Part shown: positions 1 through 64,000 of the stretch, one piece after another
Layout of the letters: each line of letters opens with the position of its first letter
How positions within the stretch are numbered: the first letter of the stretch is position 1
From: Shigella phage JK32
Direction: 5' to 3' (one strand)
DNA: 64,000 nt
Sequence record: MK962753.1
Notes under the pieces: generated by a model
Database searches by the model: none
Told to the model about the DNA's origin: nothing
The model's input: the letters and a program-made list of their open reading frames with translations, nothing else
Made by a program: the position numbers and the translations under genes

Positions 1-2109
1 TTAAAATTTAACATTCTTAACCAGTTTCATAAAGTCTTGTGCGCGTTTGTCGTTATGCAGAATACGATACCAGTTATCTACAATATCATACAGTAACGGG
101 CTATTCTCTTTAAACTTCGCACAAACTGCTTTAATTCGTTCGTTTGCTGCCGTGAATTTTTCATCACAGATCTTTTTAGTTTCTTCGTCCATAATCCAAC
201 GAGTATGAAGGAGTAACTTGGAAACCTCTTTATTATAATGACGACCGTACAGTCTGTCAACAAATTCTGGAATACAGCGTTCTAATTCATCGTCATGATA
301 CAACATAGTGATCACACCCAGATATTCGCCATACCCCAGATGATTGGTCTTAACCTTCTTAGCTAGACCAGCCAGCTTACCGCGAACAAATTCTAGCGCA
401 CATTCCAGTTGTTCGTCAACGAGATATTTTTGTGTCTCGTTTCGAGTAATAATATACTTTGTTACCCCGAAGTAGTCAAGCGCCGTGTGTAATGTATTTT
501 CACTATAGATCGATTTACGACTACGGCTTTCGAATGCATCACCTACGCGGAACATGTGCAAGCCTGACAACTCGCGAATCTCTGCCGCTTTCATGTGATG
601 GCTGGTTTTATGCCAACTGTCACCAATCTTTTCCATAATATACACGTTAGGCAGCTTAGGAGTCGCTTCACGTTGTGTACGCTCGGTCTTCTCCGGTTTA
701 ACTGCTTTAGCACGCAGATCATCGGCCTCGGACACTTTAATCACGGTCATTTCAGATTCATCATAATACTGTTTGATGTACTCGAAAGTCTCCATATGTT
801 TTTCGTTGTTCTGACGGAACACCAGTACCTTTTTATTGATGCCGTATTCCTGGACCATGCCGTTAAGAGTCAGTGCACGCAGTTTCGGTTTATCGGTATC
901 ATCAATAAGACACGTAATATCTTCTTTATGCATCCATACAAAATGCGTAATGTTGTATTGACTGCTAACGAAAGCAGGGCGCAATTTACTGATTGTGTGT
1001 CGAGTACGATACAGAGTATACACTTGACCTTCTACGTCATTAGGCGAATCTTTACCAGCATTAACAAACTTATTATAGATTTCTACCGGATCATCCCATT
1101 GTCCGATCTTACCCATCTTGCTAATAATATTGCGTTGAGTCGATGAATACTCGCTCATAAATTGCGCAAGTTTACGCTCTGTTTTAATGTTGGCGATCTT
1201 TTCTTTAACCTTTTCCAACATCATTTCATTGATTTCTGCAATGCGTTTTTCGATGTTCGCTTTAGTCTCAATTGACAAGTGAACTTCTTCACGCGATGGC
1301 ATCAGGTCCAGATCACCCAACTCAAAATTAATGTAAATGGTCTGGTGCTGGCGGTTTACAGCTTCTAACCATGTTCCGCGAACATATTCATACGGGATCG
1401 GATACTGGATCTTACCCATGATTGCATATACCACATACGCATCATTATCGCGACCATTACAAACATAATAATTATCAAAGATAGGGAAATAATTAATTTC
1501 GATTGCATTGATATTAGGTTTGTGTTCCCCAAAATGACGCAGTACAAATTGTGCTTCTCGATGCCATGTCTGAATATCTTTTTCTTTCACTGGAATAGTG
1601 ATTTTCAGACCATTGTCTTCATCAGTCGGTTCGTCGAAAATCTGCACCATTTTCGGCATAGAGTTTTGCACAAATGCCGTAAAGCCATAAGCGCGACCAT
1701 TGTAATAGTTTACGATTGTAAAGGTGTCGGTATAGCTATAAGCAGACTTCGCACCCAAACCAAAAGATCCAATATAATCATTAGTCTGGTCTTTTGTTGA
1801 TTCAAAGTAAACTGTAAACAGTTTTTCTAATTCCTTCTTAGATACAATGCCAGTGCCATAGTCACGCACAGAGAAATAAGGTTCAATTGCGGTAGGCAAA
1901 TGAATATCAAACGGACGATCTAAGGTTCCGGCTTCTTTGTGGGTGTCGGTAGCATTACATGAATACTCACGGACACAAGCACGTTCACAATATTGATAAG
2001 TGTTTTTAGAAAGCACCATAAAAGCCTTGCTACTTGCTTTCAGAGAAAAATCAACCGCACCGCTCAAGTCACTACCAAATACTTCTTCATTATCAATATG
2101 CATTTTCAT
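1..2109 (-). CDS. rIIA: rIIA protein (membrane-associated rII protein A)
   Basis: 702-aa ORF; N-terminal ATPase-like region and overall sequence resemble T4 rIIA; stop codon at window start. Confidence 0.85.
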   Translation of the reverse strand: MKMHIDNEEVFGSDLSGAVDFSLKASSKAFMVLSKNTYQYCERACVREYSCNATDTHKEAGTLDRPFDIHLPTAIEPYFSVRDYGTGIVSKKELEKLFTVYFESTKDQTNDYIGSFGLGAKSAYSYTDTFTIVNYYNGRAYGFTAFVQNSMPKMVQIFDEPTDEDNGLKITIPVKEKDIQTWHREAQFVLRHFGEHKPNINAIEINYFPIFDNYYVCNGRDNDAYVVYAIMGKIQYPIPYEYVRGTWLEAVNRQHQTIYINFELGDLDLMPSREEVHLSIETKANIEKRIAEINEMMLEKVKEKIANIKTERKLAQFMSEYSSTQRNIISKMGKIGQWDDPVEIYNKFVNAGKDSPNDVEGQVYTLYRTRHTISKLRPAFVSSQYNITHFVWMHKEDITCLIDDTDKPKLRALTLNGMVQEYGINKKVLVFRQNNEKHMETFEYIKQYYDESEMTVIKVSEADDLRAKAVKPEKTERTQREATPKLPNVYIMEKIGDSWHKTSHHMKAAEIRELSGLHMFRVGDAFESRSRKSIYSENTLHTALDYFGVTKYIITRNETQKYLVDEQLECALEFVRGKLAGLAKKVKTNHLGYGEYLGVITMLYHDDELERCIPEFVDRLYGRHYNKEVSKLLLHTRWIMDEETKKICDEKFTAANERIKAVCAKFKENSPLLYDIVDNWYRILHNDKRAQDFMKLVKNVKF

Positions 2110-2123
2110 AATATAATCCTCAC

Positions 2124-2381
2124 TTAATTAAAATCTTCTTTGTCCATCTCTGCGTAGATTACATCCCACGCCCATAAATCAATAAACGCATTATATGTCA
2201 CGGTGCAATCGTTGTCAATCACTTCTTTCGCATATTTCTTGATGTTTTCGTAGGAAACTTGCGGATTAATTTTGTTCTTCCGAAGGTGCGCATATTCATA
2301 CCTCAAACATTTCATAAACAGGTCCATCGATTTCTTTTCTCGATGACACTTGGCGATCATAAAATCAAAACTTCGACTCAT
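2124..2381 (-). CDS. hypothetical protein (rIIA.1 position)
   Basis: 85-aa ORF directly downstream of rIIA, same strand. Confidence 0.4.
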   Translation of the reverse strand: MSRSFDFMIAKCHREKKSMDLFMKCLRYEYAHLRKNKINPQVSYENIKKYAKEVIDNDCTVTYNAFIDLWAWDVIYAEMDKEDFN

Positions 2382-2392
2382 TTTTCTACTCC

Positions 2393-2587
2393 TTACACAT
2401 TTTCAATCACCCATTGCAGATGGGCTTCTTCGGCAACCAGTTCAGCGCGGCTTTTCTCTAAGCACTTGCTGTATTCTTTACGTTCCCACTCGGCAATTTC
2501 GTTTTTCAGGACTTCTTCATAGTAAGCAATTACGCCTTTCAGATCGGAAACTCTACGGCTTGCCAGTTCGATGTAATGGTTACGCAT
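2393..2587 (-). CDS. hypothetical protein
   Basis: 64-aa ORF, co-directional, preceded by AAGGAG-like site. Confidence 0.3.
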   Translation of the reverse strand: MRNHYIELASRRVSDLKGVIAYYEEVLKNEIAEWERKEYSKCLEKSRAELVAEEAHLQWVIENV

Positions 2588-2828
2588 TTTGATTCTCCTT
2601 TGTTACTAGATAACGAATTTGGTCTTGCATTGCGATCAGTTCCCAGCGTGCTACTTTCATCATGGAAACTGACTCTTTGAACATAATATTAGCTTTTTCC
2701 TTTTCCCCTGTCAAGTAGATTTCTGCAATTTTTTCACAAAATTTTTGAGTTTCTTCATTCTTAAACGGTTTCATATAAGTCAACCTTTTGTTTTCGATGG
2801 GGATATTATGATATATCCCCGATCTCAT
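2580..2828 (-). CDS. hypothetical protein
   Basis: 82-aa ORF, co-directional. Confidence 0.3.
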   Translation of the reverse strand: MRSGIYHNIPIENKRLTYMKPFKNEETQKFCEKIAEIYLTGEKEKANIMFKESVSMMKVARWELIAMQDQIRYLVTKENQNA

Positions 2829-2841
2829 GTCAACAACTTTT

Positions 2842-3141
2842 TTAATCTTTTTTCAGTGCATCCATTACTCGCTCTGCGATCAGTTCTCGTAAGCACTGAT
2901 AACCATGATATTTGATGGCAATATCACGCAGATCATTAACCAGTTCCCGTACTTCATGGTCTTTCAAATCGTCTCTGTATTTCGATTTAACCGTGTCTTT
3001 AGGTGGATTGCGGATAACCTGAAACCCTTGTTCTGCAATCACTGCGGCTTCTCGCTGGCGTTCGTGTTGTACTGTATTTTTGATTAGGTCTGCTTCCATG
3101 AACTTTGCCATACTCATCATCATGTTATTCTTTTTGCTCAT
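2842..3141 (-). CDS. hypothetical protein
   Basis: ORF 2842-3222 trimmed to internal Met (MSKKNN...) that is preceded by GAGGA; upstream lies a promoter cassette. Confidence 0.35.
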   Translation of the reverse strand: MSKKNNMMMSMAKFMEADLIKNTVQHERQREAAVIAEQGFQVIRNPPKDTVKSKYRDDLKDHEVRELVNDLRDIAIKYHGYQCLRELIAERVMDALKKD

Positions 3142-3164
3142 CGTTAAATCCTCATAAAAGAAAA

Positions 3165-3203
3165 GGGAGACTCCCATTATAGAGAATCTCCCTTGTATGT
3201 CAA
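3165..3203 (-). promoter_or_regulatory. early sigma70-like promoter with stem-loop (minus TTGACA 3203-3198, TATAAT 3181-3176; inverted repeat GGGAGA/TCTCCC)
   Basis: -35/-10 hexamers at 16-nt spacing read directly; same architecture recurs upstream of many genes. Confidence 0.5.
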
Positions 3204-3206
3204 GTG

Positions 3207-5030
3207 TTATGATTGCATCCAAATTTTGCGTTGATCTGCATCTTCACTATAGAGCAAATCGAATAGCTCTTTATAGTTTTCCGGTAACGTGATGATCTCC
3301 ATTACAGGATCGTTGATCACGCGATGATAATCTGATTCTGTGAGCGATGCTAAACCTTTGATATATCGAATGTTGTAACCTTTGATATTATCGCGATCGT
3401 TCTCGAAATCTTCTAGGTCATAATACCATCGAACATCATCACCTTTCTTTGGTTCCGCAATGATAATAGGTGTTTTGATAAACCGGATTCGTCCATCTTC
3501 GAACAATTCAGGCCAACGAGCAAAGAAAGAGATCAGACTAGGCTTAATAGACCCGATCCCGTCAGTATCAGCGTCCGTCATAATCGCAATATTTTTGTAT
3601 TGCATAACTTCCAGTGCATCAACACCAAATTGCAAACCAGTGATCGCCATGATGTTAAAAATTTCGGCGTTCTTAACGATCTTTGCCTCTGGTTGTTCCC
3701 ACGTTGTAAGAGTTTTACCTCGCAACGGGAAACCGCCATGTAAATCTTGATCACGTACAGAGATCAGATAGTTGATCGCGGAATCACCTTCCGTCAAGAA
3801 CAGGGTAGTTTCTGCGTCAGTTCCAATAAGGTTAGCTTTAACGTGTTTTGCTACCTTAGCCCGTTTTGCTGCCTTTGCTGCCTTAGTCGCTGCCGCTTTA
3901 TCTGCTGCCTCTTTGCGTGCCAAAACTACAGCAATAATAGGCATGATAATGTTTTCTTTCTTCGCAATGACTTTAGCCAGTTTTTTAAAATCCAGATCAA
4001 TGTGTCGCTTGATATCACCAGTTGGATTAGTCAAGCGTTCTTTTGTCTGTGAATCAAAACGAAGGTTAGGCAATTCACGAACAATAAGAATACAGGTCAA
4101 TCCAGACTTAACCGCAGCTTTAGTAACATCAACCTTATATTCTTTCTTGATTCGTTTTACAATCTCTTCACAAAGATCATCTGTCACGTAGTCTACGTGT
4201 GTTCCCCCGTTTTTGGTAAACAGACCATTAGCAAAGGATACTGATTTAAAACCTTCTCCCTCGACCGCAGGAACTAGGGCAAGTGAAAAGTTTTTATCCT
4301 CGATGACAAACGGATCATCATTGTATAGTTTAGCATAATCCTTGAATTTGCTTGTTATCTTTTTGCCGTTAAATTTAAACGTGATCTTAGGAAAGATTAC
4401 ACTCAATGAATACATTCGGTCGCAAATCACATCTGAAATTTCTTGTGACATGATCATACCTTCAAAATGATCGAAATCGGGGCAGAACGTAACCTTAGTT
4501 CCTTTCAGTTTTGACGGCTTAGATGACCAGCTAATATTTTCTGCACCATTGGTACATTGAACGGTCAGTTCATTCTCTCCGTCACACGTCACACCAGTAA
4601 ACCAGGACGAGAAAAATGATGTGAGCGCGCTTCCGATCCCATTCATACCCATAGTAACACGATTTGTATCATCAAAGTTAGACCCTGCTTTAGCTCGTGT
4701 CCATGCAGCAACTGGTTGTGGAATCTGTTTCCCTTCTGGCGTCGTAACAATATGTTGCGGAATACCGCGACCATTATCTGTTACTGACACAATGTTATCT
4801 TTTATATCCACACTAATAACATTAGCGTACTCAAAATTAGTGCGGATCGCCTCGTCTACCGAGTTGTCGATGATCTCATCAATGATTTTAACCAGTCCAG
4901 GAACGTATGAAACTTTGGTCCATTTTCCAAATAGGAAACGATTGTGTGATTCATAAGTCGTTGACCCGATGTACATTGAAGGTCTCTTAAGACAGTGAGC
5001 GCGATCATCTAACAGCAAAAATTCAGACAT
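3207..5030 (-). CDS. 39: DNA topoisomerase II large subunit, single-gene form (equivalent to T4 gp39 plus gp60)
   Basis: 607-aa ORF; GyrB-like ATPase N-terminus and Toprim-like C-terminal region in one frame; size matches fused 39/60 of T4 relatives. Confidence 0.85.
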   Translation of the reverse strand: MSEFLLLDDRAHCLKRPSMYIGSTTYESHNRFLFGKWTKVSYVPGLVKIIDEIIDNSVDEAIRTNFEYANVISVDIKDNIVSVTDNGRGIPQHIVTTPEGKQIPQPVAAWTRAKAGSNFDDTNRVTMGMNGIGSALTSFFSSWFTGVTCDGENELTVQCTNGAENISWSSKPSKLKGTKVTFCPDFDHFEGMIMSQEISDVICDRMYSLSVIFPKITFKFNGKKITSKFKDYAKLYNDDPFVIEDKNFSLALVPAVEGEGFKSVSFANGLFTKNGGTHVDYVTDDLCEEIVKRIKKEYKVDVTKAAVKSGLTCILIVRELPNLRFDSQTKERLTNPTGDIKRHIDLDFKKLAKVIAKKENIIMPIIAVVLARKEAADKAAATKAAKAAKRAKVAKHVKANLIGTDAETTLFLTEGDSAINYLISVRDQDLHGGFPLRGKTLTTWEQPEAKIVKNAEIFNIMAITGLQFGVDALEVMQYKNIAIMTDADTDGIGSIKPSLISFFARWPELFEDGRIRFIKTPIIIAEPKKGDDVRWYYDLEDFENDRDNIKGYNIRYIKGLASLTESDYHRVINDPVMEIITLPENYKELFDLLYSEDADQRKIWMQS

Positions 5031-5036
5031 ATTATA

Positions 5037-5795
5037 TCATTCTCCGTCAGTTCGTTTCAGGTATTCCAATGCCGCATATAATCTTTGAGGATCGTCTTTG
5101 AACATCCCTAATCCGGCATTACATTTTCCACAAAGAACACCTCTTATCTTACCAGTCTTATGATTATGGTCAAGATGTTTCCACTTTTGGCGTTTTCTCT
5201 CGCCGCATCGTTCATTTATGAATTTTACACCGCATATCTCGCAATTGTCAACTCTGCCTAAAATTTCTAACGCTTCTCTTTTTGATATTTTTATACCATT
5301 TTCGGCATGATGATATGGCCTATCTAGTTCTCGCTCTCGCTTCTCAAACAATCGACACTCATCAGAACAATACTTTTGAGATGCGTTTATTGCAACAAAT
5401 GGTTTACCACATTTAGCGCATTCTCGTTCAATCTTTATGTTTTGTGCCTGGTCCAACGATGCGCAACGAGAACAGCAAAATTTATGATAGCCTCTAGAGT
5501 ATGTATGATAATTTACAGGATTTGGGCATCTTGCACACTTAACTATTCCTGTTATTCCGTGGCGCAATCTATAAACAGCCTCGTTATATGGTTGTTGATT
5601 TCTGAGACCTCCATTACAGAACTTAAACTCATTCCTTATAATCTGAAATTCCGCAGGATACAATTTTTCCATTTCTGGAATTTTATTTTCTTTAAAAAGA
5701 TTTGAGTTTAGTCTATTTCCGCTTTTCGCCTCCAGAACATCAACAATGAACTTTTTGATGTTCACTTTTCTCTCTCCAATACATAACATAACCAT
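5037..5795 (-). CDS. endonuclease VII-domain nuclease with N-terminal Cys-rich zinc-finger region (mob-like)
   Basis: C-terminal DHNHKTGKIRGVLCGKCNAGLG resembles T4 endonuclease VII catalytic region; multiple CxxC pairs. Confidence 0.55.
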   Translation of the reverse strand: MVMLCIGERKVNIKKFIVDVLEAKSGNRLNSNLFKENKIPEMEKLYPAEFQIIRNEFKFCNGGLRNQQPYNEAVYRLRHGITGIVKCARCPNPVNYHTYSRGYHKFCCSRCASLDQAQNIKIERECAKCGKPFVAINASQKYCSDECRLFEKRERELDRPYHHAENGIKISKREALEILGRVDNCEICGVKFINERCGERKRQKWKHLDHNHKTGKIRGVLCGKCNAGLGMFKDDPQRLYAALEYLKRTDGE

Positions 5796-5867
5796 AACTT
5801 ACTGCAACCGCCACAAAGACGGCTGCAACAATCATATTAAAAATTGAGTGATTGTCAAGTATATGAC

Positions 5868-6041
5868 TCATGACACGCGCACATTTTTATCGTAATACCC
5901 GCCATTAATCCCGCGCGGGGCGGTTAATCCCTGTTTGCATTCTTTACCACATTCAGGGCATTCTGCCTTTTCACGCTCGGAAATTTTGCGGATTTTCTGA
6001 AATTGACCGTGTTCTTCACAAGAATAATCATATAATGGCAT
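5868..6041 (-). CDS. small zinc-ribbon protein (FmdB-like CxxC...CxxC)
   Basis: ORF trimmed to MPLYDYSCEEHG start preceded by AGGGGA; two Cys pairs. Confidence 0.45.
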   Translation of the reverse strand: MPLYDYSCEEHGQFQKIRKISEREKAECPECGKECKQGLTAPRGINGGYYDKNVRVS

Positions 6042-6042
6042 A

Positions 6043-6711
6043 TTATCCCCTTTGTTTCTTAACTGAATTTGGATCTGGATTTTCTGGCAAGTCTTCCAGA
6101 CCCATAGCATAACGTTGTGCATAGATTAGCATAAGAATATCGCGAGCGCAATCATGAATTGCATCATGTGCGATAAAACCATCTAGCGTACCCATTGGTA
6201 ACGGGCATTCACACATACCACGATGCATCAATGTACGCTCAATGGCGGTACGAACATCTCGGATGTTCCAGAATCGCACAGGTTCAAGGCTGAACGTCTC
6301 TCGTGTATTGTGTGCACGGCGGATCATATCAACTAGTAACGGAATATCAAACGCATTGCCGCGTGACCACATTACGGATTTAACCGGATCTACTCCTACG
6401 GCTTCACAGAATGCGTTAAAACGCGCTAAACCTTCTTTAGTTGATACTTCCGTACCATTTGTGATTAATTGCTTTCTCATGCCTTCTGAGGCGGTATTCT
6501 TCCACCATTCAACCACACCATGATCAAAGATCCTTACACCTTTCTGGGAAGGAATATCAAATTTTACCAGAAAGGAATTGTCAACCAGTTCTTTAAATGT
6601 AGGTGGATTATGTGGATCTTCTTTAAATCCGATTGCCGCCATATTGATTACCGCCCCATCAGGCGGATAACCTAAACTTTCAAAGTCAATCATTAAATCC
6701 ACTGGAAGCAT
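6043..6711 (-). CDS. dexA: exonuclease A (DnaQ-like 3'-5' exonuclease)
   Basis: Resembles T4 DexA; start set at Met (MLPVDLMIDFE) preceded by GGAGG, ORF track gives longer 6043-6783. Confidence 0.7.
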   Translation of the reverse strand: MLPVDLMIDFESLGYPPDGAVINMAAIGFKEDPHNPPTFKELVDNSFLVKFDIPSQKGVRIFDHGVVEWWKNTASEGMRKQLITNGTEVSTKEGLARFNAFCEAVGVDPVKSVMWSRGNAFDIPLLVDMIRRAHNTRETFSLEPVRFWNIRDVRTAIERTLMHRGMCECPLPMGTLDGFIAHDAIHDCARDILMLIYAQRYAMGLEDLPENPDPNSVKKQRG

Positions 6712-6712
6712 T

Positions 6713-6955
6713 TTAAATATCCTCCGCGATATGCCGGAACAACTCCAGATCGTTTTTATCCAGAATGAAACCGCTACAATCAATAATCCCTTTACCGTAA
6801 TTATCGGTTAACAGTCGGTCCGTTGCCATGTATGCGCGTACTTTGTTGTTAAAATTCATTACATGTTGTGCATAGTCACAATGAATCTTTTGACGGTTCC
6901 ACGCGACAATTGATTGTAGATGTATTACATTAGCCATATCATTAATAACAACCAT
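6713..6955 (-). CDS. hypothetical protein (dexA.1 position)
   Basis: 80-aa ORF. Confidence 0.35.
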   Translation of the reverse strand: MVVINDMANVIHLQSIVAWNRQKIHCDYAQHVMNFNNKVRAYMATDRLLTDNYGKGIIDCSGFILDKNDLELFRHIAEDI

Positions 6956-6956
6956 A

Positions 6957-7124
6957 TCAAAACCCTCGCTTAGTGAAATGCTCGATCATTTTATTGATAC
7001 ATGCAGCTTCACTATCGCCGGACACATTCCAGCCATATAGACCCCATCTAAAACACATGGTAACAGTTCCATTGTGACGGCTTACCGTCACATCATTAAA
7101 TTCTGGGATACTTCGCATAATCAT
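6957..7124 (-). CDS. hypothetical small protein (55 aa, not in ORF track)
   Basis: ATG at 7124-7122 preceded by GAGG overlapping dda stop; translation MIMRSIPEFNDVTVSRHNGTVNHVFRWGLYGWNVSGDSEAACINKMIEHFTKRGF read by hand. Confidence 0.3.
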   Translation of the reverse strand: MIMRSIPEFNDVTVSRHNGTVTMCFRWGLYGWNVSGDSEAACINKMIEHFTKRGF

Positions 7125-7134
7125 AATAATTTCC

Positions 7135-8526
7135 TCAAATATAGTCTACTCGATACCGCGCACGGGTAACACCCACATATAATAACTGCATTGCCAATTC
7201 AAAGTCAACATTGTCTGTACACATGCAAGGAGTATACAGGAACACGCGGTCTACGCTGATCCCTTGTGACTTATGAATGGTGCAAGCTGGTAATGCTTTT
7301 ACATTCAAGAACATACGTTTCATCGTCCAGAAGGAATCCCAATCTGGTTTAAATTTTGGATTCTCTTTCTTCATTTCGCGATATTGTCCGGCGACCGTAT
7401 TCAGATAGATAGAGAAAATGTTCTTCTGACGTTGTTCTGTCAGAATGTTGATTTCTACTAAATCCGGTTTATCTGTAGTGATTCCGACTGCATCTAAACC
7501 AACTTTCTGATTTAGGATTTCTTTGTCTTCGTCATCATCGACGCTTTCCACTTTCAGAGTATAGCCTAAAACTGGTTGCGGATCTACCCCCGTGCAACGT
7601 AATGTAAATTCACGCGGGATGACCTCTTTAACTCGGATCATCTCACCATTGTTAAAAATAACATTGGGAATCTTCTTCCCGCGTTCATCTCGCAGATATT
7701 CGATCAATGGTTCCTGAGTAACCAGAATTTCATCTACAATCACTGGTTCATCGGTGTTATAAACGCGCTTACGTACAATTTCATTGAGTTTTTCGACGCT
7801 CTTGTTAGTGTAGGCCAGAATACGGTTTTCTAGAAGGTCTTCCGGCGTTTTAACGGTTTCGAAATAATGCTTCATAAACTCCGGTAGAGTTGAGCTATGG
7901 AATACACCCTCGTTACCGCACTGCTTTTCGAATACCCATTTACCGTTACGAACAGCGGTCGCCACATCAATGATCGGTGCATTAGATCGTTTAATTTCTG
8001 TCAACTCCACGTTTTGAAAATTTTCATCCGTGAAGAAAGGAGAAATTGACGTTGCACCACTCGGATCAACTGGTCGTAACTGGTGCGGATCGCCAACTGC
8101 AATAACAACAATTCGACCGTTGATACTCTTCATGAGAATATCAAATAGTTTCTTATCGACCATACTCGCTTCATCAACAATGATGATCTGAACATCATCT
8201 AGTTTAGGAGTATCTTTTTGCTCAAATACTTGAGTATCTTCATAGTTGGTCGGGTTTAGTCGCAGTAGTGCATGTAAAGTAAATGCTTGACGACCTACCG
8301 CTTTACTCAAAACTTTTTTAGCCTGGTGGGTAGGCGTTGCCAAAACCACACCAGTCACACCACGGCGGACCATTTCCTGAACAATGAATTTCATCATTGC
8401 GGTTTTACCAGTACCCGCCGCACCACGGACAGTTGTATGCTTCTTTTGTTCAATGCGTTTCATTAGAACATCAAAAGCATGTTTTTGTCCGTCTGTCAAC
8501 ATGTCGAAAGTTAATACTCTGCTCAT
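7135..8526 (-). CDS. dda: Dda DNA helicase (SF1)
   Basis: 463-aa ORF; GAAGTGKT Walker A and strong collinear similarity to T4 Dda. Confidence 0.9.
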   Translation of the reverse strand: MSRVLTFDMLTDGQKHAFDVLMKRIEQKKHTTVRGAAGTGKTAMMKFIVQEMVRRGVTGVVLATPTHQAKKVLSKAVGRQAFTLHALLRLNPTNYEDTQVFEQKDTPKLDDVQIIIVDEASMVDKKLFDILMKSINGRIVVIAVGDPHQLRPVDPSGATSISPFFTDENFQNVELTEIKRSNAPIIDVATAVRNGKWVFEKQCGNEGVFHSSTLPEFMKHYFETVKTPEDLLENRILAYTNKSVEKLNEIVRKRVYNTDEPVIVDEILVTQEPLIEYLRDERGKKIPNVIFNNGEMIRVKEVIPREFTLRCTGVDPQPVLGYTLKVESVDDDEDKEILNQKVGLDAVGITTDKPDLVEINILTEQRQKNIFSIYLNTVAGQYREMKKENPKFKPDWDSFWTMKRMFLNVKALPACTIHKSQGISVDRVFLYTPCMCTDNVDFELAMQLLYVGVTRARYRVDYI

Positions 8527-8840
8527 TATCCTAAAATCCTCACCTTGCGAACACAGATAGTATTGAGTTCTCGCCGTACCCGTTCTTTTTCATATTCAGG
8601 AATTTTGTATTCTATACCATCCCGAACAATTTCAGAAGATCGGATTATACCAAATTTTCGTTTAGGCACAACCTTGTATTTCGGTTCACCTGCCAATAGA
8701 CTCTCACAATAATCTATCTGATCACACATTGACGCTAACGCAGCATCATGTGTTTCGCAAGTTAGGACGCGACCTTTCGCGTCCACTGAGTATTGAAAGA
8801 ATCCGTCTTTATCACGATAACATACAGCAAATACATGCAT
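8526..8840 (-). CDS. hypothetical protein (dda.1 position)
   Basis: 104-aa ORF. Confidence 0.35.
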   Translation of the reverse strand: MHVFAVCYRDKDGFFQYSVDAKGRVLTCETHDAALASMCDQIDYCESLLAGEPKYKVVPKRKFGIIRSSEIVRDGIEYKIPEYEKERVRRELNTICVRKVRILG

Positions 8841-9595
8841 TATAAACCTACCTTCGCTTTCATCAATTCAATCCACGACGCATCAATCGGAAGCCCGTAT
8901 TTCACGCGTTCTTTTTGTGCTGGCGTTAAGTTCTCATACTTAGAAAGAGATTCAATCAAAACGCTGGTATATTTTAGCACGATTTCGGTATTGTTTGCAA
9001 TAGCCTTAAGTTTTTCCTCTTTCTTGTTGATTTCGCTAAGGGCTTGCTTGAGATCTGCAATTTTCTGATAACGTTCTTCCATACGGAAGAGAGTATTTTT
9101 AATCGCTCGCTCGGCTGCCTCTGCTTTCTCCGGTTCGTTGTGCTTTTTGTGGCGCTCGATTGCTAATTTCTTTTCTTCGATTGCCATTTCCTGATTTTTG
9201 ATGCGATTCTCGTTAAGTTCGATCCACTCGATGTACTTCGCACGTAGGGCAATTTCATCATCAGAAAGTTTACCGTTAGTTCCTAGTTCCTGGATCTCTT
9301 TAAGAGATTCGATAGTGTGATTGCCACGGAAAGAATTGTATTTCAGTTTAACCGGAATTACATTGCCATCAACATATCCCAGATTGCAATCAATGCGCTC
9401 TAAGGAGAGTCCGTCATCACCTTCACCGAAAGCCTCACCTGAATAGGCGCAATGAGTCTGACGGTAAATGTTACGCACAGTGACTAAGCTCATAGAGAAG
9501 TCTTTGTTGCGACGTGAAGCGCCAGCCATGATAGAGTTCAGACGGAAAACAACCAGCGCCAATTCTTCGTTAGATTTAAAAGCAAACAGTTTCAT
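8840..9595 (-). CDS. hypothetical protein with coiled-coil C-terminus (position of T4 srd)
   Basis: 251-aa ORF; assignment positional only. Confidence 0.3.
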   Translation of the reverse strand: MKLFAFKSNEELALVVFRLNSIMAGASRRNKDFSMSLVTVRNIYRQTHCAYSGEAFGEGDDGLSLERIDCNLGYVDGNVIPVKLKYNSFRGNHTIESLKEIQELGTNGKLSDDEIALRAKYIEWIELNENRIKNQEMAIEEKKLAIERHKKHNEPEKAEAAERAIKNTLFRMEERYQKIADLKQALSEINKKEEKLKAIANNTEIVLKYTSVLIESLSKYENLTPAQKERVKYGLPIDASWIELMKAKVGL

Positions 9596-9624
9596 AATTG
9601 ATTCTCCTTAGTTGGTATGTGTGT

Positions 9625-9653
9625 ATTATTGTCTGTCTGGTTTGTGCTGTCAA
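9625..9653 (-). promoter_or_regulatory. early sigma70-like promoter (minus TTGACA 9653-9648, AATAAT 9630-9625)
   Basis: Hexamers with 17-nt spacer upstream of AAGGAG and ATG at 9595. Confidence 0.5.
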
Positions 9654-9656
9654 CAC

Positions 9657-10160
9657 TTAAATTAAAGAAAATTTGTAAATCTCTATCAGATCGCCATTAC
9701 ACGCGTAAACTTCCTCGATCTCATCAAGGATCATGGTCGTCCCTGTCTTGTATATACACTCGCGCTCATCTGCCAACATAGCATACAAAGACAGTCGAGT
9801 AGTCGGATTGTCATACTCTTTAGACACCACTCGGTCAATAGCATGTTCGTAATAATTCATGCAAGGCTTGGTAGGTTTTATTGCAATAATCTTTCCTGTT
9901 GCATAAACATCGGTTGCAAAGTCCTCTGCTGTTGATTGCAGTGGCGTAAAGCTCATAGGACGCTCTACAACGAAAGAATCACCTACAATTAGGGTATCCA
10001 GCTTACGGCCTTCTCTTTTGCTCACACCGCGATACAAGGCTTCATGATGCACTAACCGTTCAGTCTTTTCAATCAATCCATTAAGGATCGACATATCGAT
10101 ATTTTCTTTAGAGTTCATCACTTCATCAATGATGTTAAGTTCTTCTGGTGTAAATTGCAT
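9657..10160 (-). CDS. putative ADP-ribosyltransferase (ModA/ModB-like)
   Basis: 167-aa ORF at the T4 modA/modB position; candidate R, S-T and E-x-E motifs (YRG, QSTAE, ERE). Confidence 0.4.
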   Translation of the reverse strand: MQFTPEELNIIDEVMNSKENIDMSILNGLIEKTERLVHHEALYRGVSKREGRKLDTLIVGDSFVVERPMSFTPLQSTAEDFATDVYATGKIIAIKPTKPCMNYYEHAIDRVVSKEYDNPTTRLSLYAMLADERECIYKTGTTMILDEIEEVYACNGDLIEIYKFSLI

Positions 10161-10193
10161 AATAAAAAAGCCTCCAATCTTTCGACGGGAGGC
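10161..10193 (-). terminator. rho-independent terminator (stem GCCTCC/GGAGGC plus T-run on minus strand)
   Basis: Hairpin followed by TTTTTT on transcribed strand directly after gene 56. Confidence 0.5.
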
Positions 10194-10229
10194 ATAATAA
10201 AACCATTATAGAGTAGTGTCAACTAATTT

Positions 10230-10754
10230 TTAGTATCCGCGTTCTTGACGGGCGAAGTTTTCAGCATTTTTCAGATAGTACAGAATAAAGAGTTCTTGAG
10301 CGTCAATACCCAGCGGGATCATCTTTGACAGAATGAAGTGGATCGCGTCCACAAATTCAAATTTCACTTCAAGCTGATCTTCTGGTGACAGTTCAGAGAA
10401 TTTACGCGCTCGCGCTTCCCCGTGGTTCTTTTTCCACATTTTCCAGATTGCACTTGCATCTTTGCCATTGGACATTCCACCCAGCGATGTGTAAAGCTCT
10501 CGTGTTTCGTCTGCGATAGCGTCATCCATCCGTTGCATCCAATCCAGCATTTCACCGCAAGTCTCTAGCTTAGTTGGATTTGGGACCCAATCAAATTTTT
10601 CGGATAATGCAACCTGCAAACCAGTTTGCATTTCTAGCATCACCTGAAACGGATCTTTACCTTCTGCAATCGCGTGATGATATGCGGCGATAGCCGCGTT
10701 AATATCTTTTTCGTTAACCAGACCAGCACAAGAATTAAATTCTGACATATTCAC
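10230..10754 (-). CDS. 56: dCTP pyrophosphatase (dCTPase)
   Basis: 174-aa ORF with strong similarity to T4 gp56, including the C-terminal ...LYYLKNAENFARQERGY. Confidence 0.85.
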   Translation of the reverse strand: MNMSEFNSCAGLVNEKDINAAIAAYHHAIAEGKDPFQVMLEMQTGLQVALSEKFDWVPNPTKLETCGEMLDWMQRMDDAIADETRELYTSLGGMSNGKDASAIWKMWKKNHGEARARKFSELSPEDQLEVKFEFVDAIHFILSKMIPLGIDAQELFILYYLKNAENFARQERGY

Positions 10755-10762
10755 CTCATTAA

Positions 10763-11791
10763 TTAAAATTTACAATATTTCATAAACCGCATTTTAGCCA
10801 TCAGACCTTGTACGGTGTTCTCTTTGATATATTCCATGATCTGGTCGCGTGTAGCGCCCTCGTCCTGAATCATGGCGTTAACGTCTTTAGAATGCCACGG
10901 GCAACGATCCCACAAAACAATCTTTTCCCCTGCATTGATAAACTTTTCCAGTCGGTGCATTGTATCGGCTGACCGTGGTTCGGCGTCAAGTACAAACACT
11001 CGCTGATCAGGGAAAGGGATTTCATCTAATCCCAAAGTACCGCCAGTAATTGCACACCCGTTATCAATAAACAATGAATCGATCGGACCTTCTAAGAAAT
11101 ACACTGGCTTACTCGGATCGGCGCGTTCAAGACCATAGACCTTACTCGCTAACTCGTGAGTTTTAATCGTCATATATTTGGTCTTTCCGTAATCCTTTCT
11201 CAATGCTCGCCCCTGAATGGATTCTATCTTGTTCTCACGGTTAAAGATAGGAATCACTAAACGCGGTTCAGGTTGTGGATTCTTGAAAGTATCAGCCTTA
11301 ATGTGATTTGCTACCTTTTGCCATTCTCTCGTGAAATACAGAAGATCCCATTTATCGTGGGGAATGCAACGATCACTGACATACTTTATTATAGGATGAT
11401 TAGCCGGAAGAGTATCTAATCTCTCGCAGAAAGGCAATGTTTGCACTTTCTTAATCTCCGGCTTTTCTACCTTTTTCAGTGGCTTGAACGTGGTGTTCTT
11501 GTGGTCGCCTTGTTCCTTACGTCGTTCCATAAGCCATTCCCTGAATAGGTCCGGCTTATACTGTTTGAGAAATTCACCTAACGGCTGATTGTAGTTACAG
11601 TTGAAACAGCCGCAACGCAAACTATCCTTATAGGTATAGATACGGAATCTCGCCATTGTGCTATTCTTTTTGGAATCTCCGCAGATCGGACAACTTGCTA
11701 CTAACGTAAATGAGTTAGTATGTAACCGCTTGAAATTTCGTTCGCCGTATAATGCTTTTTCGGCTATTTCATAATCTGCGTAGTAAATCAT
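10763..11791 (-). CDS. 61: DNA primase
   Basis: 342-aa ORF; CPICGDSKKN zinc ribbon and Toprim region collinear with T4 gp61. Confidence 0.9.
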   Translation of the reverse strand: MIYYADYEIAEKALYGERNFKRLHTNSFTLVASCPICGDSKKNSTMARFRIYTYKDSLRCGCFNCNYNQPLGEFLKQYKPDLFREWLMERRKEQGDHKNTTFKPLKKVEKPEIKKVQTLPFCERLDTLPANHPIIKYVSDRCIPHDKWDLLYFTREWQKVANHIKADTFKNPQPEPRLVIPIFNRENKIESIQGRALRKDYGKTKYMTIKTHELASKVYGLERADPSKPVYFLEGPIDSLFIDNGCAITGGTLGLDEIPFPDQRVFVLDAEPRSADTMHRLEKFINAGEKIVLWDRCPWHSKDVNAMIQDEGATRDQIMEYIKENTVQGLMAKMRFMKYCKF

Positions 11792-11800
11792 AATAACCTC

Positions 11801-12004
11801 TTATAGCTCAAATTTCATGAAAGTTCCTACACTTTCATTTTCATTCTCTCCGTTCTCATCTAAGCCAAATTTGTAGACACTACCATCTGGCGATGTGTAA
11901 GAGAATACACGAAAACGGCCTACCGGATCAAGTTCTGTAAATTCATATTCTTTTCCGGCTTCAAAAAGTGCATATGTGCTTTTAAGACATTTCATCGTAA
12001 TCAT
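11801..12004 (-). CDS. hypothetical protein
   Basis: 67-aa ORF. Confidence 0.35.
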   Translation of the reverse strand: MITMKCLKSTYALFEAGKEYEFTELDPVGRFRVFSYTSPDGSVYKFGLDENGENENESVGTFMKFEL

Positions 12005-12192
12005 TTAAGCGCCACCGACAACAGAATGAGAATTACACCAACATACATTGTGATCTCGGATAACTTTTCTGTTTTTGTTTTGTGTCCAGATAATCCGAAA
12101 ACAACAACACCTATAATAGCGGACAGCAAGCCAACGATAAACATGATGATACTAAGCACCGTCTTTCTCCTTCTTGCGTTTTTCTTTACCAA
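12001..12192 (-). CDS. small membrane protein (two hydrophobic helices)
   Basis: 63-aa ORF, hydrophobic. Confidence 0.35.
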   Translation of the reverse strand: MVKKNARRRKTVLSIIMFIVGLLSAIIGVVVFGLSGHKTKTEKLSEITMYVGVILILLSVALK

Positions 12193-12324
12193 CTACACTA
12201 GGTCCACGATTGGTAATAGATCCGCTCGTTTCCCCCGCTGCGATCTTCTCAGGATTGCCGCCAGCATCGCCAGCGGTCATATCTTCTTTGAGTTTATTTT
12301 CTTCAACAAACTGTTTAAAGCCAA

Positions 12325-12699
12325 TCATAGAATAATCTCTTTCAGTAAGTCAACAATCTGGTCTTTCGTCAGTTTATCCTGATTCTCTACAATCTTGATG
12401 ACACAAGCGTTAACATCTTTGCGAGTCACGCGGGAGATCGTTTTAATACGATGAAACGGTTCGTAGAAATATACTGCTTCATTATAGAGCGCAGCAATTT
12501 TTCGACGCATTTGATCTTTATCAGCCAGAAAAACAATTGCAGTTTTCGGATCTACACCAGCCACATCATAAAGTTCGGCGACTCCCCAGCGTCCTTCCGG
12601 TTCAACCATACCAGCATGTTTACCGTTAATAAAGATAAGAATGTCTCCGTTATTTGCGGTTTTAAATGCTACATCTTCCGGTGTAATCATATTTTTCAT
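12325..12699 (-). CDS. hypothetical protein
   Basis: 124-aa ORF. Confidence 0.4.
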   Translation of the reverse strand: MKNMITPEDVAFKTANNGDILIFINGKHAGMVEPEGRWGVAELYDVAGVDPKTAIVFLADKDQMRRKIAALYNEAVYFYEPFHRIKTISRVTRKDVNACVIKIVENQDKLTKDQIVDLLKEIIL

Positions 12700-12729
12700 A
12701 ATATAGTCTCCTTAGAGTTTCATTATAGG

Positions 12730-13365
12730 TCAAGCGAACGTAGAAAGCAAATGTTTTGTTTCTTTCAGTTGTCGTTCAAGATCTTTGCGTTTCTCTTTAA
12801 GTTGCATTTTAGCATTGTTTCGCTGTTTTTCAACATCTTTATCGATGTGCTTAGTCCAATTATCAATATCAGAATAAGTTGGCATACCCAATTCTAAACC
12901 TAATGCGGTTGGATACAGGGTAACAGTCCATAAACCGCTAATCTTCTTAAATAGGTCAGGGTGTAGTGTACTACCTACATCTTCCGGTGTCAACTCTTTT
13001 TCTTCTTTCAGTGGTGGGATCTCGTCATATGGTTCCAGTGCATTTACTTTAATATCAGATACCTCATCAAAGAATCCGCGTACATCCGCAGGAAATACAC
13101 AAGCAATTTCCCAACCGTGATCACGCAGAGAAGTAATATTTTTCACTCCCCCACCATGTGTGATGATTGATGTGACATTGCCATCAAGGTCCACCGAATT
13201 TACGAGAAATGGCTTATCGTCTGTCAGATCATTATAAAACTGTGCTTCGGCTGTAGTCATCTCCAGAAACAGATCTCGGATCGGACGACCATCAGGTGCG
13301 TTACCTTCCTTGAGAGTATAAAAGCGACTTACGATCCATTTTGGCGGTAAAGCATTAGCGATCAT
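12730..13365 (-). CDS. hypothetical protein
   Basis: 211-aa ORF between primase and helicase. Confidence 0.4.
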   Translation of the reverse strand: MIANALPPKWIVSRFYTLKEGNAPDGRPIRDLFLEMTTAEAQFYNDLTDDKPFLVNSVDLDGNVTSIITHGGGVKNITSLRDHGWEIACVFPADVRGFFDEVSDIKVNALEPYDEIPPLKEEKELTPEDVGSTLHPDLFKKISGLWTVTLYPTALGLELGMPTYSDIDNWTKHIDKDVEKQRNNAKMQLKEKRKDLERQLKETKHLLSTFA

Positions 13366-13415
13366 GTTATATCTCCTATCAAATCATTCACCAGCGCCCC
13401 GTAGGGCGCATTTTA

Positions 13416-14828
13416 TTAGAAAGTCATGTTATTTGCTAGCTCGTCGAGTTTTTCGCGTTTCTCGGCTTGCTGTGCGCTTTGTGGTTTAACTTGTGCATTC
13501 TCCTGATCTGCGATCTGGTTTGGTACTTCATACCAACGCTGATTTCCTTTTTTCACACCAACGTTAAACCGTGAATAGTAGTTCTTATCACCGTAACGAG
13601 ACTTGATCTGCTTCATGAGTTGGACGCCCATTTTAGCCAGGTCTTCGGTTTCAATTACACCCAACATAAAATCTGCAGTAGCCGGAAGACCTGCTGATTC
13701 AGCGGTATCACTCATGTTAAGGTCGGAAGCATCCCAACCCGCGCGGGTAGTTTGTGCCGCAGTCCAACCAACAACATCCCACTTAACAAAAAATCCGCGA
13801 AGTTCTTCCGCAATCGCTTTAACGAGAGTGTAGCTATTCTCAGAGTATACACGCAAGCGAGACGATGCGCAAATCCCCAGATAGTCAACAATCACAACAT
13901 CAGGTTTAAACTGTTTCTTGAGTCGCAATTCATTCATTAACGCCTCAAAGTGGTTGGAGTTCGCGCCACCTGTCGGATATTGCTTGATCATCAATTTTCC
14001 AACCGGACGATCTCCGATCTTCTTATTCTTGACACGCTTCATACGTGCGGAATATTCAGCAAAGGAAACATTACCACTATCCAATTCATCTAAGGTAATG
14101 TCAAGCAAGTTTGCGTCAATACGTTTGGCTACGACATGCTCTGCCATTTCCATAGAGATATACAGAACATTATAACCGCATTCCATATAGTCCGCAGCAA
14201 GAGAACACAAACCCAATGATTTGCCAACGTTTACACCAGCGAGTAAAACATTCAATGTCTTTTTCTCTGCCCCACCTTTCGTGATTTTATTCAACATCGG
14301 CAGCTTAAACGGGATCTTATTCGCTTTAGTCTGATATAGCAAGAATCGTTTTTCAAAGTCATTAAACCAGTCATGACCTACATCAGAATCAAACGTAATT
14401 GATAATGCCTCCTGCATGATCTCAGGAATAGCACCCTCACTCGGCAATTTCTTATTCTGTTTCTCTTTTGGTAGTTGTGCGTTCGCCTGAATCTCAAGCG
14501 CCCGTGACATTGCGTTATACATGGCACGGTCACGAATAAATTTTTCGGTTTCCTTCATTAACCAATCAAGGTCTTCCGGTGTATTCTCAAGCGAATCAAG
14601 AAGAGTTTTAGCCCCTTCATATGTTGTCTGATTGCCTCTCTCCTTGTCTAAAGCAATCTGTAATGCAGTTGGCGTAGGAATATTGGAATATTCGTCTACG
14701 TGCTTTTTAATCAGCTTATAAATCAGTTTTTCTTCGTCTTCGGTGAAGTAGTCCGCTTTAAGATGAGGCCATACATTCGTAAAGAATGCGCCATTGTAAA
14801 TCAACTGTGAAAAGATAGTTTTAATCAT
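13416..14828 (-). CDS. 41: replicative DNA helicase (DnaB-like)
   Basis: 470-aa ORF; GVNVGKS Walker A; collinear with T4 gp41. Confidence 0.9.
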   Translation of the reverse strand: MIKTIFSQLIYNGAFFTNVWPHLKADYFTEDEEKLIYKLIKKHVDEYSNIPTPTALQIALDKERGNQTTYEGAKTLLDSLENTPEDLDWLMKETEKFIRDRAMYNAMSRALEIQANAQLPKEKQNKKLPSEGAIPEIMQEALSITFDSDVGHDWFNDFEKRFLLYQTKANKIPFKLPMLNKITKGGAEKKTLNVLLAGVNVGKSLGLCSLAADYMECGYNVLYISMEMAEHVVAKRIDANLLDITLDELDSGNVSFAEYSARMKRVKNKKIGDRPVGKLMIKQYPTGGANSNHFEALMNELRLKKQFKPDVVIVDYLGICASSRLRVYSENSYTLVKAIAEELRGFFVKWDVVGWTAAQTTRAGWDASDLNMSDTAESAGLPATADFMLGVIETEDLAKMGVQLMKQIKSRYGDKNYYSRFNVGVKKGNQRWYEVPNQIADQENAQVKPQSAQQAEKREKLDELANNMTF

Positions 14829-15142
14829 ACATAGCCCCCAACTACACGCATAACAAAGGTCTTTAGTTTATACCAGAAAGTTTCTTTTTTCAACTTTTCT
14901 TCTGCTTCTTTGATCTGCGCTGTTAACGCCTTAATGACGTGAGGATATACCACATCACGATCTGACGGCGTGGAGTAGTCGACCACAATACCTTTAGTGT
15001 CTGGATCGTATTCAACATTATGAATATAGACAATATGATGCTCTCCCTCTTCATCAACAATTATCAGTTCCTGAATAACTGTCTTCATTGCTTCTTGAAT
15101 CAAGCCGTGTGCTTCTTCTAAACTTGTTGGTTTCTTATCCAT
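14825..15142 (-). CDS. hypothetical protein (position of T4 gene 40)
   Basis: 105-aa ORF; positional only. Confidence 0.3.
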   Translation of the reverse strand: MDKKPTSLEEAHGLIQEAMKTVIQELIIVDEEGEHHIVYIHNVEYDPDTKGIVVDYSTPSDRDVVYPHVIKALTAQIKEAEEKLKKETFWYKLKTFVMRVVGGYV

Positions 15143-15162
15143 AATATAATCCTCTCTAGATA

Positions 15163-15187
15163 TGAAAAAGGGGCACGTAGCCCCTTT
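15163..15187 (-). terminator. rho-independent terminator after uvsX (stem AAAGGGGC/GCCCCTTT)
   Basis: GC-rich hairpin followed by T-run on minus strand. Confidence 0.5.
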
Positions 15188-15197
15188 ACTACCATTG

Positions 15198-16268
15198 TTA
15201 TGCTAACATATCTTCGATTTCTTTGTCAACTGCTTCGTCGCTGATCACTTGCCCCAGCTTATAATGATCGTTGATTGCTTCGTTAAACTTATCGTTTGTC
15301 AGAAGTGGTTTCCAGAACTCAATGCTATTGGTTTCTTTAGCACGGAACTTGCGTTCTTCGGTTTCCATCTCTCCGGTCTCAGTATTCAGGATTGAACGAG
15401 AATACCAGCCGTTTGACGGTTTCACTACCCAGCCTAACTCTACAGCCAACTCCAGCAAACCGGAATAAGGATCGATGCCACCGCTAAATGTTACGCTAAT
15501 CGGGAACTTAGATTTTTCTTTAACGGTTCGTGATTTTTCCGCATTCAGGATAAAATCATAACCAGTAATTTCGGTTCCTTCTTTCTGCTGACGACGACCA
15601 ATAATGAAAACTTCATTGGCTGAATACATCGCGCCCGTACCGCCGGACATAACGGTCTTACTAAACATTTCTTGCGTTTCGTAAGTGTGGTTAATAGCGA
15701 TGCACGGGATATCATTCATAGTCAGATACGGCGTAACCATACGGAACAAGCCTTTAAGTGCTTTAGCTCGCGTCATATCCTGCGCGGATTTCTCATTAAT
15801 CGCGTCTTCAACTTCTTTTTTACTTGCCAAGTTACCGATTGAGTCAATAAAGATGATCACTTTATCTTCACGGGTAATTTGCTCAAGCTGGTTCATGATT
15901 TCAAATTTAAGTTCTTCGATGTTCTTGATTGGAACATGCACCACGCGATCAGGATCTACGCCCATAGATTCCAGATATGCGGAAGTAATACCGAACTCAG
16001 AATCAAAGAACAAACAAGCCGCATCGGGATTCTGTTTCATGTATGCACTAACACAAGTTAATCCCATGTTTGATTTAAAGTGCTTAGACGGACCAGCAAA
16101 GAAAATCAGACCAGATTGAAAGCCTTTTTTAAGATCACCTGAAAACGCAATATTCAGCATCGGGATCTTAGTGCGAGTATTTGTTTTTTCGTTAAAGAAG
16201 CTGGATTTAGACAGTACCGCAGTAGTTTTCAGGGTAGAGTTCTTTTTCAGTTTTTCAAGTACAGACAT
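15198..16268 (-). CDS. uvsX: UvsX recombinase (RecA-like)
   Basis: 356-aa ORF; GPSKHFKS Walker A; strong similarity to T4 UvsX. Confidence 0.9.
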   Translation of the reverse strand: MSVLEKLKKNSTLKTTAVLSKSSFFNEKTNTRTKIPMLNIAFSGDLKKGFQSGLIFFAGPSKHFKSNMGLTCVSAYMKQNPDAACLFFDSEFGITSAYLESMGVDPDRVVHVPIKNIEELKFEIMNQLEQITREDKVIIFIDSIGNLASKKEVEDAINEKSAQDMTRAKALKGLFRMVTPYLTMNDIPCIAINHTYETQEMFSKTVMSGGTGAMYSANEVFIIGRRQQKEGTEITGYDFILNAEKSRTVKEKSKFPISVTFSGGIDPYSGLLELAVELGWVVKPSNGWYSRSILNTETGEMETEERKFRAKETNSIEFWKPLLTNDKFNEAINDHYKLGQVISDEAVDKEIEDMLA

Positions 16269-16279
16269 TATTAATACCT

Positions 16280-16507
16280 CTATTCAGTTAATCCGTAATA
16301 CTTTAATTGCTTCATTGTTATTCGATCTTTGTAGTGCTCTTGAATTAACTTTTTCATCGCATCAACATCGATCGTCACAAATACTTCGTTGCTGTGATTT
16401 CCGTGAACTTTCTTGAAATGCTCTATACCTTCCTCACGTTCACGTTTAATCTTTTCAATGTCTCTCATAGTATATTTCTCACGTTGGCGGGTATCGTCAC
16501 CCAACAC
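16280..16507 (-). CDS. hypothetical protein
   Basis: 75-aa ORF; only gene between uvsX and gene 43. Confidence 0.3.
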   Translation of the reverse strand: MLGDDTRQREKYTMRDIEKIKREREEGIEHFKKVHGNHSNEVFVTIDVDAMKKLIQEHYKDRITMKQLKYYGLTE

Positions 16508-16529
16508 CCGCCATTATACACACTTTATC

Positions 16530-18006
16530 TTAAATGTCAAACAGGTCTGTAAGAGATGCCACTTTTTCATATTGCAGCTTTGCAGCCGTGGTAATGTTCT
16601 CCAGTGGTTTGACGAAAGTCTTATTAAACAACAAAGGCCAGTCTAACCACTTTAACACCTCTGATTCAATTTCTGGAGGAATACGAGTACCGGACAACCA
16701 ACCAAAACAGATTTCTCCAAACGGATTTCGGTCTTTAAGCGGTACAATCATAACCTTCTCGCCTTCACGAATCGGATCTAGTCCGAATTTTCTGGCATTA
16801 CGATTATAACACAATACACTCTTAACCGCATACGGACAACCCTTAATCGGATACCCGTTTGAATCGCTGTATTTCTGTAGGTTGTTTGCAGATGATACCG
16901 CAGCAACCTCAAGATAATCAAGTTTTCTAAATTCTTGCTCAAAAATACCGTAGTATTCCTGCAATGACTCTTCACCTTCCTGCAACATACGGCGAATACA
17001 TTCTTTCAGTGATTTCTGACATGCTTTAGGGGTAGAGCTACGTTGCGTTTCCAAGCCCATGATTTTTAGCTTAGGTTCAGCAAAGCGTGTTCCTTCCATA
17101 TCCCAAACATTAAGAGCATAACGCTTTTTACCAGTCCAGAATCCACCGATACCCGCAGATTTCAACGGAGGACCAGCAATTGCCTCACGGTCCATAAACA
17201 TCAAGTGCTCATAGTTGTTCATGTACTCGCATAACTCGCGATATCCTTTGTCGATAATCGGTTCCATTCGATGTTTACCGAAATTATCAAGGAAGTCAAC
17301 AAGTTTTTCGGTATCGTCAAAACGGTCTTCCCCGCCAACCTTATCAACAACATTGTTAACCAGCACATAAACGGAGTCAGTATCACAATAACGAACATAT
17401 GCAAAATCAGTTGTTCCGCAAAGCTCGTTTAAGTATTCGTTAATCTTACGCTCAATCCACTGAATTGCAAGCTGACCGAACAGTGTGATCGCACTAGCGT
17501 TACGGAGATCATAAAAACGGAATTTAGGATTCCCCAACGCACCATAAAGGGAGTTGATCAAAACTTTTCGAGAAAGCTGGTTTGTATTGCACAAGATCGA
17601 CTCGTCTTTACATTCTTCCAGCAATTTCTCTAAGGCATCTTTGCTCAATTCAGAAAGCATCGATTTAAACGCTTCATCGAAGTCGTGACGCACTTCAACG
17701 CTATAGCTAATGGTTCCCCCATAAACATGATTTTCATCGTGTAGAATCGCTTTACAGAGTTCAGCATTGCGATCACATGCCAACATCATGTTTTTGTACT
17801 GCTTACGCTGGTCAAATACCTTTTTAATCTCAATCGGTACGATACCATGAATATCTTTTCGATACATCCATCCGTTAGGCGAGCAAGAATACTCATCACT
17901 CGGACGCGGGGCAGTTTTATTAATATACTCGTGCATCGGTGCAGCATCAAAAGATCCAGCGATTGTTTCCGGCGAAATGTTAGCCTGACGAATGATTGAT
18001 GGATAC
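16530..18006 (-). CDS. 43: DNA polymerase gp43, exon 2 (polymerase domain; KILINSLYGALGN and YCDTDSVYV motifs)
   Basis: Frame reads WYPSIIRQANISPETI... directly after an in-frame stop, upstream of the annotated Met at 17936; family-B motifs B and C present. Confidence 0.8.
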
Positions 18007-18146
18007 CATTATGTTCAGCGCGGTTCGCTACTCCCGCGCCCGTTCTCTTGCGAACTGCTACATGTCACCATGTAGATCAGACTATATCACATTCTCATAG
18101 AGAATCCTGCCATTTCGAATCGCTTGATTCTACTCTACTCGGTTCG

Positions 18147-18971
18147 TTACCCTTTCGATAGTCGTTGAACAACTGCATCTTTAAGCTCATTTTGATCAAA
18201 CGGTGTTCTCTTACAGTACCCGCTATAATTCTTAGCAAAAGGTTTCTTCTTACCAAAGATCTCTTTTCCTGAATTATATGCTTCAACAAGAAAATTCACC
18301 ATTTCATCAAATGTGAAACTTGCAAATTTAGCATAAGTTTCATTACGTTTTGACATTATTTTACTCATAACTTCCGGTCGTTTAGACGCTGAATTTTCTC
18401 GTTTCTCGCCAGTATTAAATGATACTAACTCACCGGAAACATATCTAGGATCGTCACAACTAACTCTAAACCGATTTCCTTCCTTATCCTTAACGATAAC
18501 AGTATTCTTTAGCTTTTCTGCCATAGAATCAAGACCTTTTCGTATAGTGTCCTCATCAGCCCCGAAATATTTCTTTCCGCTCATATCGGTTCTGGCTTTT
18601 CCGGTCTTGTTTTCGGATATTTTCCGTCTAACTTCCTCTCGCTTGGCTGGGTTATTGTCTCCAGCGAATGCATCTTTGGTTAACGCCTTCACTTTATCGT
18701 CATAAGACCCTCTAGAGATGAAAGCATATGCTCTCTTACACTCACCGTTATTGAATATTAAACACAACAACCGATGCGCCTCTACATGGTCTTCAAACTT
18801 TAGTCTTACGAGATTCCATTTATCTAACCGATGTTCAGGAAACATGGACTTCGGGCATATATGATGCACCTCGGAATATTCTTCACCCTGATACGGATTA
18901 GACACCAGTTTAATGTAGTCGTTTAATGCTTCCTCGTTATGTATTTCGTACTTTCTTAAAATGTCTTTCAT
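18147..18971 (-). CDS. intron-encoded HNH homing endonuclease
   Basis: EVHHICPKS...N...H HNH motif; start set at ATG (MKDILRKY) preceded by GGAGG, ORF track starts upstream at a non-ATG codon. Confidence 0.7.
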   Translation of the reverse strand: MKDILRKYEIHNEEALNDYIKLVSNPYQGEEYSEVHHICPKSMFPEHRLDKWNLVRLKFEDHVEAHRLLCLIFNNGECKRAYAFISRGSYDDKVKALTKDAFAGDNNPAKREEVRRKISENKTGKARTDMSGKKYFGADEDTIRKGLDSMAEKLKNTVIVKDKEGNRFRVSCDDPRYVSGELVSFNTGEKRENSASKRPEVMSKIMSKRNETYAKFASFTFDEMVNFLVEAYNSGKEIFGKKKPFAKNYSGYCKRTPFDQNELKDAVVQRLSKG

Positions 18972-18994
18972 CTCGCGCCTCCAATGTATATCAA

Positions 18995-19002
18995 TATTTA
19001 TA
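18995..19002 (-). promoter_or_regulatory. late promoter consensus TATAAATA upstream of intron ORF
   Basis: Exact TATAAATA on minus strand about 24 nt upstream of the endonuclease ATG. Confidence 0.5.
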
Positions 19003-19120
19003 TACATTATAAGACACGTTAGCTCAAAATGCAACTGCTGCTGATTGTCTCCTTAGAGATTTCCCAGCAATTAAGCAGGTTATTCGATCACTGTCACCAG
19101 TGAAAGCCCCATATCAGTTT

Positions 19121-20352
19121 AGGGAAGTAAGGTCAAAACTCATCATCCATCTGTAAGCATTAGGCACTGGCTCTTTTACGAATGCACCCGGATATGTCTG
19201 TTTAGGCTGTATCTTATTTTCAGGTACTACTTTACCCTCAGCTTTCAGAGATCCGAAAATAATAGCATCCCATACTTTCATCGGGTTATAAACATGGTTA
19301 AATTTAATCTTTGCATAGAAACATAGACTATACACAAGATCGATAAATCCACGCTTTTTATCAATCGCCAGCACACGATCAACGTCGCCGATGTTATAAT
19401 CGATGTAAAGTTGATGGTTGTCATCACGCAATTTCTTTAACGGACCATCATAATCAACCTTACCGATTCCTGTCTCATATTCAGCAACATAATCTAACGC
19501 ATATGTTGGTTGAGTCGTAAAGCTAAATTTCTTGTACAGGTCAATATAATCAAGGCTTTCGATCCCCATGATCGTAAATGCTTCACGCTCGTTGCCAAAA
19601 TCATCCTGTGAGATTCGGGATTTAATCTTACCGCACGGGCTTAGACGGTTAGCGGTTCTACTTCCGAACTTATTACTGATACGTTTAATGATATATGGAA
19701 TATCGAATGTTTCTGTGTTCCAGCCAGTGAAACCAACGGGTCGGTTTTCCTCAAAGAATCGGATGTATTCTAACAGCAATTCATCTTCTGTATCATAGAC
19801 GTTATAAACAACGCGCTCTACAATATCAGGTCGAAGAATAGACTTTCTTGCTTCCCAGATTTCACCGTTTCTTCCTTTCAAATCAAATACAAAGAAACGA
19901 TCATGTACGGAATCATAATGCGTAATTGCATCGATAGGATATTTCGCTTCTTCTGGTTTAGGAAATTCTGGGGCGGTGACCTCAATATCAACCCATGCTA
20001 CACGGATTTTATTTCGGTCATATCGAATCTCGCCTTTATATGTATCGGACAGATAGGAGATGATAAAATCATCCATCCCTAGTGCCTCTTGCCCCATTTC
20101 TCCCATCTTTTTACGCCATTTGTTGGCCTCGTTCATAGATGGGAATTTTTTAGCAATGCAAGGCTTGCCATAGATATCTTTATAATTCGTAACCATACCA
20201 GGCGCGGCATGATGAAATAAAGTTGGCGTATATTCAACGTAACGCTCTTGTTCTTGTCCAGCATCATCAATATAACGCTCGTAGATCTTATCACCTACTC
20301 GCTCACATGACAGAAAATACATAATATAAACTCCTTCACTTACGAAAGACAC
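19121..20352 (-). CDS. 43: DNA polymerase gp43, exon 1 (N-terminal and 3'-5' exonuclease domains)
   Basis: Collinear with T4 gp43 residues 1 to about 410; ORF terminates one codon after ...SFDLTSL. Confidence 0.8.
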
Positions 20353-20404
20353 TCATTATAGGGGAATCGACTTAGTTTGTCAATACCCCTATCCCATCAG
20401 TATC

Positions 20405-20767
20405 TTATCGCCCGATCTGATATTTCTCGATCAGCGTCCACTCTTCTTTCTGTTTGAAAGACAATACACGGAAATTATTAACTTCGGTAGTTTCAAAATC
20501 ACTATCAATCAGGGTACACAGATTCCACTGCGCCAGAAGTTTTGCAATGTTATTACGGCGTAATTCATCTTCCCACGTCATTTTAACACTACGACCATCT
20601 AATTTCAACAACTCCTTGAAATGAACGATGTAATAGCGCCCTTTCTTCTGGAGAATATGACAAGACTGATACAGTGTCTTGTCTCGATTGTTGGCAATGC
20701 CGCAGCGGGTTAAAGTTTCCTTAATTTTAAGGAAGTTTTCAGGACTAATCAAATTAATTTCAATCAT
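20405..20767 (-). CDS. regA: RegA translational repressor
   Basis: 120-aa ORF with strong similarity to T4 RegA (LYQSCHILQKKG, NNFRV.SFKQK). Confidence 0.85.
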   Translation of the reverse strand: MIEINLISPENFLKIKETLTRCGIANNRDKTLYQSCHILQKKGRYYIVHFKELLKLDGRSVKMTWEDELRRNNIAKLLAQWNLCTLIDSDFETTEVNNFRVLSFKQKEEWTLIEKYQIGR

Positions 20768-20768
20768 T

Positions 20769-21347
20769 TTACCACCTTTCTATAATCTTTTTAAGTCGTT
20801 TCCTTTCTGTCTGATTCTTAGTAACACCCGCCAAAAGTTCATCGGTCGCATACGGTTTAATGTGCTTCAATAACTTGTCCATATATCCCTTTTCATTAGC
20901 CAAATCGAGATAAAACCGGGCGTCATCCATATTTACACAATATGCTTTCGCCACTGCCATTAAAACCAATTTTTGGTCCAATTCTTCTGTTAGTTTAGCC
21001 CATTTACCGTATCGTTTCCCCTTAGAAATACTCTGTAAGAGATAATCAAAATGCATTTGATCTGGGAGGCCATGACCGATTAAATTCATCACATACGCGC
21101 TATATAGACAATCTGCGTGCTGGGAAAGAGCGGTATTAATCCATCTCTGATTGTATGCAGAATTATTCCCAACATTAACGCGCTGTTTATCTAAGGTGAT
21201 ATGATCCATCAGAGCAAATAATGCATTGTCGGTTTTCTCGGTGAATGTGTCCGCTAGTTCAGACACTTTTTCCCAATCACGAGAGCGCCATGCAATTTCA
21301 TGCTCGTTTAATTGTGTATCATCTTCACCGAAAAATTGACCTAACAT
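20769..21347 (-). CDS. 62: clamp loader small subunit
   Basis: 192-aa ORF at conserved position between regA and gene 44. Confidence 0.65.
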   Translation of the reverse strand: MLGQFFGEDDTQLNEHEIAWRSRDWEKVSELADTFTEKTDNALFALMDHITLDKQRVNVGNNSAYNQRWINTALSQHADCLYSAYVMNLIGHGLPDQMHFDYLLQSISKGKRYGKWAKLTEELDQKLVLMAVAKAYCVNMDDARFYLDLANEKGYMDKLLKHIKPYATDELLAGVTKNQTERKRLKKIIERW

Positions 21348-22321
21348 TATACGAACTCCAATTCAACCATTAATTGCATTAACAAAAAGACAATGTGAAT
21401 CTCTTTATCAGCCGCGTGCGCAAACATCTGATTATTTTCACCGATAATCTCGGTCAGTCGGATAATCGACGCTGGCTTAACTTGAGTATACAACTCATTA
21501 TAAAGTTTCTTGACAAATTGAGCGTATGTGTTGGTATATCGCGGTGCTAGTTTACGCACATTAGCAAACTGTTTAGTTTTAAGTGCTTCCACCACATCGG
21601 TTACTTCGGTATTGCTACTTTCGATAACCATGCTCAATACGCCAGCATCAATTTTGCCATGTTTAGCGTAGCGGTCCAAAAGTTTCATTACGCGCCGGAA
21701 GTCTGGGAAGTTCTGCTTAACCAGTTCCGCCAGTACGCGCATTTCTTCTACTGGCACACCTTCTTTATCAAGAATTGCTTTACACCGGACGATCATTTCT
21801 TTCATCATGCGAAGCTGATCATCTTTGGTCGGAGATCCAAACGTGATGGGGTCAAATCGAGATCGCAACGCTGGGATAATACCTTCTAGATCATTTGCTG
21901 TAATGATGAATGTCACATTGTTTGAGTATGCCTCAGAGAAACTACGCAAGTGTCTTTGAGCATCAGCCAGCCCCGCTCGGTCATACTCATCGATAATAAC
22001 AACTTTGCCTTTTTCTCGTTTTTCTTCATCGAGTGATACACTCTGCGCAAAGCGTGTAATCTCATCGCGGATAAAATCAATCTTACAATCTGCGCCGTTA
22101 ACAAACAGATAATCAACACCCACATCTTCGCAAAGCGCCTTAGCAACGGTTGTTTTACCAGTACCCGGCGATGGGCTATGCAGAATCATTGAAGGGATTC
22201 GGCCTTGCTTAACAATCTGCGCGAAGATCTTTTTATCTGCTTCCGGCAGAATACATTCAGAAATTGATTTCGGACGGTATTTCTGTTCCCACTGAAACTC
22301 ATTTTCATTAACACTCAGCAT
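21347..22321 (-). CDS. 44: clamp loader ATPase subunit (AAA+)
   Basis: SPSPGTGKTTVAKAL Walker A; collinear with T4 gp44; start set at MLSVNENEF Met after GAGGTGA (ORF track extends to 22336). Confidence 0.85.
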   Translation of the reverse strand: MLSVNENEFQWEQKYRPKSISECILPEADKKIFAQIVKQGRIPSMILHSPSPGTGKTTVAKALCEDVGVDYLFVNGADCKIDFIRDEITRFAQSVSLDEEKREKGKVVIIDEYDRAGLADAQRHLRSFSEAYSNNVTFIITANDLEGIIPALRSRFDPITFGSPTKDDQLRMMKEMIVRCKAILDKEGVPVEEMRVLAELVKQNFPDFRRVMKLLDRYAKHGKIDAGVLSMVIESSNTEVTDVVEALKTKQFANVRKLAPRYTNTYAQFVKKLYNELYTQVKPASIIRLTEIIGENNQMFAHAADKEIHIVFLLMQLMVELEFV

Positions 22322-22346
22322 ATAATCACCTCTCACAAATTACATC

Positions 22347-22374
22347 ATTAAAACGGGGAGTATTTGCACTCCCC
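22347..22374 (-). terminator. rho-independent terminator after gene 45 (stem GGGGAGT/ACTCCCC)
   Basis: Hairpin followed by GTTTT on minus strand. Confidence 0.5.
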
Positions 22375-22386
22375 ACAAACATTATA

Positions 22387-23076
22387 TTAGTCGGTGTAGC
22401 TGGAGTCAAGGTCACACGCGATCATATAAGATACGGTTTCACCTGCCAGCCATACAGCCTTACGGCGAGTGAAGCTCAGTTTGTAATCGCCGAAGTCAGT
22501 AGCAACCAGTTTCATGTTATCTTTACGAATAAAGAAATGGAAGTCGGCGGTTCCGGCATATTCGCCCATGTCAAGACAAAACATCTCATTCGGATTATTT
22601 TTGTCAATCTCTTCCCAACCTTTGATCATCAGACGACCATCAATCGGTAGAAACTCAAGGCGATCCACTTTAAGCTGATTGCTCATTTTCATAAGCTGTT
22701 TCAGATCGTCGTTGCTCAGTTCGTAATCTACATCGCTTGCAGGTGGAGTAACTCGGCCTTTCGGTGATACGATAGCAGCAGCACTAGCACCAGGATAATT
22801 AATTTTCAGTCGATCGTTAGACACACGAATGTTTCCAGTTCGGTCATCAACCGTAATATCTGCTTCATCGCCTACCAGATTCAGAATACCCAGGAAAGAG
22901 TTAAGATCATAGATCCCAATTTCGTGTTCCAGTTCTTGATTCAGAGTCGCTTCACCATATACAACGTTTGTCATGTTTTTGGTGATCAGGACGTTTCCTT
23001 TTTTCAGGATGATACCTGGGTTAATAGCGGAAAAGTTTTTCAGGGTAGCAATGGTTTCTTTAGTCAGTTTCATCAA
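22387..23076 (-). CDS. 45: sliding clamp
   Basis: 229-aa ORF collinear with T4 gp45. Confidence 0.85.
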   Translation of the reverse strand: MMKLTKETIATLKNFSAINPGIILKKGNVLITKNMTNVVYGEATLNQELEHEIGIYDLNSFLGILNLVGDEADITVDDRTGNIRVSNDRLKINYPGASAAAIVSPKGRVTPPASDVDYELSNDDLKQLMKMSNQLKVDRLEFLPIDGRLMIKGWEEIDKNNPNEMFCLDMGEYAGTADFHFFIRKDNMKLVATDFGDYKLSFTRRKAVWLAGETVSYMIACDLDSSYTD

Positions 23077-23103
23077 ATCACCTTTATCATGTTAATCAAT
23101 TAA

Positions 23104-23502
23104 TTACGGGTTTACTTCGTGTTCATTACGAATCTTGAGCATTTTGTTTTGGAAGTTTTCCGCAGCTTGCTCATCAATAGTATGAGTATATCTGAATCCA
23201 ATGTATGCTGTCAAGTATTGTTGCAGAGCATAGACAGTAACAGGATTCTTTGCGGTCTTCTTGCCTTCGAGATATACCAGATCCCCACAAGGTTCAAAAG
23301 CAAGTTTACGACGAATCACATTATCAACAAACTCATCAACAACAAAATGCCAAATGTTGCTATCGGTTCCAATATCAAAATTAACCACACTGCCACGTTT
23401 GACATAATCAAACGGTATCGGGAATAGTTTATAGTCAAGTTCGATAAACATTAATTGTTCTTTTAAGCTCATACGTTTCATTCTATCACTTCCCATCAGC
23501 AA
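23104..23502 (-). CDS. hypothetical protein (position of T4 rpbA)
   Basis: 132-aa ORF; positional assignment only. Confidence 0.35.
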   Translation of the reverse strand: MLMGSDRMKRMSLKEQLMFIELDYKLFPIPFDYVKRGSVVNFDIGTDSNIWHFVVDEFVDNVIRRKLAFEPCGDLVYLEGKKTAKNPVTVYALQQYLTAYIGFRYTHTIDEQAAENFQNKMLKIRNEHEVNP

Positions 23503-23878
23503 TTGCGATCAGACGAGTTACTACTACGCTAGCGGCTTCAATCAGCAGTTCATCAGTGTCAATCTGATAACCTTTTTCGAGAATATCTTTACCTCGAATA
23601 GTTTTAGCTCCTTTAGCAATTGAATCATCGTAATACTTGCGCATTGCCGCGATCCATTCTTTTTGCACCATATCATCAATATGCGCGTACAGTTCAAAGC
23701 GTGCTTGCTGCGGGATAACCTTCATTTTAGCTTTCTCGCTTTCCGGCATTTGTAGTACCCACGCTTTACGGATCTTGTTCATTGCTCGGTCAAATTCGAG
23801 ACTGGTTTTCTTGTTCTGAATGTCTGCTACAGTAATTTTAGCCAGGTTTGCGGAAGTAGTCATAATATTAATCTCCAA
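23486..23878 (-). CDS. hypothetical protein (45.1 position)
   Basis: 130-aa ORF. Confidence 0.35.
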   Translation of the reverse strand: MEINIMTTSANLAKITVADIQNKKTSLEFDRAMNKIRKAWVLQMPESEKAKMKVIPQQARFELYAHIDDMVQKEWIAAMRKYYDDSIAKGAKTIRGKDILEKGYQIDTDELLIEAASVVVTRLIAIADGK

Positions 23879-23893
23879 AATAAAATCAGTATA

Positions 23894-24124
23894 TCACGTT
23901 CTAAAGTTTGTTGCAATACCCGAATCGGGAAAATCTAACTTATTAAACATAGGTACTAACAAAAATTGACTATGGCGATTTGACAACATTTTAGTAATCT
24001 CGGTCTCACTATAAACGCTATTTTTCATATCGTCCATAGTCACAACATATTCTTCACCAGAGAATAGATTCGTTAAGGTATACAATTCTAACTCAGGTTG
24101 TGTCACTCTGTCAAATGTTAACAT
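23894..24124 (-). CDS. hypothetical protein (45.2 position)
   Basis: 76-aa ORF. Confidence 0.35.
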   Translation of the reverse strand: MLTFDRVTQPELELYTLTNLFSGEEYVVTMDDMKNSVYSETEITKMLSNRHSQFLLVPMFNKLDFPDSGIATNFRT

Positions 24125-25808
24125 TCATTTCAGTGAATCGCCCACGTTTAACCATCTTGAGATGACGGCTAAAATCATCAGGGTTATGGTCACGATGGCT
24201 GATAATATACACGTTATCATCTAACTTGTCAATGATGGAATCAAGTGCTTTTACGCCTTGAACGTCCGTAGCCCCATCATAAATTTCGTCGAGTACCAAC
24301 AAAGAAATATTAGTACCAGATACTTTACCAGCAACATCACGCCATGTAAAGAGCATCGCAAGGTCAATACGTGCCTTTTCGCCTTGACTGAATGATGTAT
24401 ACGAAAACGATTCACGCCCCCGTGATTTGATTGTTTCGTTAAACTCTTCATCTAGCGTAAAGATATAATCCGCTTCCATGATATCAAGATAATACGCAAT
24501 CCGATCATTGAAATATGGAATATATTTCTTGACGATAGACGCCTTAACACCGGAATCCTTCAACATTTCTGTTACAAATCCACGATGATATTTTTCAAGA
24601 ACTAGCTTTGATTTTTCATTAGTGATCTCTACCAGTTCGTGTTCCAGTTTAGCAAGTTCTTCGGAATTGTCAACCCTTTCTTTTTGTAATTCCTGAATTG
24701 CTTTCTGGATCTGTTTAGCACGACCTACAGATGCCGTTAAATTCGCTCTCTGTGACTCTATAGCGCGTTTAATTTCCAAGACCTTAGTTTGTGCTGTCTG
24801 GAAAGAATTGGCTTTCTCTGCGTATTCTACGCGTTTCTCGTCAATAAGAGACAGTTTATGTTCTGCTTGTGCTTTTTGTTCGCGTACAGCCCGATCATTA
24901 CCCTGAATGATCGGTTGTGTGCACGTAGGACAGATCCCGCCTTTCTCGTGCATATGGATAACACGGTCAAAGTTCTGGATCTGCGCACCAATCTGTGCGA
25001 TAGCCGTATTAATTTTAGCCAATGCCGCGCTAGGATCTTCCGGCATAACAACAGCCAATAGCTCATCGGTCAAGCGCGTTTCTTCGGCTTTAAATGCTTT
25101 AGCCGATTCTACCTCTTTATCATACATATTCTGCAAACGCTGTAGATTCTCGGCACTAGCCTTGCTCGCGTCCTCTATGTACTTTTTATGAGTGTTGATT
25201 TGTTGCTGAACGTGATTAGCTTTCATTTCCTGCATTTGGATATTCTGGGTAATCTCGCGCACATACGCTTTATTCAGTTTATCCATTTCGCCTAGCGTAG
25301 CAATATCAAGCAAATCCTCGACCAGTTTACGGCGACCCGCTGCCGGAAGACTCATAAACGGAACATAACCAGCAGTACCTAAAACAACGATCTGTTTAAA
25401 GCTGGCTAGGTTCATGCCTATGATACCTTCAAAATATTCCTGAAAGTCTTTGGTGCTTGCGCTCTCGTCGATCTTTTGACCGTCGCGATGCACTTCGAAT
25501 ACTTCCGGTTTTTGACCACGTTTGATATAAAACTCTTTCCCGTCCAGTTCAAACCAGACTTCGACTAACAGTTTCTTTTTGTTGACGCTGTTAATCAATT
25601 GGCCTTTCTTGATACTACGAAACGGTTTACCGAACAACACAAAGCAAAGCGCCTCGATCATGGTCGATTTACCAGCACCGTTAACACCAGTGATTAGTGT
25701 CTTTTTGAATCCGTCTAGCTGAATCTCAACAGGTTCAGCACCCACGCTCATTATATTTTGATAGCGCAAGGTTTTAAAATTTAACTTTGCCATTAATCCA
25801 CTCCGCAA
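24111..25808 (-). CDS. 46: recombination endonuclease subunit (Rad50/SbcC-like ATPase)
   Basis: 565-aa ORF; GVNGAGKST Walker A, central coiled coil, LLVLDE Walker B. Confidence 0.85.
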   Translation of the reverse strand: MRSGLMAKLNFKTLRYQNIMSVGAEPVEIQLDGFKKTLITGVNGAGKSTMIEALCFVLFGKPFRSIKKGQLINSVNKKKLLVEVWFELDGKEFYIKRGQKPEVFEVHRDGQKIDESASTKDFQEYFEGIIGMNLASFKQIVVLGTAGYVPFMSLPAAGRRKLVEDLLDIATLGEMDKLNKAYVREITQNIQMQEMKANHVQQQINTHKKYIEDASKASAENLQRLQNMYDKEVESAKAFKAEETRLTDELLAVVMPEDPSAALAKINTAIAQIGAQIQNFDRVIHMHEKGGICPTCTQPIIQGNDRAVREQKAQAEHKLSLIDEKRVEYAEKANSFQTAQTKVLEIKRAIESQRANLTASVGRAKQIQKAIQELQKERVDNSEELAKLEHELVEITNEKSKLVLEKYHRGFVTEMLKDSGVKASIVKKYIPYFNDRIAYYLDIMEADYIFTLDEEFNETIKSRGRESFSYTSFSQGEKARIDLAMLFTWRDVAGKVSGTNISLLVLDEIYDGATDVQGVKALDSIIDKLDDNVYIISHRDHNPDDFSRHLKMVKRGRFTEMNVNI

Positions 25809-26037
25809 TCACACATTCCATAATATTAAATGCTAACACATCTTCATCAATGTTGTAAACACTTGCCGCCTTCACTTTAACTAATGTGTCTCTGCGATCT
25901 GGCAACATGATAACATAATCCAGTGTCGACGGATCATATGTCATAAAGGGATCAACATAAATCCCTTTATTCAATGCCAGATATTCGCGAAGACCTTCTA
26001 TAACCCTGTGTCTAAGGTAGGTCATCGATAGAATCAT
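25774..26037 (-). CDS. hypothetical protein
   Basis: 87-aa ORF. Confidence 0.35.
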   Translation of the reverse strand: MILSMTYLRHRVIEGLREYLALNKGIYVDPFMTYDPSTLDYVIMLPDRRDTLVKVKAASVYNIDEDVLAFNIMECVIAEWINGKVKF

Positions 26038-26630
26038 TTTAGTTTATATTCCTCTAAAAATTCTTCAATTTCACCTTGCAGGTCTTCCGCTTGTTGTTCC
26101 AGAATATCGCGAAATTCACCTACAGTCAAGCGGTAATCACACTTCACCAGTCGATGTGGGAGAATATACCCTTTATACATCGTCTCTGACGCTTCCAGAA
26201 ATACCCCACTATGCATGACAGAGATCCAACCTGTTAGCGTCAATGGAGTATTCGGAAAATAATATTTGCTGGATTGTTTCCACTGGACGAAAGCACCGTA
26301 TACAATCGGATTATATTCACCAACCACACTCTTAATAATGGATTCTACTTTGTCTTTTACAAAGTCGCCAATGTCCATAGTTACCATCAAATCCTGTGGA
26401 TGAATCACTTTAAGGTAACGACGGTAGCCGTCATCATACCACATCTTAACCACTGGCTGACCCCACATTTTAGCAATACGCGCTTTCAGATAGCCATAGA
26501 TCGGATTCTTGCAATGTGATTGTTTTAGTGTGTATGTTTGCACCAATTCAATAAAATGTTCCATTACCAGCGAATCAGAATCAGCCGCGAGCATAGTCGT
26601 ATTCATAATATGTTCCTCGTTCAATTTCAT
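26034..26630 (-). CDS. hypothetical protein
   Basis: 198-aa ORF; true start may be internal. Confidence 0.35.
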   Translation of the reverse strand: MKLNEEHIMNTTMLAADSDSLVMEHFIELVQTYTLKQSHCKNPIYGYLKARIAKMWGQPVVKMWYDDGYRRYLKVIHPQDLMVTMDIGDFVKDKVESIIKSVVGEYNPIVYGAFVQWKQSSKYYFPNTPLTLTGWISVMHSGVFLEASETMYKGYILPHRLVKCDYRLTVGEFRDILEQQAEDLQGEIEEFLEEYKLK

Positions 26631-26898
26631 ATTGTTTCAGGTCTTCTAAAAGTTCATCCACTGCTTGTTTCAGCACATGACGCAGCGTAAAGTAATAGCT
26701 TTCATCAAATTCTATTTCCGCGCGAGGAATAGAGCGAAACTTACACTTAACAGTAGTATCGGTGAGTCGCTTTTCGACCATCATCCGAACTTCTTCATGC
26801 TCTTTGGAATACCATACATCAACGGAGATTCCCTTACGGCGAGCGAACATAGGCAACGCTGCATTAAATTCCATTACTTTTTGTGCAAGTGTTTTCAT
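26581..26898 (-). CDS. hypothetical protein
   Basis: 105-aa ORF. Confidence 0.35.
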   Translation of the reverse strand: MKTLAQKVMEFNAALPMFARRKGISVDVWYSKEHEEVRMMVEKRLTDTTVKCKFRSIPRAEIEFDESYYFTLRHVLKQAVDELLEDLKQYEIERGTYYEYDYARG

Positions 26899-27158
26899 CG
26901 TACAGACTCCATAGACCCACGAGCAATAACATTCTGGGTAATATCAGCAATCTTACGGGATACGATGTTTGTTAGCCCCTCTTTGGTGATATTTTCACGA
27001 TCAAATGGGATTTCGTCATGAGTCCACAAACCATAGTTAGACCGAAATGATAGCATATACTGACCATCTCGCACAACCTCAAATACATGGATCTTAGTGA
27101 ATTTCGATAAACCTTCGTTGATTTCTTTCAGTGCATTAGTAATCATAACAACCTCCAA
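26895..27158 (-). CDS. hypothetical protein
   Basis: 87-aa ORF. Confidence 0.35.
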   Translation of the reverse strand: MEVVMITNALKEINEGLSKFTKIHVFEVVRDGQYMLSFRSNYGLWTHDEIPFDRENITKEGLTNIVSRKIADITQNVIARGSMESVR

Positions 27159-27200
27159 TCAATTTTTAGAGAGTATAACGGGGATTTCTCCCCGCGTCAA

Positions 27201-28235
27201 CTAACTTTTTGCGCTATTTACTTCGGCTAAAAGTTCATCAGAAATACGCTTGACCGCCGCAAGTTCTTCCGGTTCTAGGTTTTGTTCTTCCAGATATTCA
27301 TAGACCATCTGAATAGTGCTTTTAACTTCAATAACACCTGTTTCCTGTGATGCGCTACTCTCCAGCTTATGGACCACTTTTAGCTTGTGTACAACGGCCT
27401 CTAATGCGCTTTCTAACTTAGTTAACCCATTATCAGCGACCGTTGCGATAAGACGCACACTAAGCCCCTTAAAGCGTTCTACATCGATTTTATCATCTGA
27501 CGGGTAAGTGATACGCACATGATAAGTTTTGTCATTCTGGATAAACTCTTTTTTGTGTGTATCGGTATCGAATACCCAAAAACCACGCGGATCATTTTCG
27601 TCACCCGCCGTTAGTGTGTATGGTGTGCCAATATACGTTACGTTACCACCATCGCTGATAGTATGAAAGTGACCAGAAAACACTTCACGGTATTTCTTGA
27701 GGAAGTCCGCGCTATAACCTTCAGATTTTAGCCCTTTATAGAAATAGTAACCGGACAATTCCCAATGGCCTACACAATATTCGCTGAATGAGTTTTGAAT
27801 AAACTCTAAAATCTCTGATTTATTGTCATCACAAAACCACGGGAACAGATCAAATGATACACCATCAAAGGTAACTGTTTCCGGTTTATCGATAACCTTA
27901 ATGCAATCATACTGGCTTAACACTTCACGCGGTGCGTTAGGCTGGATCTTGTTTCGTTTAAACATATCATGGTTCCCGACCGTGATATAACAAGTAATAC
28001 CAGCCTCTTCCAGTAACGGGATGATTTTCGTTCTATTAAAACGCATAGTTGCATGTGTGATTGCTTTTCGGCAATCAAACCAGTCCCCTGTCTGAATCCA
28101 TGCCTTAATATTATGTTTTTTTGAATAATCGACTGCCTTTTTAATAGTATCAAGAATATACTCATGTATCCACGGATCATCGTTGCCGATACCAGTATGC
28201 AGATCACCCAAAAGCAAAATTTTCATATTATACAT
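27201..28235 (-). CDS. 47: recombination nuclease subunit (Mre11/SbcD-like phosphoesterase)
   Basis: 344-aa ORF; LLGDLHTG and GNHD phosphoesterase motifs. Confidence 0.85.
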   Translation of the reverse strand: MYNMKILLLGDLHTGIGNDDPWIHEYILDTIKKAVDYSKKHNIKAWIQTGDWFDCRKAITHATMRFNRTKIIPLLEEAGITCYITVGNHDMFKRNKIQPNAPREVLSQYDCIKVIDKPETVTFDGVSFDLFPWFCDDNKSEILEFIQNSFSEYCVGHWELSGYYFYKGLKSEGYSADFLKKYREVFSGHFHTISDGGNVTYIGTPYTLTAGDENDPRGFWVFDTDTHKKEFIQNDKTYHVRITYPSDDKIDVERFKGLSVRLIATVADNGLTKLESALEAVVHKLKVVHKLESSASQETGVIEVKSTIQMVYEYLEEQNLEPEELAAVKRISDELLAEVNSAKS

Positions 28236-28241
28236 AATCTC

Positions 28242-28796
28242 CTAAAAATTTTTAACACCATATTCACCAAAATAAAGATCAACCGCTTTGTCATAAGCTC
28301 TGGCCGCATCTTCTTCGTTGACATAATACCCAAGAGATATTAGTTTATCATTATTTCGTATTCTTGCAACCCATTTCTTCGTATGTTTATGCCAGCTAAC
28401 CCCTTTATACTTGCTTGCTTTATTCTTGTACTTTCCAACGTTACAAGCATTTTTCTTTGCGTCGGACTCTCTAAGATTGCGTGGTGCGTTGTTTAAAGGA
28501 TTTCGGTCTATATGATCTATAATTTCTGGTTGTGTTCCATGCTCAAGAAACCATACAATACGATGTACATATGGCTTTAAAACCCTCCCATTATCCATAA
28601 CAATTGCAATTTGGAGATGATCCTGACTTTTAAAAGTTTTTACTTTATCTCCTGCCTTATAAAACTTTCCTTCGTAATTCTTTCCTCCGGCTCGGCTATT
28701 CTTTAAATGATAAAGAATACCATCGTCGTCATGTCTATATCTTTCTCGTATAATTCGTTGCGTTTCTTCATCCCACAATTTGGAACGTCTACTCAT
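28242..28796 (-). CDS. free-standing HNH endonuclease with AP2-type DNA-binding domain
   Basis: HRIVWFLEHG...IDHIDRNPLNN HNH core plus YKGVSWHKHTKKWVARI AP2-like segment. Confidence 0.65.
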   Translation of the reverse strand: MSRRSKLWDEETQRIIRERYRHDDDGILYHLKNSRAGGKNYEGKFYKAGDKVKTFKSQDHLQIAIVMDNGRVLKPYVHRIVWFLEHGTQPEIIDHIDRNPLNNAPRNLRESDAKKNACNVGKYKNKASKYKGVSWHKHTKKWVARIRNNDKLISLGYYVNEEDAARAYDKAVDLYFGEYGVKNF

Positions 28797-28840
28797 AGTC
28801 TCTTCCTCTCTTCGTTTTCGATGCTCTCACTATATCACAG

Positions 28841-28865
28841 AAAAATAAAAAGGGAAACCCCTTTC
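28841..28865 (-). terminator. putative terminator hairpin (approximate)
   Basis: AAAGGG/CCCTTT stem followed by T-rich run on minus strand. Confidence 0.3.
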
Positions 28866-28886
28866 AGAGTCTCCCTTATAAAGCCA

Positions 28887-29174
28887 TTACAGCATACTTA
28901 ATACCGTTTGCCGTGTACTAATCCACATAGCAGAAAGCAGTTCTGGCGTGTGTGGCTGTTTGTAGATATCACGTAATTTTCCGATAGCGTAGATATACGC
29001 ATCACGGTTATCATCGATGATAGCTTGTTCAGCCCACCGCTTAAGGCGTGCAATCTCTCGCGAGTTCTTACGCAAGATCTTTTCCGCTTTCTTAGCGGCT
29101 TTCGCCTCTAGTTCTGCTTGTACTTTGTCTACTTCATTCACTGCAATCTTGTCATGCTGTTCATCGTAAGTCAT
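28887..29174 (-). CDS. hypothetical protein
   Basis: 95-aa ORF. Confidence 0.35.
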   Translation of the reverse strand: MTYDEQHDKIAVNEVDKVQAELEAKAAKKAEKILRKNSREIARLKRWAEQAIIDDNRDAYIYAIGKLRDIYKQPHTPELLSAMWISTRQTVLSML

Positions 29175-29175
29175 G

Positions 29176-29409
29176 TTATTTTCCTTCTGGGATATAGTCG
29201 ATGATTAAAGAAAATTCATCTTCTGATACATTATAGCTATGTGAGATTGTACCCGTAAAGACCTCAAGATCCGGTGACTTGATATTACACGGATCGATAA
29301 TCACCGGAACGCCGCAATCTCTCAAAAATAATTTGGCGAAATACGGCACAAGGTCAGTTTCAAACTCTGCTTCTTCCAGCAAACGGGAAATGTTAATTTT
29401 CAATCTCAT
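29176..29409 (-). CDS. hypothetical protein
   Basis: 77-aa ORF. Confidence 0.35.
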
Positions 29410-29926
29410 AAAATTGGTCCAGGCTAGGCAATTCCTCGGTCAATACATCTTCAACCTTTGGCGCTTTCGGTTTATTGACCGATTCCTCGTAGTTGTTGAT
29501 TTTATCGTAAATGTCCTGTATGAATGCCTCATCCGCAATCTGGCACATATCAGCGTCGCGTTCGTCATATACATGATGCACAAAATATTTGTATTTTGCG
29601 GCTGTCGCTGTTCTTTCTTTTTTAATGCGTTGCACAAAAGCATTAAAGCACGCTTGCGTAATGTAAGCATGAGGATTTTTATACTTTGTCTCGTCAAAAT
29701 TAATCAAACCCTTGACCGCCGCTTCGATTCCATCGTCGATCATTTCTTCGCGCCATGTTTGACTATAGCCAGAAAAGTTAAAACGCCGTGATAGATTTTT
29801 AGAGATTTGCATAATTGCTAGGCCGATTTGGTTGCTCATAGGCACTTGTCGACCTTCGGCTGCAATTCGTTGTTTCCAACGACAAATTTCTTCGTAAAGC
29901 TCTTTATTGTTTACATAATCAGACAC
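29393..29926 (-). CDS. 55: late transcription sigma factor gp55
   Basis: 177-aa ORF with strong similarity to T4 gp55 ([36 protein letters not shown]). Confidence 0.85.
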
Positions 29927-29966
29927 TTCGCACCCTCGCTATTATTTAGGAAATAACCCTTTCGGG

Positions 29967-31436
29967 CTATTCCCCATTACCATTATACTTTCTTTGCTTA
30001 GTTATCCACACTCTAACCATCTCTACAGATTCGCCGTCAGACGGATCAAGAGTTTTTCCTTTTTTCTTCATGCGGTACTTAAATCCGTTAAATCTTGCAT
30101 TCTCTTGCTCGTTAAAGTCGAACATCTTTTTAAATGATTTTCGCCCTTTACGCTCACCGCATTCTAGAGGAATCATTCGGTCTGTTATTACATTGGCATT
30201 AGGTAGAAACGTTTTTAGATAATCTACCAACGCCCAATCAGGAACATATAGATTAACATTCTCCTTGCTCTCGTTGTCTCTCAGGTTACAACGCAAACAT
30301 AATTGAAATGCTGGTTCCAGATAATCAGACACATGACGCGCTTTCAAAAACTCGTTTGTCGGGAGATCGCAACTATTAGCAAGACCTTTTAAAATATCAA
30401 TCTCCCATCGTTGAGGGTTAAAGCTGAACATCACAGCAACGTTTTTATGATGAATGTAAGAGTTAAGACCATAAGACCCGTAAGGTATCCGCTCACCAAT
30501 ACCATTTGTGCACGCTTCTCGGTCCCGATTCACGGTATAAATGAAGTCATCACCGCATTCATTTTTAACCATATCAACAAGACGTTCAAAGGTATTGTTT
30601 GTTTCTGACTGGTGACGCGACCATCGTTCAGAGTCCGTCATAAGGATGATGTTAACTCTATCTGTATTTTTATACTCTTTGAAATATAGCCTTGATTCTA
30701 GCGCACTAGGAACAAAATCGCAATTTGCATAGTATCGTAGATACTTCCCACTATATGTATCAAAGAGATTTGCACATGCTATCGTAACCTTTTTAAAGTC
30801 TCCCCACGTACCGTGTTTGTTATCGTTCAAGAAAACAATTTTCGACCCGTTCTTCCGGTGTCCTTCGTTATGTTTTACCATAACGTTGATTTTCTTCTCT
30901 AATAACGCCTCATAAAGCCCTCTAAGAGAAGAATCGATCATATCAGTACCATCCTTTGCACTTTCTATCTTTTCTTTGATAGCGGCCTTCTCAGAGTCTT
31001 TTAGAACTAAGTTCTGTAGGCATTCCGATTCGTCGGCGATTGGTTCGCAATGCTTCGTGATAAGTTCAAGATTAGACTTAAACGGATACTCATTAAATTC
31101 AACCAGTTGAGGAACTTCATCAATGTAAAGAGCATATTCACTAAACATTTTTGAACGCTCCATATTAGATAACGCTGTATGTGTGATGAATATCACATCA
31201 GCACCATCTTTAACTGATTGCATTATCGACGCTTGCACTGTCTTAAGGCTTCTTAGTCTGGTGCTATCAATCAAGACAGCACGACCGCCCATTCTTTTAA
31301 ACTTATTGTAAGATTGTTCACTTAAAACACGAGATGGCGAAGCAATAACCGCTTTTTCTTTTGTCTCTAGGACGTGGGAAAGTATAGCATCAGTTTTCCC
31401 CGCCGCTGGCAATGCGATTAATGTTTCAATCTTCAT
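29967..31436 (-). CDS. P-loop NTPase of unknown function
   Basis: 489-aa ORF; N-terminal LPAAGKTD Walker A and candidate Walker B YIDEVPQ; rest unassigned. Confidence 0.4.
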   Translation of the reverse strand: MKIETLIALPAAGKTDAILSHVLETKEKAVIASPSRVLSEQSYNKFKRMGGRAVLIDSTRLRSLKTVQASIMQSVKDGADVIFITHTALSNMERSKMFSEYALYIDEVPQLVEFNEYPFKSNLELITKHCEPIADESECLQNLVLKDSEKAAIKEKIESAKDGTDMIDSSLRGLYEALLEKKINVMVKHNEGHRKNGSKIVFLNDNKHGTWGDFKKVTIACANLFDTYSGKYLRYYANCDFVPSALESRLYFKEYKNTDRVNIILMTDSERWSRHQSETNNTFERLVDMVKNECGDDFIYTVNRDREACTNGIGERIPYGSYGLNSYIHHKNVAVMFSFNPQRWEIDILKGLANSCDLPTNEFLKARHVSDYLEPAFQLCLRCNLRDNESKENVNLYVPDWALVDYLKTFLPNANVITDRMIPLECGERKGRKSFKKMFDFNEQENARFNGFKYRMKKKGKTLDPSDGESVEMVRVWITKQRKYNGNGE

Positions 31437-31741
31437 TAGAAACCCTTACGTCGTGCTTTCTGGCATTTCTTGATCATTTTATCAGAAATTTCGCGCTTCG
31501 GTGCAATCTCTTTCACACCGAAAGCACTAATGCCAAATTCAGAGAGAATATATTCAACCAACAATTCACGCACACGCGCTTTACCGATATTCACGCCGTT
31601 ATTTTTCAGATATGTCTGGCCTTCGACTTGCATCAGATCTAAATCCGCGTCGGTAATATTGATTTCTTCCATGCGCCCAAATCGAGAATAAACCATGTGT
31701 GCGATTGCATTGTGTACTAACATAATATATTCCTCACTCAA
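31436..31741 (-). CDS. hypothetical protein
   Basis: 101-aa ORF. Confidence 0.35.
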   Translation of the reverse strand: MSEEYIMLVHNAIAHMVYSRFGRMEEINITDADLDLMQVEGQTYLKNNGVNIGKARVRELLVEYILSEFGISAFGVKEIAPKREISDKMIKKCQKARRKGF

Positions 31742-31892
31742 GAATTACTTAATGATACTTACTTTACCAGATCCGTGACAATGAGCGCAACACCCATCAC
31801 CGCGCAATCCTGTTCCGTTACAGTGTTTACACGTCTTCAACGGTAAAGCCATTATAGCAAATAAAGCAATAATGAACACCGAAACTAAATTC

Positions 31893-32162
31893 TCAATAAT
31901 CATAAATAGCCCTCAGTTCTTTATAGCCTCCAATGTGCTCGTTGTCAATGAATATCTGGGGGTATACAAATCGGAGGCTCTTTGAGTTCAGCCTCCCCGC
32001 CAGTTCTTCAATCATATCACGGTCGGGAATAATGTCAACCCCGACCTGCTTGAATACTGGTTTAAGTGTATACGGAATACCCAGATCATCCAGTAGCTTC
32101 ATTGCACCAATACAACCATAACAATGATAAGCCTCTTTCGGTATACCGTATATCTCGATCAT
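31893..32162 (-). CDS. glutaredoxin-like protein (NrdH position)
   Basis: 89-aa ORF with CYGC redox motif. Confidence 0.5.
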   Translation of the reverse strand: MIEIYGIPKEAYHCYGCIGAMKLLDDLGIPYTLKPVFKQVGVDIIPDRDMIEELAGRLNSKSLRFVYPQIFIDNEHIGGYKELRAIYDY

Positions 32163-32659
32163 TTCTCAGCCTTTAATCTTTCTAGTTCTTCTTCCAGTTC
32201 CTTGATCCGTTGGTCACGTTCAAAGTCACGCTGTAACTTAGTGGCGAATACTCGTTTAAACTGATTGTAATCATCGATTTTAAACACTTCTTCTTCGCCA
32301 TAGCGACGTACAGAAACTTCGTAGTTGTTGAAGAATTGTTGCATCATTGCTTCGGATGACAGTTCTGCTGATACTACTTTAAAATATTGATCTTCTGTAG
32401 GCGAAAACCAATTACAAGCATAAAGATAAACCTTTTCATTGTCTGGACACTGGTAAGCCTTACCATCGATTTCAATCACAGAAACATATTCAGGTATACT
32501 AGATGAATCAATAGCTAAGACTTTAAACGCACGGTCCCCGATAAACTCGGAGATCACACGATTCGCATCACTGGTTGCAAATGCTTTACGCGCTTGTTCG
32601 TTTTTCCACTTATAGGTCATACCAACAACAAACATATTACCAACCTCGCTCTTTACCAA
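32159..32659 (-). CDS. paralogous family protein (TYxWK domain plus charged helical tail)
   Basis: MTYKWKNEQARKAF N-terminal motif and RIKELEEELERLKAEK tail. Confidence 0.45.
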   Translation of the reverse strand: MVKSEVGNMFVVGMTYKWKNEQARKAFATSDANRVISEFIGDRAFKVLAIDSSSIPEYVSVIEIDGKAYQCPDNEKVYLYACNWFSPTEDQYFKVVSAELSSEAMMQQFFNNYEVSVRRYGEEEVFKIDDYNQFKRVFATKLQRDFERDQRIKELEEELERLKAEK

Positions 32660-33470
32660 TCAAAAATTCAACTTCACGACGTTTAATGTCTTCTTGAAGG
32701 TCTTTAATCTTCTGGCGATCTTGCATGATTTCATCCATCTTGTCAAGTGCCGCAATGAAATCATCGAAACGTTCAAAGGTTTTACCTTCATTTGCTTCGC
32801 CAAATTTAACCATTGTCAGGCCGTAACGACTACTAAACAGACGTTTCAACTGTCCAACGACCTTAGAATCATCGTTCACCTTTTCTTCTGGTTCTTTCGC
32901 TGTTTCAACTTCACGAAAATATTTTCGTTCAAGCCCAACAAACCACACAGCATCAACATCATCATCAACACCCGCCGAATGAGGATTAAATGTTCCACAA
33001 ACATTATCATTATTGACGTCGATCATAGTAACGAAACCAACAGAATCAACGGAAGATACCGTAAAAGTCTCATCTCCTATCCAATCAGCAATTTTACGGT
33101 TGATATTAGAACAGTGAGAAAACGTCACTTTTGCGTTTACATCCTTCCAAATATAAGTTTTACCAACTTCCCATTTAGGAGGAACTTCTTCAACTTCACG
33201 AAAGAATTTTATATCAAATGGACTAAACAAATATGTTGACGTCCAAATGTCTTTTCCTGTAGCCGTTTTCGCCGTATGATAAACACCGTCTAGCTCTATT
33301 GCATCAATCCAACCATTACCCTCGATCTCGATGATGGTAAATGGCTTGTCACCAATAGCTGCACTGATATCGCTGTTAAGTGGAGAAAGATCACCTGCTA
33401 CGTTAGTAATAAACTCAGTTTTAGCGTTTTCATCTTTCCAAGTGTAAGTTTTACCAATTTCCCATTTCAT
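32637..33470 (-). CDS. paralogous family protein, two tandem domain copies
   Basis: KWEIGKTYTWKDENAKTEF and KWEVGKTYIWKDVNAKVTF within one ORF. Confidence 0.45.
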   Translation of the reverse strand: MKWEIGKTYTWKDENAKTEFITNVAGDLSPLNSDISAAIGDKPFTIIEIEGNGWIDAIELDGVYHTAKTATGKDIWTSTYLFSPFDIKFFREVEEVPPKWEVGKTYIWKDVNAKVTFSHCSNINRKIADWIGDETFTVSSVDSVGFVTMIDVNNDNVCGTFNPHSAGVDDDVDAVWFVGLERKYFREVETAKEPEEKVNDDSKVVGQLKRLFSSRYGLTMVKFGEANEGKTFERFDDFIAALDKMDEIMQDRQKIKDLQEDIKRREVEFLIGKERGW

Positions 33471-33482
33471 AATATATTCCCC

Positions 33483-33962
33483 TTAACCGATTTTATCAAG
33501 TTCGTTTAATGCTTTCTCTGCTTCCTGTATAGCTTGCACTCTTTCCGGCATTTTGTCAAGAAAATCTTTCAACTCTTCAAAACTGGAGATATGACGCAAG
33601 GCGTTAGCACCGATAGCCGCATGTGATTTGCATTCAAAGCGAATTTTATAATTATCCATCGCCAACTTGAGAAGGTCCATCAGTTTAGATTCTTCTGGAA
33701 TAATAATTTCTTCAAATCTGCTACGGTCATGATCCAGAAACCAACAAGATAGACCTACATCGGTTGAACTCATATAAGTTCCATCATGAAGATAAACAGA
33801 CCGCACGTATCCTTTTTTCGCATCAACCGACGCAACTTTAAACGGTAATCTCAGATATTTCAAATAATCAACATCATACCATTTAAAAAATTGGTTTGCA
33901 TCTTTTACATCTTTCCACGCATAGGTCTTACCAGCTTCCCATTTCATAATATCATCTCTCAT
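33483..33962 (-). CDS. paralogous family protein
   Basis: KWEAGKTYAWKDVKDANQF; tail LKDFLDKMPERVQAI. Confidence 0.45.
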   Translation of the reverse strand: MRDDIMKWEAGKTYAWKDVKDANQFFKWYDVDYLKYLRLPFKVASVDAKKGYVRSVYLHDGTYMSSTDVGLSCWFLDHDRSRFEEIIIPEESKLMDLLKLAMDNYKIRFECKSHAAIGANALRHISSFEELKDFLDKMPERVQAIQEAEKALNELDKIG

Positions 33963-34506
33963 TTTTGATACGTGATTCTAATTGGATCATACGGTCGCGC
34001 GTTTGTTTGTATTCTCGGATAGCACCGATCCGGCTAGGCATACCATCCAGTACGCTCTTAATATCTTCTAGGGTAGTAATTTTGGCAATGCTATTATGTA
34101 ACCCCATCTTATCGATCAACTGAATGTCGTAGGCTTCCATAAGCAGACCCAGACGTTCTAATGTTAAATCCGGTTCTTGTTCTTTATCTTCTTCCTTTTC
34201 TTCCGGTTCTGGGATTTCTTTGTCAATAGTAGCTTCGGTAAAGAAACGACGCTCACCAGCCCAAAACCACACACCGGAAAAGCCAATAGGGGATTCTTTT
34301 AACGTCATAGAGTCGTAACCACTGCCGATAATAGTAATTTCTCTAACATCACCATCATCGTCAATGTCTTCTACCCTAAACGGGCGACCAGCCAACAAGT
34401 CCACAATACGTCTGTTAATAGACGACGAAAATTTAGTCAGTTCGGCTTTCGACGCTTCGCATTCAATCTTGTAAGTTTTACCAACTTCCCATTCCATAAT
34501 AATCAC
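33952..34506 (-). CDS. paralogous family protein
   Basis: EWEVGKTYKIE...; tail LEDIKSVLDGMPSRI. Confidence 0.45.
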   Translation of the reverse strand: MIIMEWEVGKTYKIECEASKAELTKFSSSINRRIVDLLAGRPFRVEDIDDDGDVREITIIGSGYDSMTLKESPIGFSGVWFWAGERRFFTEATIDKEIPEPEEKEEDKEQEPDLTLERLGLLMEAYDIQLIDKMGLHNSIAKITTLEDIKSVLDGMPSRIGAIREYKQTRDRMIQLESRIKNER

Positions 34507-34507
34507 C

Positions 34508-35017
34508 TCAAATAATTTTCACTGGAATACTATTAACAATCTTGTATTGTACTTGATTGTCAGACCCCCGCCACGGCTTCTTCGTTGGCATATCTTTAAT
34601 ATAACGCCCATCGATGAACATGTCAACTGATTCTACAATTTTTCTTTGCTCATCATTCAATTGGTCAAGGGTATAACCGGACCATAGCCAAATATCTTTA
34701 TTTGGCATCCATGATTTTACCTCATCGATGATCCGCTGTACACCCTTTAAATTGCGTTTATACAGTGGATCACCACCTAAGAATGTTAGCCCCTGAATAA
34801 AATCAGGTCTAAGCAGATCCAGAATCAATCCCATTGTATCATCGGTGAATGGTTCCCCGTTCTTAGGATTGAGTAGGCTAGCATTAAAGCAACCATCACA
34901 TGCGTGTGAACATCCGGTAACGTAAAGGGAGACTCTCACTCCCTCACCGTTAACCATATCACAATCTTTAATATCGGCATAGCGTAGTTTGCCGTATGTA
35001 TCAGAACTCATATTCAA
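34508..35017 (-). CDS. nrdG: anaerobic ribonucleotide reductase activating protein (radical SAM)
   Basis: 169-aa ORF with CSHACDGC cysteine cluster. Confidence 0.8.
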   Translation of the reverse strand: MNMSSDTYGKLRYADIKDCDMVNGEGVRVSLYVTGCSHACDGCFNASLLNPKNGEPFTDDTMGLILDLLRPDFIQGLTFLGGDPLYKRNLKGVQRIIDEVKSWMPNKDIWLWSGYTLDQLNDEQRKIVESVDMFIDGRYIKDMPTKKPWRGSDNQVQYKIVNSIPVKII

Positions 35018-35228
35018 TTACCCCGAACTCGTTTACAATCTGCGCTTTATAGTAACCACCGCGAGATGCCAATAGATAAGCTGGGCTTAGGTATTCGTAT
35101 TCACGGATTTCTACTTGTGCGTTTTCAGTTTCCCAAATCAGTAAAGTCCACATATTTGATTCTCCTGTAAAGTTGTATCTCGTCTTGATGAATATAGTAT
35201 AGGGGATCTCGCGATCCCCGTCAAGCAT
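35001..35228 (-). CDS. hypothetical protein
   Basis: 75-aa ORF. Confidence 0.3.
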   Translation of the reverse strand: MLDGDREIPYTIFIKTRYNFTGESNMWTLLIWETENAQVEIREYEYLSPAYLLASRGGYYKAQIVNEFGVIEYEF

Positions 35229-35762
35229 TTATTTTAAATTTTTTCGAATGTATTCAGACCATTCTCTGCCAGTAAGTTCGGTCCCATTCTGGAAACTGAA
35301 ATATTCATACGGCATCGAGTCAAGATAAAACAGGATCATACATCGCGCCATATAATACCAATCACGATTAAAGTAAACTACGTTATCGCCAGTACCATCA
35401 ACCCCTTTATCATAACCATCGCGGGTACGGGCGACCCATTGAATAGTATCATTTTTCTCACGGATAGTAACAGGTTCCCAATATCCAGCACAGCCAGCAT
35501 GACCACACGAACAAGTAAGGAAATATTGACCTTTTGCTTTGTTGTCATCCCATTCACGATGAATTGGTTCGATTTCGTGAAACAGTGCCAAGCAATCATG
35601 ATTATGCAACACTGGCTTACCATCAATCAATGCATGGAATGTATGCAAACGACCAGTAGACAAATAGCTATCCTCACGCTCAACCAGTTCAATAGCAATC
35701 TTTTTAGCTCGTTCTTTGTGTCGTTGTGCTTTACGCTTACGGTTTAATGATTTCATACTCAC
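35229..35762 (-). CDS. hypothetical protein
   Basis: 177-aa ORF. Confidence 0.4.
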   Translation of the reverse strand: MSMKSLNRKRKAQRHKERAKKIAIELVEREDSYLSTGRLHTFHALIDGKPVLHNHDCLALFHEIEPIHREWDDNKAKGQYFLTCSCGHAGCAGYWEPVTIREKNDTIQWVARTRDGYDKGVDGTGDNVVYFNRDWYYMARCMILFYLDSMPYEYFSFQNGTELTGREWSEYIRKNLK

Positions 35763-35775
35763 CTCACAATTTCAA

Positions 35776-36309
35776 TTAGCAACGATACTGCACATTATCA
35801 AAATGAGAATGTACATTACCGATGGTATAGATCAAAAATCCCTCGTCCGGCGATTGCACCACAAATTGAGTAGGTCCAACTGCAACAACCTTAAACACAC
35901 GATCACTAACTTTGTGTTTAATCTCTGCGCCAACTTCCAAAGGAACAAATTTTACTGTGGAAAGTTCAATACCAAAACCATCATCATGCAAACGAATAGG
36001 TTTATTGTTATCGATCATTTTCACATATTCAAGATCATACAATTCGCGGGTGCTATCAGTGTAAACCAATACTGTATTGTTATGATAACGAATTACATAC
36101 ATGTTATGGTCATCATCAAGTACACATAAATTACGAATCGGTGTACCCTCTCCTTTTTTACTCCAACAGATATTAACCACATTACCTTGAATTGTGAATG
36201 GCTTAGACGTTCCGAAAGTCGCTAAAGTGCTTTCTCTCATCTGGACGGTTACGCGAGTCCCAATAGTCAGCGGCTTAAAATCATACCCATTAGTCAGTAC
36301 ACAAAACAT
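35776..36309 (-). CDS. hypothetical protein
   Basis: 177-aa ORF. Confidence 0.4.
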   Translation of the reverse strand: MFCVLTNGYDFKPLTIGTRVTVQMRESTLATFGTSKPFTIQGNVVNICWSKKGEGTPIRNLCVLDDDHNMYVIRYHNNTVLVYTDSTRELYDLEYVKMIDNNKPIRLHDDGFGIELSTVKFVPLEVGAEIKHKVSDRVFKVVAVGPTQFVVQSPDEGFLIYTIGNVHSHFDNVQYRC

Positions 36310-36341
36310 AATGTTATCCTCTCTTTGTTTTCGATGTGAGC

Positions 36342-36369
36342 ATTATACATTAGCTAATCAGGTTGTCAA
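36342..36369 (-). promoter_or_regulatory. early sigma70-like promoter (minus TTGACA 36369-36364, TATAAT 36347-36342)
   Basis: Hexamers, 16-nt spacer. Confidence 0.5.
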
Positions 36370-36374
36370 CACCT

Positions 36375-36407
36375 AAAAACGAAAAAGCCGACCCTTTCGG
36401 ATCGGCT
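36375..36407 (-). terminator. rho-independent terminator after nrdD (stem AGCCGA/TCGGCT, UUCG-type loop)
   Basis: Hairpin plus T-run on minus strand. Confidence 0.5.
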
Positions 36408-36412
36408 AAAAA

Positions 36413-38275
36413 TTACATGTGCTTAACGCGGTTTACCATCTCAGAGTGTTTCCCGTGGTTAAATGGACGCAGATCAACAGACCCAAGATATCCACTAACG
36501 CGACGGATAACATTCATCTTTTCCAGATTGTCATTGCCGCAATCAGGACAAACAAAACCAAACTCGGTCGCTCTCATTTCCTTAGTAGATCCGCATACAT
36601 GACATACATCAGAAGGAGTATTAACACCGAAGTAGTGCAATTTATCCATTGCATAATCTACTACGGTTTCAAGCCCTTTCAGGTTGTTTTTCATGTCTGG
36701 GAACTCAACATAAGAGATCATACCACCGGACGCCAGCCAGTGATAATCTTTCTCAAAGTCGATTTTCTCAAACGGTGTGACTTTCCGGTCTACGTCAAGG
36801 TGGAATGAGTTGGTGTACCAGTCTTTATCGGTAGCACCCTTAACAATACCAAATTGCTCTCGGTCCAGTCGATTAAATCGATAGCAAAGGCTTTCGGCTG
36901 GCGTACCGTAAAGACTAAACCCAAGTCCGGTTTCGTCCTTCCATTTTTCAGTATAATGACGCAAGATCTTAAGAATATGTTTACCGTATCGCTGCGCTTC
37001 TTCCGAATCAAACGGATGAACACCAAACAGGACGCTCAATACTTCATGTAAACCAATATATCCAAGCGAGATACTAGCGCGACCATCTTTCAGCACTTCC
37101 AAAATTTCATCGTTTTGATGGATACGGAAAAATGCACCTTCTGTATACAGCACCGGAGCAACATTGGCTTTAGCCCCTTTTAAAGCGTCTACGCGACTCA
37201 TCAGCGCATCAAAGCAAATAGGCATACGATTAGCCAGCTCTTGTTCGAATAGCTCAATTCTGCGCATTACAGACGCTTTACCAGCACGACGCGCGGCAAT
37301 AAGAGCAATACGCGGAAGATTCAGAGTCACAACACCTAAGTTATTACGTCCGTCTAATACTTCTTCGCCTTTCTCATTATGCCACACACCCAGGAAGCTA
37401 CGACAACCCATCGGGCTAACCGGAACACTAGATCCAGTGATACTACGGTTATTCTTCGCAGAGATATAATCAGGGTAAAGACGCTTACTAGAACATTCCA
37501 ATGCAAGTTGCTTAATGTCGTAGTTCGGATCTTCCGGTTTAAGGTTTAATCCTTCTTCTAAGAACATCACCAGCTTAGGAAACACCGGAGTGATACCATC
37601 TTTACCTAAACCTTTAGTTCGAACGTTCAGGATCGCTTTCTGAATCAGTTTTTCTTCCCAGCTAGTACCCATACCAAAGGTTAAAGTCACAAAAGGCGTT
37701 TGACCATTGGTAGAGAACAAAGTGTTGATCTCATATTCCAACGCCTGATATCCGTCTAACGTTTCTTTTTCTGTCTTCTCTTGTGCATAGAGAGTATCAG
37801 CTTTGATTCCGTAGGTTTCGGCATCAGCAAGGTGTTTATGATATGTTTTCTCAACGTATGGCGCTAAAACCTGATCAATGTTTGCTATGGTAGTTCCGCC
37901 ATATTGATGACTTGCCACCTGTGCGATAATTTGAGCGGTTACAGCACATGCAACACCGATTGATTTCGGACTTTCGATTTGTGCACTACCCAATTTAAAA
38001 CCATTCTCTAACATGTCTTTGAGATTAACAAGACAGCAGTTAGTAAACGGCATAGCGGGTGCATAATCCATATCATGATAATGAATATCACCGTCTACAT
38101 GCGCTTTATAGATGTGCTCAGGTAACACGGTTTTAGCAATCTGTTTAGACACAGCGCCAGCAATCAGATCTCGACGTGTCGGGAATGTTCGCGCGTCTTT
38201 GTTCGCGTTCTCTTTGCTTACTTCGTTTTCTTTACCCGTTGCGATCTCTGTAATGTCTTTGATTAGTTTTTCCAT
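36413..38275 (-). CDS. nrdD: anaerobic ribonucleoside-triphosphate reductase
   Basis: 620-aa uninterrupted ORF; C-terminal Zn ribbon (CHVCG...CPDCG) and glycyl-radical region (VIRRVSGYLG). Confidence 0.9.
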   Translation of the reverse strand: MEKLIKDITEIATGKENEVSKENANKDARTFPTRRDLIAGAVSKQIAKTVLPEHIYKAHVDGDIHYHDMDYAPAMPFTNCCLVNLKDMLENGFKLGSAQIESPKSIGVACAVTAQIIAQVASHQYGGTTIANIDQVLAPYVEKTYHKHLADAETYGIKADTLYAQEKTEKETLDGYQALEYEINTLFSTNGQTPFVTLTFGMGTSWEEKLIQKAILNVRTKGLGKDGITPVFPKLVMFLEEGLNLKPEDPNYDIKQLALECSSKRLYPDYISAKNNRSITGSSVPVSPMGCRSFLGVWHNEKGEEVLDGRNNLGVVTLNLPRIALIAARRAGKASVMRRIELFEQELANRMPICFDALMSRVDALKGAKANVAPVLYTEGAFFRIHQNDEILEVLKDGRASISLGYIGLHEVLSVLFGVHPFDSEEAQRYGKHILKILRHYTEKWKDETGLGFSLYGTPAESLCYRFNRLDREQFGIVKGATDKDWYTNSFHLDVDRKVTPFEKIDFEKDYHWLASGGMISYVEFPDMKNNLKGLETVVDYAMDKLHYFGVNTPSDVCHVCGSTKEMRATEFGFVCPDCGNDNLEKMNVIRRVSGYLGSVDLRPFNHGKHSEMVNRVKHM

Positions 38276-38287
38276 TGTATCACCTAT

Positions 38288-38309
38288 GAAAAAGCGGGAT
38301 TTCTCCCGC
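38288..38309 (-). terminator. putative terminator hairpin (AGCGGGA/TCCCGCT)
   Basis: Hairpin plus short T-run on minus strand upstream of nrdD. Confidence 0.35.
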
Positions 38310-38319
38310 TCGTTGATAG

Positions 38320-38814
38320 TTATTTTACCAGTTCTGCTAATTCTTTTTCCGCCGCTTCCAGTTCAGCTTTCAGTTGTTTAATCTCTTGTCGCTTCTTATT
38401 AGCGGCTTCCTGCTTACTATTTCGGATAACCTGATCTAGATATGAATCCCACTCCTGAATATTTTTGATAATGTAACCGTCAACGTTCAGAACTTTAATA
38501 TTAAGAACTTCTTCCAGCTTACTTAAAGAACGTTGTGTTTCGGGGAAGAAATAGTCATATTCACCTCGGTCAAACCAGTAGCGTATGCCAGCTTTATCTA
38601 AACGACGATGCAATTCATCAAAATCTCTACCATCTTCGACGATGAGTTTGTCTACATCGCCATTACAGTTAACAGAGACTTTGAATCTAATATTATCAAC
38701 CCCACCAAAAACATCAATAAGGATAGTTCCTATCGTGTTATCCGCGCTTCCAGTATCCATAAAAGATTCTAGTTTTTCTTGATTAGTAACGTACCAAACA
38801 TCTTGTTTCCACAT
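38320..38814 (-). CDS. paralogous family protein (coiled-coil tail)
   Basis: 164-aa ORF; C-terminal QEIKQLKAELEAAEKELAEL. Confidence 0.4.
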   Translation of the reverse strand: MWKQDVWYVTNQEKLESFMDTGSADNTIGTILIDVFGGVDNIRFKVSVNCNGDVDKLIVEDGRDFDELHRRLDKAGIRYWFDRGEYDYFFPETQRSLSKLEEVLNIKVLNVDGYIIKNIQEWDSYLDQVIRNSKQEAANKKRQEIKQLKAELEAAEKELAELVK

Positions 38815-38838
38815 AATATAATCCTCTCGTTGTTAAGT

Positions 38839-38872
38839 GGGAGTATTATAGCATACTCCCTTCGCATGTCAA
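38839..38872 (-). promoter_or_regulatory. early promoter with stem-loop (hairpin GGGAGTA/TACTCCC spanning TATAAT; minus TTGACA 38872-38867)
   Basis: Direct reading; -10 lies in hairpin loop. Confidence 0.5.
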
Positions 38873-40047
38873 GCACTAACTTTTTTCTTTACTGCTTTCA
38901 CCTTCTGGCGAATTGCTCGAATCTCTTCGATCTCTTTTTCAGTCTCTTTAACAATTTCTTTGCGATTCTGAATATCTGTATCGAGATTATCATCAAGTTT
39001 AGGCAGCATGTCAATCAAGAACTTTTTAAAGTCTTTCAGGTTTCTGATAACAGCACCTTCACCCATTACCGCCACCCCTACACCATCCGGCAGATCGCCA
39101 AACAGTTTAACCAGTTCAGACAGATGATCATGATCTTCTAGTGCTTCTTCCGGTTCAGATGGCAGTTCAACAAAGTTATAACGTTCATCATTGCTGATGA
39201 GGTGATACCAGCAAAGCCCGAATGATTTCGGTGTATATTCTACACCATCAATTTCAACCGAGTCAACACTTCCATAATCATCTACTTTAGTTACCTTAAA
39301 TCCTTGTCCCAGCTTTTGAACAATTTCAACAACATGACTTGATACAGTTTCAGCGGTAAACCAATATGGCAAATTATGCTGATTTGGCTTGTAGCGTTCA
39401 CCTACTTTAAATCTCTGACCAGCCGCTTGCATAGCATGAAATTGTTGTTTCGTGATTTCCGCGAAGTATTCAAATTCGCTACCATCAAACACACAAGCCC
39501 ATTGATCACAAAAACGATCTGCCTTGACGGTTTCACCTTTCGCGGTGATCATGGTAGCTGATCCGTGCAATTCTTCTTCAACTAAAAAGCCATATTCGAC
39601 AAAATCGACAAGTTTCATGGCTTCTTTGTGCTCTGGATCATGCTCTCCCCAGAATCGCTTAAATTCTTGCAAACCTTCCGGGGTAAACGAATAACATTTA
39701 CCTTTTTCAAAGTAAGTCGGCATTGCATCCTCTTTCTTGTTCATCGCTTCGTATGCCTCTTTTGAGATGCGTTTAAAGTATTTGCGCTCATTGTGCATAA
39801 TCATAGTAGACCAATAATAAACGATATCCTCAGCGGAATAAACTACATCTCCAGCTTCAATAGTAATAACATGACCGTGGTCATCTTTTTCTAATACTTT
39901 AAAGCCCTTTTCTACGATTTCAGCAACCCGAATATGACCACGGCGCGAAGCATCGGTCAGAATAATTGAATAGCGAGAAAAGTCTAGAAACTCATCTTTA
40001 CCGCCTTCACGGAATGCATAGTAATGACCTTCAAAGAATTTAGCCAT
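38869..40047 (-). CDS. paralogous family protein, three tandem domain copies
   Basis: FEGHYYAFREGGKDEF, FEKGKCYSFTPEGLQEF and a third repeat; tail LKDFKKFLIDMLPKLDD. Confidence 0.45.
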   Translation of the reverse strand: MAKFFEGHYYAFREGGKDEFLDFSRYSIILTDASRRGHIRVAEIVEKGFKVLEKDDHGHVITIEAGDVVYSAEDIVYYWSTMIMHNERKYFKRISKEAYEAMNKKEDAMPTYFEKGKCYSFTPEGLQEFKRFWGEHDPEHKEAMKLVDFVEYGFLVEEELHGSATMITAKGETVKADRFCDQWACVFDGSEFEYFAEITKQQFHAMQAAGQRFKVGERYKPNQHNLPYWFTAETVSSHVVEIVQKLGQGFKVTKVDDYGSVDSVEIDGVEYTPKSFGLCWYHLISNDERYNFVELPSEPEEALEDHDHLSELVKLFGDLPDGVGVAVMGEGAVIRNLKDFKKFLIDMLPKLDDNLDTDIQNRKEIVKETEKEIEEIRAIRQKVKAVKKKVSA

Positions 40048-40071
40048 AATATAATCCTCTCGTTGTTAAGT

Positions 40072-40106
40072 GGGAGTATCTTACTACTCCCGTTTCATCA
40101 TGTCAA
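40072..40106 (-). promoter_or_regulatory. early promoter with stem-loop (GGGAGTA/TACTCCC; minus TTGACA 40106-40101)
   Basis: Direct reading. Confidence 0.45.
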
Positions 40107-40687
40107 GCGTTAAATGACTTTTGGATCTCTTTCAGTTCAGCTACTTTATCGGCGCTGAATTTAGCGTAGGTATCATGTCGAATAATTTCACTTTCAAGAA
40201 AGGTTTCCAGACGAGATCTATTTTCAATAAGGAACTCTTTCAGGTCTTCCGCGTTCTTGATAAAGATTTTATTGTCGGTAATGTCATCTTCAATCGCAAA
40301 GGAGATAGAGCGAACTTTACCAAACAAGTTAATCAGATCTTCCAGAGATTCTTCTTTCTTAACTGGTTTCATTTCTTCAAACTGCTTTTTAGTGATTCGT
40401 TTAAAGTATTTGCGCTCGCTTGCATCAATCATGATTGACGCGCCCTCATAATCATGAGTTTCTACCAAATACACTTTACCCATAACATTAACCGTCAGAA
40501 CTTTAAAGCCCTTGTGAAGCACACCATACAGGAACTTGTTATGTTGTGGATAGCGTTTAACAAATTCCTCTGCGGACTCAGCATTACGGAAAGTGTAATA
40601 ACGACCTCGTTCAAAAACAGCATCATTTGAAGACTTAGCCGGATACAATTTATACGTTTTCTGTACCATAATATAATCCTCTATCAT
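40103..40687 (-). CDS. paralogous family protein
   Basis: FERGRYYTFRNAESAEEF; tail AEDLKEFLIENRSRL. Confidence 0.45.
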   Translation of the reverse strand: MIEDYIMVQKTYKLYPAKSSNDAVFERGRYYTFRNAESAEEFVKRYPQHNKFLYGVLHKGFKVLTVNVMGKVYLVETHDYEGASIMIDASERKYFKRITKKQFEEMKPVKKEESLEDLINLFGKVRSISFAIEDDITDNKIFIKNAEDLKEFLIENRSRLETFLESEIIRHDTYAKFSADKVAELKEIQKSFNA

Positions 40688-40956
40688 TTCACTAATTGAA
40701 CAGCACGAAACAGAATGCGGTCACACGGAAGCAGCATAAATTCCCAACGCGGTTCAAAGTCTTTAGCGGTATATGTTTTCCCATCAACCGAGATTTCACT
40801 TACATAACCAATAGGTGACACTTTAAGAACAGTAAATCCATTCTTGATGACTTCGTAGGTATCTTTCAATCCGTCGTAGTCATCCTCTAGGAAGTCTTTA
40901 CGTGCTTGCTCAGATTTAAAAACATAGGCCACACCGGATTTAAACATCTTACGCAT
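40684..40956 (-). CDS. paralogous family protein (single domain)
   Basis: Start set at MRKMFKSGVAYVFKSEQARKDF after AAGGAGAA; ORF track extends to 41016 into the promoter. Confidence 0.4.
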   Translation of the reverse strand: MRKMFKSGVAYVFKSEQARKDFLEDDYDGLKDTYEVIKNGFTVLKVSPIGYVSEISVDGKTYTAKDFEPRWEFMLLPCDRILFRAVQLVK

Positions 40957-40981
40957 TGTTGATTCTCCTTCTTGATTAGAT

Positions 40982-41016
40982 GGGAGTATTTTATTACTCC
41001 CATTTCTTATTGTCAA
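40982..41016 (-). promoter_or_regulatory. early promoter with stem-loop (GGGAGTA/TACTCCC; minus TTGACA 41016-41011)
   Basis: Direct reading. Confidence 0.45.
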
Positions 41017-41019
41017 CTA

Positions 41020-41508
41020 CTATCTTAATCTTTGTATAAATTGTTTCTTATACTTCTTCGTGATCTCTTCTCTTGTATCCGCGTCGCAGTAATCGAAACC
41101 TTCTGCGTCCATAATAGCAACCATCTCCGCGCGTGTCAAGCGTGAAAATCGTTTTACTTTATCAACAGCATATTGAGGATGTAAATGATTGTTGGTGTAG
41201 TCTCCTTTGATGTAATTAACATAGTTTGTAGCCCAAACAACGAAATCAGCACCTAAAGCACCAACACCAAACCGTTTAAAGTCTCCAGTCAACGATCCTT
41301 CTAGGCGGTTGCAACACGAATGAAGCAATCCCCTTACGCGGCCTTGCCCTTTCCCATCTAGATCGTGGTCGTGGTCAAGATGGTTTTTGCTCATATCCTC
41401 AAAAAGTGGCAATTGACAAAGGGGGCAATTGCCCCCCTGTTTTTCGAATAGTTCTTGTTTGTACTCTTTAGCACTCTTAGCAGTCAGTAACATAAATTCA
41501 CCCTCCAA
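41020..41508 (-). CDS. 49: recombination endonuclease VII (Holliday junction resolvase)
   Basis: NHLDHDHDLDGKGQGRVRGLLHSCCN matches T4 gp49 catalytic region; collinear. Confidence 0.85.
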   Translation of the reverse strand: MEGEFMLLTAKSAKEYKQELFEKQGGNCPLCQLPLFEDMSKNHLDHDHDLDGKGQGRVRGLLHSCCNRLEGSLTGDFKRFGVGALGADFVVWATNYVNYIKGDYTNNHLHPQYAVDKVKRFSRLTRAEMVAIMDAEGFDYCDADTREEITKKYKKQFIQRLR

Positions 41509-41517
41509 AGAAGGTAT

Positions 41518-41811
41518 TTAACCATTAATCTTGTTTTTGACTACAAAGGATCGGAACTCATCAAAACCACCGATATAATCACCATTATAGAAAATCTGCG
41601 GCATGGTGGCAATAACTTCTACCCCTGCGCGATCCTGAATGTCGGCAATGATAGAATCAATCTTTACCGGACGACCGTTTTCGTCCACACCATCATTAAC
41701 CGGAATGTAGATGTAAGGGATCTTACGCGCTTCACAAAGGCGCTTTGCATTCTGGCAATACTTACAGTTGTAACCTTCAAAACCAAAAATTTCTACCATG
41801 TTATACCTCAA
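41518..41811 (-). CDS. nrdC: glutaredoxin/thioredoxin (NrdC-like)
   Basis: CKYCQNAKRL redox site and TMPQIFYNGDYIGGFDEF resemble T4 NrdC. Confidence 0.7.
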   Translation of the reverse strand: MRYNMVEIFGFEGYNCKYCQNAKRLCEARKIPYIYIPVNDGVDENGRPVKIDSIIADIQDRAGVEVIATMPQIFYNGDYIGGFDEFRSFVVKNKING

Positions 41812-42620
41812 TCTACGTTAGTTACATAAACTTCTTGTGTATCAGAAGACTTGCCACCTGAACGATCTAGACAATAGGTCTTATTCAACAGGACGCAGTT
41901 TAGATCATTCCGCTTGATAAAGTCAAGAAGATGATCATTTACCTTTCCCTTATGATGTGTGACATTACTGATACCAAACTGAAAACCACGCGCCATAATA
42001 GATTCTACCCACTGATAGAATTTAATCTCTTCCTCGTCACTCCAGAACTTATTATATTCCGCAGAAGTGATAAGGTACGGCGGGTCCAAATAAACGAAAT
42101 CACCTGGCAAGATCTCGATCTCGTCATATCGTCCAGAAGTAAAATTGATTCGACCGTCTTTGTTTTCATACTTAAAATTCAGGACACGCTCTACCGCGTT
42201 TTCGTTAAAAGTCCGGCGACCAAAATTAGCATTAAATTCACCCTTCCGGTTATGTCGGTTAATGTTGCTAAAACTGTGCTGAATCAGAACAAACAGAGAT
42301 AGCGGATCTGGATTCTCGTTATACTTCTTGCGGAATGCCATATAAGAATCTTTATCATCACGAGACAGACCATTCTCGGCAATAATACGCTTGATTGTCG
42401 AAACCGGATCAGGACACTCGTCAATCGCTTTGTAAGCGTCAATTAAGCGGTGATCATAGTCATTAGCCAGCACATCACCTTCAACATACAGAGACACGCT
42501 CAAACCGCCACAAAAGGCATCGACAAAGCGGTTATAGTGCTTAGGGAAATACTTACTGACACCAGGCAATAACTTTTCCTTATTGCCAGTATAGGGAATT
42601 AAACCTAATGCTTTCTTCAT
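41808..42620 (-). CDS. dam: DNA adenine methyltransferase (Dam, N6-A)
   Basis: FVDAFCGGLSV and DFVYLDPPYL motifs; collinear with T4 Dam. Confidence 0.85.
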   Translation of the reverse strand: MKKALGLIPYTGNKEKLLPGVSKYFPKHYNRFVDAFCGGLSVSLYVEGDVLANDYDHRLIDAYKAIDECPDPVSTIKRIIAENGLSRDDKDSYMAFRKKYNENPDPLSLFVLIQHSFSNINRHNRKGEFNANFGRRTFNENAVERVLNFKYENKDGRINFTSGRYDEIEILPGDFVYLDPPYLITSAEYNKFWSDEEEIKFYQWVESIMARGFQFGISNVTHHKGKVNDHLLDFIKRNDLNCVLLNKTYCLDRSGGKSSDTQEVYVTNVD

Positions 42621-43051
42621 TATCCCTTCCTCAAATAAGTTCTTTCGGTTTCTACCAGTTCGAAAAATTCATCCCAATCACACGGAAAGTTGCAGTTTCC
42701 AAAATGGTCTTCGTTATAGAGTTCTTTACCGGATGGCAGCTTAATATCTGTTACAGTATACCAACCGCAACAATCGCAATCACCCTCAGCAACAGAAACC
42801 TTCGTAGGAATTTGCATCATTGCCAGATAGGTCGGTACGTCAGACTGTTCAAAGATCATGTAACCTTCATGGTCAAACGAGACAAAATTGTCATCACCCA
42901 AAAAAGGAATGTAATGGTCATAATCGGTTACAGGTTGACCGTGCAATTCCCACTCTACAATTTTAACATTACCGCTAAACTTGATACCCATAATTTCAAC
43001 AAGAAAATGAGTATCGTCAATGTAAATCTTACTAGGGGTTGGATAAACCAT
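42620..43051 (-). CDS. hypothetical protein
   Basis: 143-aa ORF. Confidence 0.35.
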   Translation of the reverse strand: MVYPTPSKIYIDDTHFLVEIMGIKFSGNVKIVEWELHGQPVTDYDHYIPFLGDDNFVSFDHEGYMIFEQSDVPTYLAMMQIPTKVSVAEGDCDCCGWYTVTDIKLPSGKELYNEDHFGNCNFPCDWDEFFELVETERTYLRKG

Positions 43052-43061
43052 TATATAATCC

Positions 43062-43358
43062 TCATATATCAGAGAATAGAATCTCTGTTAGCTTCACTGA
43101 CTGCTCTCTGAATGTTAGCGTATACTCGAAAGGAAAGTCAACACCTAATTTCAGAAGAGAATAGCCTACCGCCTCTTTATGCTTATCGGTTAGGGCAATC
43201 CTAACCAATTCCCGTTGAATCTCTTTAGGCGGTGAATGGATAGTAACACGGGTATCATGCAATGTCCAGTCACCATTTCGAATTAAGATTAACGGTTTAT
43301 CATCATTGAAGATCACCGACCCCTTTCCGGTCGGTGAGTGTTTTATACTAATCATCAA
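43062..43358 (-). CDS. hypothetical protein
   Basis: 98-aa ORF. Confidence 0.35.
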   Translation of the reverse strand: MMISIKHSPTGKGSVIFNDDKPLILIRNGDWTLHDTRVTIHSPPKEIQRELVRIALTDKHKEAVGYSLLKLGVDFPFEYTLTFREQSVKLTEILFSDI

Positions 43359-43569
43359 ATTCTAAGAAATATTCTGGAACGATATACCCGTTAAAGTCAT
43401 TGCACTTATAAAAATGTGGTGCATTCAATGCTGGATGAGCGTTTGTAAACCGCACGTCAGCCAGAAACAGAACGTAATTAACAGGTCTGATACCGACAGA
43501 ATCAGGATCTAATCCCTTTTCTCTCAGTTCAGCCAGCGTTAAAACTCGTCCAGATCGTAACTTAGCCAT
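43348..43569 (-). CDS. hypothetical protein
   Basis: 73-aa ORF. Confidence 0.3.
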   Translation of the reverse strand: MAKLRSGRVLTLAELREKGLDPDSVGIRPVNYVLFLADVRFTNAHPALNAPHFYKCNDFNGYIVPEYFLEFDD

Positions 43570-43855
43570 GATTTACCCCCAATTCATCAAGATTATGTCG
43601 CAGCATTTCAGAGTATTTTTCTACTTCCTTGATCTTAGTGTGGATCTCCACGATCTCATCTTCACTATCAGAAAGTTTAATGGCAATAGGGGTGCTGCTT
43701 TTACCCGCCTTGATCGCTTCTTTCAGTTCAACCAACATGTCCGCGTGTTTCAATAGTAATTCTTCACGTCGAACATAAGCGACGGTCAAAGCCTCATCAG
43801 CGATTTCTAAAGCATTTTCAGCGACACCAACAACCATTTTACGAGTAGACAGCAT
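43562..43855 (-). CDS. hypothetical protein
   Basis: 97-aa ORF. Confidence 0.35.
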   Translation of the reverse strand: MLSTRKMVVGVAENALEIADEALTVAYVRREELLLKHADMLVELKEAIKAGKSSTPIAIKLSDSEDEIVEIHTKIKEVEKYSEMLRHNLDELGVNHG

Positions 43856-43869
43856 AAATTCACCTCACA

Positions 43870-44178
43870 TTATTTCACGTTAACGCCGTCATCAATCCAG
43901 CCGACGCTATTTGGTTTAACAGTTTTACCATAGGATGCATACTTAATCAAGCATGGTTTAACATCATTATCAAATCTTCCTAAACGTACTCCAAAATCAG
44001 GAATATCCATGTATGCGGCTTTATATCCCCATGTGCCATATTCAGAATCAATCTCAACCGGACGGCCTTTAAAAGCATACACTACACCGTGACGGTCAAC
44101 GATAACATAGCAATAGCCAGCCGGAAGATACACAGTTTCGCCGTAAACTTTAACTGGAGTAGCAGAAGAGATAAACAT
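43870..44178 (-). CDS. hypothetical protein
   Basis: Start set at MFISSATPV after GAGG; ORF track extends to 44214. Confidence 0.35.
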   Translation of the reverse strand: MFISSATPVKVYGETVYLPAGYCYVIVDRHGVVYAFKGRPVEIDSEYGTWGYKAAYMDIPDFGVRLGRFDNDVKPCLIKYASYGKTVKPNSVGWIDDGVNVK

Positions 44179-44204
44179 AATATAATCCTCACATCGTTCA
44201 TTTG

Positions 44205-44241
44205 ATGCGGTCATTATATGATAACCGCATTTTCATGTCAA
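44205..44241 (-). promoter_or_regulatory. early promoter with stem-loop (ATGCGGT/ACCGCAT spanning TATAAT; minus TTGACA 44241-44236)
   Basis: Direct reading, 17-nt spacer. Confidence 0.5.
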
Positions 44242-44247
44242 CAGTTT

Positions 44248-44622
44248 TTAAAAATCTTCTTCCGGTTTATATCGACCGTCATCGACTGGTTTTGGACTGA
44301 ATCCGGTATGTGTTCGCGGTTTAGCTTCCGGTTTGCCAGCAATCATCAAACCAAAACATTTCAATCCTTTATAGCACATAACAATATTAACCACTGTCCA
44401 CGTTATAGGCCATACGATTGCAGCAATACAAAATGCTCCTGTATCGACCTCTTTGGTGTCCTTGTCGAATCTGGCGTACAAGCAGAATACTAGATACGAG
44501 ATCATTGCACCCGTAGGCCAGATATAAAGCACATTAACAATATCTTGTGTTGTCACGTTATCCTCCTTACATGTCTTGCAGTGCATAAAAGCATTTTTCT
44601 TCGTAGTCATAGAAAATGTCAA
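44248..44622 (-). CDS. membrane protein (several hydrophobic helices)
   Basis: 124-aa hydrophobic ORF. Confidence 0.4.
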   Translation of the reverse strand: MTFSMTTKKNAFMHCKTCKEDNVTTQDIVNVLYIWPTGAMISYLVFCLYARFDKDTKEVDTGAFCIAAIVWPITWTVVNIVMCYKGLKCFGLMIAGKPEAKPRTHTGFSPKPVDDGRYKPEEDF

Positions 44623-44845
44623 AGTATGCTTTTTCTACATACTCGCCATTGATCCAAGCGGCAGTAACAATCAGAGTGGTCCAGTTAGATCCGCTCTCAA
44701 CGGTAAAGGTTTTAATACCCAGCTTCGCTGCTAAGTCGAACGCAAACCGGACGCAACCACGGCAGGAAGTGATATTGGAAGTTTTGATTTTAAAGCCACC
44801 GCGAGTTTTAGAAATTTCTACTTTAGCGAAAGACAGGTTGCTCAT
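44567..44845 (-). CDS. hypothetical protein
   Basis: 92-aa ORF after promoter cassette. Confidence 0.35.
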   Translation of the reverse strand: MSNLSFAKVEISKTRGGFKIKTSNITSCRGCVRFAFDLAAKLGIKTFTVESGSNWTTLIVTAAWINGEYVEKAYFDIFYDYEEKCFYALQDM

Positions 44846-44887
44846 TTTGATTCTCCTTAAGAAAGTGTGTTTCGTTTTGATGTGTGT

Positions 44888-44916
44888 AGTATAGGGGATC
44901 GGTGATCCCCTGTCAA
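44888..44916 (-). promoter_or_regulatory. early sigma70-like promoter (minus TTGACA 44916-44911, TATACT 44893-44888; hairpin GGGGATC/GATCCCC in spacer)
   Basis: Direct reading. Confidence 0.45.
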
Positions 44917-44925
44917 CAACTTTTT

Positions 44926-45255
44926 TTATGAGTTTAGTGAATTAACTACTACATCAAAATGATGTACAGAGTACACCTTATTAAACACATACTCATCGTG
45001 TTTAGGAATAGCCCCTAATCGCTCTATTTCGCTCGCTAACACGATAAACCGTTTATCCGGTGCATTTACCTTATATGCTTCAACAACGCACGGGAAACGC
45101 GTTTCAGAGAGTTCTGGATAGTTTTCTGAATCCATCAGGACAATGAATACCCTGTTACATTGATTGTAGAATCCTGTTTTTGATTTCATCAAGTTTTCTT
45201 CTCTGTACAATTCGTGCAATCTTCCTTTCATGATTTCGTTGGTTCTTGTCTTCAC
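44926..45255 (-). CDS. hypothetical protein
   Basis: 109-aa ORF; overlaps next ORF by about 100 nt so start uncertain. Confidence 0.3.
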   Translation of the reverse strand: MKTRTNEIMKGRLHELYREENLMKSKTGFYNQCNRVFIVLMDSENYPELSETRFPCVVEAYKVNAPDKRFIVLASEIERLGAIPKHDEYVFNKVYSVHHFDVVVNSLNS

Positions 45256-45496
45256 AGTTTACCCACTCAACAAGATCTTTACCTAACTCGAAAGCCCATT
45301 CTCGGTCTTGCTTTACGTTTTGTAGGTATGGACTTTCTGACACTCTACGAAGTGATGTTGTCGTAACAAGAATGATCCCCGGAATGGTCGGATGTTCCTT
45401 TCCATATACAATAGGACGCGAGTCACTATCAATACCTTGTAAGAAGGTGTATCCTGAATCACTTAGAATCATATACTTTTTCATTTCACACATCAC
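45155..45496 (-). CDS. hypothetical protein
   Basis: 113-aa ORF. Confidence 0.3.
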   Translation of the reverse strand: MMCEMKKYMILSDSGYTFLQGIDSDSRPIVYGKEHPTIPGIILVTTTSLRRVSESPYLQNVKQDREWAFELGKDLVEWVNCEDKNQRNHERKIARIVQRRKLDEIKNRILQSM

Positions 45497-45750
45497 AGTT
45501 TCCTCAACCAGTTATTAAAGCGAGCAAACCATGATGCTTTTCGTGCTTCTTTTACTTTATGTGCACGTAAACTACTGAAACACCATTCATAATCATCACT
45601 GAAACATGATTCAACAGGAACACCCGCATTTCGTAGTTCTCTGGTCTTTATCATGAATCCTTGACATAAGGGGCGACCTTCAACAATGATAGGAAGTTTA
45701 ACTTTTTCCATGAAAGTATACCCAGCACGGTCAATAATTTCAATTTTCAT
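45493..45750 (-). CDS. hypothetical protein
   Basis: 85-aa ORF. Confidence 0.35.
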   Translation of the reverse strand: MKIEIIDRAGYTFMEKVKLPIIVEGRPLCQGFMIKTRELRNAGVPVESCFSDDYEWCFSSLRAHKVKEARKASWFARFNNWLRKL

Positions 45751-45995
45751 TTTACATTATCTCCATAGATCTTTCCATCAATATCAATTTCACCAGCGCG
45801 AACATCTAGGATAAGATGCGGTAGGTGTATGCAGTTTTCCCACCCTACGCGCTTCATTTCTGAAACAGTGACGTAAGCCCACCCGTTCGCTGTAATAAAG
45901 TCTACTTCAACCTTGAGAGGAAAGCAAGACTTTTCTATGTCTTCGAATCCGATAATGTGTTTTGTCGTTGAATATGGAATATATCCGATGATCAT
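45747..45995 (-). CDS. hypothetical protein
   Basis: 82-aa ORF. Confidence 0.35.
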   Translation of the reverse strand: MIIGYIPYSTTKHIIGFEDIEKSCFPLKVEVDFITANGWAYVTVSEMKRVGWENCIHLPHLILDVRAGEIDIDGKIYGDNVK

Positions 45996-46453
45996 TTTGT
46001 GATCTCCTTATACTCAACACACCATAAGCGGGTAGCCCATGATAAACGCTCATAACGCTGGCAGAAATCGGACCATAGATATTGTGTACCGTCTTGCATG
46101 GTTGAAATATGCGTTTTCTCACCTACTTTCACGAAAGAAGTATTCGATTTTGTGATCTCGACCGGAGTATATCCGAAAGCTGGTTCCAAGTCAACATCTG
46201 AACTAAATGCTAATTTAACAGAATTTGTTTTTCTGACCGCTGTCCGGTTTCCTTCTGGGTATAGCACAGCAGGTTTAGCGCCTAAGCGGATAAACTCAGT
46301 GTTTTTAATGAACAGAATATCATGATAACCGTCATATTCCGACACTTCCATAGTAACAGGAAAATCGACATGTTCTAAACCTGGTAGATCTCGCATATCA
46401 TGAAATGTAGCCATCAACTTTTTCATCTTGTATTCCTCACTCTTCTGTTTCAT
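45992..46453 (-). CDS. hypothetical protein
   Basis: 153-aa ORF. Confidence 0.4.
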   Translation of the reverse strand: MKQKSEEYKMKKLMATFHDMRDLPGLEHVDFPVTMEVSEYDGYHDILFIKNTEFIRLGAKPAVLYPEGNRTAVRKTNSVKLAFSSDVDLEPAFGYTPVEITKSNTSFVKVGEKTHISTMQDGTQYLWSDFCQRYERLSWATRLWCVEYKEITK

Positions 46454-46673
46454 TTCTTTTATATGGTACTATAACAGGATTAATACAGCAAGCACCAATT
46501 ACGTTATGAGCACCACAATTTAAGCATTTATAATCATGGAACTTATTAAGGAATCGACCAAACTCATAACCGACTAGCGCCGCATGTACTTGAGTCTCGA
46601 TCTCATCCATATCAGCCAATGTTTTAACCTTCATAGTATAATCCTCAAACGGTAGTTTTGCGAAGATGGTCAT
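46437..46673 (-). CDS. hypothetical protein
   Basis: 78-aa ORF. Confidence 0.35.
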   Translation of the reverse strand: MTIFAKLPFEDYTMKVKTLADMDEIETQVHAALVGYEFGRFLNKFHDYKCLNCGAHNVIGACCINPVIVPYKRNETEE

Positions 46674-46935
46674 TACATGCTTTTAATGCATCAGTCGCGG
46701 TGTCATAGCGAGTATTATCATAGCACCAGTAACCATCGGTCAACTGATAAATCAATCCATCCCTTTTAGCTTCGATGAAAGATAACTCTTTGAAAGTTTC
46801 TACTTTCTTTGCTGATACTCCACGGTCACGGCGCTTATAGAGTTTAGCTAAAATGCGTTCAGCTTGTTCCTCTTTATCACCAGACAGATCCCAAATAATG
46901 TTGCGGATATGTTTGATTAATTGTTCAGTGGTCAT
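46645..46935 (-). CDS. hypothetical protein
   Basis: 96-aa ORF after promoter cassette. Confidence 0.35.
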   Translation of the reverse strand: MTTEQLIKHIRNIIWDLSGDKEEQAERILAKLYKRRDRGVSAKKVETFKELSFIEAKRDGLIYQLTDGYWCYDNTRYDTATDALKACNDHLRKTTV

Positions 46936-46964
46936 CTTTGATTCTCCTTAGTTGGTATGTGTGC

Positions 46965-46992
46965 ATTATAGCACTATGATTTTCATTGTCAA
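46965..46992 (-). promoter_or_regulatory. early sigma70-like promoter (minus TTGACA 46992-46987, TATAAT 46970-46965)
   Basis: Consensus hexamers, 16-nt spacer. Confidence 0.55.
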
Positions 46993-47002
46993 CAACTAAA
47001 AA

Positions 47003-47029
47003 CAAAAAAGGCTACCCCGAAGGATAGCC
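47003..47029 (-). terminator. putative rho-independent terminator after adhesin-like gene
   Basis: Imperfect GC hairpin with UUCG-type loop followed by T-run on minus strand. Confidence 0.4.
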
Positions 47030-47036
47030 CATAAAA

Positions 47037-47816
47037 TTACACGCGAGCACCGTAGATCGTGCCTACTTTATCCCAGCGAGGGGCATTGCCAGTAACAGCC
47101 TTACCAGCCGCTCCGCCATTATATTCCGACCCCTGTCCACGGATATTACATTTACCACCAGCACCACCAGCATCACCACCGTTACCGCCATTATATACAC
47201 CGTTGACAGACCCCTTACCTGGCGCGGAAATAGTACCAGCAGTAGCACCCCGTTCCATATTAGCAGACCCACCGGCAGCACCAAATGGACGACCGCCACC
47301 TCCACCAAAAGTCAATTTCATTTGTGAAAAAGGAGAATAATACCCGCCGCCACCGCCGCCACCACCGCCGCAAATAGCGCCGTTATTTGTGATGCGTAAG
47401 CGTGTGCCTATACCGTTGTTAATTGCATTACCACCAGCACCACCAGCGGAGTTATTGCCACCATTACCACCACGCCCCCAAACATGAACACCTGCGTTAA
47501 TGATCAATGTTACATATTCGTTTGTTAACGAGCTAGGGAAGTCAAGACAAGGAACGCCAGTAGATTGGGAAACAATATTACCTGTGATAGTAATTACTAC
47601 CGGAGTAGATCCTTGTGCTTTCATCCAGTTAATAAGAGTGTCTTTATTGTAAGAGTTACTAGCGCCAATGCTATAATGAATCTCTTTAGAGCGTCCGACC
47701 ATCGCCGACATATACGCCGGACGACCTAAGCGAACAGCTTGCATTGCGGCGCTCATCCACCGTTGACCAGTCTCGGACACAGCCGATGATCCGACCCAAC
47801 CTGCTTTAATTGCCAT
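47037..47816 (-). CDS. glycine-rich protein resembling T2-type gp38 tail-fibre adhesin
   Basis: 259-aa ORF; N-terminus MAIKAGWVGSSAVSETGQRWMS and repeated glycine-rich motifs (GRGGNGGNNSAGGAGGNA, GGGGGGGGGY, FGGGGGRPFGAAGG) recalled as typical of T2/T6 gp38. Confidence 0.45.
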   Translation of the reverse strand: MAIKAGWVGSSAVSETGQRWMSAAMQAVRLGRPAYMSAMVGRSKEIHYSIGASNSYNKDTLINWMKAQGSTPVVITITGNIVSQSTGVPCLDFPSSLTNEYVTLIINAGVHVWGRGGNGGNNSAGGAGGNAINNGIGTRLRITNNGAICGGGGGGGGGYYSPFSQMKLTFGGGGGRPFGAAGGSANMERGATAGTISAPGKGSVNGVYNGGNGGDAGGAGGKCNIRGQGSEYNGGAAGKAVTGNAPRWDKVGTIYGARV

Positions 47817-47870
47817 AAAGTTTCCTCACAAGAAAAGCCCCAATTAAGGGGCATTGATTAATAATATTAC

Positions 47871-48092
47871 TTAGATGACCTCTGCTTCACCATTCAGGAA
47901 GAAAGACCATGTTTTGTTAGGATAGCGAAGCGCCCATGATTCAGCAGTTTTAACACCAGCTTCGAACAATTGACGGCTGGTTACTTTAGCCATACCATCT
48001 TCGATGGCAACGTTTTCAATAATCATCGGGTACTTAGCGCCACGCATGAAACCGAAGCCAGCGGAAGATTTGATAATTTTAACAGTTGCCAT
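47871..48092 (-). CDS. hypothetical protein
   Basis: 73-aa ORF. Confidence 0.35.
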   Translation of the reverse strand: MATVKIIKSSAGFGFMRGAKYPMIIENVAIEDGMAKVTSRQLFEAGVKTAESWALRYPNKTWSFFLNGEAEVI

Positions 48093-48133
48093 TTTTGATT
48101 CTCCTAGAAAGTGTATCTCGTTTCGATGGGTGT

Positions 48134-48162
48134 ATTATGCAATAACACCGGATCGCTGTCAA
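48134..48162 (-). promoter_or_regulatory. early sigma70-like promoter (minus TTGACA 48162-48157, CATAAT 48139-48134)
   Basis: Direct reading, 17-nt spacer. Confidence 0.5.
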
Positions 48163-48180
48163 CACTTTCTAAGAAAAATT

Positions 48181-48465
48181 TTAAATTAATCGAATATAGC
48201 CCAGAATTTCAGCACTTTTAGCCAGTCCTAAAACTTCCCATTCAATGTCGCCGTAGTCATAATTTGCAACCATCAACTGACCATTTTTCATGCAGCATTC
48301 ATGAGAGAAAATTTGCCCCGCATAAACTACGATCGTAATAAACTTTCCTGATTCTGGCGGTATGGAAGACAAAGCGACCATATGACCATTCAATTTAGTC
48401 ACCAGTGATGGAACAATAAAATTCGGGCTTACCTGAATGTCGTTAAATTCGTTTGTGTCTTTCAT
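48181..48465 (-). CDS. hypothetical protein
   Basis: 94-aa ORF. Confidence 0.35.
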   Translation of the reverse strand: MKDTNEFNDIQVSPNFIVPSLVTKLNGHMVALSSIPPESGKFITIVVYAGQIFSHECCMKNGQLMVANYDYGDIEWEVLGLAKSAEILGYIRLI

Positions 48466-48812
48466 GCCAGACCTCGCAAAACACTAATAGCATAATCATG
48501 CTGGTTATTCATAATATCAATTGCATTGTGATAACGAGCTAAACCGTCAAGGATAAATTCTTGTTTATCCTGTTTTAGCTTAGTATCACGCGCAGCCATA
48601 AGAGCATCGAGAACAGGTCCAAAGTGATTATCTAATTCATCTTCGGTTGCAATGTTTCCTATTGCCTCGTCGATCCGTGATTCTAATGCTTGCTTTTCGT
48701 TGATCACTTGCTGGGTATATTCCAACACATCAAGAATATCGCGGGTAACGTCGCCATGATAAGGTATTCCCGCATGAAGATGATCAATTAATCGCTGAAT
48801 ATCAATGTTCAA
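48462..48812 (-). CDS. hypothetical protein
   Basis: 116-aa ORF. Confidence 0.35.
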   Translation of the reverse strand: MNIDIQRLIDHLHAGIPYHGDVTRDILDVLEYTQQVINEKQALESRIDEAIGNIATEDELDNHFGPVLDALMAARDTKLKQDKQEFILDGLARYHNAIDIMNNQHDYAISVLRGLA

Positions 48813-49147
48813 TTGTAACCCTCCTCTGAAAGCACATCCCAGATCGTTGCATCAAGGTGCATTAAATTCCACATAATAGAGTCATAACTACCGAAGCCAG
48901 AAGTAAAAATTACATCACACTGGCGATAGGTCTTATGAAAATCGGTGGCTGTATCTGCATCAATAGGCATATCGTCACCGGAAAGCACCAGACATTTAAG
49001 AATCATAACTCTGTTAGCCGTTGGCGCTTGCTTAGTCTTTTCAGCATATTTTTCGATGATCCGTTTTGCCTTTTCTTCTTTGATACGTCCAGACCAAATC
49101 CGGTTTCGGTATTGATTCATAATAATTTCAATCACATCATTTTGCAT
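48809..49147 (-). CDS. hypothetical protein
   Basis: 112-aa ORF. Confidence 0.35.
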   Translation of the reverse strand: MQNDVIEIIMNQYRNRIWSGRIKEEKAKRIIEKYAEKTKQAPTANRVMILKCLVLSGDDMPIDADTATDFHKTYRQCDVIFTSGFGSYDSIMWNLMHLDATIWDVLSEEGYN

Positions 49148-49346
49148 TCTTCACGGTCTCCATAATTGTTTTGTAAGCCAGTTTAAGATGATCACCGAAA
49201 AACTTTGCAGTGTTACCCTTCGGATCGCGGAGCATGGTTTCTACGATCTCATCGGCAGTAACAATTTCTCCTTTCTTTGCTGCATGTCCTACCATATACT
49301 TCAAAGTTTCTTCGGAAGCAAGTGCTGCGGCTACTGGATTAATCAT
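49137..49346 (-). CDS. hypothetical protein
   Basis: 69-aa ORF. Confidence 0.35.
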   Translation of the reverse strand: MINPVAAALASEETLKYMVGHAAKKGEIVTADEIVETMLRDPKGNTAKFFGDHLKLAYKTIMETVKNAK

Positions 49347-49375
49347 TTTGATTCTCCTTTGTTGTCGATGTGTGC

Positions 49376-49404
49376 ATTATGCTATACCCTATTCCGGTTG
49401 TCAA
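49376..49404 (-). promoter_or_regulatory. early sigma70-like promoter (minus TTGACA 49404-49399, CATAAT 49381-49376)
   Basis: Direct reading, 17-nt spacer. Confidence 0.5.
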
Positions 49405-49408
49405 CACC

Positions 49409-49445
49409 TAAAAACGAAAAAAGCCACCCTTTCGGATGGCTTTTG
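49409..49445 (-). terminator. rho-independent terminator after the 712-aa gene
   Basis: GCCACCC/GGATGGC hairpin with T-run on minus strand. Confidence 0.45.
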
Positions 49446-49450
49446 ATTAA

Positions 49451-51589
49451 TTAAGGATTTCGGCCAGGGTAATGCTTAAATCGACCGTAACCAGTTTCAA
49501 TGCTCATATCTCGTTGACGCACAATCGCCCAATAACCGTTGCAGGAATCTTGAAGATATAGATCCTTACCTTTTAGGAACTCATTAAAAATAGTGATCTG
49601 CCAATCATAATAGACCGCATCAGCAAGACTACCCATCCAACCGTGCGGATCTTCCATCAGTTCGACAAGTTCATCAATTACCCAATATGGACAAGGGCTA
49701 AATTTACCCTTACTAAAATCGCTGAACATAGTAACGATCTTGACTTCCGGTCGAGGCTGATCGGGAATATCTGGACGTTTGTTAACTACGACTTGCACAT
49801 ATTTTGTGTAGCCTACAATTTCACCTTCATCTAAGTTAGTGTTATTGTTTTTGTCGGCAAATGCAACAAATTTGTAAACACCAGAATCGTTTAATGTTGC
49901 ATTAGCTTTACGATATACCGGAACACTGGAATCTGCAATAGGTAATTTAATACCACTTTTACTAAATTCATAGGTCGGCACATAGTTAGATGGCGGTTTA
50001 ATCATGGTTGCTTCCAGCACCAACGGATCACCCTCAGTAATTTGCACCGGATGCGGACCGTCAAATTCCATATTAGGAATTACTTCAACTTTATAGGTTG
50101 CACGTCCTGCAATATCATATCCGGTATGCGCACTATGAGGATCTCGGCTAGGGCTATCGCGATATTCATGAGACCAGATACCATTATGTTCTTTATCCGC
50201 CGCATCAGTAATCTTATATTCTTTCGTTTCAATCGGCAATTCTGTTACAAGAACATCGTTTTTCAAAATTGCTAACGAACGAGTTTGAGTCGGGTCATTA
50301 CTTGCTGGCGGTTCTGGATCAACAATTTTAATAACAATAGGTTCCCCAACCTCAATACCGCTATAATCATGCTCGACGTCATAGATATCTAACATACGGC
50401 GATCATAAAATAATGGGCGAGAAGTTGGAGTTCTCTGCGGATCATCATCACGCGCAGGAGCTACCAACAATTGCAGGGCTACACTATTATCATATTGCAA
50501 TTTCTCAAGACTAATACGGTCATAACCAGGATCACCATATTTCTTGCTTTGTAATTGCGTACCACCTAACATCCACGTAAAGTAGACATTATTTGTTAAT
50601 AAACCATAATGTCGGTTCCATGAATTATCAACAGGGGAAACTGGCATATCAATACTAACAGAAGACCCAGAAGGATAACGAAATTCAATAGCAGAAAAAT
50701 CTCGGCTAAAAAATTCGTTTTCCTTGACGTTAACGCGGAATCGATGGCGCTGACCATCCAGATACGATTCACTACTACCAGGACCATTTTCAACCTTATA
50801 GGAACGAATACAAGCGACATAATCACCTGCATCTGCTTCGGTAGCATGTTTCGTCACATATAAAGTTTTATTCTTTGATTCATAAACCAAAGTACCATCG
50901 CCACGTTCCAGACGATAACGAACTATGGTATGTTCAGCGTCATTTGGGGCATCGTCTTCTACAGTATAATAGGCAGGTGCATATTTTTGTACATTGAATA
51001 CAGCTAAATTTTCTCGAATTGTTGCTGTAAACGGATATACAAATTTAACATCACCTGTTTCGTCGCTTAATTCCATTCGATAAAGACCGGAAAATTCAGG
51101 CCATGCGAATTTTGCAATTTTAAATTCACGATGATCCAATCCCAAATCACCATCCACGGAATCAACTAGACCATTATTATAATACAAGTCAACAGAGATA
51201 TTAGCAGGAATATTACTACGAAAAACAATTTTCGCTTTAAGTTCATCACCAATATTAAATGATGTCGGAGGATATACATGTTCAACATATGGATTATCAA
51301 ATAACTTAAATGTAAAGTTTTCCGTGCCAATATCGATAGAATCACCACTAAATGATGTGTCGCCTAGCGCATAACCTCGAACGTTTACAGACCATCCGGT
51401 AACATCGTCTTCTTTAACGGAATCCAATGTAAATGTCGGAGAGGCACTTGTTGCTATAATCTGGTCATTTTTCTTCCAGACATAACCTTTTTTCGGTTTT
51501 GTTGAATCAGGGCTTTCATCAACAATACAGCAGCTAAAATCGTGCGGCATCCAAATCATATTATTGACCGTGGTGTTTACTACTGCCAT
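49451..51589 (-). CDS. large protein with probable Ig-like repeats (possible virion decoration or fibre protein)
   Basis: 712-aa ORF; recurring D.G.Y...F/C segments (DAGDYVACIRSY, DSGVYKFVAF) suggest Ig-like beta-sandwiches; inference. Confidence 0.35.
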   Translation of the reverse strand: MAVVNTTVNNMIWMPHDFSCCIVDESPDSTKPKKGYVWKKNDQIIATSASPTFTLDSVKEDDVTGWSVNVRGYALGDTSFSGDSIDIGTENFTFKLFDNPYVEHVYPPTSFNIGDELKAKIVFRSNIPANISVDLYYNNGLVDSVDGDLGLDHREFKIAKFAWPEFSGLYRMELSDETGDVKFVYPFTATIRENLAVFNVQKYAPAYYTVEDDAPNDAEHTIVRYRLERGDGTLVYESKNKTLYVTKHATEADAGDYVACIRSYKVENGPGSSESYLDGQRHRFRVNVKENEFFSRDFSAIEFRYPSGSSVSIDMPVSPVDNSWNRHYGLLTNNVYFTWMLGGTQLQSKKYGDPGYDRISLEKLQYDNSVALQLLVAPARDDDPQRTPTSRPLFYDRRMLDIYDVEHDYSGIEVGEPIVIKIVDPEPPASNDPTQTRSLAILKNDVLVTELPIETKEYKITDAADKEHNGIWSHEYRDSPSRDPHSAHTGYDIAGRATYKVEVIPNMEFDGPHPVQITEGDPLVLEATMIKPPSNYVPTYEFSKSGIKLPIADSSVPVYRKANATLNDSGVYKFVAFADKNNNTNLDEGEIVGYTKYVQVVVNKRPDIPDQPRPEVKIVTMFSDFSKGKFSPCPYWVIDELVELMEDPHGWMGSLADAVYYDWQITIFNEFLKGKDLYLQDSCNGYWAIVRQRDMSIETGYGRFKHYPGRNP

Positions 51590-51610
51590 GAATCCTCCTT
51601 ATAACTGAAA

Positions 51611-52009
51611 TTAAGCCAGTCGAGTGAGTTTATAAATGGTTTTAAAGCATAGAACTTTGATATCGTCTAAAACGCTCTGCAACGAGCTATCAACATCATT
51701 ATAAATCTCACTAGCCATTTGCGTTAACTCTTGCAAATAGGCAATTTCGCTAATCTCCTTGCGGACGACCAACGTTGGCTGATACCGACCAGTGATCCCA
51801 ATATTGGTTTCTGTGAAATTATCAACCAATTCTTGCATTTCAAGATAGAACTCTTCTAGAGCCTTATGTTTTGAATAAGACCCAGGTCCAGTTACCCCAA
51901 AATGCGCAGAATGCATATAAGTAACGCTCATTAGGCATTCACCAATAAAGCGGTCTACTTTATTAGCTTTTCCTTCCTCGGAAGTCTGCCTAAATTCACT
52001 GAATTTCAT
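51611..52009 (-). CDS. hypothetical protein, possibly ferritin/Dps-like
   Basis: Start set at MKFSEF after GGAG; MHSAHFGVTGPGSYSKHKALEEFYLEMQE loosely resembles Dps ferroxidase region. Confidence 0.3.
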   Translation of the reverse strand: MKFSEFRQTSEEGKANKVDRFIGECLMSVTYMHSAHFGVTGPGSYSKHKALEEFYLEMQELVDNFTETNIGITGRYQPTLVVRKEISEIAYLQELTQMASEIYNDVDSSLQSVLDDIKVLCFKTIYKLTRLA

Positions 52010-52295
52010 TATATCGATTCTCCATTTTATTAAGCACAATAAATTGATTTGCGGCATACTCTCCCATCATGAAACAATGTTTAGCATCCATACATTTACT
52101 ACGTGCGTATGTTTTCATTATGTGGTCATGAAATTTTTGACTTGTCTCCACCGATGGTTGTATTTTGTTTATATACACGATCATAGCACCGTCGAAGTAA
52201 TCAGTAAAGTCACCAACAGGACATTGATCGGCACTTACGCTACCAACTGCCATAACGCATATACCCGCAACGAGTGTTTTACGAATAAATGACAT
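51996..52295 (-). CDS. secreted/periplasmic small protein (N-terminal signal-like segment)
   Basis: 99-aa ORF starting MSFIRKTLVAGICVMAVGSVSA. Confidence 0.4.
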   Translation of the reverse strand: MSFIRKTLVAGICVMAVGSVSADQCPVGDFTDYFDGAMIVYINKIQPSVETSQKFHDHIMKTYARSKCMDAKHCFMMGEYAANQFIVLNKMENRYNEIQ

Positions 52296-52327
52296 AAGTC
52301 ATTCCCCCAGATTAAAAATTTCAAGTA

Positions 52328-52335
52328 TATTTATA
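52328..52335 (-). promoter_or_regulatory. late promoter consensus TATAAATA
   Basis: Exact TATAAATA on minus strand about 33 nt upstream of start at 52295. Confidence 0.4.
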
Positions 52336-52356
52336 ATCTGGGGATATATTTACGCC

Positions 52357-52953
52357 TTAGTGGATAGATCCATCAATAAAATGTTTACGACAAACAGAAA
52401 CATATTTATCCTCTGCACCAACTTCTATTTGAGCACCATCGCGAATAACATTACCATCTTTATCTACGCGAAGGACCATAGTCGCTTTCTTGCCACAATG
52501 ACAAATACCCTTCATTTCGACCAGTTTATCAGCCAATGCCATTAATGCCGCAGATCCTTCAAATAGATTGCCCTGAAAGTCAGTGCGAAGGCCATAACAC
52601 AAAACAGGGATATTGGCATCATCAACCAGTGCACATAAGCCTAAAACATGTTCTTTAGTCATAAATTGGGCTTCATCTACAAATACAGCATCTGGACGCC
52701 AGCGATCCGGTCTACGCTTACCGAGTGATTCACGATAAACCAAGTCGAAAAGATCATCAGATTTAGTGAATGTGATCGCTGGAGCACTTAGACCAATTCG
52801 GGAAACAACTTCACTTTCTGAATCTCGATTATCAATCGCTGGTTTAAGAATTAATACTCGCATATCACGTTCGGTATAGTTATAAGCACTTTGTAATAAG
52901 GAAGTAGACTTACCAGCGTTCATAGATGCATAGTAGAAGTATAGTTGTGCCAT
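52357..52953 (-). CDS. tk: thymidine kinase
   Basis: 198-aa ORF; MNAGKST P-loop and C-terminal Cys cluster typical of TK1-type kinases. Confidence 0.85.
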   Translation of the reverse strand: MAQLYFYYASMNAGKSTSLLQSAYNYTERDMRVLILKPAIDNRDSESEVVSRIGLSAPAITFTKSDDLFDLVYRESLGKRRPDRWRPDAVFVDEAQFMTKEHVLGLCALVDDANIPVLCYGLRTDFQGNLFEGSAALMALADKLVEMKGICHCGKKATMVLRVDKDGNVIRDGAQIEVGAEDKYVSVCRKHFIDGSIH

Positions 52954-53246
52954 TAATTAATCTCCAAAAATCCAGAAAGACCTAAACCAACATAAACCCA
53001 GATACAAAGGAAAAAGAAGCAAACACCCATAGCAAAGATAAATCCGCGTAGTGTCTTTGGATAACCTACCCAATATTCCCGACCATCTTCTAACCGGATC
53101 AGTCTATTGCCTTGAGAGTCCATATCAATTACAACATGTTTATTTCTGGATTGTAACAGATATTGCTTGACAATCTCAATACCCGCCATAATAACAATAA
53201 CGAAATTAAAAGTCCACATAACAAGGTTAATGATAGTCTCAAGCAT
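52953..53246 (-). CDS. small membrane protein
   Basis: 97-aa ORF with two hydrophobic segments. Confidence 0.35.
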   Translation of the reverse strand: MLETIINLVMWTFNFVIVIMAGIEIVKQYLLQSRNKHVVIDMDSQGNRLIRLEDGREYWVGYPKTLRGFIFAMGVCFFFLCIWVYVGLGLSGFLEIN

Positions 53247-53481
53247 TTTCTATCACCTCCACCCAATCAGGCGTTTCCTGAAATACTCCTTCGCCTTCGT
53301 GGTGGATGCATCCTTTATTGCTACAATACATCCACCAATCCCACATTCCCCACGGTAAACGCTGCATATCGTCGTTACAGCAAGTGAAGACAATAGGCCA
53401 ACCACATCTACCACAACGGCAGTTTTCCTTCATGTGAGCGGTATTAGGCTTCTTCATAGATGACTCCAATATAATCGACAT
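53239..53481 (-). CDS. Cys-rich small protein
   Basis: 80-aa ORF with CRCGRCGW and CC pairs. Confidence 0.35.
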   Translation of the reverse strand: MSIILESSMKKPNTAHMKENCRCGRCGWPIVFTCCNDDMQRLPWGMWDWWMYCSNKGCIHHEGEGVFQETPDWVEVIENA

Positions 53482-53684
53482 TTACATTTAGGGCAATGCG
53501 GTTCTTTAATATAATACCCGTCTGTCTTTGGAACACTAACAGGAGCGGTTTTTATATTGTATTCAGTGAAACAGCGAAAACAAGTTACGTTTTCTACAGA
53601 CTGACGTTTCACCCAATCACCGGAATATAGATCATTTTTATTTGTCATATTCAACCACCACAATATTGATATCTGGAGTAGCAA
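53454..53684 (-). CDS. zinc-ribbon small protein
   Basis: CFRC...CPKCKC. Confidence 0.35.
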   Translation of the reverse strand: MLLQISILWWLNMTNKNDLYSGDWVKRQSVENVTCFRCFTEYNIKTAPVSVPKTDGYYIKEPHCPKCKCRLYWSHL

Positions 53685-54093
53685 TATTAATGATCTCTTC
53701 TACACATTCCCACTCAAGGCCACCGATACCGCAACCGATTTTAGGAATATAGAAAGGCTGTATAGCACCTTCAAAAACATCATTGATAGTCTCAAATCCT
53801 TTCAGGATAGCACCATATTCAGCATTTGGACCAGGCCGGAATTGGGTATAGAGATTCACCCCGCACCAGTTATAACCATTAACTTGATGCGTCCAGACAC
53901 TAAACCCACCCAGCTTTTCTACCTTACCGCGAGAAGTTTGCTTGTCAATTTCTAACGCTTGCGGGAACTCTTTCGCGATCTTTGCAGCAATACCAGCGCC
54001 CATAGTATGAAAACAATTACAACCATGAATTAAATGACCGTTTCCTTGTTTAAACAGGGCGATGAGATCGCCCTTTACAGTATCAATAATCAT
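53638..54093 (-). CDS. macro-domain-like protein (putative ADP-ribose binding/processing)
   Basis: 151-aa ORF; HGCNCFHTMGAGIAAKI and IPKIGCGIGG segments resemble macro-domain glycine-rich loops; by eye only. Confidence 0.45.
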   Translation of the reverse strand: MIIDTVKGDLIALFKQGNGHLIHGCNCFHTMGAGIAAKIAKEFPQALEIDKQTSRGKVEKLGGFSVWTHQVNGYNWCGVNLYTQFRPGPNAEYGAILKGFETINDVFEGAIQPFYIPKIGCGIGGLEWECVEEIINIATPDINIVVVEYDK

Positions 54094-54108
54094 AATATAA
54101 ACCTCTCA

Positions 54109-54468
54109 TTAGTCACGGGATGACAACCCAGCCATAAAACGGCTTAACAGTGTGTCGCGATAAGCAAAGCACAATTGCTTATCAGGGGCAGTATCACACA
54201 GGTTGCGTTTTGTTTTAGCAAAGCTGGCAATACTAAGATCCCATGCTCGATTTTTTCGTTTTTCGTCTCGACCTTGTTTGTATGCTTCGTCGAGTTCAAG
54301 TGCGATAAAATCGCTACACATGTTATCATTATCACAGAAGGTTTTAATGATCTTTTTGTTGATCTCAAATCCTTTGTATTCGAACTTTGGATAAGGGCGC
54401 TCATTACTAGCAAGCGCACCAGCCGAGAACATCATAGCAATCATAGCAATTATTGTCAACTTTTTCAT
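54109..54468 (-). CDS. secreted small protein
   Basis: 119-aa ORF with signal-like N-terminus MKKLTIIAMIAMMFSAGALA. Confidence 0.4.
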   Translation of the reverse strand: MKKLTIIAMIAMMFSAGALASNERPYPKFEYKGFEINKKIIKTFCDNDNMCSDFIALELDEAYKQGRDEKRKNRAWDLSIASFAKTKRNLCDTAPDKQLCFAYRDTLLSRFMAGLSSRD

Positions 54469-54475
54469 ATATTCC

Positions 54476-55066
54476 TCAATAGCGTTTAGTTTTAAGAATG
54501 CCTTTACTCTTTAGATGGTTAGCCTTTTTTAGTACGTCATCAGCATAACCCAATCCGGCTTTATAGTTCCATCCAGCATTGTAAGAAGCTAGCGCGAGTC
54601 GGATATTACCGTTTCGAACATCCAGCCAGTATGCTAACTCATCCATCGCGTAGAATGCAGAAACCTCGCGATTCATGATAAAGTTGATAGTCTGGCGATC
54701 ACTCATTTTAACACCGCGCTTTGCATTTTTCGCTTTCACCGTTTTAAGGTAATTTTGAAATAATCCATAAGCATGATGATTTTTCTTTGGTGCTAAGTTT
54801 GCACCCGCGCTTGATTCTTGCCATGCGATACCCGCCATGATGTGACCTAAACCCTTTCCGTTATAGCGAATATTCGGATGGTCATGTTTCAACTTACCGC
54901 TTTTCTCGAATTGTTCGCCGTATTGATAGGCGAAATGTAAATTATCTAGTTGGTGTGCTGTAAAGTTGTCTATCGGCGCTTTTTTGATCGGTGCGCTAGT
55001 CGATGCGTGTGTAGCACCAACGGCTAGTGACAGACTCAATACTATCGCTTTTAGAACTTTTAACAT
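54476..55066 (-). CDS. secreted lytic transglycosylase (SLT domain)
   Basis: Signal-like N-terminus; SLT signature motifs IAWQESS, AYGLFQ and SYNAGW. Confidence 0.7.
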   Translation of the reverse strand: MLKVLKAIVLSLSLAVGATHASTSAPIKKAPIDNFTAHQLDNLHFAYQYGEQFEKSGKLKHDHPNIRYNGKGLGHIMAGIAWQESSAGANLAPKKNHHAYGLFQNYLKTVKAKNAKRGVKMSDRQTINFIMNREVSAFYAMDELAYWLDVRNGNIRLALASYNAGWNYKAGLGYADDVLKKANHLKSKGILKTKRY

Positions 55067-55151
55067 TAATTTCTCCTGTTTGGTTTAACTTTCTGATTCC
55101 ATAATATAGCCCTATCACCAGAAAGTCAAGCATTAATTTAACCAATTTCCA

Positions 55152-55574
55152 TTATTGGTCCACTTTCAAAACAACAGCCGACATTTTACCCGCCAGTCGT
55201 TTTGGATTCTCTATAATCATTCGACAGCATAGACCGTGATATGGCTTACCGTCTTCAATTAGGTCTACTGTCATCCCGATCCACATGTTACCGTCAGTAA
55301 TTTCTAATCGATTAGGTCGGTCTTCCATTTTCAGGAAGTCGAAGATCTCCGGCAAACGAGTCTCTACCTTATTGAATAGTTCCATTGTCTTATGTTCATC
55401 AATATGACGGTCGGTTAATCTGTCGATCATATGCGGACTAAAGCGAATGAAAATATACTCACCGTAACCATCATTCAAGCACTTTTCTTTGATCTGCGCA
55501 TTGGTTTTGCGCATTTCGGTTTCGAAGAATCTACGCAGCTTACTACGGCGAACGTGTACATTAATTGTTTCCAT
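55152..55574 (-). CDS. hypothetical protein
   Basis: Start set at METINVHV after AAGGAG; ORF track extends to 55646. Confidence 0.35.
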   Translation of the reverse strand: METINVHVRRSKLRRFFETEMRKTNAQIKEKCLNDGYGEYIFIRFSPHMIDRLTDRHIDEHKTMELFNKVETRLPEIFDFLKMEDRPNRLEITDGNMWIGMTVDLIEDGKPYHGLCCRMIIENPKRLAGKMSAVVLKVDQ

Positions 55575-55575
55575 T

Positions 55576-55914
55576 TTATTCTCCTTTCTTAAACAAATTG
55601 CGAAGCCAGTATACAAACGGGATTTCTTTAAACTTGAACTTGTCAATAGTTAATTCTTTAGTAGCAAGATGAATACCATAAGCATCATGTGTCACGATAT
55701 GCCATTTTCTATAGTCCAAATGTGAACAACCGTCTGAATCTAGGTTAATAATAGTTTCTCGCTCACTAGGATTGTTTTTCCACAATTTTGTAATCGGATC
55801 ACACATAATTCGACCTAGCGTACCATGAATAATCTCACAACGGTAAAGTTTTCCGGCAGTGATATAGGCACACCCGTCATAGTCGGTATAAACAAACACT
55901 TCTTTAACACTCAT
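55576..55914 (-). CDS. hypothetical protein (small YxF-motif paralog)
   Basis: 112-aa ORF. Confidence 0.35.
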   Translation of the reverse strand: MSVKEVFVYTDYDGCAYITAGKLYRCEIIHGTLGRIMCDPITKLWKNNPSERETIINLDSDGCSHLDYRKWHIVTHDAYGIHLATKELTIDKFKFKEIPFVYWLRNLFKKGE

Positions 55915-55940
55915 TTTTAATACTCCTTTGTTGTGTCGAT

Positions 55941-55975
55941 GGGGGTATATTACTACCCCCGATCATGGGTGTCAA
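55941..55975 (-). promoter_or_regulatory. early promoter with stem-loop (GGGGGTA/TACCCCC; minus TTGACA 55975-55970)
   Basis: Direct reading, 17-nt spacer. Confidence 0.45.
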
Positions 55976-56236
55976 CTACTTTTTCAAGAATTTTTTAATT
56001 GCGTTCCAAAGACCTTTATTCTCAGGCTGTTTTGGTTCTTCGATCAGTGTCCACGGACGGTCGTCAAGATATGCACAGCTTTTCAGAGAAATAAAAAGTT
56101 TGTATCCTTTATCATCTTTGATGTAACCGTAGGTAGACATTCTTTCATCTGGCGTAAACTTATACAGTTTATTTGGGGTGATGTAAGATCTACTACTATA
56201 AGGTGTCATTACATATTTCATGGTACTAACTCCCAT
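55976..56236 (-). CDS. hypothetical protein (small paralog)
   Basis: 86-aa ORF; similar to 56218-56412 product (YxFTP...GYI.DD.G). Confidence 0.35.
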   Translation of the reverse strand: MGVSTMKYVMTPYSSRSYITPNKLYKFTPDERMSTYGYIKDDKGYKLFISLKSCAYLDDRPWTLIEEPKQPENKGLWNAIKKFLKK

Positions 56237-56412
56237 TTATCACCGCGAAGATGAGAACATCCACCATCAAGAAGGATCGTAATACGAAACCCCGCATCAT
56301 CTTCAATATACCCGATAGTCGGTGGATGTTCGTCGTCTCGTGCCGGGGTAAAATCATACATCTTACCAGGCGTAATATCTTGTCCTTTATTGCTATTGGT
56401 ATAAACTTGCAT
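56218..56412 (-). CDS. hypothetical protein (small paralog)
   Basis: 64-aa ORF. Confidence 0.35.
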   Translation of the reverse strand: MQVYTNSNKGQDITPGKMYDFTPARDDEHPPTIGYIEDDAGFRITILLDGGCSHLRGDKWELVP

Positions 56413-56433
56413 TTTCTTAATCTCCTATATTAA

Positions 56434-57132
56434 CTAACCACGGGTATAGTGTTCCAGAACAACTGTCAGATGAATATATTCTAATAGATCTTTCCAAAAG
56501 TCAACATCTGGTTCTTCCGGCATACCGTTTTTCTTTGCCTCTTCACGCGCGAGTTTAACACGTTCGTAGAGATCTTTCAATTCTTCCCGCACATTATCAA
56601 ATGTTCTTTCTCCTAACTTACACGCTAAAATAGAAGAACGTCGCGCGAGCGGGAATTGTAGATCACCAGTTTGATAGATTTCAAGTAGCTGATAACCAAC
56701 ACGCAGAGCATGAGAAAGATCTTTCCAGTTACTGAAATATTTTTCAGATTTGACTACCTGCTTTTTGAGATAACCAGACAAACCCCACATACCAACATGA
56801 TAGAATTTATCGCGATGTGTTCGGATGTATTCCCATTCTCTGGAGGATTCAATCAACATGTTACTAGGCGCGTGCACCATATCAATAGCGCCGATATCAC
56901 CTTTACATGCCAGATTGATAAACCGTTTTAGACTGAACATATTAACATCAATATCGTCTTTGGTGTTCTTGATACCTTGACCGCTAGTGCTTTGGTCATA
57001 GTGTTCTTTCATCGATCCTAAGATAATTTCTTTCGCAGTCGGAACAAAGATACCACGATAATCTTTATCTGAATTTTCAGTATCAAGACCGTATAAGTGA
57101 GATCCGAAGACCATTTTAACCATTGTATGCAT
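56434..57132 (-). CDS. putative nucleotidyltransferase (Pol-beta superfamily-like)
   Basis: N-terminal GSHLYGLDTENSDKDYRGIF fits the G[SG]x9-13Dx[DE] nucleotidyltransferase signature. Confidence 0.45.
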   Translation of the reverse strand: MHTMVKMVFGSHLYGLDTENSDKDYRGIFVPTAKEIILGSMKEHYDQSTSGQGIKNTKDDIDVNMFSLKRFINLACKGDIGAIDMVHAPSNMLIESSREWEYIRTHRDKFYHVGMWGLSGYLKKQVVKSEKYFSNWKDLSHALRVGYQLLEIYQTGDLQFPLARRSSILACKLGERTFDNVREELKDLYERVKLAREEAKKNGMPEEPDVDFWKDLLEYIHLTVVLEHYTRG

Positions 57133-57150
57133 AATTAAACCCTCATGTTA

Positions 57151-57744
57151 TTAAACGTATTCAGCAACAACATTATGTTTAAAATTACCGCTCATTTTTG
57201 GATTTGGATTTTTCAATCGACTATGTATTAAATTTTTGTTGTATCCGGTTGCTTTAGACGCTTCGCCAATACTTTGATAAACAACACCATTAACACGAAT
57301 CGGACGAGACTTATTAAACAGTTTATTCAATCCGGCATCATATGCATGGTTTTGGTTTTCTTGTCTCGTTGCGATCTCAAGATTCCAAACACAATTACAA
57401 GATTTTACCCCACTTTTATGATTAATTTCAAGCCCTTCACAATCACCTATAAAGTGTTCAGCGACTAGTCTATGAATATAGCGATATTTCTTAGTTTCCC
57501 CGTCATGCAAGCATACATTATAATAACCATCACCAGCGCGTTTAGGTCGGAGTAGTTTACCTTTAACACGTTTTATAGTAGGGAACTCACCAAATTGATT
57601 TCGCTGGACAAACGAAATCTCGCGGTCTAATGAACGGATTCGACCATAGTTAGACACTTGATAAAAACTTTCATAGCCTTTAATTGGCTTCCATATCTCA
57701 GGGATTTCTACACCATCAATAACAACAAGTTTAAATTCTTCCAT
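57151..57744 (-). CDS. free-standing HNH endonuclease (NUMOD4-like N-terminus)
   Basis: YQVSNYGRIRS segment plus HRLVAEHF...INHKSG...N HNH core. Confidence 0.6.
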   Translation of the reverse strand: MEEFKLVVIDGVEIPEIWKPIKGYESFYQVSNYGRIRSLDREISFVQRNQFGEFPTIKRVKGKLLRPKRAGDGYYNVCLHDGETKKYRYIHRLVAEHFIGDCEGLEINHKSGVKSCNCVWNLEIATRQENQNHAYDAGLNKLFNKSRPIRVNGVVYQSIGEASKATGYNKNLIHSRLKNPNPKMSGNFKHNVVAEYV

Positions 57745-57753
57745 ATTTCACCT

Positions 57754-57789
57754 CATAAAAAAATAAAGCCAACCCTTTCGGATTGGCTT
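57754..57789 (-). terminator. rho-independent terminator (stem AAGCCAA/TTGGCTT plus T-run)
   Basis: Hairpin and T-run on minus strand after GrcA-like gene. Confidence 0.45.
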
Positions 57790-57794
57790 GTCGA

Positions 57795-58208
57795 TTACAT
57801 AGATTCCGTAAAGGTACGGGTGATGATATCAAGTTGTTGTTCGCGTGTCAAGGCGTTGAATCGGGTAGCATAACCACTGATTCTAATAGTCAGTTGTGGG
57901 TATTTTTCAGGATTTTCTAACGCATCAAGAAGAGTTTCCCGACGCAGCACGTTCGCGTTGAGATGATGACCAGCGTTACTATTTACCCCGTTATCAATTG
58001 CTACAGGACGGAAGCTAGTTGTGTGTAGTGCCAGCGAATCGACGTCTTCTGCGGTGATCACATGGTCTTCTGCGAAAGTTTTACTAACAATTACTTTAGC
58101 GCCGATCAGTGCTTTCGGTTCGGATACCAGAATCATAGGCGCGAAATGTCCACCGATAATAGTACCTTTATGCTCACCTTTCATGATTTGAATTGCTTTA
58201 AATTCCAT
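57795..58208 (-). CDS. autonomous glycyl radical cofactor-like protein (GrcA/YfiD-like)
   Basis: C-terminal [12 protein letters not shown]...[33 protein letters not shown] closely resembles E. coli GrcA and the glycyl-radical RVSGY motif. Confidence 0.65.
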
Positions 58209-58343
58209 AATTCACCTCTTATAGATCAGGACGTTCGTCATTAACTTTTCCAACCAAAACCCCATAGAGTTTATCAGGTTGGACTTTACGATTCTTATTG
58301 ATTGTAGCACGGAATCGACGAGCTACGCTATCTTTATTTTTCA

Positions 58344-58835
58344 TTAGTTGATACCTAAGCCAATGAAAATAGGTTGGTCTTCTACATTACCCATTCCAAC
58401 ACTACGTCGATTTAACTCTAAAAACTGCAATACGCTGTCAGTAAATCCGCGCATGGTAGTATCTAGGATAAAGATTGTTTTGTCAAGCCGACGACCTCGC
58501 CATGTAATCGGATTCAGGAAAGTTCGGATCGACGTACAATCTACATTTGAAATATTGACATTTTCACCACGACCGCGATCTCGGATCGTTTTGACATGTT
58601 CCCGCGTTGTCGAAACGATAAAGACACTATAGCCTTTTCGCGTATAATGGTCATATAACTTGATTGTAGCGTCTGTATGCCCTGTTTGACGCCCTAAATT
58701 GATTGAGACGATGGAATCTAGGTCATCAGCAAAATTGCGTCGCTTACGGCGTTCTATGATGCCATCTACGGCAGAAACACATGCAGCATAAATCAAATCT
58801 TTACTTTCTAATTTTACATCAATATTCATTGTCAA
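58344..58835 (-). CDS. hypothetical protein
   Basis: 163-aa ORF. Confidence 0.4.
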   Translation of the reverse strand: MTMNIDVKLESKDLIYAACVSAVDGIIERRKRRNFADDLDSIVSINLGRQTGHTDATIKLYDHYTRKGYSVFIVSTTREHVKTIRDRGRGENVNISNVDCTSIRTFLNPITWRGRRLDKTIFILDTTMRGFTDSVLQFLELNRRSVGMGNVEDQPIFIGLGIN

Positions 58836-58891
58836 GTCTCCAGTGAACGGGGAGAGATCCTTAGATTGTCTCCCCGTTGATGGTTAATATT

Positions 58892-59467
58892 TTATTTTGG
58901 ATCTGGGAAATTCAATAGAGCATATTCTCCATAAAATTTCCTAGCTGCATTATCATAAGCGATTGCAGCTTCGATTTCTGTGTCATATTGTCCAAGAACA
59001 TGTCTTTGTAGGTTGACCATTATACTAGCTCTCCATTTCTTACGCAAATCCTTCCTGTTACACTTACTAACACCCTTATACACACTAGAAAACTTTTTAG
59101 ACTTCTTCTTTCTATTATGTTGATTTTGCGCGTCGGTTGCCTCCCTAAGATTTGGAGGATTGTTATTAGCAGGATTACCGTCAATATGATCAATTAATCT
59201 AACTTGCGTCCCATGTTCTAGAAACCAAACAACCCTATGCACGAATAGATGAACTCTAGGAAGACCGTCATCTCTACTATGCCAAAATCTAAGATGACCA
59301 TCTTTATTTGTTCTGACTTTAACTAAATCGCCGTGTTTATATCTACTCCCTAATGGTCGTCCTTTGATAGCTTTACTATCGACTCTATAATATAAGATAC
59401 CCTCTATATGAGCATATCTAAGTTTTATCTCGTTTTGTAGGGATTCATCCCAATATTTAAAGGTCAT
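58892..59467 (-). CDS. free-standing HNH endonuclease with AP2-type domain (paralog of 28242-28796)
   Basis: HRVVWFLEHGTQ...IDHIDGNPANN and YKGVS...WRASI segments. Confidence 0.65.
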   Translation of the reverse strand: MTFKYWDESLQNEIKLRYAHIEGILYYRVDSKAIKGRPLGSRYKHGDLVKVRTNKDGHLRFWHSRDDGLPRVHLFVHRVVWFLEHGTQVRLIDHIDGNPANNNPPNLREATDAQNQHNRKKKSKKFSSVYKGVSKCNRKDLRKKWRASIMVNLQRHVLGQYDTEIEAAIAYDNAARKFYGEYALLNFPDPK

Positions 59468-59512
59468 TTTATAATCCTCACAAAGCCAGCGATTAAGCTG
59501 GCTTTATTTTAG

Positions 59513-59902
59513 TTATACCGGGTCTGGATATACCTTTTTATCGAGTTCCATATGCGGTCCGTCTTTAAAAGTAACCCAATCAACACCGCAGATAACAGGA
59601 ACACCCAATTCTCGACCAGCTTGTTTAAATGCATCAGCGATCATGCGGTAATATTTCATGTTCCATGTATCCTTATCTTTAGGATACGCTACAACGTCAA
59701 CCGCGAAACCGTGAAGATGACGAGATTTCATAGTCTTAGATTTACCTTCCGCAACATATTTCTTTTGCGTTTCTAGACTACGCACACCTTCCGTAATACC
59801 AAAATCGACCGGAGTCAGTTCTAATGCACGATGAACGACTTTTACTAGGTCTGGATGTACACCAACAAGCCGATCTTTGCTTCTTTGAGATAATTTAAAC
59901 AT
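59513..59902 (-). CDS. endolysin, peptidase M15-type (L-alanyl-D-glutamate peptidase-like)
   Basis: SRHLHGFAVDV and DGPHMEL zinc-binding motifs; 129 aa. Confidence 0.7.
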   Translation of the reverse strand: MFKLSQRSKDRLVGVHPDLVKVVHRALELTPVDFGITEGVRSLETQKKYVAEGKSKTMKSRHLHGFAVDVVAYPKDKDTWNMKYYRMIADAFKQAGRELGVPVICGVDWVTFKDGPHMELDKKVYPDPV

Positions 59903-59930
59903 TATTCACCCCCTTTGTGAGTGATAATAT

Positions 59931-60122
59931 TTAGATTCCGGTGATCCTGCATAGAGTTCTTGTATTAGCACCAATCAGGATCGCATTAACGACAACCATT
60001 CCCCAATCAACCCACTGATTATTATAAATGCTAAACCCGTTTGCAAGACCAAATACAAGCATTCCGGTACACATACTCAGAGCAATAATCAACATCACGG
60101 TAAAACCAAATGCAAATCTCAT
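59931..60122 (-). CDS. small membrane protein (lysis-cluster candidate)
   Basis: 63-aa hydrophobic ORF upstream of endolysin. Confidence 0.4.
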   Translation of the reverse strand: MRFAFGFTVMLIIALSMCTGMLVFGLANGFSIYNNQWVDWGMVVVNAILIGANTRTLCRITGI

Positions 60123-60123
60123 A

Positions 60124-60339
60124 TTATTTTCCTTTTCTCTGTTTACGTTTATAAAAGTAATACATTACCTCATCGCGTCCGGTGATCCAACATGCTAGGG
60201 CAGTAAACAGGTTTACAATTCCCAACACACCTACGGATGCGGCGCTGTCAACAGACATAGGAACAGTAAAGGCCATAGCTAACATAGCAACGCCACAAAT
60301 GACATTAAGCACCATTATAATAAGACCGAAGAAAACCAT
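60124..60339 (-). CDS. small membrane protein (lysis-cluster candidate)
   Basis: Start set at MVFFGLII after GGGAGGA; ORF track extends to 60390. Confidence 0.4.
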   Translation of the reverse strand: MVFFGLIIMVLNVICGVAMLAMAFTVPMSVDSAASVGVLGIVNLFTALACWITGRDEVMYYFYKRKQRKGK

Positions 60340-60341
60340 TG

Positions 60342-60521
60342 TCAATCCTCCCAAATAAGAAAACCAACAATCACGCCAGTGATAAGACATGATGCACCAC
60401 TAATCAGACAACCCGCGCCAAGCGATTCCCACCAGATCAGGGAAGCGACAATAACACCGAATCCCCAGACTACCGCAATCACAACATAGGCAAAGATCGC
60501 CCAAAACATATATTTGTTCAT
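60342..60521 (-). CDS. small membrane protein (lysis-cluster candidate)
   Basis: Start set at MNKYMFW overlapping upstream stop (ATGA); ORF track extends to 60533. Confidence 0.35.
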   Translation of the reverse strand: MNKYMFWAIFAYVVIAVVWGFGVIVASLIWWESLGAGCLISGASCLITGVIVGFLIWED

Positions 60522-60706
60522 AATAAACCCCATTCACCAAACAAATAAGAAAAAAGCCATATCAACAGAAACGAGGCAATTGATCCGGCAAGCAAAATGA
60601 TATTAGAGAATCCGCTGTTTATCCAGTCGATCAAACAGAATACACCAGTATAGAAGCATAATCCCATTACAAAGCATACTATAAGCAACCATAGATAAAA
60701 CGCCAT
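60518..60706 (-). CDS. small membrane protein; its 5' end lies inside the tandem duplication
   Basis: 62-aa hydrophobic ORF. Confidence 0.4.
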   Translation of the reverse strand: MAFYLWLLIVCFVMGLCFYTGVFCLIDWINSGFSNIILLAGSIASFLLIWLFSYLFGEWGLL

Positions 60707-61122
60707 AGAAAGCCCTCTAGTGAGCTAATTTAGTGCGGGTAGTACATTACCCTACCCGCATTGTTAATCATCGCAGAGCGTGTTCTAGAACGATTCCACA
60801 CCAACCGCTAACCACACCCAAACACACAGCAACAAGCAGATTCATTCGGTCTTTTGAGCAAAATGATATTAGAGAATCCGCTGTTTATCCAGTCGATCAA
60901 ACAGAATACACCAGTATAGAAGCATAATCCCATTACAAAGCATACTATAAGCAACCATAGATAAAACGCCATAGAAAGCCCTCTAGTGAGCTAATTTAGT
61001 GCGGGTAGTACATTACCCTACCCGCATTGTTAATCATCGCAGAGCGTGTTCTAGAACGATTCCACACCAACCGCTAACCACACCCAAACACACAGCAACA
61101 AGCAGATTCATTCGGTCTTTTG
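60591..61122. repeat. perfect tandem direct duplication, 2 x 266 bp (60591-60856 and 60857-61122)
   Basis: Identical sequence read twice head-to-tail; also betrayed by identical plus-strand ORF prefixes at 60733 and 60999. Confidence 0.85.
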
Positions 61123-61194
61123 GAATCATCGCAAACAGAACAACACCCACACAGAAAGCCATCACCATTGAAGTTAACATTTGTTCAACCATTA

Positions 61195-61533
61195 TCACAC
61201 CTTTAAAGTCATAGACGCATAAACATTAATGCCAGGCCAGTTAGGATCGCAATTATACTCAACATCCCACAAATAAAGCGGTTTAGATGTATCAGCCAAG
61301 TTTTTAAAATCTTCTACCCACATTTCAATGCTATATGATGGATAAACTAGGCTGTCATATCCTCCGTAACGTTGGCCTACTGGTCGGTCAGTAAAAACTA
61401 CCTCAAGATCCGGTAATTCTTTTTCAAGGATAACCGCCAGCGCATAAATCAGACGGTCTTCCTTGTTACGCTGCCGAAGGACCGTTGTCAGTTGGTTTTT
61501 CTGGTTCACTAGCAAGCACCTCCACATTTTCAC
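61195..61533 (-). CDS. hypothetical protein
   Basis: 112-aa ORF. Confidence 0.35.
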   Translation of the reverse strand: MKMWRCLLVNQKNQLTTVLRQRNKEDRLIYALAVILEKELPDLEVVFTDRPVGQRYGGYDSLVYPSYSIEMWVEDFKNLADTSKPLYLWDVEYNCDPNWPGINVYASMTLKV

Positions 61534-61786
61534 AGAATGAAATTTTCACAGACACAATTTTACCATAAGTGAAGAATGAATATACATTATCGAGATATTC
61601 AACGTCACCTACAATCACATCAAACTGCGGATCAGCAACCGCCGCAACATATTCTACCAGTTCATCAAGAGAATGCAACTTAATTTCATCAATTCGGCTG
61701 TATTTGGTTGCATCTTTAATTTTAAAACCACGTTCTTTCAGTTTGTCAATCAGAATTTCACGCGGAGTTTCAAACAGTTTGCTCAT
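61466..61786 (-). CDS. hypothetical protein
   Basis: 106-aa ORF. Confidence 0.35.
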   Translation of the reverse strand: MSKLFETPREILIDKLKERGFKIKDATKYSRIDEIKLHSLDELVEYVAAVADPQFDVIVGDVEYLDNVYSFFTYGKIVSVKISFCENVEVLASEPEKPTDNGPSAA

Positions 61787-61807
61787 AATATAATCCTCAC
61801 ATTAAAT

Positions 61808-62008
61808 CTAAAATTTGTTAACGACGAATTGCATAATTAGACTAATCACAAACATTGCAAACCAAGTATAAATGCAACAGATAAAAGCTACATACAATTC
61901 AATCTGGTCAGAGAATACACCGGGTAAAAGCATTAGCAAAATAACAACAGTAAAGACGCTAGCGATACCCGCAACAAAACCAATATCATTTTTACTAATC
62001 GTCATCAA
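61808..62008 (-). CDS. small membrane protein
   Basis: 66-aa hydrophobic ORF. Confidence 0.35.
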   Translation of the reverse strand: MMTISKNDIGFVAGIASVFTVVILLMLLPGVFSDQIELYVAFICCIYTWFAMFVISLIMQFVVNKF

Positions 62009-62202
62009 GTCACCGTTTTGTAAAGAAACACAATAAAATCCAAGACAAGAAAGACAGTGTAAATGATCATCGTCAAGACAGTAAACACTGTCAGATTTTC
62101 ATCGTTAGTTAATTCATAGTCGCCCATCCATACAATAACAAGATATAGCATTGAAAGAATGGAAGCACCTACGAAGTTAAAAACATATTCTTGAGCGTCA
62201 TA

Positions 62203-62385
62203 TTAACAACCATCGCGGCTTAAGTCAACAGCAATTGCATACAGCATAATGAATATGCTAGCAGATCCGAGAATCAATGCACCCTCACATTTTGAAACTC
62301 GCTCATCAAAATGTAACATTATCCATCCGAGGATGTTAAAGGCGCAGACCGCGCCTATGTTCGCTAACCAATTAATCTTTTTCAT
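62203..62385 (-). CDS. small membrane protein
   Basis: 60-aa ORF. Confidence 0.3.
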   Translation of the reverse strand: MKKINWLANIGAVCAFNILGWIMLHFDERVSKCEGALILGSASIFIMLYAIAVDLSRDGC

Positions 62386-62393
62386 AATATACC

Positions 62394-62720
62394 TTAGAAA
62401 GAAACAGTTTTCAAGAAATCCAGATTTTTAGTACCGAAAACAGAAAAGTAGTGTTTTCCTTTTTCGGTTTTAGAGAAAGCGATTGTCTTCTCTACATGGT
62501 GACGGAAGCCAGACAGACGATCACCCAAGTCAAGGCGGCAAGCGTAAGTAGTGCCGTTTTCGAAAGTAACCTCGATTTGAGTTTTGTCATATTCGCTTTC
62601 ATAGGCTTTTGCTGCCGCGTCCTTTGCTTTACGCTCGAAGTCTTCGAAGTGGAATACTTCGTTTGCGTTAGCGAATACAGAAGATTCAGAGAAGATAACT
62701 TTAACAGATACTGGTTTCAT
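62394..62720 (-). CDS. hypothetical protein
   Basis: 108-aa ORF after promoter cassette. Confidence 0.4.
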   Translation of the reverse strand: MKPVSVKVIFSESSVFANANEVFHFEDFERKAKDAAAKAYESEYDKTQIEVTFENGTTYACRLDLGDRLSGFRHHVEKTIAFSKTEKGKHYFSVFGTKNLDFLKTVSF

Positions 62721-62762
62721 TTTGATACTCCTTAGTAGTTCGTGTTTCGTTTCGATGGGTGT

Positions 62763-62791
62763 ATTATGCTATACACCCTCTCGCGTGTCAA
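62763..62791 (-). promoter_or_regulatory. early sigma70-like promoter (minus TTGACA 62791-62786, CATAAT 62768-62763)
   Basis: Direct reading, 17-nt spacer. Confidence 0.5.
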
Positions 62792-62799
62792 CAACTTTT

Positions 62800-62988
62800 T
62801 TAGTCTTTTTTCATAATTTCTAGAGCAGTTTCTACCGCACCTTTCCAACCTTCCCACATAATGGACATAGTAATGAAGTTAAAGCACCCGCAGAAATCAA
62901 CCTTTTTAGAGATAAACCATTCTACAAACGCTTCGCTCATACCATGCTCTTTAGCGGATTCGCGTAATTGTTCAATTTGGTCTTCCAT
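62800..62988 (-). CDS. hypothetical protein
   Basis: 62-aa ORF. Confidence 0.35.
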   Translation of the reverse strand: MEDQIEQLRESAKEHGMSEAFVEWFISKKVDFCGCFNFITMSIMWEGWKGAVETALEIMKKD

Positions 62989-62997
62989 AGTATCACC

Positions 62998-63186
62998 TCA
63001 ACATTTAACGTTATTCAAACGATTTTGAAAGTACATATAGCAAGCATAATTTTGCTTTGGTTGTACCGTGTCAGATAGACACGCTTTTACAGCCTCGCGG
63101 TCCGATGGATCTACACCCTCAGCCTTAAGTAATGCTAAAATCTGGTTATAGCGTACTCTTAGTTGTACTAATGGTTTCTCTCCCAT
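62998..63186 (-). CDS. hypothetical protein
   Basis: Start set at MGEKPLV after AAGGGG; ORF track extends to 63249. Confidence 0.35.
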   Translation of the reverse strand: MGEKPLVQLRVRYNQILALLKAEGVDPSDREAVKACLSDTVQPKQNYACYMYFQNRLNNVKC

Positions 63187-63196
63187 ATTACACCCC

Positions 63197-63424
63197 TTAC
63201 AGTTGATCAGCGATGTATGCGGTGCAAGCGCGGAGTTTTGCCATAGCACCGCCTTTCATGTCACTAGCACCGACAATGTTCATGATCTCTAAGCGATCCG
63301 CTGGATTTAAGCGGGTAGCCCAGATCTGATTAGCCAGTTCCAGTTTACCCATTTGAGGTTCAATTTCTAACATTTCACGCTCAAAGTCGATGATTTCTTT
63401 TGCTGCTTCTTTAAAGTTGATCAT
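63197..63424 (-). CDS. hypothetical protein
   Basis: 75-aa ORF. Confidence 0.35.
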   Translation of the reverse strand: MINFKEAAKEIIDFEREMLEIEPQMGKLELANQIWATRLNPADRLEIMNIVGASDMKGGAMAKLRACTAYIADQL

Positions 63425-63453
63425 TTTGATTCTCCCGTTTCGTTGATGGTTGT

Positions 63454-63482
63454 ATTGTAGGGGAGTTATACTCCCCTGTCAA
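63454..63482 (-). promoter_or_regulatory. early sigma70-like promoter (minus TTGACA 63482-63477, TACAAT 63459-63454; hairpin GGGGAG/CTCCCC in spacer)
   Basis: Direct reading. Confidence 0.45.
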
Positions 63483-63491
63483 CACTTTTTA

Positions 63492-63677
63492 TCAGAAATA
63501 TGCGATATAGTTTGCCAGTCCTACAGAGTCATCATTCGGCATTGCTTTTACTGCTAGTTCAAACCCTGCTTCAACTTTCTGTTTAGCGGATTCTTCGTTA
63601 TAACCCCAGATTACCAGAATAGCTACTACGTTTTCTTTGCTTACTGCTTTCAGTGCTTTAGTGATGCGACGTGCCAT
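63492..63677 (-). CDS. hypothetical protein
   Basis: 61-aa ORF. Confidence 0.35.
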   Translation of the reverse strand: MARRITKALKAVSKENVVAILVIWGYNEESAKQKVEAGFELAVKAMPNDDSVGLANYIAYF

Positions 63678-63723
63678 AATTTGATTCTCCTAGTTAGAAA
63701 GTGTGTTTCGTTTCGATGGGGGT

Positions 63724-63752
63724 ATTATGCTATAGGCGTGATCTGGTGTCAA
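63724..63752 (-). promoter_or_regulatory. early sigma70-like promoter (minus TTGACA 63752-63747, CATAAT 63729-63724)
   Basis: Direct reading, 17-nt spacer. Confidence 0.5.
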
Positions 63753-63773
63753 CAACTTTTTTAAAAAAATTTA

Positions 63774-63805
63774 GGCAATAAAAAAAGCCACTCCGAAGAG
63801 TGGCT
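63774..63805 (-). terminator. strong rho-independent terminator (8-bp stem AGCCACTC/GAGTGGCT, UUCG loop, T7 run)
   Basis: Perfect GC-rich hairpin with tetraloop followed by TTTTTTT on minus strand. Confidence 0.7.
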
Positions 63806-63806
63806 T

Positions 63807-63955
63807 ATAGGGAAGGTAGCGAATCTTCCTTGTCTCCAACCTGCTAGCGGCCTAGCAAGTGAATGCTTTAGCGTACCGGGTCACCCCATACGCTGTAATA
63901 AATGCGGCTAGGTGACGTCCAAATCATTCTAACCGCGCTGTCTTTAGTTCACTAT
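63807..63955 (-). ncRNA. candidate small non-coding transcript between late promoter and terminator
   Basis: About 150 nt with no convincing ORF, bounded by TATAAATA and the strong terminator; internal hairpin TGCTAG/CTAGCA; no tRNA cloverleaf found. Confidence 0.25.
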
Positions 63956-63963
63956 TATTTATA
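63956..63963 (-). promoter_or_regulatory. late promoter consensus TATAAATA
   Basis: Exact TATAAATA on minus strand. Confidence 0.4.
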
Positions 63964-64000
63964 TCGCTTTCTCTCGCGACGTTTTTGATCTTCTTCCTTG

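Follow-up and report, generated by a model that had tools for sequence, protein, structure and literature searches.

In bacteriophage T4, the genes of beta-glucosyltransferase (b-gt) and dCMP hydroxymethylase (42) lie, together with imm, between uvsX and gene 43. An earlier note on Shigella phage JK32 (MK962753.1) reported that these genes are missing from the corresponding interval, which raises the question whether the DNA of this phage is modified by the glucosyl-hydroxymethylcytosine (ghmC) route at all. From JK32 itself we used a stretch of 64,000 nucleotides ("the window"), and the complete genome of its relative ECD7 served as a proxy for the whole genome. Judging from nucleotide identity (94–98% to ECD7, MIZ4, kvi, RB49 and JSE) and the same gene order, the window covers the first ~64 kb of a genome of the RB49-like, "pseudo-T-even" genus Krischvirus. 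The features located below by window coordinates are encoded on the minus strand.

The uvsX–gene 43 interval

The gene order around the locus was confirmed, with gp41 (13416–14828) and gp40 (14825–15142) on one side and regA (20405–20767) on the other. Between them lie uvsX (15198–16268), which encodes a RecA-like recombinase 63% identical to T4 UvsX with the Pfam domains T4_UVSX_C and RecA, and gene 43, called as a single ORF spanning 16530–20352 (the start is corrected to 20322 below). The gap between uvsX and gene 43 is 261 bp in the window, compared to ~3.6 kb in T4, where the interval indeed contains b-gt, 42 and imm, and additionally segA and imm.1. Only one small early ORF occupies this place in the window, and tblastn searches with T4 b-gt, gp42, imm and a-gt (E<=10) returned nothing but noise from it. 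This uvsX–small ORF–43 arrangement is common to 58 Krischvirus records.

The earlier note was right that there is only one ORF in this interval, but its length is most likely 62 aa (16280–16468, start ATG 16468) rather than 75 aa (start GTG 16507). We favor the shorter variant because transcription from a perfect sigma-70 promoter (16540–16513; TTGACA-16-TATAAT, 12/12 consensus match) is predicted to start right at GTG 16507, and because PHROG and the annotations of relatives agree on 62 aa: the profile of PHROG 12120 (62 aa) covers residues 14–75 of the 75-aa mechanical ORF that extends to 16507 (E 7e-42), and the ORF is annotated as 62 aa in RB49 (RB49p025) as well as in ECD7. The promoter is directly followed by a stem-loop (GGCGGGT...ACCCGCC, 16512–16486), and the two form a predicted cassette (16486–16540) upstream of the 62-aa ORF that overlaps the stop codon of gene 43; a layout of the same kind has been named PeSL in RB49 and phi1 (PMC2839356). 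The 62-aa protein is an early ORFan with neither a T4 homologue nor a Pfam match. We considered it as an analogue of Imm, and rejected this possibility on the grounds that it exhibits no similarity to Imm or to other T4 proteins.

A putative intron in gene 43

Gene 43 had been taken for a single ORF beginning at GTG 20352. Comparison with the intronless gene 43 of RB49 revealed instead two exons, split by a putative intron with an HNH endonuclease ORF, and a true start at ATG 20322, which yields the same N-terminus (MYFLSCE) as in RB49; a perfect early promoter is predicted at 20383–20355. Exon 1 (19121–20322) encodes the N-terminal/exonuclease part (52% identical to T4 gp43 residues 4–412; Pfam DNA_pol_B_exo1) and exon 2 (16530–18006) the palm and thumb of the DNA polymerase (58% identical to residues 413–897; Pfam DNA_pol_B). 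In database records they are entered as two separate "DNA polymerase" CDSs.

The predicted group I intron (18007–19120; 1,114 nt), which is absent from RB49, is inserted in polymerase motif A (DxxSLYPS), with the exon junction set by alignment with the RB49 gene. The last nucleotide is U in the 5' exon and G in the intron, in agreement with the splice-site rules of group I introns. Splicing in silico joins SFDLTSL to YPSII and restores a gp43 of 893 aa with the motif DLTSLYPSII intact. Against the Rfam model RF00028 the intron scored 30.4 bits (E 7e-5) and the JSE copy, in which the homing endonuclease gene (HEG) is deleted, 42.9 bits (E 1.7e-9), in both cases short of the gathering score of 50. 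In its 3' core the intron shares 80% identity with nrdB and 77% with nrdD among the introns of T4 (77–91% across the T4 introns). The ORF in the intron (18147–18971; mechanical ORF to 19034) encodes an HNH homing endonuclease (PHROG 12434, E 2e-129) with weak similarity to T4 MobB. As far as these sequence features indicate, gene 43 is interrupted by a group I intron that carries an HNH endonuclease. The intron has an intact HEG in JK32, ECD7 and kvi, whereas in JSE the HEG is partly deleted; that the JSE element is an intron whose HEG has been truncated was proposed earlier (PMC2993671).

The gene 47–55 interval

The second place where a glucosyltransferase could be expected is the T4 alpha-gt slot, and the claim that it harbors no alpha-gt was borne out. 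Gene 47 (27201–28235), which encodes a recombination nuclease subunit 98% identical to ECD7 gp47, forms the left border of the slot and is followed by a free-standing HNH-AP2 homing endonuclease (28242–28796; Pfam HNH_3 and AP2; PHROG 99), by homologues of a-gt.4 (28887–29174; tblastn E 3e-12 against T4 a-gt.4; DUF2654) and a-gt.5 (29176–29409; E 2e-7 against T4 a-gt.5), and then by gene 55 (29393–29926); the names a-gt.4, a-gt.5 and 55 were taken from the ECD7 annotation. The flanks of the T4 slot are therefore conserved, and alpha-gt itself is missing. T4 has alpha-gt and mobB where JK32 has the HNH-AP2 endonuclease, which has no counterpart in ECD7.

Genes of the hydroxymethylcytosine pathway

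The two genes that the earlier note listed as present, 56 and dam, are both in the window. The gene 56 homologue (10230–10748), a member of the dCTPase/dUTPase family of NTP pyrophosphohydrolases, shares 49% identity with T4 gp56 from end to end, with a weak match to Pfam dUTPase_2 and assignment to PHROG 173 (NTP pyrophosphohydrolase); its sequence gave no match among solved structures. The dam gene (41808–42620) encodes an N6-adenine DNA methyltransferase 46% identical to T4 Dam (Pfam MethyltransfD12, E 7.5e-30). Our tblastn searches of the window and of the complete ECD7 genome detected denA, gp1, cd, frd, tk, 56 and dam; gp1 (dNMP kinase) of ECD7 is 35% identical to its T4 counterpart (Pfam DNMK). 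In the same two sequences T4 gp42, a-gt, b-gt, imm, alc, denB, arn, ipI and ndd found no match (nothing below E 0.7 for a-gt and b-gt, nothing at E<=0.01 for alc, denB, arn and ipI), the single hit of gp42, in ECD7 and not in the window, being td (E 0.01). Thus, the search beyond the window that the earlier note had called for, conducted on ECD7, revealed no 42, alpha-gt or beta-gt, and td as the only member of the thymidylate synthase (TS) family. A tblastn search of the whole phage collection with T4 gp42 retrieved 1,504 records, all genera together.

Several candidates for disguised enzymes of the pathway were inspected and rejected. gp42 has the thymidylate-synthase fold, with Asp replacing the uracil-specifying Asn. 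The unusually long "thyA" of ECD7 (410 aa) retains this Asn in the motif PFNVASY, matches the T4 td exons best, and shares the frd-td-nrdA synteny, hence it is not a hydroxymethylase. As for cryptic transferases, the alpha-gt slot contains an ORF of 184 aa, which is the HNH-AP2 endonuclease, a 392-aa ORF elsewhere encodes a goF/Frd.2-family protein, and a 489-aa ORF has a weakly DEAD-helicase-like N-terminus. Among the window ORFs of at least 160 aa without known function, Pfam and PHROG searches identified no glycosyltransferase or TS domain.

Avoidance of restriction sites

C/G-containing 6-bp palindromes are strongly avoided in the window (median observed/expected ratio 0.67) and in ECD7 (0.49); the ratio for non-palindromic 6-mers is 1.0 (p = 2e-15 and 9e-20 for the difference, respectively). 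GAATTC, AAGCTT, GGATCC and TCCGGA occur zero times each in the window (expected 13–27) and in ECD7 (expected 36–67), so EcoRI, HindIII and BamHI have no sites in the window. In T4, by contrast, the median ratio for these palindromes is 0.91 and none is purged. Our literature search found nothing useful on restriction-site avoidance in RB49, and we regard the avoidance as new evidence that independently, if indirectly for JK32, supports unmodified DNA. The contrast with T4 offers a clean indicator of unmodified DNA that can be read from sequence, and it also counts against the report of an anomalous hypermodified Krischvirus discussed below.

Probable use of ordinary cytosine, and alternatives

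The absence of 42, alpha-gt and beta-gt from ECD7, the literature and the palindrome avoidance together support the suggestion that modification by the ghmC route does not take place in this DNA. We consider it very probable that ordinary cytosine is used for replication in the Krischvirus lineage from which the window derives, and that this lineage lacks the hydroxymethylation and glucosylation genes of T4. The T4 cassette segA-bgt-42-imm-imm.1 has no counterpart in the window, its slot being taken by the 62-aa ORFan with its putative promoter/stem-loop, and the alpha-gt slot contains only the homing endonuclease and the conserved neighbors a-gt.4 and a-gt.5. dCTP would be used directly, because no dCMP hydroxymethylase exists. 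In T4, alc and denB attack or silence C-containing DNA, while arn, ipI and the glucosyltransferases protect hmC DNA; that all of these are missing as well is in keeping with direct use of dCTP. Protection from restriction may come instead from purging of C/G-containing palindromes and from Dam methylation.

An intact gp56 in a phage with C-DNA sits awkwardly with ordinary cytosine, given that in T4 the production of C-DNA requires a knockout of gene 56 in addition to knockouts of 42, denB and alc, as cited in PMC12115623 and PMC8056088. The retained gp56 most likely acts as a dUTPase and/or supplies dCMP for conversion via Cd and Td to dTMP, a route that would serve a 60% A+T genome, and would not act to exclude dCTP. 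In Table 4 of Petrov et al. 2010 (PMC2993671), the RB49 type is entered for gene 56 but for none of gene 42, denB and alc. Krischvirus genomes have been described to lack genes for 5-hmdCMP synthase and glucosyltransferases, and HPLC-MS of one member, TB34, revealed canonical cytosine (PMC13390438). The absence of the hmC pathway in RB49-type phages is thus already known; published accounts of it date back to the early 2000s, and recent papers repeat it.

Relocation of the hydroxymethylase and glucosyltransferase genes to another part of the JK32 genome, as the earlier note allowed, is conceivable, since the window covers 64 kb of roughly 165 kb, T4-like genomes shuffle accessory genes, and the window has insertions relative to ECD7. 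However, the complete ECD7 genome has none of these genes, none were found when RB49, phi1, JSE and the genus Krischvirus were surveyed in published work, alc and denB that travel with gene 42 are likewise absent, and the strong palindrome avoidance in the window would not persist in ghmC-modified DNA; we therefore judge relocation extremely improbable. Site-specific methylation of cytosines by phage methyltransferases has somewhat more in its favor, although it is still unlikely: outside the region matching the window, ECD7 has two genes besides dam annotated as methyltransferases, one with an MTS/Eco57I-like domain, and for the RB49 group a homologue of a DNA-cytosine methyltransferase is mentioned in a survey from 2021 (PMC8056088). 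Yet the other of the two ECD7 genes matches no Pfam family, and such methylation would supplement ordinary cytosine rather than replace it. HpaII and NheI, which are both blocked by cytosine methylation, cut RB49 DNA (PMC4041780), and TB34 showed no modified nucleoside (PMC13390438).

A more radical alternative is that cytosine is hypermodified by a pathway non-homologous to gp42 and the glucosyltransferases. It stems from a 2026 paper on Krischvirus SAP, which is 99.96% identical to TB34 and in which HPLC-MS detected ~1/3 5-hmdC and ~2/3 alpha-gentiobiosyl-mdC, even though genes known to produce them are missing from the genome (PMC13390438). Many window ORFs lack an assigned function, and the unexplained SAP result would imply that a Krischvirus such as JK32 could make hmC or gentiobiosyl-hmC with enzymes unrelated to gp42 and to known glucosyltransferases, encoded by some of its many uncharacterized early ORFs; we find this specific version highly improbable, and the broader idea of a non-homologous pathway hardly less so. 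The study obtained one and the same modification profile for SAP and for seven Tequatrovirus phages, TB34 as the sibling of SAP is unmodified, and the authors' SNP analysis gave no lead to a genetic explanation (PMC13390438), so a mix-up or contamination of the SAP sample appears to be the simpler explanation. RB49 DNA is also unmodified according to the restriction digest (PMC4041780), and the genus-wide purging of C/G palindromes argues for long exposure to type II enzymes.

The DNA of RB49-type phages is clonable, open to restriction enzymes and targetable by CRISPR. These phages are capable of generalized transduction, which bears on the safety of phage therapy (PMC12115623). As a discovery, the absence of hmC genes from JK32 in itself matters little.

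Comparison with known systems

JK32 shares with RB49, phi1, JSE and ECD7 (Krischvirus, Straboviridae; 94–98% nucleotide identity) the gene orders 41-40-uvsX-ORF62-43-regA-62-44-45 and 47-(a-gt.4)-(a-gt.5)-55, the retention of 56 and dam, the absence of 42, a-gt, b-gt and imm, and the lack of tRNA genes. It also has a 712-aa ORF and four genes for free-standing homing endonucleases that are absent from ECD7. Compared with the ghmC network of T4, the replication and recombination genes that flank the two slots are orthologous (uvsX 63%, gp43 52–58% identical), whereas the network members gp42, alpha-gt, beta-gt, alc and denB are all absent from the window and from ECD7; in common are gp56 (window) and gp1 (ECD7), both of which have also been found in unmodified relatives (PMC2993671). 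The putative intron in gene 43 resembles the group IA introns of T4 (td, nrdB and nrdD) in its 3' catalytic core, the U at position -1 and the terminal G, and resembles both these introns and the JSE element in the embedded HNH endonuclease and the insertion in a highly conserved catalytic motif. It is unlike the T4 introns in that its host gene encodes a DNA polymerase, and unlike the JSE element in that its HEG is full length.

Gene order and modification genes

Megablast searches with positions 15000-20500 of the window and with two 25-kb blocks matched ~60-90 phage records, the closest being the Escherichia Krischvirus phages ECD7, MIZ4, kvi, RB49, JSE and phi1 (94-98% identity, none identical). 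By direct blastn the window (1-64000, G+C 40%, nearly every gene on the minus strand) is collinear with the assembled genome of ECD7, apart from a few insertions. Most of these are four free-standing homing-endonuclease genes, all on the minus strand (5037-5795, 28242-28796, 57151-57744 and 58892-59467; one EndoVII/HNH, two HNH-AP2 and one NUMOD4-HNH), which are missing at the corresponding ECD7 sites. A 712-aa ORF (49451-51589, minus strand), with a weak C-terminal Ig-like/Hoc-like match, is nearly missing in ECD7, where a 35-aa remnant alone aligns. An expanded paralogue family of at least six genes or domains (32159-34506 and 38869-40687, minus strand; PHROG 5347/622/8944, annotated as goF/Frd.2-like) includes several members just 60-80% identical to their ECD7 counterparts, which marks this block as fast-evolving. 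No tRNA genes were found in the window, and no Rfam match there reached the gathering threshold.

On the minus strand of the replication region lie gp41 (13416-14828), gp40 (14825-15142), uvsX (15198-16268), a small ORF first delimited as 16280-16507, gene 43 (full interval first delimited as 16530-20352) and regA (20405-20767), beyond which are genes 62, 44 and 45. The uvsX-43 interval of T4 is ~3.6 kb long and holds segA, b-gt, 42, imm and imm.1, whereas here, as an earlier note had claimed from gene order, b-gt, gene 42 and imm are missing: T4 b-gt, gp42, imm and a-gt gave noise alone in tblastn searches of the window (E<=10). The interval between genes 47 and 55, which in T4 contains 47.1, a-gt, mobB and a-gt.2 to a-gt.5, likewise has no alpha-glucosyltransferase gene; it holds a 184-aa HNH-AP2 homing endonuclease (28242-28796), absent from ECD7, and homologs of T4 a-gt.4 (28887-29174) and a-gt.5 (29176-29409; both tblastn). 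Directly downstream of gene 55 is a 489-aa conserved protein (29967-31436, minus strand; PHROG 2467) with a weak N-terminal DEAD-box helicase match and no T4 counterpart at that position. The same note was right that dCTPase and Dam are present: T4 gp56 matches 10230-10748 end to end (49% identity) and T4 Dam matches 41808-42620 (46% identity; both tblastn).

The earlier description of the uvsX-43 interval as holding only a 75-aa ORF stands as to the single small gene, but not as to its length. The predicted start is most likely ATG 16468, giving 62 aa, because the upstream GTG 16507 sits at the predicted transcription start of the ORF's promoter; the same length is found in the annotations of RB49, JSE and ECD7 and in the PHROG 12120 profile (62 residues). 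This promoter (TTGACA-16-TATAAT, 16540-16513, minus strand) is a perfect 12/12 sigma-70 consensus and overlaps the stop codon of gene 43; between it and the small ORF is a G/C-rich stem-loop (GGCGGGT...ACCCGCC, 16512-16486, minus strand). Such a promoter and stem-loop form the 'PeSL' cassette, which has been described as flanking mobile ORFans in the phages RB49 and phi1 (PMC2839356). A second perfect 12/12 sigma-70 consensus promoter lies ahead of gene 43 (20355-20383, minus strand). The small ORF is kept at the same locus in 58 Krischvirus records; beyond these, only a few phages of ~48 kb carry distant relatives of it. It has neither a Pfam family nor a T4 homolog, and we therefore rejected it as an analog of Imm.

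A putative group I intron in gene 43

Relative to the intronless gene 43 of RB49, the gene contains a 1,114-nt insertion (18007-19120, minus strand), which we identify as a putative T4-like group I intron with an HNH homing endonuclease, placed in polymerase motif A. The 5' exon ends in ...ACT TCC CT and the insertion in ...CATAATG, giving a U before the 5' splice site and an intron-terminal G; predicted splicing would restore the PolB motif A (DxxSLYPS) in ...SFDLTSL|YPSIIRQ... and yield an 893-aa protein from ATG 20322. With the Rfam group I intron model, the window copy scores 30.4 bits (E 7e-5) and the HEG-deleted JSE copy, along its full length, 42.9 bits (E 1.7e-9), each short of the gathering score of 50. 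In the 3' core, identity to the T4 introns is 80% for nrdB, 77% for nrdD and 91% for td. The embedded ORF (18147-18971, minus strand) is an intact HNH endonuclease (PHROG 12434). An intron with a truncated homing endonuclease gene (HEG) has already been proposed for JSE gene 43 by Petrov et al. (PMC2993671). In the megablast of 15000-20500 the full element occurs in 11 records and a truncated one in 2, both JSE, while the remaining records have coverage <=80% and an RB49-like intronless pattern. In GenBank the two exons are annotated as separate 'DNA polymerase' genes.

Search of a complete Krischvirus genome

The earlier note had allowed that the modification genes could lie elsewhere in the genome. 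We assembled the complete genomes of ECD7 (164,706 bp), our stand-in for the sequence outside the window, and T4, and searched T4 proteins against the window and ECD7. Apart from the match of gp42 to td, no match at E<=0.01 was obtained in either for gp42, a-gt, b-gt, imm, alc, denB, arn, ipI or ndd, while denA, gp1, cd, frd, tk, gp56 and dam were recovered. The sole thymidylate-synthase-family gene of ECD7, located between frd and nrdA, has its best match in the two td exons of T4; its product has the catalytic Cys and the uracil-specifying Asn of PFNVASY, so it is td and was ruled out as a hydroxymethylase. This Krischvirus thymidylate synthase is 410 aa long (ECD7 locus L004, 39650-40882, outside the window), with a ~135-aa insertion between both conserved halves of the fold, for which no family match was detected. 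Pfam and PHROG scans of every window ORF of at least ~160 aa without an obvious T4 counterpart revealed no glycosyltransferase or thymidylate-synthase-like domain; they identified homing endonucleases, the goF/Frd.2-like paralogs, one Macro and one SLT domain, as well as an RlaP nucleotidyltransferase and a protein resembling GrcA.

Avoidance of palindromic sites

Unmodified cytosine would expose DNA to type II restriction enzymes, so that their palindromic sites should be purged, whereas glucosylated hydroxymethylcytosine (hmC) should leave them in place. We compared the window, ECD7 (loci L001, L003, L004 and L005) and T4, with expectations from a maximal-order Markov model. For 6-bp palindromes containing C/G, the summed O/E was 0.61, 0.62 and 0.94, respectively, and the median O/E 0.67, 0.49 and 0.91; for non-palindromic C/G-containing 6-mers the median was 1.0 in all three (Mann-Whitney p for palindromes being lower: 2e-15, 9e-20 and 0.011). 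Palindromes expected at least 8 times yet never found number 8 in the window, 14 in ECD7 and none in T4. They include GAATTC, AAGCTT, GGATCC and TCCGGA in the window, and TCCGGA (0/67 expected), GAATTC (0/47), AAGCTT (0/36) and GGATCC (0/36) in ECD7; thus neither sequence has an EcoRI, HindIII or BamHI site, and PstI sites number 1 in the window and 0 in ECD7. CCWGG and GGCC occur at ~0.4 of expectation in window and ECD7 alike, whereas in T4 these two, GAATTC and AAGCTT are at expectation. GATC shows the opposite trend, being avoided in T4 (O/E 0.34) but not in the Krischvirus sequences (1.05), which also encode Dam. Such a pattern would be expected of a lineage whose cytosine has long been unmodified.

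Cytosine chemistry of RB49-type phages

That the hmC pathway is missing here is a restatement of known biology. Table 4 of Petrov et al. 2010 (PMC2993671) lists gene 42 for the T-even phages, JS98, RB69, CC31, Acinetobacter and some Aeromonas phages, the RB49 type not being listed, with denB and alc distributed in the same way; alpha-gt is listed there for the T-evens alone and beta-gt for T4 and CC31 alone. A 2026 study (PMC13390438) reports Krischvirus genomes to be without homologs of 5-hmdCMP/5-hodCMP synthases and DNA glucosyltransferases, and the cytosine of the Krischvirus TB34 (OX001802) to be canonical by HPLC-MS. Generalized transduction by RB49-type phages (PMC12115623; PMC8056088) fits with the lack of denB and hmC.

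The same study measured ~one third 5-hmdC and ~two thirds gentiobiosyl-hmC in phage SAP (OZ034687), 99.96% identical to TB34, and its authors found no genetic explanation (PMC13390438). Taken at face value, this would imply that Krischvirus cytosine can be hypermodified without the known genes. We consider such a hidden pathway improbable and a sample problem the likelier explanation, since the SAP profile is the same as that of seven Tequatrovirus phages in that study (PMC13390438) and C/G palindromes are avoided in Krischvirus.

The absence of the genes from the window is confirmed, and the earlier reading of DNA lacking canonical glucosyl-hmC is supported, on a subject already known. For this isolate it is based on gene content and site avoidance; canonical dC in virion DNA comes from the literature on close relatives. 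The phage would polymerise ordinary dCTP, should need neither alc nor denB, and may counter restriction by site avoidance and Dam, possibly together with other methyltransferases seen in ECD7. Retention of gp56 is the one real loose end of this account. The protein could serve mainly as a dUTPase, or could route dCTP through dCMP and dUMP to dTMP for a genome of 60% A+T. Gene 56 is listed by Petrov et al. for all phages but the giant ones (PMC2993671), and T4 makes C-DNA only after losing it along with 42, denB and alc (PMC12115623; PMC8056088).

Follow-up and report, generated by a model that had tools for sequence, protein, structure and literature searches.

The window analyzed here, a 64,000-nucleotide stretch of Shigella phage JK32 (MK962753.1), comes from a Krischvirus, an RB49-like coliphage, and is ~96-97% identical to its nearest database relatives over 24 kb. 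Gene 43, encoding a PolB DNA polymerase, lies on the minus strand, as do all of the features described below, and alignment with the intron-less gene 43 of RB49 revealed an exact insertion of 1,114 nt at positions 18007 to 19120. The insertion falls between the second and third bases of a leucine codon in polymerase motif A (DLTSL/YPS), and the open reading frame (ORF) left when it is removed is 2,679 nt long, equal in length to RB49 gene 43. The original prediction had proposed a 1.1-kb insertion at this place with a junction (19121/18006) restoring Leu-Tyr, and had suggested alignment of the exons with an intron-less relative as a check; that alignment confirmed both the insertion and its boundaries.

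Exon 1 (19121 to 20322, aligned with RB49 gp43 from its ATG) ends in MSFDLTS and the CT of the leucine codon (...ATGAGTTTTGACCTTACTTCCCT at 19121). Read on past this point, an unspliced message meets AAACTGA, an asparagine codon and an in-frame stop. Exon 2 (16530 to 18006, stop codon included) begins with GTATCCATCAATC at 18006, that is, G-UAU-CCA, which completes the leucine and continues as YPSIIRQ. The corresponding place in RB49 reads GACTTAACAAGTCT followed directly by GTATCCATC, within the uninterrupted region GACTTAACAAGTCTGTATCCATCAATC, and it is this allele that fixes the intron boundaries to the base. The spliced JK32 mRNA is predicted to read ...ACUUCCCU-GUAUCCAUC... across the junction, with ...GACCTTACTTCCCT joined to GTATCCATCAATC..., and its product would differ from RB49 gp43 at four amino acids. 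The 902 codons first proposed were counted from a GTG at 20352; the most likely start is the ATG at 20322, as in RB49, for a protein of 892 amino acids.

The insert has the complete anatomy of a group I intron, with a U.G pair at the 5' splice site, a terminal G, helices P1 to P10, and the peripheral helices P7.1 and P7.2. It begins with AAACUGAU and ends with ...AACAUAAUG, the last base being the G of ...AUAAUG at 18007, so that the U at -1 and the terminal G anticipated from the sequence are both present. P1 and P10 are built from a single contiguous internal guide sequence, GAUAUGGGG (19107 to 19115), which was read from the sequence and lies inside the first helix of the alignment to the Rfam group I model, RF00028. 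In P1, the guide bases GGGG (19107 to 19110) pair with CCCU at the end of exon 1 (19121 to 19124), placing U-1 opposite G11 as a U.G wobble; in P10, GAUAU (19111 to 19115) pairs with GUAUC at the start of exon 2 (18002 to 18006).

Every helix of the P3-P8 core, including the P3/P7 pseudoknot, was located, and covariation supports the fold. When the structure drawn from the JK32 window sequence was applied to six related introns, two of them nearly identical, 90.7% of cells were paired, versus 31 to 45% when the structure was slid, and 31 of 65 pairs showed compensatory changes, versus 14.9 +/- 2.5 in 500 shuffles, none of which reached 31. The P2 hairpin, CACUG-GUGA-CAGUG (19089 to 19102), has compensatory changes in all five of its pairs. 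The strands of P3, CCUGCU (19074 to 19079) and GGCAGG (18106 to 18111), are 100% paired in the six sequences, with three of six pairs compensatory. P4-P5-P4' (UGCUGG, UCUC-UAAG-GAGA, UCAGCA; 19039 to 19069) corresponds to the P and Q elements of the original prediction; P4 is invariant among the relatives and two of the four P5 pairs covary. P6 is a 10-bp pairing of GCAGUUGCAU (19029 to 19038) with its complement AUGCAGUUGU (18169 to 18178), retained in phage POP12 through two double changes, and it closes an 850-nt loop that houses an ORF. J6/7 and the 5' strand of P7, UCAAC-GACUA (18159 to 18168), form part of the predicted R element, and the S element, GAUAUAGUC (18080 to 18088), ends in the five bases UAGUC (18080 to 18084) that make up the 3' strand of P7. 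The GACUA-UAGUC pairing had been read as P7 from the outset, and it is invariant in all six relatives. P8 (UUCUC-UAU-GAGAA, 18092 to 18104) is 90% paired with two compensatory pairs, and P9 (CUACAUG-GUGA-CAUGUAG), P9.1 (GUUC..GAAC), and P9.2 (GCGCGG..CCGCGC), which together occupy 18018 to 18075, have two, four, and five compensatory pairs, respectively.

Subgroup IA2, reportedly defined by Michel and Westhof in 1990, is marked by two additional helices, P7.1 and P7.2, that separate P7 from P3'. The JK32 intron has both (18117 to 18158) and appears IA2-like. P7.2 (GAAUC-AAGC-GAUUC) is 100% paired, with three of five pairs compensatory. The spacing from P7 to P3' is 46 nt (18112 to 18158), a region that RF00028 models as a 44-nt insertion.

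A search of the whole window against Rfam at the gathering threshold (50 bits) gave no match. Below that threshold, RF00028 matched the core, with 30.4 bits (E = 1.8e-5) for the 3' half of the intron and 13.2 bits for the 5' half, so that the covariance search suggested earlier succeeded in finding the core but not in reaching the gathering score. The predicted P, Q, R, and S elements, all at the positions first given for them, aligned to the consensus as AAUUGCgGGAAA, AAUCcGCAGC, GUUCAaAGACUA, and GAUAUAGUC. The subthreshold score can be attributed to the 825-nt ORF in the P6 loop, which splits the ribozyme: the deletion variant in phage JSE scored 42.9 bits (E = 3.6e-9) with the full model covered, and the phage PC3 homologue, which occupies this polymerase site without an ORF, scored 63.4 bits, above the gathering threshold.

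The ORF (18147 to 18971) encodes 274 amino acids and is 98% identical, at full length, to copies in other phages. It matched the PHROG family phrog_12434, "HNH endonuclease," with an E value of 8.6e-129, in line with the HNH motif reported for it. The motif is a diverged one (HH at residues 36-37, N53, H62, and H66): the Pfam HNH model PF01844 gave 15.4 bits (E = 0.021) against a cutoff of 21.4, and searches of Pfam, NCBIfam, and PDB with the sequence and with a 24-sequence profile returned no significant match. The five residues are invariant among 24 homologues in a family spanning 27 to 77% identity. Similarity extends to ORFs in introns at the same polymerase site, with 57% identity to the POP12 intron ORF and 35% to I-LimII of the LIMEstone1 intron. 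All five metagenomic homologues that were looked up lie between two PolB gene pieces in a T4-like gene order. The only one of these read at sequence level, L010, has the identical motif A break, and the most distant, L016, appears to be free-standing in a split gene. The last codons of the JK32 ORF, VVQRLSKG-stop, pass through P6', J6/7, and P7 into P7.1. These observations support the identification of the ORF as a probable HNH-type homing endonuclease gene (HEG) carried by the group I intron.

Upstream of this gene lies a hairpin (18974 to 19018) whose 5' arm, CGUGUCUU, and loop hold a late-promoter-like TATAAATA (18995 to 19002) and whose 3' arm holds the ribosome-binding site GGAGG (18978 to 18982). 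Its minimum free energy is -18.6 kcal/mol (z = -4.8), a stability that none of 200 shuffles attained, and analogous hairpins occur in POP12, LIMEstone1, and L010. The GGAGG and the exact late promoter described in the original prediction are both there, but as stand-alone evidence TATAAATA was rejected, since it occurs in the window 3 times versus 5.6 expected by chance. Its weight comes from its location within the hairpin. Because the promoter sits inside the hairpin that sequesters GGAGG, the resemblance to the T4 intron endonucleases is stronger than was first recognized.

The intron is present in 13 of ~60 Krischvirus records (about a fifth): 11 have it in full, two JSE records have it with a deletion, and ~45 are intron-less. 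Intron-bearing phages include ECD7, kvi, and MIZ4. Around the insertion site the exons of JK32 are unusually divergent. The upstream tract (19121 to 19258) has 19 substitutions relative to RB49 in 138 nt, all synonymous, among them a serine codon change from AGT to TCC that creates the CCCU needed for P1; CCCU precedes the splice site in the intron-bearing JK32, POP12, and LIMEstone1, versus GUCU in intron-less RB49. The downstream tract (17901 to 18006) has seven substitutions in 105 nt. Of the 56 substitutions between the JK32 and RB49 genes, 25 lie between -138 and +105 of the junction, 18 of them within the 100 nt before it, and the adjoining ~500 nt have none. Across 240 nt of spliced junction, no intron-less Krischvirus exceeds 90.8% identity to JK32, versus ~96-97% over 24 kb. 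A co-conversion tract would leave such a cluster, and the dense synonymous changes together with the patchy presence of the intron point to homing.

Taken together, the exact boundaries, covarying ribozyme anatomy, conserved ORF family, hairpin, divergent flanks, and patchy presence among relatives make it very likely that the interruption of JK32 gene 43 is a mobile group I intron bearing a gene for an HNH-type homing endonuclease. The strongest competitor, itself improbable, is an intron that splices but no longer moves, its ORF being an inactive relic, a maturase, or something else and its patchiness the result of loss. In its favor, HEG decay is common, the ORF has been deleted naturally in JSE and PC3, and the JK32 HNH motif is too diverged for Pfam. 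Against this, the JK32 ORF is full length and nearly identical to copies elsewhere, its family retains H-H-N-H-H across wide divergence, and four lineages have kept the promoter/hairpin control. In the JSE relic both the HNH motif and the exact TATAAATA are gone, the outcome to be anticipated when selection no longer acts, and the co-conversion-like flanks also speak for movement.

Less probable still is a split gene, in which each half is translated on its own, 43A and 43B then assembling into a polymerase, and the insert is a dead or irrelevant remnant. The GenBank records of the 11 phages with the intact intron annotate two "DNA polymerase" coding sequences together with an "HNH endonuclease" or "hypothetical protein." Split PolB genes are known among T4 relatives, for example in Aeromonas phages 44RR and 25 (PMC2993671, PMC2988022), and the gene of some metagenomic relatives has a second, nonintron break. 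The JK32 break, however, lies within motif A, separating the Asp-bearing DLTSL from YPS, and not in a tolerant linker; the 43A/43B split of phage 25 comes ~100 codons further on, after a 498-amino-acid 43A. At the JK32 junction, exon 2 has neither a start codon nor a ribosome-binding site, and initiation at the first in-frame ATG, 23 codons downstream (17936), would lose YPSIIRQANISPETIAGSFDAAP. The ribozyme of the insert, moreover, is complete and shows compensatory changes between lineages, and the exon flank is adapted for pairing with the guide sequence. We therefore rejected the split-gene reading on the broken motif and the missing start. An intein, or a translational bypass as in T4 gene 60, has nothing in its favor beyond the interruption of a coding gene and is effectively refuted by the sequence, the 1,114 nt being out of frame with a stop two codons in, free of intein motifs, far longer than any known bypass gap, and a match to the ribozyme model.

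The arrangement of a mobile group I intron suggests how splicing, cleavage at a specific site, and timed expression would proceed. The intron would be transcribed as part of gene 43, and its RNA would fold and bind guanosine in P7. Cutting would follow the terminal U of exon 1, held by the guide GGGG as a U.G wobble, and the freed end would be joined to exon 2, held by GAUAU in P10, after the terminal G. Ligation would restore Leu-Tyr in motif A and yield the normal 892-amino-acid polymerase. In early read-through transcripts, GGAGG would be locked in the 18-bp hairpin, keeping ribosomes off the ribozyme, an exclusion that matters because the nucleotides encoding the end of the ORF (VQRLSK) also form J6/7-P7. 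Transcription from TATAAATA late in infection would begin within the 3' arm, freeing the ribosome-binding site so that the endonuclease could be translated. When phages with and without the intron infect together, the enzyme would cut the intron-less gene 43 close to its motif A site, and recombinational repair would copy the intron and neighboring exon sequence into the recipient.

JSE, the genome of which was reportedly described by Denou and colleagues in 2009, belongs to the same genus and has this intron at the identical base of gene 43, with 99.4% identity across the 464 nt that the two copies have in common. It differs in lacking 650 nt of the ORF, the entire HNH motif among them (window positions 18234 to 18883, flanked by AAGAAT direct repeats), and in its promoter sequence, TATAGATA, whereas JK32 has the exact TATAAATA and an intact endonuclease gene. 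The nrdB introns of RB3 and T4 stand in the same relationship. The JSE copy has been reported as a putative intron with an HEG relic (Petrov et al. 2010, Virol J 7:292, PMC2993671). Searches for the intact intron under ECD7, Krischvirus, and RB49 found nothing beyond this 2010 remark in literature outside subscription journals.

The td and nrdB introns of T4 have P7.1 and P7.2, loop an HEG from P6, and delay its translation with a late promoter and an RBS hairpin. The td intron with I-TevI and the T-even nrdB intron with I-TevIII were reportedly described by Gott et al. in 1988, Belfort in 1990, Eddy and Gold in 1991, and Gibb and Edgell in 2010. JK32 has the same arrangement, which would delay translation in the same way, and shares the choice of a conserved site in an essential gene of DNA metabolism, and its HEG, like I-TevIII, is of the HNH type. 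The host genes (td or nrdB versus the polymerase) and the phage genus differ, I-TevI is a GIY-YIG enzyme unrelated to the JK32 family, and the likeness is one of architecture. HNH genes also lie within group I introns of phage DNA polymerase genes in SPO1 and SP82 (I-HmuI and I-HmuII) and Bastille (I-BasI), systems cited in PMC2988022, but these are Bacillus phages with family A polymerases and the enzymes are nickases; neither the JK32 ORF sequence nor its profile matched the solved I-HmuI structure. Aeromonas phage 25, a T4 relative, has a group IA2 intron in its PolB gene, 25.g43B (Petrov, Ratnayaka & Karam 2010, J Mol Biol 395:457), which scores 64.2 bits with RF00028. It depends on a free-standing HEG, having no internal ORF, its gene is also split into 43A and 43B, and a site shared with JK32 was rejected, the g43B intron being at motif B (NSLYGAL/GN) and not motif A. 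In phage CB7, RT-PCR has demonstrated splicing for other polymerase introns with HNH genes, distinct from the JK32 intron (PMC7344957).

A parallel outside the Straboviridae is the DNA polymerase intron of Dickeya phage LIMEstone1, with I-LimII (Adriaenssens et al. 2012, PMC3296691), and the ORF-deleted form of this intron type in Escherichia phage PC3. The insertion point is identical, after the CT of the leucine codon in D-L-x-S-L/Y-P; the ribozymes are homologous, with 72% identity without the ORF; and I-LimII, although listed as GIY-YIG in that report, aligns with the JK32 HNH family and has the same VQRLSK end over P7. The hosts are Ackermannviridae, the polymerase flank is only ~28% identical, and P6 and P7.1 are built differently. 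Introns at motif A occur in the Straboviridae (Krischvirus, POP12, and several metagenomic T4-like phages) and the Ackermannviridae (LIMEstone1 and PC3). A wider reading, which we advance tentatively and rate slightly short of an even chance, is that intron and endonuclease form one lineage specific to the PolB motif A leucine codon that has moved between phage families. The endonuclease would then be a previously uncurated HNH subfamily, and protein and RNA would mutually constrain each other where the VQRLSK C terminus shares nucleotides with the J6/7-P7 guanosine-binding helix. In a comparison addressed to recent transfer between families, HEG divergence roughly tracks polymerase divergence, and the ribozyme core is 61 to 65% identical even between introns at unrelated sites. 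If true, such a lineage would bear on a 2010 statement that convincing evidence was lacking for intron or HEG movement between T4-related clusters.

The JK32 intron is a well-understood kind of selfish element, and our findings leave the understanding of group I introns and homing unchanged; their value is chiefly for annotation and natural history. Two polymerase fragments are listed, where there is very probably one spliced gene, in at least 13 deposited Krischvirus records and in many Ackermannviridae genomes. JK32 provides an undamaged copy of an intron previously known only from the JSE relic, and its ORF is a testable endonuclease with a defined target, motif A of RB49 gene 43. The hairpin represents a second, independent example of the T4 design in which a late promoter within an RBS hairpin would shield the ribozyme from ribosomes, and the use of one site in two phage families offers a convenient system for studying the reach of homing.

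Our comparisons indicate that the element interrupting gene 43, the family-B DNA polymerase (PolB) gene of Shigella phage JK32, is an intact, probably mobile phage group I intron of the IA2 type with a homing endonuclease gene (HEG) in P6. The phage is a T4 relative of the RB49 type (genus Krischvirus), and the surrounding region belongs to its replication gene cluster; on the minus strand it encodes gp44 (21347-22336), an unannotated ORF of 192 aa, probably gp62 (20769-21347), a regA-like protein (20405-20767), gene 43, and uvsX (15198-16268), in that order. Across 24 kb the window is 95 to 97% identical to MIZ4, ECD7, kvi, and RB49 and is identical to none of them. When the minus strand of 17700-19400 was aligned with the intron-less RB49 gene 43, JSE, and ECD7, a check proposed with the original prediction, the window proved to carry an exact insertion relative to RB49: RB49 reads ...ATGAGCTTTGACTTAACAAGTCT joined directly to GTATCCATCAATC..., and the window reads ...ATGAGTTTTGACCTTACTTCCCT, an extra 1,114 bases (from 19120 to 18007), and GTATCCATCAATC.... 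This places the insertion between bases 2 and 3 of the leucine codon of motif A (DLTSL/YPS), where it had been predicted. Joining 19121 to 18006 yields a 2,679-nt ORF from the ATG at 20322, equal in length to RB49 gene 43 and differing from it at four amino acids; the in-frame joining originally proposed thus stands, and its count of 902 codons, which used an upstream GTG, is better given as 892 aa.

At the Rfam gathering threshold, no match was found in the window. The search with the group I intron model RF00028 (gathering score, 50 bits), also proposed as a check, was answered below that threshold by the 3' half of the ribozyme at 18058-18300 (30.4 bits, E = 1.8e-5) and weakly by a P4-P5 fragment at 19039-19069 (13.2 bits), two halves lying 850 nt apart across a gap that the model cannot bridge. 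In JSE, a natural 650-nt deletion of the ORF (window 18234-18883), ending in the 6-nt direct repeat AAGAAT, leaves an intron scoring 42.9 bits (E = 3.6e-9) with 253 of 253 model positions matched, and the alignment of this intron to RF00028 includes the P, Q, R, and S core elements that had been named from the window. The homologous intron of the Ackermannviridae phage PC3, at the same polymerase site and with its ORF mostly lost, scored 63.4 bits, exceeding the gathering score.

Every helix could be located from RF00028 alignments together with the sequence. P1 pairs exon CCCU with guide GGGG, with a U.G wobble at the splice site, and P10 pairs GUAUC of exon 2 with GAUAU, the guide arms of both lying on a single contiguous guide sequence, GAUAUGGGG. 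P2 (CACUG-GUGA-CAGUG), P3 (CCUGCU/GGCAGG), P4 (UGCUGG/UCAGCA), and P5 (UCUC-UAAG-GAGA) are followed by a 10-bp P6 (GCAGUUGCAU/AUGCAGUUGU), which closes the loop holding the ORF, and by P7 (GACUA/UAGUC); P7.1 and P7.2 (the latter GAAUC-AAGC-GAUUC) separate P7 from P3' in the manner of subgroup IA2, and P8, P9, P9.1, P9.2, and a terminal G complete the structure. Covariation was assessed on this structure, drawn from the window sequence, in a MAFFT alignment of only six ORF-deleted or ORF-less introns (the window, POP12, LIMEstone1, PC3, an Acinetobacter phage, and a phiKZ-like phage), those of LIMEstone1 and PC3 being nearly identical; standard pairs filled 90.7% of cells, versus 31 to 45% with partners slid by 1 to 3 columns. 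Both sides had changed in 31 of 65 pairs, versus 14.9 ± 2.5 in shuffles (0 of 500 reached the observed value). P2, P3, P5, P7.2, P8, P9, P9.1, and P9.2 covaried, and P4 and P7 were invariant.

The intron ORF runs on the minus strand from ATG 18971 to the TAA at 18147-18149 and encodes 274 aa. Pfam returned only a weak NUMOD3 match and a sub-threshold HNH match (15.4 bits against a cut-off of 21.4; residues 30-66), and searches of NCBIfam and of PDB (sequence and profile) with the ORF gave no match. PHROGs placed it in phrog_12434 “HNH endonuclease” (E = 8.6e-129) and also in phrog_655 “homing endonuclease.” Homologues formed 41 clusters in genomes and metagenomes, and E34, H36, H37, P40, N53, H62, and H66 were invariant in a 24-sequence alignment. 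The predicted product would be a diverged HNH-type homing endonuclease, a label that these data verify in part. Almost every homologue has VVQRL(S/E)K at its C terminus, and the corresponding codons of the window ORF (GUU CAA CGA CUA UCG AAA) form the R element and the P7 5' strand; the same nucleotides therefore serve both the tail of the protein and the core of the ribozyme. The stop codon falls inside P7.1. I-LimII of LIMEstone1 (L005, 530-1408), classed as GIY-YIG in a table of Adriaenssens et al. (PMC3296691), can be aligned from end to end with the present HNH-type family at 35% identity, keeping HH..N..H..H.

The ORF, its GGAGG site, and the late-promoter sequence TATAAATA all occupy the predicted positions. 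GGAGG is buried in a 45-nt hairpin (18974-19018) in which CGUGUCUU and UAAUGUAUAU pair with AUAUACAUUG and GAGGCGCG, with a stability of -18.6 kcal/mol (z = -4.8; 0 of 200 shuffles as stable). By itself TATAAATA is not enriched in the window. It is located within the hairpin's 5' arm and loop, so a transcript starting a few bases downstream would be missing that arm, leaving the ribosome-binding site accessible. The exact sequence recurs in POP12 and in L010, a metagenomic phage, in the 5' half of an equivalent hairpin; in LIMEstone1, CTAAATAC precedes AUACUCUU, which pairs with AAGGAGUAU, and in JSE, whose ORF is dead, TATAGATA stands in place of TATAAATA. This layout is that described for T4 I-TevI, and the endonuclease would be made late in infection.

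Eleven Krischvirus records carry the full intron (97.7 to 98.1% identical), two JSE records carry the deleted form, and about 45 Krischvirus records have no intron at the motif A site. Homologous introns with the ORF occupy exactly the same codon position in POP12 (Straboviridae) and the same codon position in LIMEstone1 and many other Ackermannviridae, where the polymerase flank is 28% identical to that of the window. The Aeromonas phage 25 intron, in contrast, is at motif B. All five metagenomic homologues looked up sit between two PolB pieces in T4-like gene order, and the sole junction read among them, in L010, ends exon 1 at the same site (...SFDVTSLN-stop). The most distant homologue (L016, Logan SRR33696486_8791, 2501-3238; 32% identity), which lacks the VQRL tail, lies between PolB pieces of 487 and 364 aa, directly against the latter; rather than an intron ORF, it seems to be a free-standing HEG within a split gene.

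Other interrupted genes were encountered among these sequences. In two metagenomic T4-like phages with the motif A intron (L010, ENA ERZ27260095 k141_49174, 3847-8125; L013, 3331-5830), the polymerase gene is broken again about 80 codons later, after ...AERNTELLKSLI, by a stretch of small ORFs at least 2.9 kb long, with a reverse-strand HNH/NUMOD3 ORF also present in L010; the polymerase seems to be in three pieces. Escherichia phage A7_1 (OP795442.1, about 1050-1670 of the compared segment) has an intron in a primase/helicase gene whose 3' end (P9.1-P9.2-tail) is nearly identical to that of the window intron, and its plus-strand HNH ORF appears unannotated, a “hypothetical protein” being annotated on the opposite strand. 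Two unannotated tandem group I introns (segment 1342-1611 and 1727-1949; RF00028, 78.8 and 96.6 bits) immediately precede the annotated CDS for the terminase large subunit of Acinetobacter phage YMC13/03/R2096 (KM672662.1), which suggests that this gene has unannotated upstream exons. A further unannotated group I intron (segment 1384-1612; RF00028, 84.2 bits) is flanked by two “hypothetical protein” CDS of the phiKZ-like Pseudomonas phage SL2, and about 50 Pseudomonas phage records match the same core.

The exons also differ near the insertion. CCCU precedes the splice site in the intron-bearing alleles of the window, POP12, and LIMEstone1, and intron-less RB49 has GUCU (serine codon AGT versus TCC); as judged from these alleles, the flanking exon sequence is adapted to the intron. 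Between the spliced gene and RB49 there are 56 substitutions, nearly all synonymous. Eighteen of them lie in the last 100 nt of exon 1, a cluster bordered by about 500 nt that are unchanged, and 7 more occur in the first 105 nt of exon 2. Across 240 nt of the spliced junction, no intron-less Krischvirus exceeds 90.8% identity to the window. A co-conversion tract acquired from a more distant donor would be expected to look like this, and co-conversion is the process that we infer.

A crippled copy of the same intron, that of JSE, was reported by Petrov et al. (2010, PMC2993671) as a putative intron with a relic of an HEG, and putative introns in the LIMEstone1 polymerase gene were listed by Adriaenssens et al. 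(2012, PMC3296691). Within our incomplete coverage of the literature, we found no report of the intact Krischvirus form of this intron, nor any experiment on splicing or cleavage in its lineage. In GenBank records the polymerase is annotated as two CDS, accompanied by an HNH or hypothetical protein, and no intron feature is given. The observation and the interpretation of the original prediction both hold. The element belongs to a familiar class and interrupts an essential replication gene at a conserved motif; what makes it worth keeping is the intact endonuclease ORF, for which a candidate target can be named, the dual coding of the VQRL/P7 segment, and the use of one motif A site in two phage families.

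Follow-up and report, generated by a model that had tools for sequence, protein, structure and literature searches.

A probable homing endonuclease gene of the HNH-AP2 class and the recoded gene 47 patch linked to it in RB49-like phages

A few RB49-like phages carry an HNH-AP2 open reading frame between a-gt.4 and the start of gene 47, and most of their relatives have nothing at this position. This raises the question of how such a gene comes to be there: by the activity of its own product, by recombination that carries it along passively, or by descent from an ancestor that most lineages have since pruned. To address this question, we analyzed a stretch of 64,000 nucleotides from Shigella phage JK32 (MK962753.1; hereafter the window), which covers the early genes of a Krischvirus (RB49-like) coliphage and carries five homing endonuclease genes (HEGs). 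From its first base, in rIIA, the window is collinear with the initial 64 kb of RB49, and its minus strand is home to all substantial ORFs. The original prediction had counted five endonuclease genes in these 64 kb, and all five ORFs were recovered on the minus strand, with the predicted domains, by Pfam and PHROG (Table 1); an NCBIfam search returned no model for any of the five proteins. Our population counts refer to 58 Krischvirus (RB49-like, T4-type) records that match the window at 90–98% identity. These records come from the GenBank phage collection, which was used for the statistics instead of IMG/VR, where a scan with gp47 yielded two Krischvirus loci only. Divergence profiles were obtained by affine-gap pairwise alignment and from BLAST. 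The closest record over the first 33 kb of the window is Escherichia phage MIZ4 (97.2%), and the best-matching record shifts from region to region. Compared with RB49, the largest insertion in the window is a 712-aa ORF (49451–51589) that is not an endonuclease element; four other large insertions are endonuclease elements, and most of the large insertions by which the window genome differs from RB49 appear to be due to such elements.

The focal protein matches two Pfam families, HNH_3 at residues 76–117 (44.7 bits against a cut-off of 24.8) and, C-terminally, AP2 at residues 128–171 (41.0 bits against a cut-off of 33.3), and it falls into the PHROG family phrog_99, 'HNH endonuclease' (E = 1.4e-50). 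Six homologs from three genera all share residues D94-H95, N107, and N116, and the AP2 part resembles the AP2 domains of the plant proteins WRI1 (E = 9e-10) and TEM1 (E = 2e-4). An AlphaFold2 model, computed from an alignment of the two window paralogs only, has a mean pLDDT of 49.8; its only confident part is the AP2 domain, with a three-stranded sheet and a helix (pLDDT 75–84), and the nuclease half is modelled with low confidence. As we read it, the protein would join an I-HmuI-type HNH_3 nuclease module to a C-terminal AP2 DNA-binding domain, the latter presumably supplying sequence recognition. The gene differs in no material way from RB49 ORF040c (98.9% amino-acid identity; 100% for the MIZ4 protein), with which it shares its length, its HNH_3 plus AP2 architecture, and its site between a-gt.4 and gene 47, and the window thereby provides a third independent carrier backbone. 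Homologs at about 46% identity adjoin gene 46 in RB16 and in Slopekvirus phages, which suggests that the 46/47 operon is a recurrent landing area for the HNH-AP2 family. Magnani et al. in 2004 are said to have described the HNH-AP2 class of homing endonuclease genes. For RB49 ORF040c (AAQ15315), the 2003 annotation reads 'similar to HNH endonuclease; DNA-binding AP2 domain'. ORF040 later appeared among the AP2-HNH mobile elements of Nolan et al. (2006; PMC1524935), and Arbiol et al. (2010; PMC2839356) referred to it as an HNH-AP2 homing endonuclease; among the homing endonuclease genes tabulated for T4-related genomes, HNH-AP2 is one of the classes (Petrov et al., 2010; PMC2993671, Table 5). 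Both the focal gene and the class to which it belongs have been described before, and such elements are familiar from this phage group: the literature of 2004 to 2010 covers HNH-AP2 genes, their occurrence in RB49, and the contribution of HEGs to T4-type mosaicism. In our literature searches we found no biochemical study of any phage HNH-AP2 enzyme and, in the published accounts of RB49 ORF040c, no mention of the linkage to gene 47 described below. We propose that the focal ORF is, in all likelihood, a free-standing HNH-AP2 homing endonuclease gene that spreads by intronless homing between co-infecting Krischvirus genomes; its enzymatic activity, the position of its target, the kind of break (nick or double-strand cut), and homing itself are all things that we infer here.

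The anatomy of the insertion fits this proposal. The 570-bp insert precisely separates the ribosome-binding site of gene 47 from its start codon, which is most likely the ATG at 28226 given in the RB49 annotation. The ends of the insert share only 4–5 nt of microhomology (ATGA/TCATA), and its junctions are identical among the occupied genomes compared. Because the insert is placed between that ribosome-binding site and the ATG, the endonuclease gene uses what was originally the ribosome-binding site of gene 47, and its TAG stop falls in a new AGGAG that now precedes gene 47. RNA folding of the leader of the focal gene revealed no unusual stability (z = -1.3). A different account would make the ORF passive cargo of a hyperplastic region, passed between genomes by general recombination, whether homologous or illegitimate, as might happen through promoter-stem-loop (PeSL) motifs, with the nuclease idle in the spread; the protein may then be inactive, an AP2-type DNA-binding regulator, or a weapon against competitors. 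Most indels between RB49 and Phi1 have indeed been tied to PeSL motifs (Arbiol et al.; PMC2839356), a hairpin followed by a promoter-like -10 element stands just upstream of the focal insert, and many mosaic patches in the window adjoin no HEG. However, this hairpin and -10-like element are the only ones near the insert and belong to flanking sequence that empty genomes have in common, and no direct repeat of at least 10 nt was found to bracket the 570 bp; a PeSL-PeSL route is disfavoured for these reasons, and we rejected a PeSL cassette as the source of the focal gene. The exact placement between ribosome-binding site and ATG, the intact and invariant HNH catalytic residues, and the tight linkage to a recoded stretch of a neighbouring conserved gene, which is a hallmark of a site-specific nuclease, also weigh against passive spread, to which we give little credence.

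This linkage emerged when carriers were compared with non-carriers. The focal gene is present in 4 of the 58 records (RB49 twice, MIZ4, and MIZ5). When three carriers were aligned with four non-carriers over 6 kb, 17 fixed differences separated the two groups; all but one of them, 16 in number, fall into a single patch of gene 47 (28116–28185), and there are none on the a-gt.4 side of the insert. The changes in the patch are mostly at third codon positions, which differ in 10 of 11 consecutive codons, and include five amino-acid replacements. Database-wide, the interval 28090–28232 is at least 99.3% identical to the window in carriers (4 of 4) and 82.6–88% identical in non-carriers (54 of 54), with the surrounding 4 kb at about 96–98% in every record. 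Within the patch, carriers are at most 0.74% apart and about 14% from non-carriers. Distance matrices of the 2-kb flanks revealed no clustering of carriers on either side, and the nearest relative of each carrier on at least one flank is a non-carrier (RB49 and ECD7, 0.76%; the window and L003, 1.29%; MIZ4 and Phi1, 2.25%). The focal gene and about 136 bp of gene 47 are an island of roughly 0.7 kb with a genealogy of its own. The backbones in which it is embedded appear to recombine freely, and this pattern, which is exactly what intronless homing predicts, supports our proposal; the perfect linkage to the patch is seen in three independent carrier phages and possibly reflects a single historical event.

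The same distribution might also result if the ORF were ancestral to Krischvirus, deleted in most lineages, and retained by the three carriers. The direction of change is undeterminable from presence and absence alone, and precise loss of HEGs does occur, as the ORF deletion in the JSE intron and the carrier-type flank without a HEG in G37-3 illustrate. However, all 54 empty records share a clean junction of ribosome-binding site and ATG together with the non-carrier patch, and a carrier-type patch without the ORF occurs in none of them (0 of 54), so that repeated independent deletions are unlikely. Moreover, the carriers are not monophyletic in the flanking 2 kb, and lateral movement of the island would be needed anyway; paralogs of the family at many sites in Krischvirus and Pseudotevenvirus/Slopekvirus genomes point to repeated insertion. 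We therefore regard an ancestral origin as highly improbable. If the focal gene spreads by intronless homing, its nuclease would nick or cut a gene 47 allele that lacks the HEG, most likely within about codons 14–37. The phage's own recombination machinery would mend the break with the HEG-bearing genome as template, and this repair would transfer the 570-bp cassette and, with it, the recoded part of gene 47 next to it, which would shield carriers from the nuclease they encode. The break may be a nick and not a double-strand cut, because the HNH_3 relatives I-HmuI and I-PfoP3I are nickases (PMC3428280).

We consider the gene 47 patch itself a candidate target and immunity site or a candidate co-conversion tract. 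A tentative reading is that the substitutions in 28116–28185 mark the recognition and cleavage site, just after the Mre11-type phosphoesterase motif I, and that GGTGGCG would be the contact of the AP2 domain. This heptamer of the empty allele corresponds to GGCAACG in carriers, and a preference of AP2 domains for GC-rich sites has been stated (PMC10448857, citing Magnani et al., 2004); as a clue to AP2 recognition, the pair would be only a lead. It is somewhat doubtful that the patch is instead a co-conversion remnant of a divergent donor and that the enzyme cleaves outside it, say at the insertion point or towards a-gt.4. On the one hand, 16 changes in about 70 bp, five of them amino-acid replacements, are more than immunity should need, and the tract of about 730 bp at the site of the endonuclease-VII-like gene (see below) looks like imported DNA. 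On the other hand, carriers and non-carriers agree in all of the about 40 bases that separate the focal insert from the patch, where an unbroken tract from a donor about 14% divergent would be expected to differ, the a-gt.4 side lacks fixed differences, and no donor-like gene 47 sequence was found among 50,697 phage records, the next best matches being about 70% identical. Since these identical bases separate the patch from the insert, and given the five amino-acid changes, the patch could also be a pre-existing divergent allele that became linked by chance.

Table 1. Coordinates of the features discussed in the text (positions in the window).
Feature	Coordinates	Strand	Basis or remark
Gene 39, 5' part	4300..5030	-	11-32% divergent per 100 bp (about 730 bp) in genomes without the endonuclease-VII-like gene
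Free-standing endonuclease-VII-motif (DHHRN-type) gene, between 39.2 and topoisomerase gene 39	5037..5795	-	
Probable group I intron, 1114 nt, in gene 43 (DNA polymerase)	18007..19120	-	Splits PolB motif A codons (DLTSLYPSI)
Intron-encoded HNH endonuclease ORF, 274 aa	18147..18971	-	PHROG phrog_12434 'HNH endonuclease', E 1.7e-129
Gene 47 (Mre11/SbcD-like recombination nuclease subunit)	27201..28226	-	RB49 and MIZ4 annotation; adjoins the focal gene
Recoded gene 47 patch, about codons 14-37	28116..28185	-	16 differences fixed between carriers and non-carriers
Insertion, 570 bp relative to empty-site genomes	28227..28796	-	Junction alignments of the window and RB49 (occupied) with Phi1 (empty)
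Focal free-standing HNH-AP2 gene, probable homing endonuclease gene, 184 aa	28242..28796	-	Pfam and orthology with RB49 ORF040c
Terminator-like hairpin between a-gt.4 and the focal gene	28850..28877	-	Present in occupied and empty genomes
Gene 49, true endonuclease VII resolvase	41020..41508	-	Endonuclease_7 and Endonuc-dimeris domains; comparator, not mobile
NUMOD4-HNH free-standing gene, between nrdC.11 and vs.6	57151..57744	-	Pfam, PHROG
vs.6, 3' end	57795..58000	-	27-31% divergent from RB49, which is without the NUMOD4-HNH gene
Second HNH-AP2 gene, 191 aa	58892..59467	-	Pfam and alignment with the focal protein
Second HNH-AP2 cassette	58908..59551	-	Inserted within the endolysin 3' end (junction comparison)

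The other four elements, which occupy separate sites, are best explained as mutually independent mobile elements of broadly this kind, as judged from their sequences and distribution. The second HNH-AP2 protein aligns end to end with the focal protein at 45% identity (E = 8e-31), which upholds the original description of the two as paralogs; it matches HNH_3 with 40.2 bits and AP2 with 25.2 bits, the latter under the 33.3 cut-off. Its gene is present in 13 of the 58 records at 99–100% nucleotide identity, on backbones that are only 93–95% identical over the surrounding 6 kb, which points to recent spread. The gene had been placed upstream of the endolysin gene; we found it transcriptionally downstream instead, inserted in the last endolysin codons. 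Along with a hairpin and a ribosome-binding site, the cassette supplies recoded endolysin codons (about 25, ending in ...YPDPV*) in place of the original last ones, and its own ORF terminates on the old endolysin tail, PDPK*. The endolysin locus exemplifies how a homing cassette can substitute the 3' terminus of its host gene.

The NUMOD4-HNH protein (NUMOD4, 66.9 bits; HNH_3, 40.3 bits in Pfam) is encoded in 8 of the 58 records, and RB49 has 17 nt at this site instead. The endonuclease-VII-motif protein matches Endonuclease_7 (58.5 bits) in its C-terminal residues 183–247 only, behind an N-terminal half that is Cys-rich with CxxC motifs, and its translation contains the motif LDHNH...R...CN (LDHNHKTGKIRGVLCGKCN), in which the endonuclease VII residues D, H, H, R, and N are present. 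The resolvase dimerisation domain was not found in this protein. In the window, gene 49 alone has the dimerisation domain of T4 endonuclease VII, and it sits at the same place in RB49, MIZ4, and pEJ01, so that the predicted distinction between this gene and the true resolvase stands. The endonuclease-VII-like gene occurs in 12 of the 58 records, with homologs at 40–45% identity in VR7, RZ, and TH15. Relative to MIZ4, the window copy has a 1-nt indel near its 5' end that leaves 252 instead of 277 aa, and G37-3 lacks the gene yet has the carrier-type gene 39 tract.

The fifth element had been called an intron endonuclease, and this assignment is supported: the ORF lies inside a 1114-nt insert in gene 43 that resembles group I introns, and removing the insert in silico restores the DLTSLYPSI frame as in the uninterrupted gene 43 of RB49. 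The intron follows an exonic U and ends in G (...TCCCT / AAACTG...AATG / GTATCC). Its ORF, for which Pfam gave no match, sits in a peripheral loop and overlaps the 3' intron core. No Rfam model matched the window at gathering threshold; the intron scored 30.4 bits against RF00028 (E = 1.5e-5; gathering score 50), a value below gathering because the ORF sits in the intron loop. In JSE, the same intron occurs at the same site with a 644-nt deletion of the ORF and 97–98% identity in the shared parts, and this ORF-deleted form matches the full length of RF00028 with 42.9 bits (E = 8.5e-9). It was noted by Petrov et al. (PMC2993671) as a putative 'relic' intron of JSE gene 43 whose endonuclease gene is truncated. 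The window and 11 of the 58 records, in contrast, keep the intron with its full 274-aa ORF; the ORF-deleted intron is found in two further records, both of JSE. In the window, MIZ4, and JSE, the exon preceding the intron ends in CTT ACT TCC CT, whereas intron-less alleles read TTA ACA AGT CTG, and the intron-bearing alleles have six synonymous changes in these last four exon codons.

Across Krischvirus, the insertion points are polymorphic for presence and absence, in agreement with the original prediction that relatives would differ there: each of the five genes is found in 4–13 of the 58 records, and none of the records holds all five or the full insertion set of the window. The finding that was to refute the prediction, all five genes at the same sites in every relative, is clearly not what these records show. 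The elements assort independently. MIZ4 has four of the five, RB49 has the focal gene only, G5211 and FL04 have three each in different combinations, and for the pair of endonuclease-VII-like gene and intron all four combinations of presence and absence are seen. Five such genes in 64 kb are not exceptional, because pEJ01 also has five in the same interval, partly at different sites. Its extra endonuclease genes lie upstream of gene 39, between 40 and uvsX, and between nrdC and dam, and two of these adjoin tracts of 18–25% divergence; its copy of the second HNH-AP2 gene is frameshifted. Together with the JSE intron ORF, the indel in the window, and G37-3, this frameshift appears to represent the stages of decay expected of a homing cycle, which supports mobility of these elements. 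The broader suggestion that homing has driven the mosaicism of these genomes holds in part. It is supported by the genealogy of the island, by the spread of the elements, and by their decayed copies, but strongly divergent patches also occur where no compared genome has an endonuclease gene (e.g. 35751–36500 and 38501–38750). In a permutation test of flank divergence, five of nine endonuclease sites ranked in the top 2–15% of random positions, a moderate enrichment, and about 10% of random positions had one flank of more than 17% divergence. Because many divergent patches adjoin no endonuclease gene, we consider homing to be one driver of the mosaic and not its sole cause.

Similar arrangements are known from other phages. 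T4 SegF, SegG, and MobE are established examples of intronless homing, with co-conversion that starts from a cleavage site close by (PMC2993671; PMC2790892), and the focal gene resembles them in being intergenic, adjacent to a conserved core gene, and variably present, with differences in its neighbour linked to carriage. However, SegF and SegG are GIY-YIG enzymes and MobE is an HNH enzyme of another subfamily without AP2, whereas the focal protein combines HNH_3 with AP2; in addition, activity and homing of the T4 enzymes have been shown experimentally, and those of the focal gene are read from sequence. The HNH_3-type intron-encoded nicking endonucleases I-HmuI, I-HmuII, and I-PfoP3I reside in DNA polymerase introns of SPO1-like and T7-like phages (PMC3428280). 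Their motif (D-H ... N ... N) recurs in the free-standing HNH genes of the window, and the window also has an HNH ORF in a probable group I intron at a conserved polymerase motif; the free-standing genes differ from them in using AP2 or NUMOD4 as DNA-binding modules, and the intron ORF differs in having no Pfam match. F-CphI of cyanophage S-PM2 defines the 'DHHRN' family with an endonuclease VII motif (PMC6083498). The gene at 5037–5795 is likewise free-standing and variably present and encodes a C-terminal endonuclease VII motif without a dimerisation domain, but the Cys-rich N-terminal half of its product is unlike F-CphI.

The new value of these observations is modest and consists of the candidate target in gene 47 and the replacement of the endolysin tail. 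For annotation, the window offers an intact polymerase intron endonuclease of which only a relic remains in JSE, and its split gene 43 is better annotated as one spliced gene. For the HNH-AP2 family, the 4 carrier and 54 empty records amount to a natural experiment that points to a candidate target of about 70 bp in gene 47. If 28116–28185 is indeed the target, this would be the first time, as far as our literature searches reach, that the natural target of a phage HNH-AP2 enzyme has been defined, and the two gene 47 alleles would provide a ready pair, one sensitive and one immune, for testing how the ancestor of the plant AP2/ERF domains reads DNA.

The focal cassette (the HNH-AP2 gene 5' of gene 47) affects how its neighbour is annotated. 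Its 3' end yields a sigma-70-like element on the minus strand (window 28227-28255, TTAAAA-17-TATAAT), a promoter-like match that is not above chance expectation, and adds an in-frame ATG (MYN-MKILLLG) just 5' of the gene 47 start. Because the cassette creates both this upstream element and this ATG, ORF callers place the gene 47 start at two different positions, as seen in the RB49 versus the MIZ4 annotation.

Further HNH-type genes were found in pEJ01, which carries three additional ones, each at a position where the window has no such gene (see table). The HNH-AP2 paralog among them shares 44% identity with the focal protein, and the other two adjoin tracts of 18-25% divergence in uvsX and dam.

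At the endonuclease-VII-like gene, comparison of G37-3 with window 4300-5800 showed that this phage is missing the gene and has a gene 39 5' tract of the carrier type (0-7 mismatches per 100 bp versus the window, compared with 11-32 for RB49). The G37-3 locus is a candidate for an allele that either has lost the endonuclease gene or is naturally resistant. A 1-nt indel (window 5760-5870) distinguishes the endonuclease-VII-like ORF from its MIZ4 counterpart and moves its 5' end: the window and phage Skers versions both have 252 aa, the MIZ4 version 277 aa.

We also observed variation on both sides of nrdD, which is flanked by two ORFs covered by divergent patches: window 35751-36500 and 38501-38750 diverge by 25-35% from each of RB49, MIZ4, and pEJ01. 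No endonuclease gene adjoins these patches in the compared genomes, and they look like allelic replacements. The gp38 tail-fibre adhesin is a host-range determinant whose variation is independent of endonuclease genes: MIZ4 lacks the gene at this position (911 bp versus 37 bp), and its 3' half (window 47001-47500) diverges by 15-23% from RB49 and pEJ01. At the position of a 712-aa ORF in the window, the interval is just 191 bp long in RB49, MIZ4, and pEJ01. The sole family signals of this ORF are a weak C-terminal Ig-like/Hoc-like match (Pfam Ig_3, E 0.009; phrog_1149, E 4e-6). Only five other Krischvirus records encode it, at only 73-78% amino acid identity, a divergence far greater than that of the backbone, and Phi1 keeps a 62-aa C-terminal remnant.

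Coordinates of the compared features (L018, pEJ01; L021, RB16; L022, Matisse)
Feature	Location	Strand	Window equivalent	Context
ORF, phrog_14838	window 35776-36309			patch 35751-36500
ORF, phrog_15067	window 38320-38814			patch 38501-38750
gp38 adhesin gene	window 47037-47816			
712-aa ORF	window 49451-51589	-		insertion between ORF084-like gene and rI.-1
HNH-AP2 paralog	L018 2642-3205		~3205	upstream of gene 39
HNH-type gene	L018 14623-15372		~15170	between gene 40 and uvsX
HNH-type gene	L018 40329-41084		~41800	between nrdC and dam
HNH-AP2 relatives	L021 781-1311, 2995-3570			
HNH-AP2 relative	L022 3067-3549			

In RB16 and Slopekvirus phages, relatives of the HNH-AP2 gene lie on either side of gene 46, in the 47/46 and 46/45.2 gaps. 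Across three genera, this family is therefore attracted to the 46/47 recombination-nuclease operon, with the exact sites differing.
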